The notes below the pieces were generated by a model that saw nothing but the letters and a program-made list of their open reading frames with translations, was not told the origin of the DNA and did not search any database. Positions 1-20,443 of a stretch of DNA of 20,443 nucleotides are shown here, one piece after another (the first letter of the stretch is position 1; the number at the start of each line of letters is the position of its first letter). The DNA comes from Elusimicrobiota bacterium (lineage in GTDB: Bacteria; Elusimicrobiota; Elusimicrobia; Elusimicrobiales; UBA9959): the NCBI GenBank assembly GCA_037137395.1, contig JBAXKK010000045.1:1-20443 (forward strand), read 5' to 3'. The translations under genes and the position numbers were made by a program.

Positions 1-170
1 AAAAGCGCAAGTCACATACAAAGACGATTTTGCGCGCCCATATCTCAACGGATAGGGTGGACTATACGGCAGTCTTGCGGGGCCCGTGGACACAATTTAG
101 CGTTACTGCGTAACAAAAAGCGCAAGTCACATACAAAGACGATTTTGCGCGCCCATATCTCAACGGATAG
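1..170. repeat. Exact 55-bp direct repeat, two copies (1..55 and 116..170); may extend beyond the left window edge
   Basis: AAAAGCGCAAGTCACATACAAAGACGATTTTGCGCGCCCATATCTCAACGGATAG occurs at 1..55 and 116..170; the copies diverge at the next base (G vs A). Confidence 0.97.
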
Positions 171-186
171 AGTCCTAGCCTGCGAA
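149..186 (+). pseudogene. Degenerate 5' half of a tRNA-Arg (anticodon GCG), truncated at the anticodon loop; att-site-like fragment
   Basis: GCGCCCA-TA-TCTC-AACGGATA-GAGT-C-CTAGC-CTGCGAA maps onto tRNA positions 1-38 (acceptor 5' strand, D arm with GG, anticodon 5' strand, 7-nt loop CT-GCG-AA). The following ACCAT cannot pair with CTAGC and there is no T arm. Position 10 is T instead of the usual G. Confidence 0.7.
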
Positions 187-261
187 ACCATCAATTCCCC
201 AATGAAAATTCGGCTTCCCCTATGGAAGACCCTGTTGCAGTATGATGGGATATGACCGTTT

Positions 262-292
262 TGGACACCCGATGGACACCTATATGGACACC
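262..292 (+). repeat. Three TGGACACC direct repeats (262..269, 273..280, 285..292), candidate integrase arm-type sites
   Basis: Repeats seen directly with 11-12 bp period; a fourth TGGACAC at 87..93 lies on the other side of the tRNA fragment. The arm-site role is inference. Confidence 0.65.
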
Positions 293-371
293 AAAGAAGT
301 GAGTTAATCCTAAAGTAATCCGCCCCGAACTTTTTGGGGTTTCAAACGCTCATCATCCGGCACAAAGCCTT

Positions 372-701
372 TTAGCAGGGTATTCCAGGAATTTCCTTAA
401 ATTCCGACCCACAGGCCGGGCAGCGCCAGTAGCCGGCGCGGCACTTGACACTCTTAAAGCGCAAACCGGTATCATGATCGCGGTCGGATGGGACTGTAAC
501 CAAAAGCATACCGGTTGCAGCGACATCCTCTTGAAGATCACACTTCGGGCAAGTCAGGAGCTCTCGCTCATTTGTGAAAATCCCCAATTTTGCGGCAGCT
601 TTGCTGATCTTGGCCAATTCCCGACACAACGGCAATAACTTTTTAACTGCGGAATCGATGTCCCGCCTCACAACTTTTCCCGCAGCATGTTTTTTACGCA
701 T
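372..701 (-). CDS. Small hypothetical protein with two CxxC pairs (Zn-ribbon-like)
   Basis: 109-aa ORF with CPKC and CPACG; overlaps the upstream ORF by 8 bp. Confidence 0.7.
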   Translation of the reverse strand: MRKKHAAGKVVRRDIDSAVKKLLPLCRELAKISKAAAKLGIFTNERELLTCPKCDLQEDVAATGMLLVTVPSDRDHDTGLRFKSVKCRAGYWRCPACGSEFKEIPGIPC

Positions 702-1143
702 TAGATTTAACGCGGGTTGGTTTCACCGCAACAGTCGAAATCGCGGCAAGGGGCTCATTTTTGCTGAGCTGCCTGGGTGTGTCATAACGCACCCCTTTCC
801 ATACCGTAGCTTGTGGATCGCAATCCCAGGCCAGGCGGTGACGAATGCTTTGATGTAAGTCATAAAGAACACGGTAGTCATCGTCTACCGACTTAGAAGA
901 GATGCCAGGCGAGGAATTGAGCGAGCCGTTTTTGATCAGACGCAAACTGTCAATATGTGAACGGGCCTCCTCCATGCTTCCGCCCCTGGACCAGAAAAAG
1001 CGAGCCAGCTCTTCAAATTGGCCCATGCCAAGCCGGGCATTAAGATCAACTGCGTCGGAAATAAGTTGAGCCTGCCGTTCTGATATTGTTAACACATATT
1101 GTCGGATGCCCGCTTTGTTTGAAACTATTTTTGTTTTACCCAT
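694..1143 (-). CDS. Hypothetical protein, possibly phage/mobile-element derived
   Basis: 149-aa ORF with GAGGT RBS just upstream of the ATG; coupled to the 372..701 ORF. No motif recognised with certainty. Confidence 0.75.
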   Translation of the reverse strand: MGKTKIVSNKAGIRQYVLTISERQAQLISDAVDLNARLGMGQFEELARFFWSRGGSMEEARSHIDSLRLIKNGSLNSSPGISSKSVDDDYRVLYDLHQSIRHRLAWDCDPQATVWKGVRYDTPRQLSKNEPLAAISTVAVKPTRVKSNA

Positions 1144-1266
1144 TGTTTACCTCATATTGTTTTGACATCGGCCTGGGTGGCAGGCCGCCGGGGTTGGAAA
1201 TATTCACCCTGTCGTCAAAAATATTCACATAAATGCTTGTACCGCGCATAGCTTTGTAAAGTGTCA

Positions 1267-2580
1267 TCATTTACACATATGGCACAGAGACCGCCATAAG
1301 CCTTTAATTCGACTAAATATGCCAGGATTAGGAAACTCCCCATGTATCGCCAAAACTGTTTCCTTAACATCTTGCGGAAGTTCTGAAACAACCCCATTAA
1401 GGTATGAAACAAACTCATCGAAACAATTCGGGGAAAAGAATTTTGTTTTTAGCTTGAGACAGTCTTTCACTGGGTTAGTAGTAAGAAGGCTCCGCATCCC
1501 GTCATCAATAAGCATCGCATCACAGTAAGGGGCGTAATGGCTTATGATTGGAACATCATTGTAGTCACTAGCCTTCACTACGGCCTCCCCTAGTCCAACC
1601 CTTCGTGCCAACCCAGCCCATAAAGCACTGTTAATTCGCACATAATCAACCCCAAAAAATTCCTGTGATTTCAAGAACTCCACAATATTTTTCCACTTCT
1701 CCGCCTCATCCGCCCCTCTATCACTGAAAAATTTAAGAATATATGCCGCTTGGTCAGCGAAGGGACTTCCTTCCATTTTTGCAGTAATCATTTCCATTGG
1801 GGTCTTGCAGGCCATGAGTTTTGCTATATCGTTCGTATAGATCTTCATCATGTTGACCCCAACTTGCTGTGCCTCTAACAGGTATTGTTCTTTAAAGGAC
1901 TTCTTAGATGCCTTAAAATTAGCGTTAAGATCATACATCCTTGCGCTTATCTGAGTCTTAACTTTACGAGCCGTAGTCTCAACTTCTCGTGCTGTTTCGG
2001 TATTGAACGTAAAGTATATATCGCTTGTCCAGACATGTGGATCTCTCTGTAAGACATCCTCCCATTTAGCCGATATAGTTTCTTCTGGTTTTCCCACAAA
2101 CTGCTTTAACGCTCGCGCAATCTGCGTCATTTCAACACAAACCGTCGGCAGAAATATTTCGCCTTGTGCGAACCGCTTGTAAGTGTGTTTTAATTCCTTC
2201 GCTAGATTCTTTTCCAGTGAGGATTCTCCCTCGTGGAATTCCGAATATGGACAGACTATTGCTTCCATATGCAAAGCATGCTCTAAGGCGCGCTTAACAG
2301 CCGGCCATTTTTTATGGGCTCGACCAACTTTCTCCTTCACATCAAAACTAATAGCGTACTGATCTATATAAACTAATTTTTTACTTGGTTTCGGAAGATT
2401 GAAAGTCTGCGAAAAATCACAATCATTACACCGACGCATATAATGTACTCCGCCGACATTAAGAACGCCAAATGCTCGACTTTTACATTTTGGGCATTGT
2501 GAAAATGGAGCCCGTGATTTAAAGTAATACTTACCCATAAAATCCTTGGCTACAGTGGCAGCATCCCAGGCTATTGCCAA
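1267..2580 (-). CDS. Zn-ribbon plus PIN-like domain protein (putative ribonuclease)
   Basis: 437 aa. N-terminal CPKC...CNDC, then VYIDQ (PIN-like first-strand Asp), HEGE and C-terminal DYND...YCDAMLIDD acidic cluster. The start overlaps the M48 gene stop. Confidence 0.55.
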   Translation of the reverse strand: MAIAWDAATVAKDFMGKYYFKSRAPFSQCPKCKSRAFGVLNVGGVHYMRRCNDCDFSQTFNLPKPSKKLVYIDQYAISFDVKEKVGRAHKKWPAVKRALEHALHMEAIVCPYSEFHEGESSLEKNLAKELKHTYKRFAQGEIFLPTVCVEMTQIARALKQFVGKPEETISAKWEDVLQRDPHVWTSDIYFTFNTETAREVETTARKVKTQISARMYDLNANFKASKKSFKEQYLLEAQQVGVNMMKIYTNDIAKLMACKTPMEMITAKMEGSPFADQAAYILKFFSDRGADEAEKWKNIVEFLKSQEFFGVDYVRINSALWAGLARRVGLGEAVVKASDYNDVPIISHYAPYCDAMLIDDGMRSLLTTNPVKDCLKLKTKFFSPNCFDEFVSYLNGVVSELPQDVKETVLAIHGEFPNPGIFSRIKGLWRSLCHMCK

Positions 2581-3308
2581 TCAGCCATCAAAAAAACAGC
2601 GGGGCCGTGCTGGCGCAGCCAGGCGCGGCGGTTTTCGTAGTCGGGGAGGACGGATTTAACAATGCTCCAGAATTTAAGGGAATGGTCATGAACCTTTAAA
2701 TGGCAAAGCTCGTGGACAATAACATATTCAATAACTGCCGGCGGCATCATGGCAAGACGCCAGTTAATGCGTATATCACCTTTGCGCGAACAGCTCCCCC
2801 AGCGCTTCTTTTGGTCTACGACAGTAACTCTGCCGGATTTAACGGCCAAAGCGCTGGAATGCTTGCGGACAAAAGCGGCAGTCCGCAGTTCTGTGTGCTT
2901 GGCGTATAAATTGCGTATGGCCTCGGAAGCGGCGGCCTTAAATTCCGCGCCCGTTTGACCATTCAGGGAAAGTTTGAGTCGCCCTGATTCCACTTTACAC
3001 TTCGGAGTTTTCAGGTCAGCAACATGCTGCAACCTAAGCCTCAAGTTGCGGCCTAAGAATTGGAAAGATTCTCCGTTTTTAAATTCTTTGGGCGGATACA
3101 GGATCAAAAGCTGTTCAAAATACTTTTGCTTCTCTACAATCCAGGCAGACCTCTTGCCGACAAACTGCTCAACCGTGCTCTTTGTCACAAACCTGGGCGC
3201 CCGCACCGTTACACTCCCGTCCCGGTTCACACGCAGACAGATACTCTTACTCCCTTTTGAAGAGAGCAGGCTGTAGCTAACACGAGGCTCTGCGACTATA
3301 GCAGTCAT
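2571..3308 (-). CDS. M48/YgjP (DUF45)-family metallopeptidase-like protein
   Basis: 245 aa with KRWGSCS and YVIVHELCH...HDHSLKFW (HExxH); the family is typically found directly after hsdR. Confidence 0.92.
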   Translation of the reverse strand: MTAIVAEPRVSYSLLSSKGSKSICLRVNRDGSVTVRAPRFVTKSTVEQFVGKRSAWIVEKQKYFEQLLILYPPKEFKNGESFQFLGRNLRLRLQHVADLKTPKCKVESGRLKLSLNGQTGAEFKAAASEAIRNLYAKHTELRTAAFVRKHSSALAVKSGRVTVVDQKKRWGSCSRKGDIRINWRLAMMPPAVIEYVIVHELCHLKVHDHSLKFWSIVKSVLPDYENRRAWLRQHGPAVFLMADWQ

Positions 3309-3310
3309 AA

Positions 3311-6300
3311 TTACCGTTTAACCCATTGCTGCGCCAGTTCTATTAATTCCCTGGTCAGGGCAGGCAACTTATCTTCGTCACAACCTTTACGCCTTAGCAG
3401 GCGCTTTATTTCACGGCGCATTTCTTTTTGAATATCTTCGCGCTCATCCCACTCTGCCACGGCGCGGTCTTCAATAAGAGCGATAACCTCTTTGGCAAGG
3501 GCGGCGCGGTCTTCTTTCTTTAACGCGGGCAGGTCTTCAGAACGGTCAATAAGCCCGAAGAAGGCGAATTCTTTGCCGCCTGCCAGGCCGAGTTTTTTTG
3601 CAGCCTCGTCTTTATGGTCCTCGGCTTCCTTTATCTGCATAAGAGACAAGAGGAACTCCGCGTCGTCATGGCGTTCTTTGCTGTTGGCCACAATGACATC
3701 CTCAAGCTGCTTTTGAAGTGTGCCATAAAAAGCGGGATTCTCAGCGGCGGCGCTGTGCAGAGTATCGCGCAAGGCATATTCAAGGTGCACTGCTTTGGCC
3801 TTATCCGAGCCTTTGGCCTCAAGCTGCTGGGCAAAGTCCGGCGCGGTAATAGTAATTGGCTTTAAAAGCTCCTCTATTTTTTCAGCCGCTATATGGGCGT
3901 GTATCAACGCCTCTACCTTGGCGCTCAAATCCTCGGATTTCAGGCGCTCATCACGGTACAGATTTTTTGCACCCTCACGGATAGCCCCAAGGAACTTAAA
4001 ATCCTTAAGAAAAGGCTCAACGCGCAGGTCCGGCATTAAGAAGTCCATGCTTTTAACCATGTCCCGGTAGGCCTTATCAAAGTCGCCTCTTATTGTGGGC
4101 GGCCTTAATACCTCAAGGCATTTTTGGATTATGGTCCGGGGCTCTTCATCAAAAGAGATGCCCGCAAAGAACTTCATCGATAGCTTGTGGTGAAGCGCAA
4201 GCTGTTTTAATTCGCGCTCCACATCGTCTGTATGGAACAGGCCTGCCAGGTCTTCGGCGCTGAATTTTTTCAAAGCGGTGGCCAATTCCGAGCCGATGCC
4301 CACATAGTCCACTATAAGACCGTAGTTCTTGCACGGATACACGCGGTTGGTACGGGCCACAGCCTGCAGCAGGCTATGTTCTATCAACCGCTGGTCCAGG
4401 TACATGACCTGCAGGACCGGCGCATCAAAACCGGTCAGGAGTTTGTCGCAAACAATAAGAAACGATAATGAATCCTTCGGGTCTTTGAAACGCTCTTTGA
4501 TTATTTCCTCGTCGCGGCTTGAAAGACAATATTTCTGTTTCCAGTCCTCGGGGTCTTCGCGGTCGTTGGTGGTCATTACCACGGCCGAGAATTCGGGCGG
4601 CACAAGCTTATCCATGGCCTTTTTATAAAGATCCGCGGCCGCCCTGTTTTTAGCAACTATCATGGCTTTAAGGCCGTTGGGGCGTATGGCCTGGTGATAA
4701 TGCTCGACTATGTCCATCGCCACGCGCTCTATTCTTTGCGGAGCGCCGGATAGCACTTCCATGCTGGCGTATTGTTTCCTGATCTTGGCCAGTTCTTTTT
4801 TATCCTTGTCCGGGAACATGCCGGCCAGCAAGGCGTCAATTGAACCGCCCACCAGATGCAGCGAGGGCAACCGGCTCATGTATTTTATAGGCTTAGTGGC
4901 GCCATCAGCCTCGGCTTCCATAATGCCATAGCGGTGCATATAGTTCTCGCCGCTGGGGCTGAACAGTTTGTAAGTGTTACGGTCCTCTTTATCCAAAGGT
5001 GTGCCGGTAAAAGCGAAGAAGGCGGCATTAGGCAGGGCTTTGCGCAGATTGAAAGCGAAATTGCCGTACTGGGTGCGGTGGGCCTCATCGGTTAGCACAA
5101 TAATATTGTCGGCGATGGAAAGTGGTTTATCCAACGGTGTGCGAAATTTCTGTACTGTAGTCATTATGGTGCGGCCAACGTTCTCTGAAAGCATCTTGTA
5201 AAGGTCCTGTCCGCTTTCAGCGCGGACGGGGTTAGGGAAGCCGCAGTCATGGAAGGTGCCCGCGATCTGCTTATCAAGGTCGGTGCGGTCGGTCACAACA
5301 AGGAAATAGGGATTTTTAAGTTTTGCCTCTTCGCGCCTGAGTTTAAGGGCGGCAAAAAGCATTGTTAAGGATTTACCCGAACCCTGCCAATGCCAGATGA
5401 TGCCTTTTTTGTCTTTTTCGGTAAGCACTCTCGCGGCCAGTTTCTGCACCGCGGCAAACTGCTGGTAGCGACAGATCTTCTTTTTTACTTTGCCGTCGCC
5501 GCTTTCAAAAACCGTGAAGTTCCGTATAATGTCCAGGAAATTGCGCTTATTGAAAAGAGCGGCTATCGTAACATCCTGCGGCGCAGGGGTATGGGGCAAA
5601 TCTTTCTCATCCAGAAGGCCGAGGGCTTTCATCTCCAGTATGGTCGGATGCTGTGTGAGGATAGGCAGCTTTTCTTCCGGCTTAGCCTTCCATTCATGAA
5701 AACTGTCGTAATCGGAACCTATTACGCCGTACTTGGCGCCCAGTAGGTTGGCGCCCAGCAGTATCTGGTTGGTTCTAAATAGCGCGGGGATCTCTCTTTG
5801 ATAGCGCAGAAGTTGTTCTATGGCGTCACCCACACCAGTTTCCCGGGCCACAGGGCTTTTACATTCAATAACGGCCAGGGGGATGCCGTTTACAAAAAGG
5901 ACTATGTCGGGGCGGTCCGTGAATTTTGGACCTTTAACCCAAAACTGGCTGACCGCCAGGAACTCATTATTTTTCGGTTCTTTGAAATCTATAAATTTGA
6001 TCGTGACGGCTCTGCGCCCTGTGGCGCCTTCCTGGTCTACGGAGATGTTTGAGACAAGGTCTTTATGAAACTCCCTGTTCTCGTCCATAAGGCTGGTGCC
6101 TTGTATATTGGTTATCTGCCTTATGGCTTTTTCTATGGCTATTTCTCCGGCATCTTCATTTAATTCCTTAAGCTTGGCCCGTAGCCGCTCCACCAGAATA
6201 ACATCGCGCCGTGAAACACGCGAACATTCTTCGGTTTCCTGCGGGTCCAGCTTGTCGCCGGTTATAATTTCATACCCCATCCGCCTTAGCTGCTCAATAG

Positions 6301-6346
6301 CCGGCTTTTCTGAAAGAGTATCTTCGTTGAATTTAGGTGTGATCAT
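3311..6346 (-). CDS. hsdR: Type I restriction enzyme R subunit
   Basis: 1011 aa. Nuclease motif RPDIVLFVNGIPLAVIECK, Walker A WHWQGSGKS, DEAHR box, FTGTP, LLTGFDAP, LLQAVARTNR. Confidence 0.97.
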   Translation of the reverse strand: MITPKFNEDTLSEKPAIEQLRRMGYEIITGDKLDPQETEECSRVSRRDVILVERLRAKLKELNEDAGEIAIEKAIRQITNIQGTSLMDENREFHKDLVSNISVDQEGATGRRAVTIKFIDFKEPKNNEFLAVSQFWVKGPKFTDRPDIVLFVNGIPLAVIECKSPVARETGVGDAIEQLLRYQREIPALFRTNQILLGANLLGAKYGVIGSDYDSFHEWKAKPEEKLPILTQHPTILEMKALGLLDEKDLPHTPAPQDVTIAALFNKRNFLDIIRNFTVFESGDGKVKKKICRYQQFAAVQKLAARVLTEKDKKGIIWHWQGSGKSLTMLFAALKLRREEAKLKNPYFLVVTDRTDLDKQIAGTFHDCGFPNPVRAESGQDLYKMLSENVGRTIMTTVQKFRTPLDKPLSIADNIIVLTDEAHRTQYGNFAFNLRKALPNAAFFAFTGTPLDKEDRNTYKLFSPSGENYMHRYGIMEAEADGATKPIKYMSRLPSLHLVGGSIDALLAGMFPDKDKKELAKIRKQYASMEVLSGAPQRIERVAMDIVEHYHQAIRPNGLKAMIVAKNRAAADLYKKAMDKLVPPEFSAVVMTTNDREDPEDWKQKYCLSSRDEEIIKERFKDPKDSLSFLIVCDKLLTGFDAPVLQVMYLDQRLIEHSLLQAVARTNRVYPCKNYGLIVDYVGIGSELATALKKFSAEDLAGLFHTDDVERELKQLALHHKLSMKFFAGISFDEEPRTIIQKCLEVLRPPTIRGDFDKAYRDMVKSMDFLMPDLRVEPFLKDFKFLGAIREGAKNLYRDERLKSEDLSAKVEALIHAHIAAEKIEELLKPITITAPDFAQQLEAKGSDKAKAVHLEYALRDTLHSAAAENPAFYGTLQKQLEDVIVANSKERHDDAEFLLSLMQIKEAEDHKDEAAKKLGLAGGKEFAFFGLIDRSEDLPALKKEDRAALAKEVIALIEDRAVAEWDEREDIQKEMRREIKRLLRRKGCDEDKLPALTRELIELAQQWVKR

Positions 6347-7221
6347 ACAAATTTACAGCTCCTGGGCTTTGGGGCTTTTGAAGTTTCAAATCTAAAATCT
6401 GTCAGCAGGAGGTTGGCCTCAACCGCTAAATGCTTACACATCATTTTGATCGTATCCACAGCCTCGTGGTTCTTTGGTATTCCATTAACAATTTCCAATG
6501 CCTTTTCTGCGTCTGGCGCGGAAGCACACTTGAAAACCTCTTGTTGTGTTTTGCTTGTTTTGGCGCCTACGGTGTAACTATCGTATCGGATCCCCTCATC
6601 ATCAAGCCCCATGTGGCGTTTAAATATCACATAGGCTATTCTTTCATAACTGACCCATGGAACTTTGGGAGTAGCCATGGGAGAAAATGCCTCCATTTTT
6701 AATTCGGTTTTTAGAAGTTCTAAAAGTTCGCTTGAGTATTTTAAGGATTCCTGCTGCATATCCGTGAATTTTTTCCGGAATGCCTCCCATCTTGCTAATA
6801 ACTCTGGATAGTGGACCTCTTTTGCGTCTGCGTAGTAACGCTGAAACCCTTCCGGCTCATGCCAGTACTCTGACTGTAGCGGCCTCCCGGTTGGCCGTTC
6901 AGGAATTCTGGCATGTATTACGAACCTAGTCCCGGCATAAGCATCCTCTGTTATATGTCCTGGATTTTTGGTTATATTCTCCTGAGTAACGCCAATTGGT
7001 GTGTCCTGCACCTCGCATATTGGGAAATAGAAAGCCTTAAGATACTCACAAATTGGCATCAGAATTTCTTTTTTAATTACCTTTGCGTGCTCTTCTTTTC
7101 TTTCCCGCTTATGCCGCAAATGTTCTTTAAAAAGATCGCTCGTAAAACCGAGCACCCAACCCCCGACAGCAGCAACCTCTGCAAGCCAGTTGTTTATCAA
7201 GAAATCCATCGCTTTATCCAT
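6343..7221 (-). CDS. Hypothetical protein with a probable single N-terminal membrane anchor
   Basis: 292 aa. Hydrophobic N-terminus (FLINNWLAEVAAVGGWVLGF) followed by basic KEHLRHKRERK. It starts 3 bp after the cyclase stop and its stop overlaps the hsdR ATG (ATGA). Confidence 0.75.
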   Translation of the reverse strand: MDKAMDFLINNWLAEVAAVGGWVLGFTSDLFKEHLRHKRERKEEHAKVIKKEILMPICEYLKAFYFPICEVQDTPIGVTQENITKNPGHITEDAYAGTRFVIHARIPERPTGRPLQSEYWHEPEGFQRYYADAKEVHYPELLARWEAFRKKFTDMQQESLKYSSELLELLKTELKMEAFSPMATPKVPWVSYERIAYVIFKRHMGLDDEGIRYDSYTVGAKTSKTQQEVFKCASAPDAEKALEIVNGIPKNHEAVDTIKMMCKHLAVEANLLLTDFRFETSKAPKPRSCKFV

Positions 7222-7224
7222 AGG

Positions 7225-8178
7225 TCACCCCTGATATTGATATATCGGGTATATTTTGTCTATTGCCAATTTATACCCCCATCCTTCTGGGAGCGGAACC
7301 GGAACGCATTTTAAGCGCCAATTGGTATGCAGGTTCTGCAACATTATTTGTCCGAGATGAATCCCATTAGGTTGGGCAGTTGCCTGTATCTTCGCTGCCA
7401 AGCTAACAACTGCGCCTATAATGTCCTTGTGTTGTTTTGTAGCTGGGCTGCCCACTGTTTGCACGTAGGCTTCACCAGAGTCTAGACCGATCCGTATTTG
7501 GATAACGGGAAAGCCTAACTTAATTAAACATGAGTTAAGTCCGTCATTTATCAAACGCCGCAATGTTAGAGCACAATCCAGGGCATTGTCGTTTTGTATG
7601 ACAAAGCTCGGTTCTGGGAAATAAGCAATAACCCCGTCGCCAGTATACTTTAAGACATGCCCGTGAAACAACGGAACAATAGAACCGATTTCGTAAAACA
7701 TCGCTGATACCAGTTTATTGTACTTTGCCGGCTCTAATTGTGTAATAAGTTTTGTTGATCCAACAACATCGAGAGAAAGAATAGCGAATCCCAGTTTATC
7801 TTTTTCCAGAGTTCGCAGAAATTCCTCCGATTTGTCTTCAAAAGTGACTTCCGGAATACCATTTGAAATATTTTTCTCTATTTCCGGTATTCGCCGCTGG
7901 ACATACTCCTCAGCCTTCCCTACGAGCTGCTGCTTAAAGTGCATAGGCATTCCCTTCATCTGGCTCGCCATTTGCAGGAGAACGCCTTGAGGAATAATGG
8001 TTTTATCCAATTTATCATACCAACACGCTTTGCCATTAATATTTCTATGCTCATATCGCTTAGGATCAGGAATTAATCGAAATTCAATCATTCCAGTGGA
8101 ATCGTCCGATGAAACAACTTCGATTAGAAAGTCCATTCTGGAATGGTTTAGATAATTTTCATCTTCAGCTGACAACAT
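7225..8178 (-). CDS. Class III adenylate/guanylate cyclase domain protein with an unknown N-terminal domain
   Basis: Motifs AILSLDVVGST, VLKYTGDGVIAYF, IRIGLDSGE and DIIGAVVSLAAKIQ. Start placed at ATG 8178 (AAGGGAG RBS, 1 bp after the upstream stop) rather than 8217. Confidence 0.9.
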   Translation of the reverse strand: MLSAEDENYLNHSRMDFLIEVVSSDDSTGMIEFRLIPDPKRYEHRNINGKACWYDKLDKTIIPQGVLLQMASQMKGMPMHFKQQLVGKAEEYVQRRIPEIEKNISNGIPEVTFEDKSEEFLRTLEKDKLGFAILSLDVVGSTKLITQLEPAKYNKLVSAMFYEIGSIVPLFHGHVLKYTGDGVIAYFPEPSFVIQNDNALDCALTLRRLINDGLNSCLIKLGFPVIQIRIGLDSGEAYVQTVGSPATKQHKDIIGAVVSLAAKIQATAQPNGIHLGQIMLQNLHTNWRLKCVPVPLPEGWGYKLAIDKIYPIYQYQG

Positions 8179-8179
8179 T

Positions 8180-9208
8180 TCATCTCCCTTGCAGGACCTT
8201 CTGCCTGTATGGGTCAAAACCAGGATTTGTATCCAAATATTTCTTTAAGTCATTAAAGGCGACTTCAGAGTATCTATTGATTCGTCCCTTTTTTGAGATT
8301 CTAATCGATTGATGATATCGATCGTTACCTTTAAAATTCAGCTTCTTAAAAGAATATGCCACAAAATTCGGATTCTTCCCGATTTTCACCCCAATATCGC
8401 TAGTTAAGTACGGATAGTCTTTTTCCACCTCGGTTTTCTTAATATGAACTGGAAGGCCGGTTTCAGTTGAACTGCCTTTTCTGAGAATTAAGTCTGCGGT
8501 AAAGTTTTTGGGCGCCTGGACAGGGATAATTCTCACCATTTCCGCATTTTGGATAAATTTTCCGATATGCAAGTGCGACATAATTTTGCGTTTATCTTTG
8601 TATTGGCGCTCGAATTTATCTTGTGATATATATTTTAGGCCGTCAAAAGAAACACCTCTCTCAAGCAACCACACTAGTCGCATGTTTTCTTTGCTTTTTT
8701 TCATTCTGCTCACAACCGACTGAACCTTGTCTGCATATGTCGTTAGATTATCGAAAGAAATAGATAAAAAGTTGTCTACGAGAATCTTCCCCTGTTTTGG
8801 GAATTCTTTTAACACCAGGTCTTTGTAGAATTTAGCGCCGAAGTAGAACAGGTGATATAAAATCTCCGTGGGGATAACAGGCAGGAAACTATGTATAGCC
8901 TGATTCCGCAATGAAATTATTTGCTGAATTGAATCTTCCTGGTTTTCATCGATAAACTTTTCTGCGCATAATTTAGACAAAACATGCTCGGCCGACGAGG
9001 TGTTCCCATTTTTATCCTTAATAATGCTATTTCTGCCGTGCTTTTTAACAAGAATAGCTTTCCCTAATAGTTCCCAGCCATTGGTCATTAAAATTAGGCA
9101 TGTTTCTATTTTATACTTGTCATAAACTCTGTTGAATGACGCAATCGATGACCGCGTTGCGTTTAGAGATTTTCCCAGCAAACATAAATACTCGCGCCGA
9201 CCTTTCAT
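8180..9208 (-). CDS. DUF3644-like protein with a HEPN-type RxxxxH motif (putative RNase)
   Basis: 342 aa. LMTNGWELLGKA and LRNQAIH; C-terminal YPY...YH...RYSE region typical of DUF3644 proteins as recalled; AAGGGG RBS; AT-rich. Confidence 0.7.
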   Translation of the reverse strand: MKGRREYLCLLGKSLNATRSSIASFNRVYDKYKIETCLILMTNGWELLGKAILVKKHGRNSIIKDKNGNTSSAEHVLSKLCAEKFIDENQEDSIQQIISLRNQAIHSFLPVIPTEILYHLFYFGAKFYKDLVLKEFPKQGKILVDNFLSISFDNLTTYADKVQSVVSRMKKSKENMRLVWLLERGVSFDGLKYISQDKFERQYKDKRKIMSHLHIGKFIQNAEMVRIIPVQAPKNFTADLILRKGSSTETGLPVHIKKTEVEKDYPYLTSDIGVKIGKNPNFVAYSFKKLNFKGNDRYHQSIRISKKGRINRYSEVAFNDLKKYLDTNPGFDPYRQKVLQGR

Positions 9209-9218
9209 AATTGCCCCT

Positions 9219-10493
9219 TTAATTTACCCTAACTTTCCCGGTCAAAAGCATACTCATTAAACTTTTTTTGAGCTCAACCACCTTCTCGAGTCCTTTTTCT
9301 TCCCTATCAATGACTTTGTCAACTTCTTGCGAAATTGCCGCAATTTTCTTCTGCTCAGGAAGCGAAGGAAGTGGGATAGGCATAAAAGACACCTGCTGAG
9401 CGTTCAGGTGTGGTTGAGCAGAACGGGCACTTTGACTTGAGAAATACGCTTGGGCATTTTCTGAAAGAAGATATTCCACACAATACGCAGGAGATATTCT
9501 CGATGAAGGCGAGATGACTAGATCATATCCGGCAACCGCTCCGGCCCATATTTTTGTTACGAGTGCAACATCACCCGTATTCACACCGCTTCTCACCACA
9601 ATAATATCTCCTTCTTCCAAAAAAGGTTTGCGATTAAGTGGAAGTGTTTCACGGTTAACCCTCAGGATATCGTTCTCGACAATCTTATTGCCTTTAATAT
9701 TTGTGGCGCGAATCATCAATACACCGTTCGGGTCGGCAACTGGTGGCTGCCCAAGTCCGTAGCGAACATATACTAACTCACCCAGCCTCGACTCCCTCCA
9801 ATCCACTGGAATTTTCCCTATTTTGGTTTTCTTGAATTTTTTATGACCGATGCCGTGGGTGAGAAGCTGGCACATCAGGCTTTTTTTTAGTTCTTTGGTT
9901 TTTTCAATTTCAGCGTCAACGTTATCAATTAATATGTCTACATCAGATAATATCCGGCCAATATTTTCCTGCTCCTGTGCCGTCGGGACTGGCATTTGAT
10001 ATTCGGCCACATCGCTAGAATTGACAGCAGGGTAGCTTGATCCTGTCATCTTCTCTTCCAGGTATTTCACAAAGGTATCGCTTAATACGTGCTGATACAC
10101 ATAACCGCCATTCACATTTGGCCGAGCGCGAAGCACCGCAAAACCAGTGGAAGCGACAATATTTTCTGACAAGTCGGTAATCCGGGCAAAAGCTTTAAGA
10201 TATGGACGGACTGTAGAAACTATTATATCTCCGGCTTTAACAATTCGCCTGGCACGCGAAGGTGCATCTTTAAATTTCATATCCTTGGGAATCGAAATAC
10301 TCCCGGTGCGTTCTATTGAGGCAATATCAATATATTTCAATTGCGCGTCAGGCGGCGTAGATTCTTTAATTACTTCCGGATTAACCTGGCACAAATCAGA
10401 GATAGTAGCCACGCCCCAATCTACAGGGATTTCTCCGGCGGGTGTCTTTTTCAGCTTCTGCCCCATCTTCAGGCTGCCTATCTGGTTACTCAT
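9219..10493 (-). CDS. hsdS: Type I RM specificity subunit S
   Basis: 424 aa. Two TRDs with duplicated conserved regions (KKTPAGEIPVDW / KKTKIGKIPVDW, PTAQEQENI / PSLPEQKKI, ELKKSLM..LLT twice). Confidence 0.96.
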   Translation of the reverse strand: MSNQIGSLKMGQKLKKTPAGEIPVDWGVATISDLCQVNPEVIKESTPPDAQLKYIDIASIERTGSISIPKDMKFKDAPSRARRIVKAGDIIVSTVRPYLKAFARITDLSENIVASTGFAVLRARPNVNGGYVYQHVLSDTFVKYLEEKMTGSSYPAVNSSDVAEYQMPVPTAQEQENIGRILSDVDILIDNVDAEIEKTKELKKSLMCQLLTHGIGHKKFKKTKIGKIPVDWRESRLGELVYVRYGLGQPPVADPNGVLMIRATNIKGNKIVENDILRVNRETLPLNRKPFLEEGDIIVVRSGVNTGDVALVTKIWAGAVAGYDLVISPSSRISPAYCVEYLLSENAQAYFSSQSARSAQPHLNAQQVSFMPIPLPSLPEQKKIAAISQEVDKVIDREEKGLEKVVELKKSLMSMLLTGKVRVN

Positions 10494-11541
10494 GGGAGTC
10501 TCCTAAGATCTTTTCAAGGAAGGCCAAAGACATTTTCTGGTGCTGTTCAGACTGCAGGCCAGGCGGGGGCGGGGTGCCCACATCAAAACCGGCGCGGGAA
10601 AACTCAGTAGCCACCAGCTCCAGGCTGTCCTGCAGACGGGAACTCTTCATATACTGCGAGGCATCACTTTCTGCCAACTCATCCATAGTCTGCCAAAGGT
10701 TTGAGAGCGCGGCATAAATAGCCGCCCAGTCTAGCCACTTGGGCCGGGCTTCATCAACCGCCGCCGGCGATACAAACTCCCACCATTTCCTGTGGGAAAG
10801 CCAATAATCCACTTTCTTGCCTTTGCGCCTTATAAGCACAAGGCCGGACTTGGACAAGTCCAAAAGCGTCTGGTGAACGCCCAGCCAGAAAAGGCCAATA
10901 GCGTCTGCTATCTCTTTAGGCCGCGCGCCTTCATGGGTAAGCAGATAAAGAATAATCTCGGACTTACCACCCACACCAAAAAGCGAACGCAGCAGAAAGC
11001 GTAAGTTGGCCTTGGCATTTATAGGTGTTTCTTTACCGGCCTTCTGTATTTTAAGGATCGGTCTGTTGAAACCGAATTTAAGAAAAGCCGGGTCAGCCTT
11101 CTCTTTTGAGGTTCCAGGATGGGCGCGGCCGGTTTTATCTTTGAACAAAGCTTCTTCAGCCCTTGCGGAATTTTTCGGACTAAGCTTATCGCAAAGGTTC
11201 ACCAGGTTCTGCCATTTGCGCGAATCCCCGCCGTTATCCAGCAGATGCTGCAGAACGCCGCCCATAAGCCTTGCGGTATTGGTTCCGCGGGCCTCTATAA
11301 TGTTCCTGAGTCTTGGGGTGTCCAGCAACTGGCCGTTCACTTTAAGCCAGGCCAGAATTTCGTCAAACAGGCGGGGCTCATAGCGGCCGATTTCAAGGGA
11401 AAACACCAGCAAAGACTCCGGGTCTATAACCCAGTCCTCTTCGCCGCCAGACTCTCCCAGCAAACCCAAAGCGGACCATTGCCGCCAGAGAAATGTCAGG
11501 AGGCGGTTAAGCAGTTGTTCTCTATATTCTTTCAGCGACAT
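10486..11541 (-). CDS. Protein with an internal winged-HTH (ArsR/MarR-like); probable partner of the upstream nucleotidyltransferase
   Basis: 351 aa. SEIILYLLTHEGARPKEIADAIGLFWLGVHQTLLDLSKSGLVLIRRKGKKVDYWL is wHTH-like; overlaps both neighbouring genes. Confidence 0.7.
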   Translation of the reverse strand: MSLKEYREQLLNRLLTFLWRQWSALGLLGESGGEEDWVIDPESLLVFSLEIGRYEPRLFDEILAWLKVNGQLLDTPRLRNIIEARGTNTARLMGGVLQHLLDNGGDSRKWQNLVNLCDKLSPKNSARAEEALFKDKTGRAHPGTSKEKADPAFLKFGFNRPILKIQKAGKETPINAKANLRFLLRSLFGVGGKSEIILYLLTHEGARPKEIADAIGLFWLGVHQTLLDLSKSGLVLIRRKGKKVDYWLSHRKWWEFVSPAAVDEARPKWLDWAAIYAALSNLWQTMDELAESDASQYMKSSRLQDSLELVATEFSRAGFDVGTPPPPGLQSEQHQKMSLAFLEKILGDSHE

Positions 11542-12112
11542 CGTTATGCCCCATTCCTGTTAGTATTCTTTTAAGTTCGCCCTTGTAGCCTTCGGAAACA
11601 TCATGCGTCATGCTCCACTTGGCGGCGGCAAACAGTTCTTCCGCAGTGGGCTTAAGTTCGAGTAAGTCCGCGTAATGCTTGCCGCCCTGATCAACCGCGG
11701 CGTACAGTTTGAAGTGAATCTGGTCGTAGCGACTGAAAAAGCGCACGGTAAGAAGCGGCCCGTAATGGGCAACCTCGGCCCTTACGAGCACCCCTTCTGG
11801 CAAACCCAAATCCAGCGCGGAAGCTGGGCCGGGGTTGAACCAGTCCTCTTTAAGGCCAAAGTCCCTGGCAACCTTTTCTACGGCCCCGGCGAGGGCAGCA
11901 GGAAAAGGGTCAGGCCTGCTCATAACACCAGCCTCTCCCGCGATCCTAGCCACAACGTCAACGTCCATGGTGGTGCGGGTGACCAAGTGCAAAGCGTGAA
12001 GAGCTGAGCCGCCGCAGACCAGCAGGTCCAGCCTTTCGCTGCTTGTGGCAGCAAGCTGGTCGCCCAATGCGGACAATATCCGGTCTATTTCATCTTTGTT
12101 TTTAAAAGGCAT
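11522..12112 (-). CDS. Nucleotidyltransferase, DUF6036/AbiEii-like (Pol-beta superfamily)
   Basis: 196 aa. VCGGSAL...RTTMDVD (GG-S/A plus DxD) and C-terminal KLYA...KHYADL. Confidence 0.85.
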   Translation of the reverse strand: MPFKNKDEIDRILSALGDQLAATSSERLDLLVCGGSALHALHLVTRTTMDVDVVARIAGEAGVMSRPDPFPAALAGAVEKVARDFGLKEDWFNPGPASALDLGLPEGVLVRAEVAHYGPLLTVRFFSRYDQIHFKLYAAVDQGGKHYADLLELKPTAEELFAAAKWSMTHDVSEGYKGELKRILTGMGHNDVAERI

Positions 12113-12114
12113 AG

Positions 12115-13599
12115 TTAGATTTTATAGCCGAGTTCTTTCAGATAGCCTTCAACTTTAGCTTCGGCGGCCTGGCGCTCTTTTTTTAGTTTGGCCAGGTCGT
12201 TTATTACGGTCTGAACATCTATCACTTCCTCTTCCTCAGCTATATCGATATAGCGCGGGATGTTCAGGTTATAGTCATTGCGGCGAATCTCATCTAGGCC
12301 GACCTGCCGAGAGTATTTTTCAATATTGGAAGTTGAACGATAGGCGTTGATTATCTTGTCGATGTCTTCCTGCCGCAGTCTGTTCTTGTTTTTAAGCTGC
12401 GCGAAGTCCCTCGCGCCGTAAATAAAGAACACTTTACCCTTCCTGTCTGCGGGCTTGTTCTTGTTTATTATGAACAGGGCGGCGGGAATGCTTGCACCGT
12501 AAAACAGGTTCTGCGGCAGACCGATAACGGCCTCCACAAGGTCCTCTTCCAATATCCCCTGGCGAATACGGCCCTCGGCGCCGCCGCGGAACAGCACGCC
12601 ATGTGGCAGAACTATACCGGCCCGGCCGGAAGGCTTAAGCGTGGCGATCATGTGCTGAACAAAAGCATAATCGCCGTAACTCTGGGGCGGAACACCGTAG
12701 CGAAACCGGCCAAAGCCGTCGTTTTCAGCCGACTCTATCCCCCAGTTCTTCAGCGAAAAGGGCGGATTGGCGATAACAATGTCGTATTCAATAAGTTTGC
12801 CCTTATTAAGAAGCTTGGGGTCTCTTATGGTATCACCTTTTTCTATGCGCGCGCCGGAAATGCCATGCAAAAGCATATTCATCTTGCAGATAGCCCAGGT
12901 GCCGATGTTACGCTCCTGGCCGTGCAGGACGATATTCCTGGGATTTTGCTTTATGGATTTAAGATGATGCACGGCCTGCACCAGCATGCCGCCGGAACCG
13001 CAGGCCGGGTCGCATACATACATACCGGCCTTGGGGTCCAGGATTTCCGTAAGCAGGGTGACGACTTCCTTTGGCGTGTAGAATTCCCCGCCTTTTTTAC
13101 CGGCATCGTCGGCGAACTGGGCGATAAGGTACTCGTAGGCCCGGCCAAGAATATCCGGCTCGGCCAGATTGTCATTGCGGAGGCTGAGCCCGGAAAAATG
13201 GAGAATAAGCCTGGAAAGAGTTTCATCCGACAGGCGCTCTTTATCGTTAAAGTCCGTAGCGGAAAGAACATCCTCAAGCACCCGGTTTTCCTCTTCAAGA
13301 ATATCGTTGGCCTTGTTTATGGCGTCGCCCAGGTTGTGGGTGAGGGATGCCAGGTGTTTCCAATTAGCCTTGGTGGTAACAAAGAACTCATGCTCGTCCG
13401 GATCCTCGTAAGCTATTTTCTTATTGCCGGTTTCCTTTATGATCTTTTCGGCTTCTTCCTCAAAGACATCGGAGATACGCTTAAGGAATAGCAGGCCAAA
13501 AATATAATTCTTGTAGTCTGAGGAGTCTATGCTGCCGCGCAGTATATTGGCGGATTCCCATAGATGGGCTGTAAGCTTTTCAAGATCTAGTTTTTCCAT
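12115..13599 (-). CDS. hsdM: Type I RM N6-adenine methyltransferase M subunit
   Basis: 494 aa. LWESANILRG N-terminus, GEFYTP, DPACGSGG (SAM binding), NPPF catalytic motif, YNLNIPRY. Confidence 0.97.
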   Translation of the reverse strand: MEKLDLEKLTAHLWESANILRGSIDSSDYKNYIFGLLFLKRISDVFEEEAEKIIKETGNKKIAYEDPDEHEFFVTTKANWKHLASLTHNLGDAINKANDILEEENRVLEDVLSATDFNDKERLSDETLSRLILHFSGLSLRNDNLAEPDILGRAYEYLIAQFADDAGKKGGEFYTPKEVVTLLTEILDPKAGMYVCDPACGSGGMLVQAVHHLKSIKQNPRNIVLHGQERNIGTWAICKMNMLLHGISGARIEKGDTIRDPKLLNKGKLIEYDIVIANPPFSLKNWGIESAENDGFGRFRYGVPPQSYGDYAFVQHMIATLKPSGRAGIVLPHGVLFRGGAEGRIRQGILEEDLVEAVIGLPQNLFYGASIPAALFIINKNKPADRKGKVFFIYGARDFAQLKNKNRLRQEDIDKIINAYRSTSNIEKYSRQVGLDEIRRNDYNLNIPRYIDIAEEEEVIDVQTVINDLAKLKKERQAAEAKVEGYLKELGYKI

Positions 13600-13640
13600 A
13601 ATTATAAAACCCCTTACGTTAAAGCTGTGGAGACACTTAT

Positions 13641-13669
13641 AGCATAGCAGATGTATTTGATTATGTCAA
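13641..13669 (-). promoter_or_regulatory. Sigma-70 promoter for the hsdM operon
   Basis: Minus strand reads TTGACA-N17-TATGCT with TG at the extended -10 position, about 40 bp upstream of the hsdM ATG in an AT-rich intergenic region. Confidence 0.8.
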
Positions 13670-13849
13670 TGGTTTATACTTTGATTATAGTTATACTATC
13701 TATATTAATATATTTAAACACTTTTATACCTTAGAATAGCCTGTTTACACAAAATGGGATAGAGGCCATATGCTGGAAATTTAATAGATTGCGGTATTAG
13801 CCCAGAAGCTGCCACCAAATTCCTGACGGGATTAGGCTTTGCGGCATTT

Positions 13850-14065
13850 TCAGCAATCTATCCACCCATGTCGCTCCCCAACATCGCCATCACGCTGCCG
13901 GGGGTTTGTGTAGCCCTGCGCCGCCATCACGGACTTAACGGTCTTCTCCAGCGCCGCCTTGTTGGCGGTCGCTAGGCGGAAGATCTCGGGCATTATAGAC
14001 TTCTTTATTGTCGCACCCAAAACGATTATCTCTTTGCTCACGGCGGCTTCGTTTTTGCTTTTCAT
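13850..14065 (-). CDS. Small hypothetical protein (71 aa, MKSKNEAAVSKEII...)
   Basis: ATG at 14065 with a strong AGGAGGAGG RBS, directly downstream of the palindrome/-10 promoter at 14093..14128. Confidence 0.65.
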   Translation of the reverse strand: MKSKNEAAVSKEIIVLGATIKKSIMPEIFRLATANKAALEKTVKSVMAAQGYTNPRQRDGDVGERHGWIDC

Positions 14066-14092
14066 ACGCCTCCTCCTGGCCAGGATGTTGAA

Positions 14093-14128
14093 ATAGTATA
14101 CACCGCCAACCCGACAGCGTCTTGTCGC
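14093..14128 (-). promoter_or_regulatory. Putative WYL-activated promoter, copy A
   Basis: Minus strand: GCGACA-AGACGC-TGTCGG-GTTGGCGGTG-TATACTAT. Confidence 0.8.
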
Positions 14129-14473
14129 TTTGAAATATTTTTTTGGGGCCCAAAAAGGCCATAAGGACGGCGGCTTGGATGCCGGGAGGGGCAAGCTTTT
14201 TTAGTGTTCTGCCATGATGCCGTTTTAGGGGTTACACAAAGGTGTCTTGGTGCGTACTTTCAAAACTGTACCGGAACTGACCAGCCCGACCCGGAGCTCA
14301 TGGCCGGAGTTTGGCACAAAAGCGGATGGACTGGATCCGAGGGGCTGAGGAAATATAGAGGCGTTTGGGCATGTGATGGATGGACAACCAGCTTGGCCTT
14401 AAGCAAGCCGCATTGCGTCTAAACCCGGACTCCGGTACCAGGCTTAACCAGAAACTGATGCTTAAAATCCTGA

Positions 14474-14959
14474 TCAGTTTCCCCCCGCCCGGGCCATATG
14501 CCCATCGCGACAGAGGAACCTTGCCGGCAAGGTCTTCTGGCGGATCTTAACCGGGAGATTGGACCGGGATGGGATATGGCGGGCCTCATCAAACGAAACC
14601 CCGGACCGACTTTCGCGCTTAAGGTGGTCAAGGGCCAGGCCGTCTATTCGCTTCCAGACATACGATATAAATCTTACGGGCCTTAACACCCCGCCCCGGT
14701 CCCGGTAGTTCAGATCGTATGTTCGGATTTTCTGATACAAGGTCAGGATGGCGGCCGACAACAGGTCGTCGCCATGGCGTTCCAGGTGCCACCTGAAGAC
14801 TTTCGTCCGCAGGCACCACATAAGAAAGCCTATATGGCGCAGCACAAGTTCGTCCCTGGCGGTTTTCCTGCCGGCCTGAGCCGTTGCGATCATGCGCCGT
14901 TCCTGCGCAAGTGAAAGTTTAGGATAGCGCCGGGCCACTTCAAGGTAACCCTCCCACAT
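14474..14959 (-). CDS. Sigma-70-like protein with regions 1.2 and 2 only (no region 4)
   Basis: 161 aa. YLEVARRYPKLSLAQE (region 1.2), ARDELVLRHIGFL (2.1), DDLLSAAILTLYQKIRTYD (2.2), RFISYVWKRI (2.3), then VSFDE and a short tail without an HTH. Confidence 0.75.
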   Translation of the reverse strand: MWEGYLEVARRYPKLSLAQERRMIATAQAGRKTARDELVLRHIGFLMWCLRTKVFRWHLERHGDDLLSAAILTLYQKIRTYDLNYRDRGGVLRPVRFISYVWKRIDGLALDHLKRESRSGVSFDEARHIPSRSNLPVKIRQKTLPARFLCRDGHMARAGGN

Positions 14960-15167
14960 CGTTAAATGATAGCTAAAATGAAACCGGCGGACCCTGCCTG
15001 CCGGCGGGCCAGGATCAAAAAAGCGGTCGATTCAGGCCCTTTTCGGCAACTGAACTGCTGTTAGTGCCAGTCCAAAGGTGTACCGGCCGGGGTGTTGCTT
15101 TGACGGAATGCTGGTTTGCTCTGGAATACGCAGACAAGGTCAACCACGAAAGCTGAATGCAGGCTTT

Positions 15168-15176
15168 TGTTATAAT
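15168..15176 (+). promoter_or_regulatory. Extended -10 element upstream of the WYL gene
   Basis: TGTTATAAT matches TGnTATAAT, about 80 bp upstream of ATG 15255. Confidence 0.5.
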
Positions 15177-15254
15177 ACCTCTATGAGCGGAGCTGCTGAG
15201 TTGACGGCTCCCAATTATGCTATCTATAAATAGTTGCTACTTCCCAGGGGTAAT

Positions 15255-16268
15255 ATGTCATCAAAGAAAAACACCGAACATAAAAAAGATTTTAAAAAAC
15301 TCGCCATCCGAACTGGCAAAAGCTCCACAAAAAGAAGCGATGGGGACAGGCAACATTATAGAGTCGGCAAGATTCTGAACCGTTTGGAAGATGGTCCCAT
15401 ACATCTTAAATCCTTGGCTGGTGAATATCGCGTAACAAAACGCTCTATTGAAAGAGATTTAGATAAGATAGAGTTATACGGCTATGGCATTATAATCCCG
15501 AAAACAGGTTGGAGACAATTCGCCCCCGGCGTAAGCCTTAAAAAGGGCAAGTTAGACATACAGCAGCAGGCCGCCCTCGTCATTCTTCACGAAATATCCC
15601 GGAACCTGGGCGCTTCAATGCATAAATCATTTGGGACCATATTCAAACACCTGATGGAATGCGACCCTGGGGAATCCAACATAATCCCCATAATGCCCAA
15701 GCTCATCAACACTAAAGACATCCCCTATATAGATAGAATAGATGCCGCCATAGAAAACCGCAGGAAACTTAAAATTGAATACGATTCCGAGGCCAAGGGC
15801 CAAATAGTCAGCCGCCTTATCTGCCCGGTTAAAATACTGATTTCCGAAGGCTTCGCCTATATTCTGGCCATCTCAGAAAACCGGCATGGCAGCCCCATAA
15901 AGTACCGTCTGGACAGGATTAAAGCACTGGAAGACACCCCAGATACATTTACCTACCCTGAGAACCTTTCGGAACTGCTTGAAAAAGCCCGCAGCGTCTG
16001 GGGAATCTTGCCTGAAAAAGAACGCAAAACCCTCGTGCGACTGAAAGTAGAACAATGGGCCGTGGACTACTTCAAACACCAGGAACTGATAGGCGGCCAA
16101 AAAACCAAGGGTGAACTAGACGGTTCGCTCCTTTTTGAAGCGAAAGTCGGCCAGTTAATGGAAATCATACCCCATATACTGCACTGGATACCCTATGTGA
16201 CAGTGCTTGCGCCAAAAGAATTAAAAGATGAAATCCGGGCCAACATACATGAATACCTGAAGAAGTAA
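15255..16268 (+). CDS. wHTH-WYL-WCX transcriptional regulator (PafB/PafC/DriD-like architecture)
   Basis: N-terminal HTH (LAGEYRVTKRSIERDLDKI), WYL domain (AIENRRKLKIEY...ICPVKI...FAYIL...YRLDRI) and WCX tail (ILHWIPYVTVLAPKELKDEI). ATG 15255 with AGGGG RBS is preferred over TTG 15234. Confidence 0.93.
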   Translation: MSSKKNTEHKKDFKKLAIRTGKSSTKRSDGDRQHYRVGKILNRLEDGPIHLKSLAGEYRVTKRSIERDLDKIELYGYGIIIPKTGWRQFAPGVSLKKGKLDIQQQAALVILHEISRNLGASMHKSFGTIFKHLMECDPGESNIIPIMPKLINTKDIPYIDRIDAAIENRRKLKIEYDSEAKGQIVSRLICPVKILISEGFAYILAISENRHGSPIKYRLDRIKALEDTPDTFTYPENLSELLEKARSVWGILPEKERKTLVRLKVEQWAVDYFKHQELIGGQKTKGELDGSLLFEAKVGQLMEIIPHILHWIPYVTVLAPKELKDEIRANIHEYLKK

Positions 16269-16319
16269 TCTCTCCGACAGACACCAGTTTCACTCTGCAA
16301 CAATCTCCCTGTGCATCAA

Positions 16320-16359
16320 GACCGCGACACAATGCTGTCGCGGTCGCTTCTTACACTAT
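16320..16359 (+). promoter_or_regulatory. Putative WYL-activated promoter, copy B
   Basis: GACCGCGACA-CAATGC-TGTCGCGGTC (10-bp arms); TGTCGC-N10-TACACTAT; then AAGGGG RBS and ATG 16381. Confidence 0.85.
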
Positions 16360-16380
16360 ACATATACATAAGGGGATATT

Positions 16381-17598
16381 ATGAGCAACAGCGCGCATTT
16401 TGACAACCAAATAAAACTTTTCAGGAAAGAGTTCCCACCGGCCGATGGCTGGCAGATATATAAAAATGAGAGTTCCTTTTTGTTTAACATTCCGGACCTG
16501 CTGGAAACCGCTCCGGAATCTATAAAGCATTCAGAAATAACGCAGAACGTATCACATGAATCTTCGTATTCTGAAGATAAAGAGACCCCCACCATCACAA
16601 TAAAAAAACTCCGCTGGCTCGGCACCTACCACCTTGTGTGGAACAACGAGTCTATAACGGTACGATCACTCTATTACGAGGATCGTGGTCAATACCCCTA
16701 TTTTCTTATAGCTGTAAAGAATTTTAATGCCTTGAGCAATTTTTACGACGCTATTATTAAACTGGATCTTAAAAAAGGGAAACAGCGCACAAAAATAGTT
16801 GTTCAGACTGTGACCGGCATGAATATTCCCCTGTCGAATGTTTCCTGGAACAATGTAATACTGCCTCCGGCCATGGCGGAAGACTTAAAAGCCGGTGTTG
16901 AAACCTTCTTTCAGGCCAGGGAGATGTACAAGCAATTTGATCTTCCATACAAGCGCGGCTTTATTTTTTCGGGGCCGGCCGGCTGCGGCAAAACGCTTAC
17001 GGCAAAAACAATTCTAGCAACCATGCGCCTGCCGTCATTTCTGCTTACCCCCTCTCCCAGCCAGGATAGGACCGCAAACTGCATACACTGGGCTTTTGAC
17101 GCGGCCGCGAGGCATGCGCCGGCCATTCTTCTTATTGAGGAGCTTGAGAAATTCTCCGACCCGGCCTATATCTCAATGGTTTTAAACCTTATGGACGGCC
17201 TAAGCACGATGAAGGGCGTGCTGGCGATTGCCACCACTAACCACCCTGAAAAAATAGACCCAGCCTTACTACTGCGTCCCAGCCGGTTCGACCGTGTGTG
17301 GAACTTCCCTCTGCCGGATTTAGACTGCCGCCTGCGCCTGCTAAAGAAAAAAGCCAAAGGCTACGTTAATGACCTCGTATTGGAGGAGGTTGCCAGGCAA
17401 TCGTCAGGGTTTTCCATGGCATATGTGCAGGAGATCTTTGCCTCTGCGATTTCCCTGGCGCTCCGGGACGGGCGGGAAGTTTCGGATAATGACTTGCTTA
17501 AAAGCGTTGAATTACTGAAAAAGCAGATAAAATCCGCCCCCGCCACAGCCGCCGAGGTGGGCACAGCCGCTCAATGCCTCGGTTTTGTACAGGAATAA
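16381..17598 (+). CDS. AAA+ ATPase (classical AAA clade, BCS1/FtsH-like ATPase domain) with an unknown N-terminal domain
   Basis: 405 aa. LPYKRGFIFSGPAGCGKT (Walker A), LLIEELE (Walker B variant), TTNHPEKIDPALLLRPSRFD (second region of homology). No protease domain or TM segment seen. Confidence 0.92.
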   Translation: MSNSAHFDNQIKLFRKEFPPADGWQIYKNESSFLFNIPDLLETAPESIKHSEITQNVSHESSYSEDKETPTITIKKLRWLGTYHLVWNNESITVRSLYYEDRGQYPYFLIAVKNFNALSNFYDAIIKLDLKKGKQRTKIVVQTVTGMNIPLSNVSWNNVILPPAMAEDLKAGVETFFQAREMYKQFDLPYKRGFIFSGPAGCGKTLTAKTILATMRLPSFLLTPSPSQDRTANCIHWAFDAAARHAPAILLIEELEKFSDPAYISMVLNLMDGLSTMKGVLAIATTNHPEKIDPALLLRPSRFDRVWNFPLPDLDCRLRLLKKKAKGYVNDLVLEEVARQSSGFSMAYVQEIFASAISLALRDGREVSDNDLLKSVELLKKQIKSAPATAAEVGTAAQCLGFVQE

Positions 17599-17651
17599 AG
17601 GATACTAATTTGTATACTTCAGCAAGGCAGATAAAACGGGAGGGATCCATT

Positions 17652-17897
17652 ATGGGAATCAAAGCTTGTTTATGCGGGTCATGCGGTTTCGGCAATAAAG
17701 CCGACGAGTGCGTTAAGTGCGGCCAACCTTTTGCAAAAATCCCGGCGCAACTTTGCGGAAATTGCGGCTTCGGCAACAAAGAAACGGAATGCGTGAAATG
17801 CGGCCAGCCTTTTGCCAGCACACAGGCGTTTTTATGTGACAATTGCGGTTTTGGCAATAAGGCAAACGAATGTATCAAATGCGGCAATCCGGTGTAA
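17652..17897 (+). CDS. 81-aa Cys-rich protein with three 27-aa repeats AxLCxxCGFGNKxxECxKCGxP (PHF5/Rds3-like or double zinc ribbon)
   Basis: ATG 17652 with GGGAGG RBS; six CxxC motifs; the 81-nt repeats differ largely at synonymous or variable codon positions, supporting a real gene. Confidence 0.85.
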   Translation: MGIKACLCGSCGFGNKADECVKCGQPFAKIPAQLCGNCGFGNKETECVKCGQPFASTQAFLCDNCGFGNKANECIKCGNPV

Positions 17898-17939
17898 GAT
17901 GTATAGGGTGACAAGAGCCTTTTATTGCAGGGAGAACCC

Positions 17940-18572
17940 ATGAAAGAAATTGATGAAAAAATAAAGGAGCTTGAGGAAGCAGCATTGGAAATTACAACCA
18001 CGAGAAACAGTATTATAAATCAGCTTATTAAACAATGGGAAACAAATCCAGACTCTGTTGATGAACTATTTTACAAGCTTCTTTCAGCCGAGTGGAAGTT
18101 GTCAGCTAACGGAACGGCATATGGAACACAACTTGAAAAATATCTTATTGACATTTTTCAAGGGGTTCTAAAAGGGAAACCATATAACATTGAGAAGCAT
18201 CAAAAGATTAGAGATCACAAAGTGGAAGATATTGTTATTACCGGCAAAAACTCTTCTCCGGTGAAGGTAGTTGTGGAAGTGAAATCATTTATCGAAAACA
18301 GCACTAGCTCACACAGCATACGGCTTTTAGAAAAAGCAAAAAAAGACATTGAAGACAAAACTGACATGAAATATAAATATTTTGTTTTTGCCAGTTCACA
18401 TTCTGGCAACCCATCGTTTGAGTCTTGGAAACCCAACAAAGACTGGATTTTTCTACAATCACACTATTTAAGTAAGACGGAATCCGGACGGATTTGGCTT
18501 GAGAAGGGTTTTGAGAGTTATTATCCGCTGAGAAGACTTATCAAAAGTATAGAAGAAGTTTTTGTGATTTGA
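17940..18572 (+). CDS. Putative PD-(D/E)XK restriction-endonuclease-fold nuclease with an N-terminal coiled coil
   Basis: GTQLE...VEDIVI...VVVEVKS motif order; ATG 17940 with AGGGAG RBS; AT-rich. Confidence 0.6.
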   Translation: MKEIDEKIKELEEAALEITTTRNSIINQLIKQWETNPDSVDELFYKLLSAEWKLSANGTAYGTQLEKYLIDIFQGVLKGKPYNIEKHQKIRDHKVEDIVITGKNSSPVKVVVEVKSFIENSTSSHSIRLLEKAKKDIEDKTDMKYKYFVFASSHSGNPSFESWKPNKDWIFLQSHYLSKTESGRIWLEKGFESYYPLRRLIKSIEEVFVI

Positions 18573-18654
18573 TTGCTACTCTTTTCCATTTCCGGCTTAT
18601 AAGACCTATTCTTTATCAACAATCCGGCGACATAATACTCATCTCCCTGGAAAC

Positions 18655-18694
18655 CACCGCGACACAATGCTGTCGCGGTGCCCCTGTATACTAT
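18655..18694 (+). promoter_or_regulatory. Putative WYL-activated promoter, copy C
   Basis: CACCGCGACA-CAATGC-TGTCGCGGTG; the 24-bp core is identical to 16321..16344; TGTCGC-N10-TATACTAT; ATG follows 6 nt after the -10 hexamer. Confidence 0.85.
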
Positions 18695-18698
18695 TATC

Positions 18699-19607
18699 AT
18701 GAAAATGTTCAAAAAACCAGAAATACTTTGCCGTGAGTGGATGGAAAGCACAATGAAAAAGTTTAATGGCTACTCCACACTGGATATCCCGCTGGGGTTC
18801 GAGTTTTATCCCGACACCCACTTCGGCTGCGGAGAGGTTTCCCTGATTTCCTCACGGCCAAGCCAGGGCAAAACGGCTTTTATCACATCGGTTCTTAATA
18901 ATCTGATAACTTCCGGCAAATATAACGCTGCGGTTTTTTTGCCGGACATGCCCACTGCTGAGTTTTTCTCAAGGCTTGTGGCAAGCCGGGCCGGTGTGGA
19001 TTACGGGAAAGTTAAGCGGGGCTTCATTACCAGGGACGATTGGATGCTGCTTCACAAAACCATGACGCGCCTTTCCAAAGCTAGGCTTTGGATTTCCGCT
19101 TCTAAGCGGTCCTCAACCGCTTCTGTGCGGGCGGAGGCCTTAAAATTAGCGCATGAACTGAAGCTACAAAAGAAAAAGCTGGACGTTGTTTTTATAGATT
19201 CGATTAATTCTCTGTCAGATTTTCCCGAGCGGCGCGAAGATAAAACCAACATACTGCGCGCCTTAAACCGCCTGGCAGAAGACACCGGCGCCGCTATTGT
19301 CTGCGCGTACAGCCTTGAAGATTTTCGGCAGGATGATCCCGCAGTTAGAGTGCGTCCTCAACTGCGCGATTTCCGTACTTGTGGCATATGTGAAGATGAG
19401 ATCGGCCTTATTATCAACATAGTCCGCCCCGAAGTTCATCAAACAACAAGTCTTAAACACGTAAACGTGGGAGACCTGGATATAGTGTGGAGCAGTTCGC
19501 GCGCCTACGGATATTCTGTCCCAGCCAGATTTGACCCGAAAACACTAATATTTTACACTGGAAAACCACGGGTCTGTAAGCAGGGGAAAAGCGTGCAAGC
19601 TCCATGA
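18699..19607 (+). CDS. DnaB-like helicase C-terminal (RecA-fold) domain protein, degenerate, lacking the N-terminal domain
   Basis: ISSRPSQGKTAF (H1), VFLPDM (H1a), VFIDSI (H2), RPQLRDFRTCGICEDE (H4-like). The start codon is uncertain (18699, 18705, 18741 or 18753). Confidence 0.8.
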   Translation: MKMFKKPEILCREWMESTMKKFNGYSTLDIPLGFEFYPDTHFGCGEVSLISSRPSQGKTAFITSVLNNLITSGKYNAAVFLPDMPTAEFFSRLVASRAGVDYGKVKRGFITRDDWMLLHKTMTRLSKARLWISASKRSSTASVRAEALKLAHELKLQKKKLDVVFIDSINSLSDFPERREDKTNILRALNRLAEDTGAAIVCAYSLEDFRQDDPAVRVRPQLRDFRTCGICEDEIGLIINIVRPEVHQTTSLKHVNVGDLDIVWSSSRAYGYSVPARFDPKTLIFYTGKPRVCKQGKSVQAP

Positions 19608-19691
19608 TGTCACCTTTGAGGAGTTGGCATCGCGTAACTTTTAAGGCATCCATTCAACGGGATTCGACGCGGCGGATAAGGATTTGAGTGT

Positions 19692-20303
19692 TTATTTGGT
19701 TGTAATTGTCTTAATTAACCTTTCCACATCTCCGGGCTTATCCAATGAAAGAATGGCGACATGATCTCTAAATTGCGGTTCATTTGCCAACTTGCTGAGT
19801 GAGTCTTGGCAAAAAAATGTGACGATATAAAACTTTTCATATTCCCCTTTCGCCAGCATTGCTTCAAAAAAAGCTTCTCCGAAACTATTATTAGTAAGAT
19901 AGGCTTTGAACTCAATAAAAATCGGTTTATCCGTTCCATTAGCGATGACAAAATCAATTCTCTTTTTAATTTCAAACCTCTTCAGATACTCCAGTGCGCA
20001 TGGTTGCTCAGAATGAACCTTGTTCTTATGTGTGTCTAAGCTCTTTAGTGCGGTGGAAAACGCCCTGGGGATCATGTTTTTATCGCCAGGACTTAAATGT
20101 TTCTCTCTACACCTTTTAATGTCGTTATCCAATGCATTGACAAAAGTTTCAAAGAACCTTGTCGCATCTGTGGCATCAGCGCCAGGTTTTGGCCTGAAAT
20201 ATCTTCGGTATGCAGAAATACCGCACTCTGGTTTTTCTAATCGACAATTTTCATTATCAATACACTTCCCATCACGCAAGAGTGTGTCCCAATTTTCTTC
20301 CAT
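19692..20303 (-). CDS. Putative PD-(D/E)XK nuclease-fold protein
   Basis: 203 aa. SEQP...RIDFVI...IFIEFKA motif; GGGGGA RBS; AT-rich. Confidence 0.6.
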   Translation of the reverse strand: MEENWDTLLRDGKCIDNENCRLEKPECGISAYRRYFRPKPGADATDATRFFETFVNALDNDIKRCREKHLSPGDKNMIPRAFSTALKSLDTHKNKVHSEQPCALEYLKRFEIKKRIDFVIANGTDKPIFIEFKAYLTNNSFGEAFFEAMLAKGEYEKFYIVTFFCQDSLSKLANEPQFRDHVAILSLDKPGDVERLIKTITTK

Positions 20304-20443
20304 AGGTCCCCCATTGTTCTGAATTGCCCGACTACTCTATTCTTTAGTTATTTTAGCAAACACTCTATACCGTCATAACCGGGTGTCTTGTGAGGTGGTC
20401 GGGAGAGTCTAGACTGGTATTAGGCTCTTCCTAAGGTGGATTG

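Follow-up and report, generated by a model that had tools for sequence, protein, structure and literature searches.

We consider it quite probable that the three CGACA-N6-TGTCG palindromes in the window, i.e. the whole stretch of 20,443 nt of Elusimicrobiota DNA analysed here, are part of a genome-wide promoter box with 35 exact copies, which is likely bound by a WYL protein of the DriD/DdaA type. This protein, a predicted sensor of single-stranded DNA (ssDNA), would switch on recA and radC together with a large number of accessory and defence genes.

The promoter box in the window and across the genome

Exact copies of the palindrome are located at 14112-14127, 16325-16340 and 18660-18675, just as an earlier note on this DNA had listed them. 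When one mismatch is allowed, the window contains four matches compared to 0.31 expected, and none out of 100 shuffles reached four. The note had also described, on one strand only, the sequence TGTCG(C/G)-N10-TAYACTAT and then a gene start; this arrangement was found again for copy A on the minus strand and for copies B and C on the plus strand. The three promoters, together with a canonical site as a contrast, are:

14095..14127, minus strand: box A, palindrome 14112-14127, 11 bp, -10 hexamer TATACT (14100-14095); matrix score 42.7 bits
16325..16357, plus strand: box B, palindrome, 11 bp, -10 hexamer TACACT (16352-16357)
18660..18692, plus strand: box C, palindrome, 11 bp, -10 hexamer TATACT (18687-18692)
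13641..13669, minus strand: canonical TTGACA-N17-TATGCT promoter-like site before hsdM, a consensus match only

The distance to the gene start is 29 nt for box A, 23 nt for box B and 6 nt for box C. Since the ATG behind box C begins 6 nt after the -10 hexamer, this mRNA is predicted to be leaderless. Boxes B and C indeed share an identical 24-mer (16321-16344 and 18656-18679). The suggested covariation of the flanking base pair did not hold: copy A has C at both 14111 and 14128 and is non-palindromic there, G..C being present in B and C only, and across the genome 17 of 31 full matches show a complementary first flanking pair versus 15.0 in shuffles, 30% of which reach 17. Among matches from other loci, where kin are not independent, it is complementary in 81 of 125 versus 48.6. 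A sigma-70 and terminator scan of the window returned 9 promoters (8.2 expected) and 8 terminators (7.3 expected) and missed all three box promoters; an Rfam search of the window gave no match.

In the assembly G000 (98.9% complete, 7.7% contamination) the palindrome occurs 35 times, whereas 14 other spacers yielded 0-7 copies each and about 2 would be expected. Contigs other than that of the window hold 32 of the 35 copies, including those at recA, recQ, radC and comM. The regulon is therefore not self-contained as had been claimed: its box is spread over the genome, and a core WYL gene located on a different contig might serve it just as well. The contamination of the assembly counts against our overall reading, as does contig C45, whose tetranucleotide profile is the third most atypical among 64 large contigs.

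The boxes are tightly coupled to a -10 element. In G000, TAnnnT follows at N11 in 31 of 70 orientations, corresponding to 30 of the 35 palindromes, and in boxes of other loci in 118 of 246 orientations; seven boxes are bidirectional and have a -10 hexamer at N11 in either direction. The distribution of matrix scores is bimodal; 31 sites exceed 36 bits, whereas the reversed genome yields none over 18 bits. The lone half-site TGTCG-N11-TAnnnT is unremarkable (90 instances versus 27-94 at other spacings), therefore the distal half-site is needed for enrichment. A consensus -35 element is missing, as only 2 of 31 box promoters come within two mismatches of TTGACA at 17 bp, although G000 does use TTGACA-N17 (47 versus 11-33 at other spacings). 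The spacer bases ACG, tried as half of a -35 element, are present in 27, 23 and 27 of 31 promoters here and in 69, 79 and 73 of 109 elsewhere, with genome-specific variants. Start codons peak 6 nt after the -10 hexamer. These features support the boxes as promoter elements at a fixed distance to a -10 hexamer.

The genome-wide motif scan proposed in the earlier note thus returned 35 copies, many of them ahead of mobile or accessory genes, as one would expect of a scattered repeat or the end of a mobile element that takes no part in regulation. A repeat unrelated to gene starts is, however, disfavoured by the strict coupling to the -10 hexamer and by the ATG peak; furthermore, recA and radC orthologues keep the box across genera while spacer and flanks vary. 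The probability of such a repeat is practically negligible. In a viral collection 15 stretches match the box pattern, by a rough estimate no more than by chance, and no WYL relative was confirmed there.

The candidate WYL regulator and systems of known function

15255..16268, plus strand: wHTH-WYL-WCX regulator, 337 aa; PF13280 and PF25583 over cut-off

This protein is 41-42% identical to the copies on contigs C19 and C149, 55-57% to those of genus g3 and 68-69% to those of loci L098 and L099; with 42% identity to the core WYL gene (C19), it can be regarded as an island paralogue of it. G000 has one WYL gene at each of three loci, without a pafB-pafC pair or fusion, and the window likewise holds no PafB-PafC gene pair. 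There is no box before the window gene, but relatives carry one ahead of several of their island WYL genes. The WYL tree comprises Elusimicrobiales rows only, with long branches and no outgroup, and no donor or order of events was read from it.

The window protein shows the class A wHTH-WYL-WCX architecture with a helical linker bundle, formed in the predicted structure (mean pLDDT 81) by helices 102-116 and 120-134. DriD is its best PDB match and takes ranks 1-6 in the fold search, at an identity of only about 19-20%; BrxR and CapW rank below DriD and PafBC in both sequence and fold matches. The base-reading residues of helix 3 in DriD, R37/E40/R41, align with R63/E66/R67 of the window protein. 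Among 74 WYL sequences the positions of R63 and R67 are Arg in all 74, and that of E66 is Glu in 11 and Gln in 63. When the ssDNA pocket of DriD (Y168, R178, Y192, R204, W206, R207, Y240) is aligned, Y176, R187, Y202 and R218 match, whereas W206, R204 and Y240 are replaced by Y217, I215 and L252; W249, next to L252, is kept in 72 of the 74 sequences. Judged by sequence and predicted structure, the regulator of the boxes is most likely a WYL activator of the DriD/DdaA type: the site is a palindrome, there is a single gene, the RxxER helix is conserved, and the structural matches that rank best point the same way. The earlier proposal of the adjacent WYL protein as the switch stands insofar as a WYL protein is the best candidate; the adjacent copy is not the sole option, as the core copy could equally act.

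The layout of wHTH, helical bundle, WYL and WCX is that of DriD from Caulobacter crescentus (excerpts of PMC10853764 and PMC13004042; PDB 8TP8, 9PFQ). According to the excerpt of PMC13004042, DriD also shares CGAC half-sites, an operator that covers the -35 position and keeps a constant distance to the -10 element, and the lack of a consensus -35. A DriD promoter fragment given there reads TGTCG-N11-CAATCT, and with our own assignment of its -10 element the 11-bp distance is common to this promoter and the window boxes. The operator here is 1 bp longer, CGAC-N8-GTCG versus CGAC-N7-GTCG, and its centre is not AT-rich; the DriD/DdaA spacing occurs twice in G000 compared to 35 copies at N8. Further differences are the number of promoters, about 30 here versus a handful for DriD, the low identity with R204 and Y240 not conserved, and that DriD works beside LexA, of which none was found in G000.

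DdaA of Moraxellaceae/Acinetobacter is, according to excerpts of PMC12392091 and PMC13010146, a WYL activator whose palindrome, CGWCA..TGWCG, is found at recA as well as at CRISPR-Cas and restriction-modification genes; its lineage has lost LexA. The likeness extends to a WYL protein with a CGACA-type palindrome at recA and defence genes, to the absence of a LexA match and to the first of the two ssDNA arginines, which is replaced in DdaA and in the window protein. In contrast, the spacer is N6 here and N5 in DdaA (the N5 promoter form was found in 0 of 5 genomes), the phylum is another one, uvrA is unboxed in relatives, ssb, gyr and ruv are lacking among the top G000 sites, and island paralogues coexist with the core WYL gene.

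The earlier note had pointed to the adjacent WYL protein, to PafBC-type promoter geometry and to a self-contained island regulon. With sigma adaptation as in PafBC, one HTH would contact TGTCG, and sigma region 4 would be held by the other. The proximal geometry does match: half-site and distance to the -10 element agree with tGTCgg(N10)tA(N3)T as given in the excerpt of PMC8635444, and the RxxxR recognition helix and a large recA-containing regulon are shared as well. A GGGT extension is better conserved on the proximal side of the box, and in genome G041 and family f2 the boxes cluster on a WYL island. The mycobacterial PafBC is, however, a heterodimer with a non-palindromic site, whose second HTH holds sigma region 4 (same excerpt) and reads no bases. 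Here the full palindrome, the single gene, the RxxER helix and the DriD fold suit sigma adaptation less well, and the need for the distal half-site, the missing PafB-PafC pair and the 32 further copies, recA included, speak against this model. Such an island regulon is very unlikely.

Another possibility is a repressor of the BrxR/CapW type that blocks the -35 region and is released by ssDNA. As in those systems, the WYL gene lies within a defence island adjoining restriction-modification genes, and defence islands under WYL repressors are known from the excerpt of PMC13004042. The box covers the -35 position and persists in genomes without a WYL match, which would be possible if the promoters work without WYL. 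However, the distance to the -10 element is invariant, the genome's own TTGACA-N17 form is hardly approached by the box promoters, the window WYL gene has no box in front, and BrxR and CapW are the weaker matches. We therefore regard repression as unlikely and retain the DriD/DdaA-type activator.

Targets of the box and its conservation in relatives

According to Pfam, box targets in G000 include recA, recQ, radC, comM and ORF6N, besides nucleases of the YhcG type, IS200-like transposases, a restriction enzyme and toxin-antitoxin genes. Within family f1, the Elusimicrobiales family of G000, the recA box is present in 15 of 20 genomes and the radC box in 13 of 17; in f2/f3 the recA box is present in 0 of 9. 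As uvrA is without a box in all 11 genomes with a uvrA match, and comM and recQ are boxed in only 6 of 20 and 1 of 4, respectively, the regulon is not a full SOS equivalent. The gene uvrA was rejected as a target, and so was zapA as a core target, with a box only at a second copy on contig C128 and at none of five zapA genes of relatives. No ssb, gyr or ruv genes are among the top box sites of G000. Neither PF01726 nor PF00717 (LexA, S24 peptidase) gave a match in this assembly, which at 98.9% completeness does not prove absence. LexA-like genes are present in three f1 genomes with a recA box (G004, G009, G016), and three f1 genomes without one (G011, G014, G015) gave no LexA match.

Box and WYL gene tend to occur together. 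In a set of 33 relatives with a completeness of at least 90%, a WYL gene was found in 24 of 24 box-bearing versus 2 of 9 box-less genomes, and among 80 further genomes in 23 of 33 versus 9 of 47. Around 61 WYL loci, 606 kb contain 67 palindromes with N6 versus 0-2 for other spacers. Beyond family f1 the box mostly clusters around a WYL gene on islands.

A different factor, e.g. an alternative sigma factor or another dimeric regulator, might read the box, WYL genes being merely frequent targets or neighbours. Indeed, 10 of the 33 box-bearing genomes in the larger set lack a WYL match; five of these, rechecked at E<=0.01, still had none, two of them rated 100% complete with 2-4 box matches. Furthermore, the window itself contains a sigma-like ORF:

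14474..14959, minus strand: sigma-70 region 2-like ORF, 161 aa; PF04542 at E 0.0012, below cut-off; no box ahead

This ORF is probably a fragment. It has a 93% identical counterpart in genome G001, yet was matched in only 1 of 19 relatives searched. Against another factor speaks also that the half-site is the one read by DriD and DdaA, with the same residues. In four genomes labelled as other phyla the boxes have moved along with the WYL gene (10 of 10 box matches on the WYL contig), and both box and WYL are missing from all 15 genomes that belong to other orders of the class. Several WYL matches of family f13 carry internal stops, which fits decay of the regulator leaving orphan boxes. A factor other than WYL is hardly likely, and the DriD/DdaA-type protein remains our candidate.

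Genes of the island and the proposed mechanism

We regard the window as a defence island. Besides the WYL gene and the sigma-like ORF it contains:

13850..14065, minus strand: 71-aa gene with a GGAGG site, between box A and type I restriction-modification genes
16381..17598, plus strand: YjoB-like single-domain AAA+ ATPase, 405 aa; PF00004
17652..17897, plus strand: 81-aa protein with three 27-aa CxxC repeats (PHF5/zinc-ribbon-like) encoded by an 81-bp DNA repeat; PF03660, PF13248
17940..18572, plus strand: predicted PD-(D/E)XK-fold nuclease, 210 aa; Atlas structure neighbours mostly PDDEXK clusters, TM about 0.5
18699..19607, plus strand: DnaB C-terminal-domain-only protein, 302 aa; PF03796

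As the earlier note had suggested looking for, the AAA, DnaB-like and 71-aa genes retain the box in other genomes. The 71-aa protein has no Pfam, PADLOC, NCBIfam or PHROG match; its first 54-55 aa match three relatives at 67-73% (only 29 aa in G004). Its homologues are followed by hsdM in G001 and by a type I-C cas3-cas5-cas8 run in G004, where a homologous box lies ahead of the start. The order WYL, box, AAA seen at box B recurs in L098 and L099. The ATPase has an intact Walker A motif, EE instead of DE in Walker B and 189 homologues at E<=1e-60. YjoB (7w42), one of the 60 PDB matches listed, aligns over most of the protein (residues 61-358), and the N-terminal part gave no usable Atlas match. 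It was not assigned to Iet or CBASS because the PADLOC IetA/TRIP13 matches are confined to the ATPase core, and the score for NCBIfam IteA falls well short of the cut-off. The Cys-repeat protein has 19 homologues. In G019 a copy with 91% identity follows the AAA gene, and a 66% homologue of the 210-aa nuclease, which itself has no family match at cut-off, sits after this pair. The DnaB-like protein is 28% identical to the host DnaB on contig C43. It keeps Walker A, and the residues which we take to be the catalytic Glu, the sensor Gln and the KxR finger are replaced, hence it is predicted to be catalytically dead. Its close homologues in relatives are located directly behind a box in four of four cases.

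DNA damage or phage replication would generate ssDNA, which would bind the WYL domains. The WYL dimer would then place one HTH on each CGACA half-site via R63/E66/R67, at about positions -39 to -24, and stabilise the housekeeping RNA polymerase on the box promoters, as DriD does. Since the window appears as an island with its own WYL paralogue and three boxes, each box is probably recognised by the core protein as well as by the island protein. In most lineages the factor would act locally, on its island, and in family f1 globally, as a regulator of recA.

Boxed islands of relatives carry degenerate DnaE and truncated or extra copies of DnaA, RuvB, FtsA and ZapA, possibly as decoys. We consider it conceivable, though rather doubtful, that mobile, ssDNA-triggered WYL islands of Elusimicrobia arm the cell with dead or truncated DnaB, DnaE, DnaA, RuvB, FtsA, ZapA and ClpX-like proteins as dominant-negative decoys stalling host or phage replication, and that the same factor, domesticated at the tuf-tRNA locus, replaced LexA in the control of recA in one family.

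If the DriD/DdaA-type reading is true, the box defines a further LexA-independent, activator-driven DNA-damage regulon; a literature search found no described DNA-damage regulator for the phylum Elusimicrobiota. An operator one base longer than that of DriD and DdaA, with a proximal geometry common to PafBC, would test how WYL dimers fix the spacing of their half-sites and how they contact RNA polymerase. The box may serve as a precise tag for genes of unknown function that are induced by damage or by phage, the degenerate replisome copies among them. As island-only and genome-wide forms occur within one order, the origin of global WYL regulons becomes testable by comparison, and if the decoy and domestication reading were true, these genomes would capture a local regulator of defence on its way to global control of the response to DNA damage.

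Distribution of the box across the genome

The three exact CGACA-N6-TGTCG palindromes described in the earlier note are present in the window: box A (14112-14127, minus strand), box B (16325-16340, plus strand) and box C (18660-18675, plus strand). Together with one match carrying a single mismatch they compare with 0.31 expected, and a total of four was reached in none of 100 shuffles. In each case TAYACT follows 11 bp past TGTCG on one strand, and the distance from this -10 hexamer to the gene start is 29, 23 and 6 nt, respectively. Boxes B and C agree over 24 bases. The suggested covariation of the flanking base pair did not hold up, as the flanks of copy A are C..C and not complementary, and among the 31 full box matches in the genome it is not significant (17 versus 15.0).

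Neither is the regulon self-contained. In the 2.70 Mb assembly (G000), of which the window is contig C45, the palindrome occurs 35 times, compared with about 2 expected by chance and 0-7 for any other spacer length (0 to 14) in a scan of the assembly. According to Pfam, the genes following the boxes comprise recA, recQ, comM and radC. They also include ORF6N proteins, four DUF1016/YhcG nucleases, three IS200-like transposases and toxin-antitoxin genes, and furthermore a HindVP-type endonuclease, DUF2779, DUF3800, an ABC transporter and a second zapA. The original observation is real and broader than first read. A LexA or S24 domain was not found in the assembly (98.9% complete, 7.7% contaminated).

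TAnnnT is located at exactly N11 in 30 of the 35 palindromes (31 of 70 orientations); lesser peaks at N13 and N16 come from overlap inside TATACTAT. In a matrix scan, 31 sites scored above 36 bits and the scores then dropped to 24, while the reversed genome gave nothing above 18. Seven boxes are flanked by a -10 at N11 in both directions, an arrangement that a symmetric dimer would allow. TTGACA at 17 bp, with up to two mismatches, was found in 2 of the 31 box promoters; genome-wide, TTGACA-N17-TAnnnT is the commonest spacing (47 versus 11-33 at others). Of 147 distinct promoters, 45 have an ATG beginning 6 nt past the -10 hexamer, compared with 13 at offset 0 and at most 9 elsewhere; 8 of these 45 open at least 80 codons, and many sites are homologous. 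The peak fits a predicted transcription start at this position and, for the DnaB-like gene of the window, a putative leaderless mRNA.

Two further loci were noted. The 4.3-kb contig C128 (L174) carries three boxes, two of them in a divergent pair (ABC transporter and DUF2779 gene) and one before the second zapA copy; genes resembling DUF2779 are found on many WYL islands. The top-scoring box (contig C5, L192) has no obvious gene downstream on the same strand and lies near a 2dG-II purine riboswitch (RF03165, 76.6 bits, L192:3354-3424).

Box-led genes and their neighbours in the window

Box B precedes a YjoB-like AAA+ ATPase, a triple zinc-ribbon protein and a predicted PD-(D/E)XK nuclease. This trio recurs in the relative G019, with a shortened ATPase and no box seen, and the ATPase stands directly behind a box in the island loci L098 and L099, in G001 and, in one instance, in G026. 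Box A precedes a 71-aa gene and is directed toward the type I restriction-modification genes; a canonical promoter-like site of their own lies before the latter. Homologues of the 71-aa gene precede hsdM in G001, and in G004 (contig C12, L190) a box with a broken copy lies directly upstream of a type I-C cas3-cas5-cas8 operon. Box C precedes a DnaB C-terminal domain in which Walker A is kept and the residues that we take to be the catalytic Glu, the sensor Gln and the arginine finger are replaced; all four close homologues in relatives are directly behind a box. Conservation of the box upstream of homologous genes was borne out for the AAA, DnaB-like and 71-aa genes. Since the three modules are found apart elsewhere, they are cassettes and not one fixed system.

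At 1267-13599 the window also contains an island of type I restriction-modification, comprising hsdM, hsdS, hsdR and an M48-like peptidase. Genes inserted into it encode a nucleotidyltransferase-like protein paired with an HTH protein, a DUF3644/HEPN protein (PADLOC PDC-S19) and a PycC-like cyclase. Two neighbouring genes of this island and one ORF elsewhere in the window are:

7225-8217: PycC-like nucleotide cyclase; PycC models match the C-terminal half only
6343-7221: adjoining 292-aa gene, beginning with a hydrophobic stretch; no family match
19692-20303, minus strand: 203-aa ORF converging on the DnaB-like gene; possible PD-(D/E)XK-like motif, no family match

The first two are a possible atypical Pycsar-like pair.

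The WYL regulator and its islands

The genome contains three WYL genes, in the window and on contigs C19 and C149. The C19 gene has close orthologues in its genus and a neighbourhood common to the family, between tuf-tRNA-Thr-tRNA-Gly and rlmB-pfk (gene names from our sequence reading). The second copy, on C149, is 81% identical to it; both contigs start at the same tRNA-Gly end, and the C149 copy perhaps reflects strain mixture or contamination. The window protein is 41-42% identical to these two, 55-57% to those of genus g3 and 68-69% to two island copies (L098, L099) which keep the order WYL-box-AAA. The composition of C45 is atypical for the genome.

Of 33 well-assembled relatives, all 24 that carry the box also have WYL, as do 2 of the 9 that lack it. 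In 80 further genomes, picked to hold both kinds and including kin that are not independent, the numbers are 23 of 33 and 9 of 47. Boxes of families f2 and f3 are mostly grouped around the WYL gene, and four genomes labelled as other phyla have all 10 box matches on the WYL contig, where misbinning is possible. Contrary to this association, ten box-bearing genomes gave no WYL match, and the five of them that were rechecked again gave none; several f13 matches contain internal stops, which may point to decay of the gene. A conserved 90-99-aa gene without a Pfam family follows a box a short way downstream of the core WYL locus in many genomes (L003:1325-1624, L106, L107, L108, L113, L121) and is a candidate core effector.

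Boxed WYL islands of relatives (L082 = G001:C70, L083, L084, L086, L090) carry truncated or extra DnaA, DnaE, DnaB, RuvB, FtsA and ClpX-like copies, among them an ATPase-only DnaA, a short RuvB-like protein and ClpX-like ATPases. Two DnaE fragments end near the same point, each without an aspartate presumed to be catalytic; extra FtsA and ZapA copies are 52-56% identical to the core proteins of G000. Inactive versions of oligomeric machines might serve as decoys or checkpoints; these copies could also be decaying cargo.

Conservation, LexA and relation to known WYL activators

Of 41 genomes from the order, 30 contain the 33-bp box pattern, with a single hit for all controls together; in the phylum it is 47 of 151. 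A full recA was obtained from 29 of 30 genomes searched, and the recA box is present in 15 of 20 of family f1 versus 0 of 9 in f2 and f3. For radC it is 13 of 17, counting the best copy per genome, omitting three of 20 without a full close copy and including one with only 41 bp upstream. The box precedes comM in 6 of 20, recQ in 1 of 4 and zapA in none of 5 relatives, and was not found near uvrA in 11 genomes. LexA scored above the cut-off in 3 of 40 relatives, with weaker LexA-like matches in 11 of 14 f2 genomes. LexA matches are absent or only marginal in 12 of the 15 f1 genomes that carry a recA box. A replacement of SOS is plausible yet not clean, since LexA-like genes occur in the other three, and a further three f1 genomes lack both the recA box and a LexA match. 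G057 and G059, which gave no WYL match, share a conserved box, with a start predicted to be leaderless, ahead of a 115-aa gene and a gene we read as rmuC-like (L211, L216).

With the window WYL as single sequence, a PDB search returned only DriD (5 sequences). The family profile, to which DriD aligns over positions 9-308, matched PafBC and others too; in a fold search with the predicted model, DriD ranks 1-6 and PafBC 7. According to PMC10853764, DriD contacts CGAC via R37, E40 and R41. The window protein has R63, E66 and R67 at these positions, both arginines being invariant in 74 WYL sequences, and partly keeps the ssDNA pocket residues. A DriD promoter fragment in the methods of PMC13004042 has the same 11 bp from TGTCG to a -10-like hexamer (our assignment). 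The proposed PafBC-type geometry is therefore shared by these WYL activators, and it is the palindrome that favours the DriD mode.

The closest functional match is DdaA, which according to PMC12392091 and PMC13010146 recognises CGWCA-N5-TGWCG at recA as well as at CRISPR-Cas and restriction genes, and has taken the place of SOS in Moraxellaceae; with N6 the operator here is one base longer. Among the papers listed in searches on WYL or LexA/SOS motifs in Elusimicrobia, on WYL and the half-sites, and on WYL island transfer or truncated DnaB in defence islands, there was no account of the box regulon. 'Elusimicrob' is absent from the main text of PMC12392091, PMC13010146 and PMC6789036, though the WYL tree of the DdaA paper may include such proteins. 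The box regulon is most likely a variant of the DriD/DdaA kind, for which binding and activation by the WYL protein are predicted.
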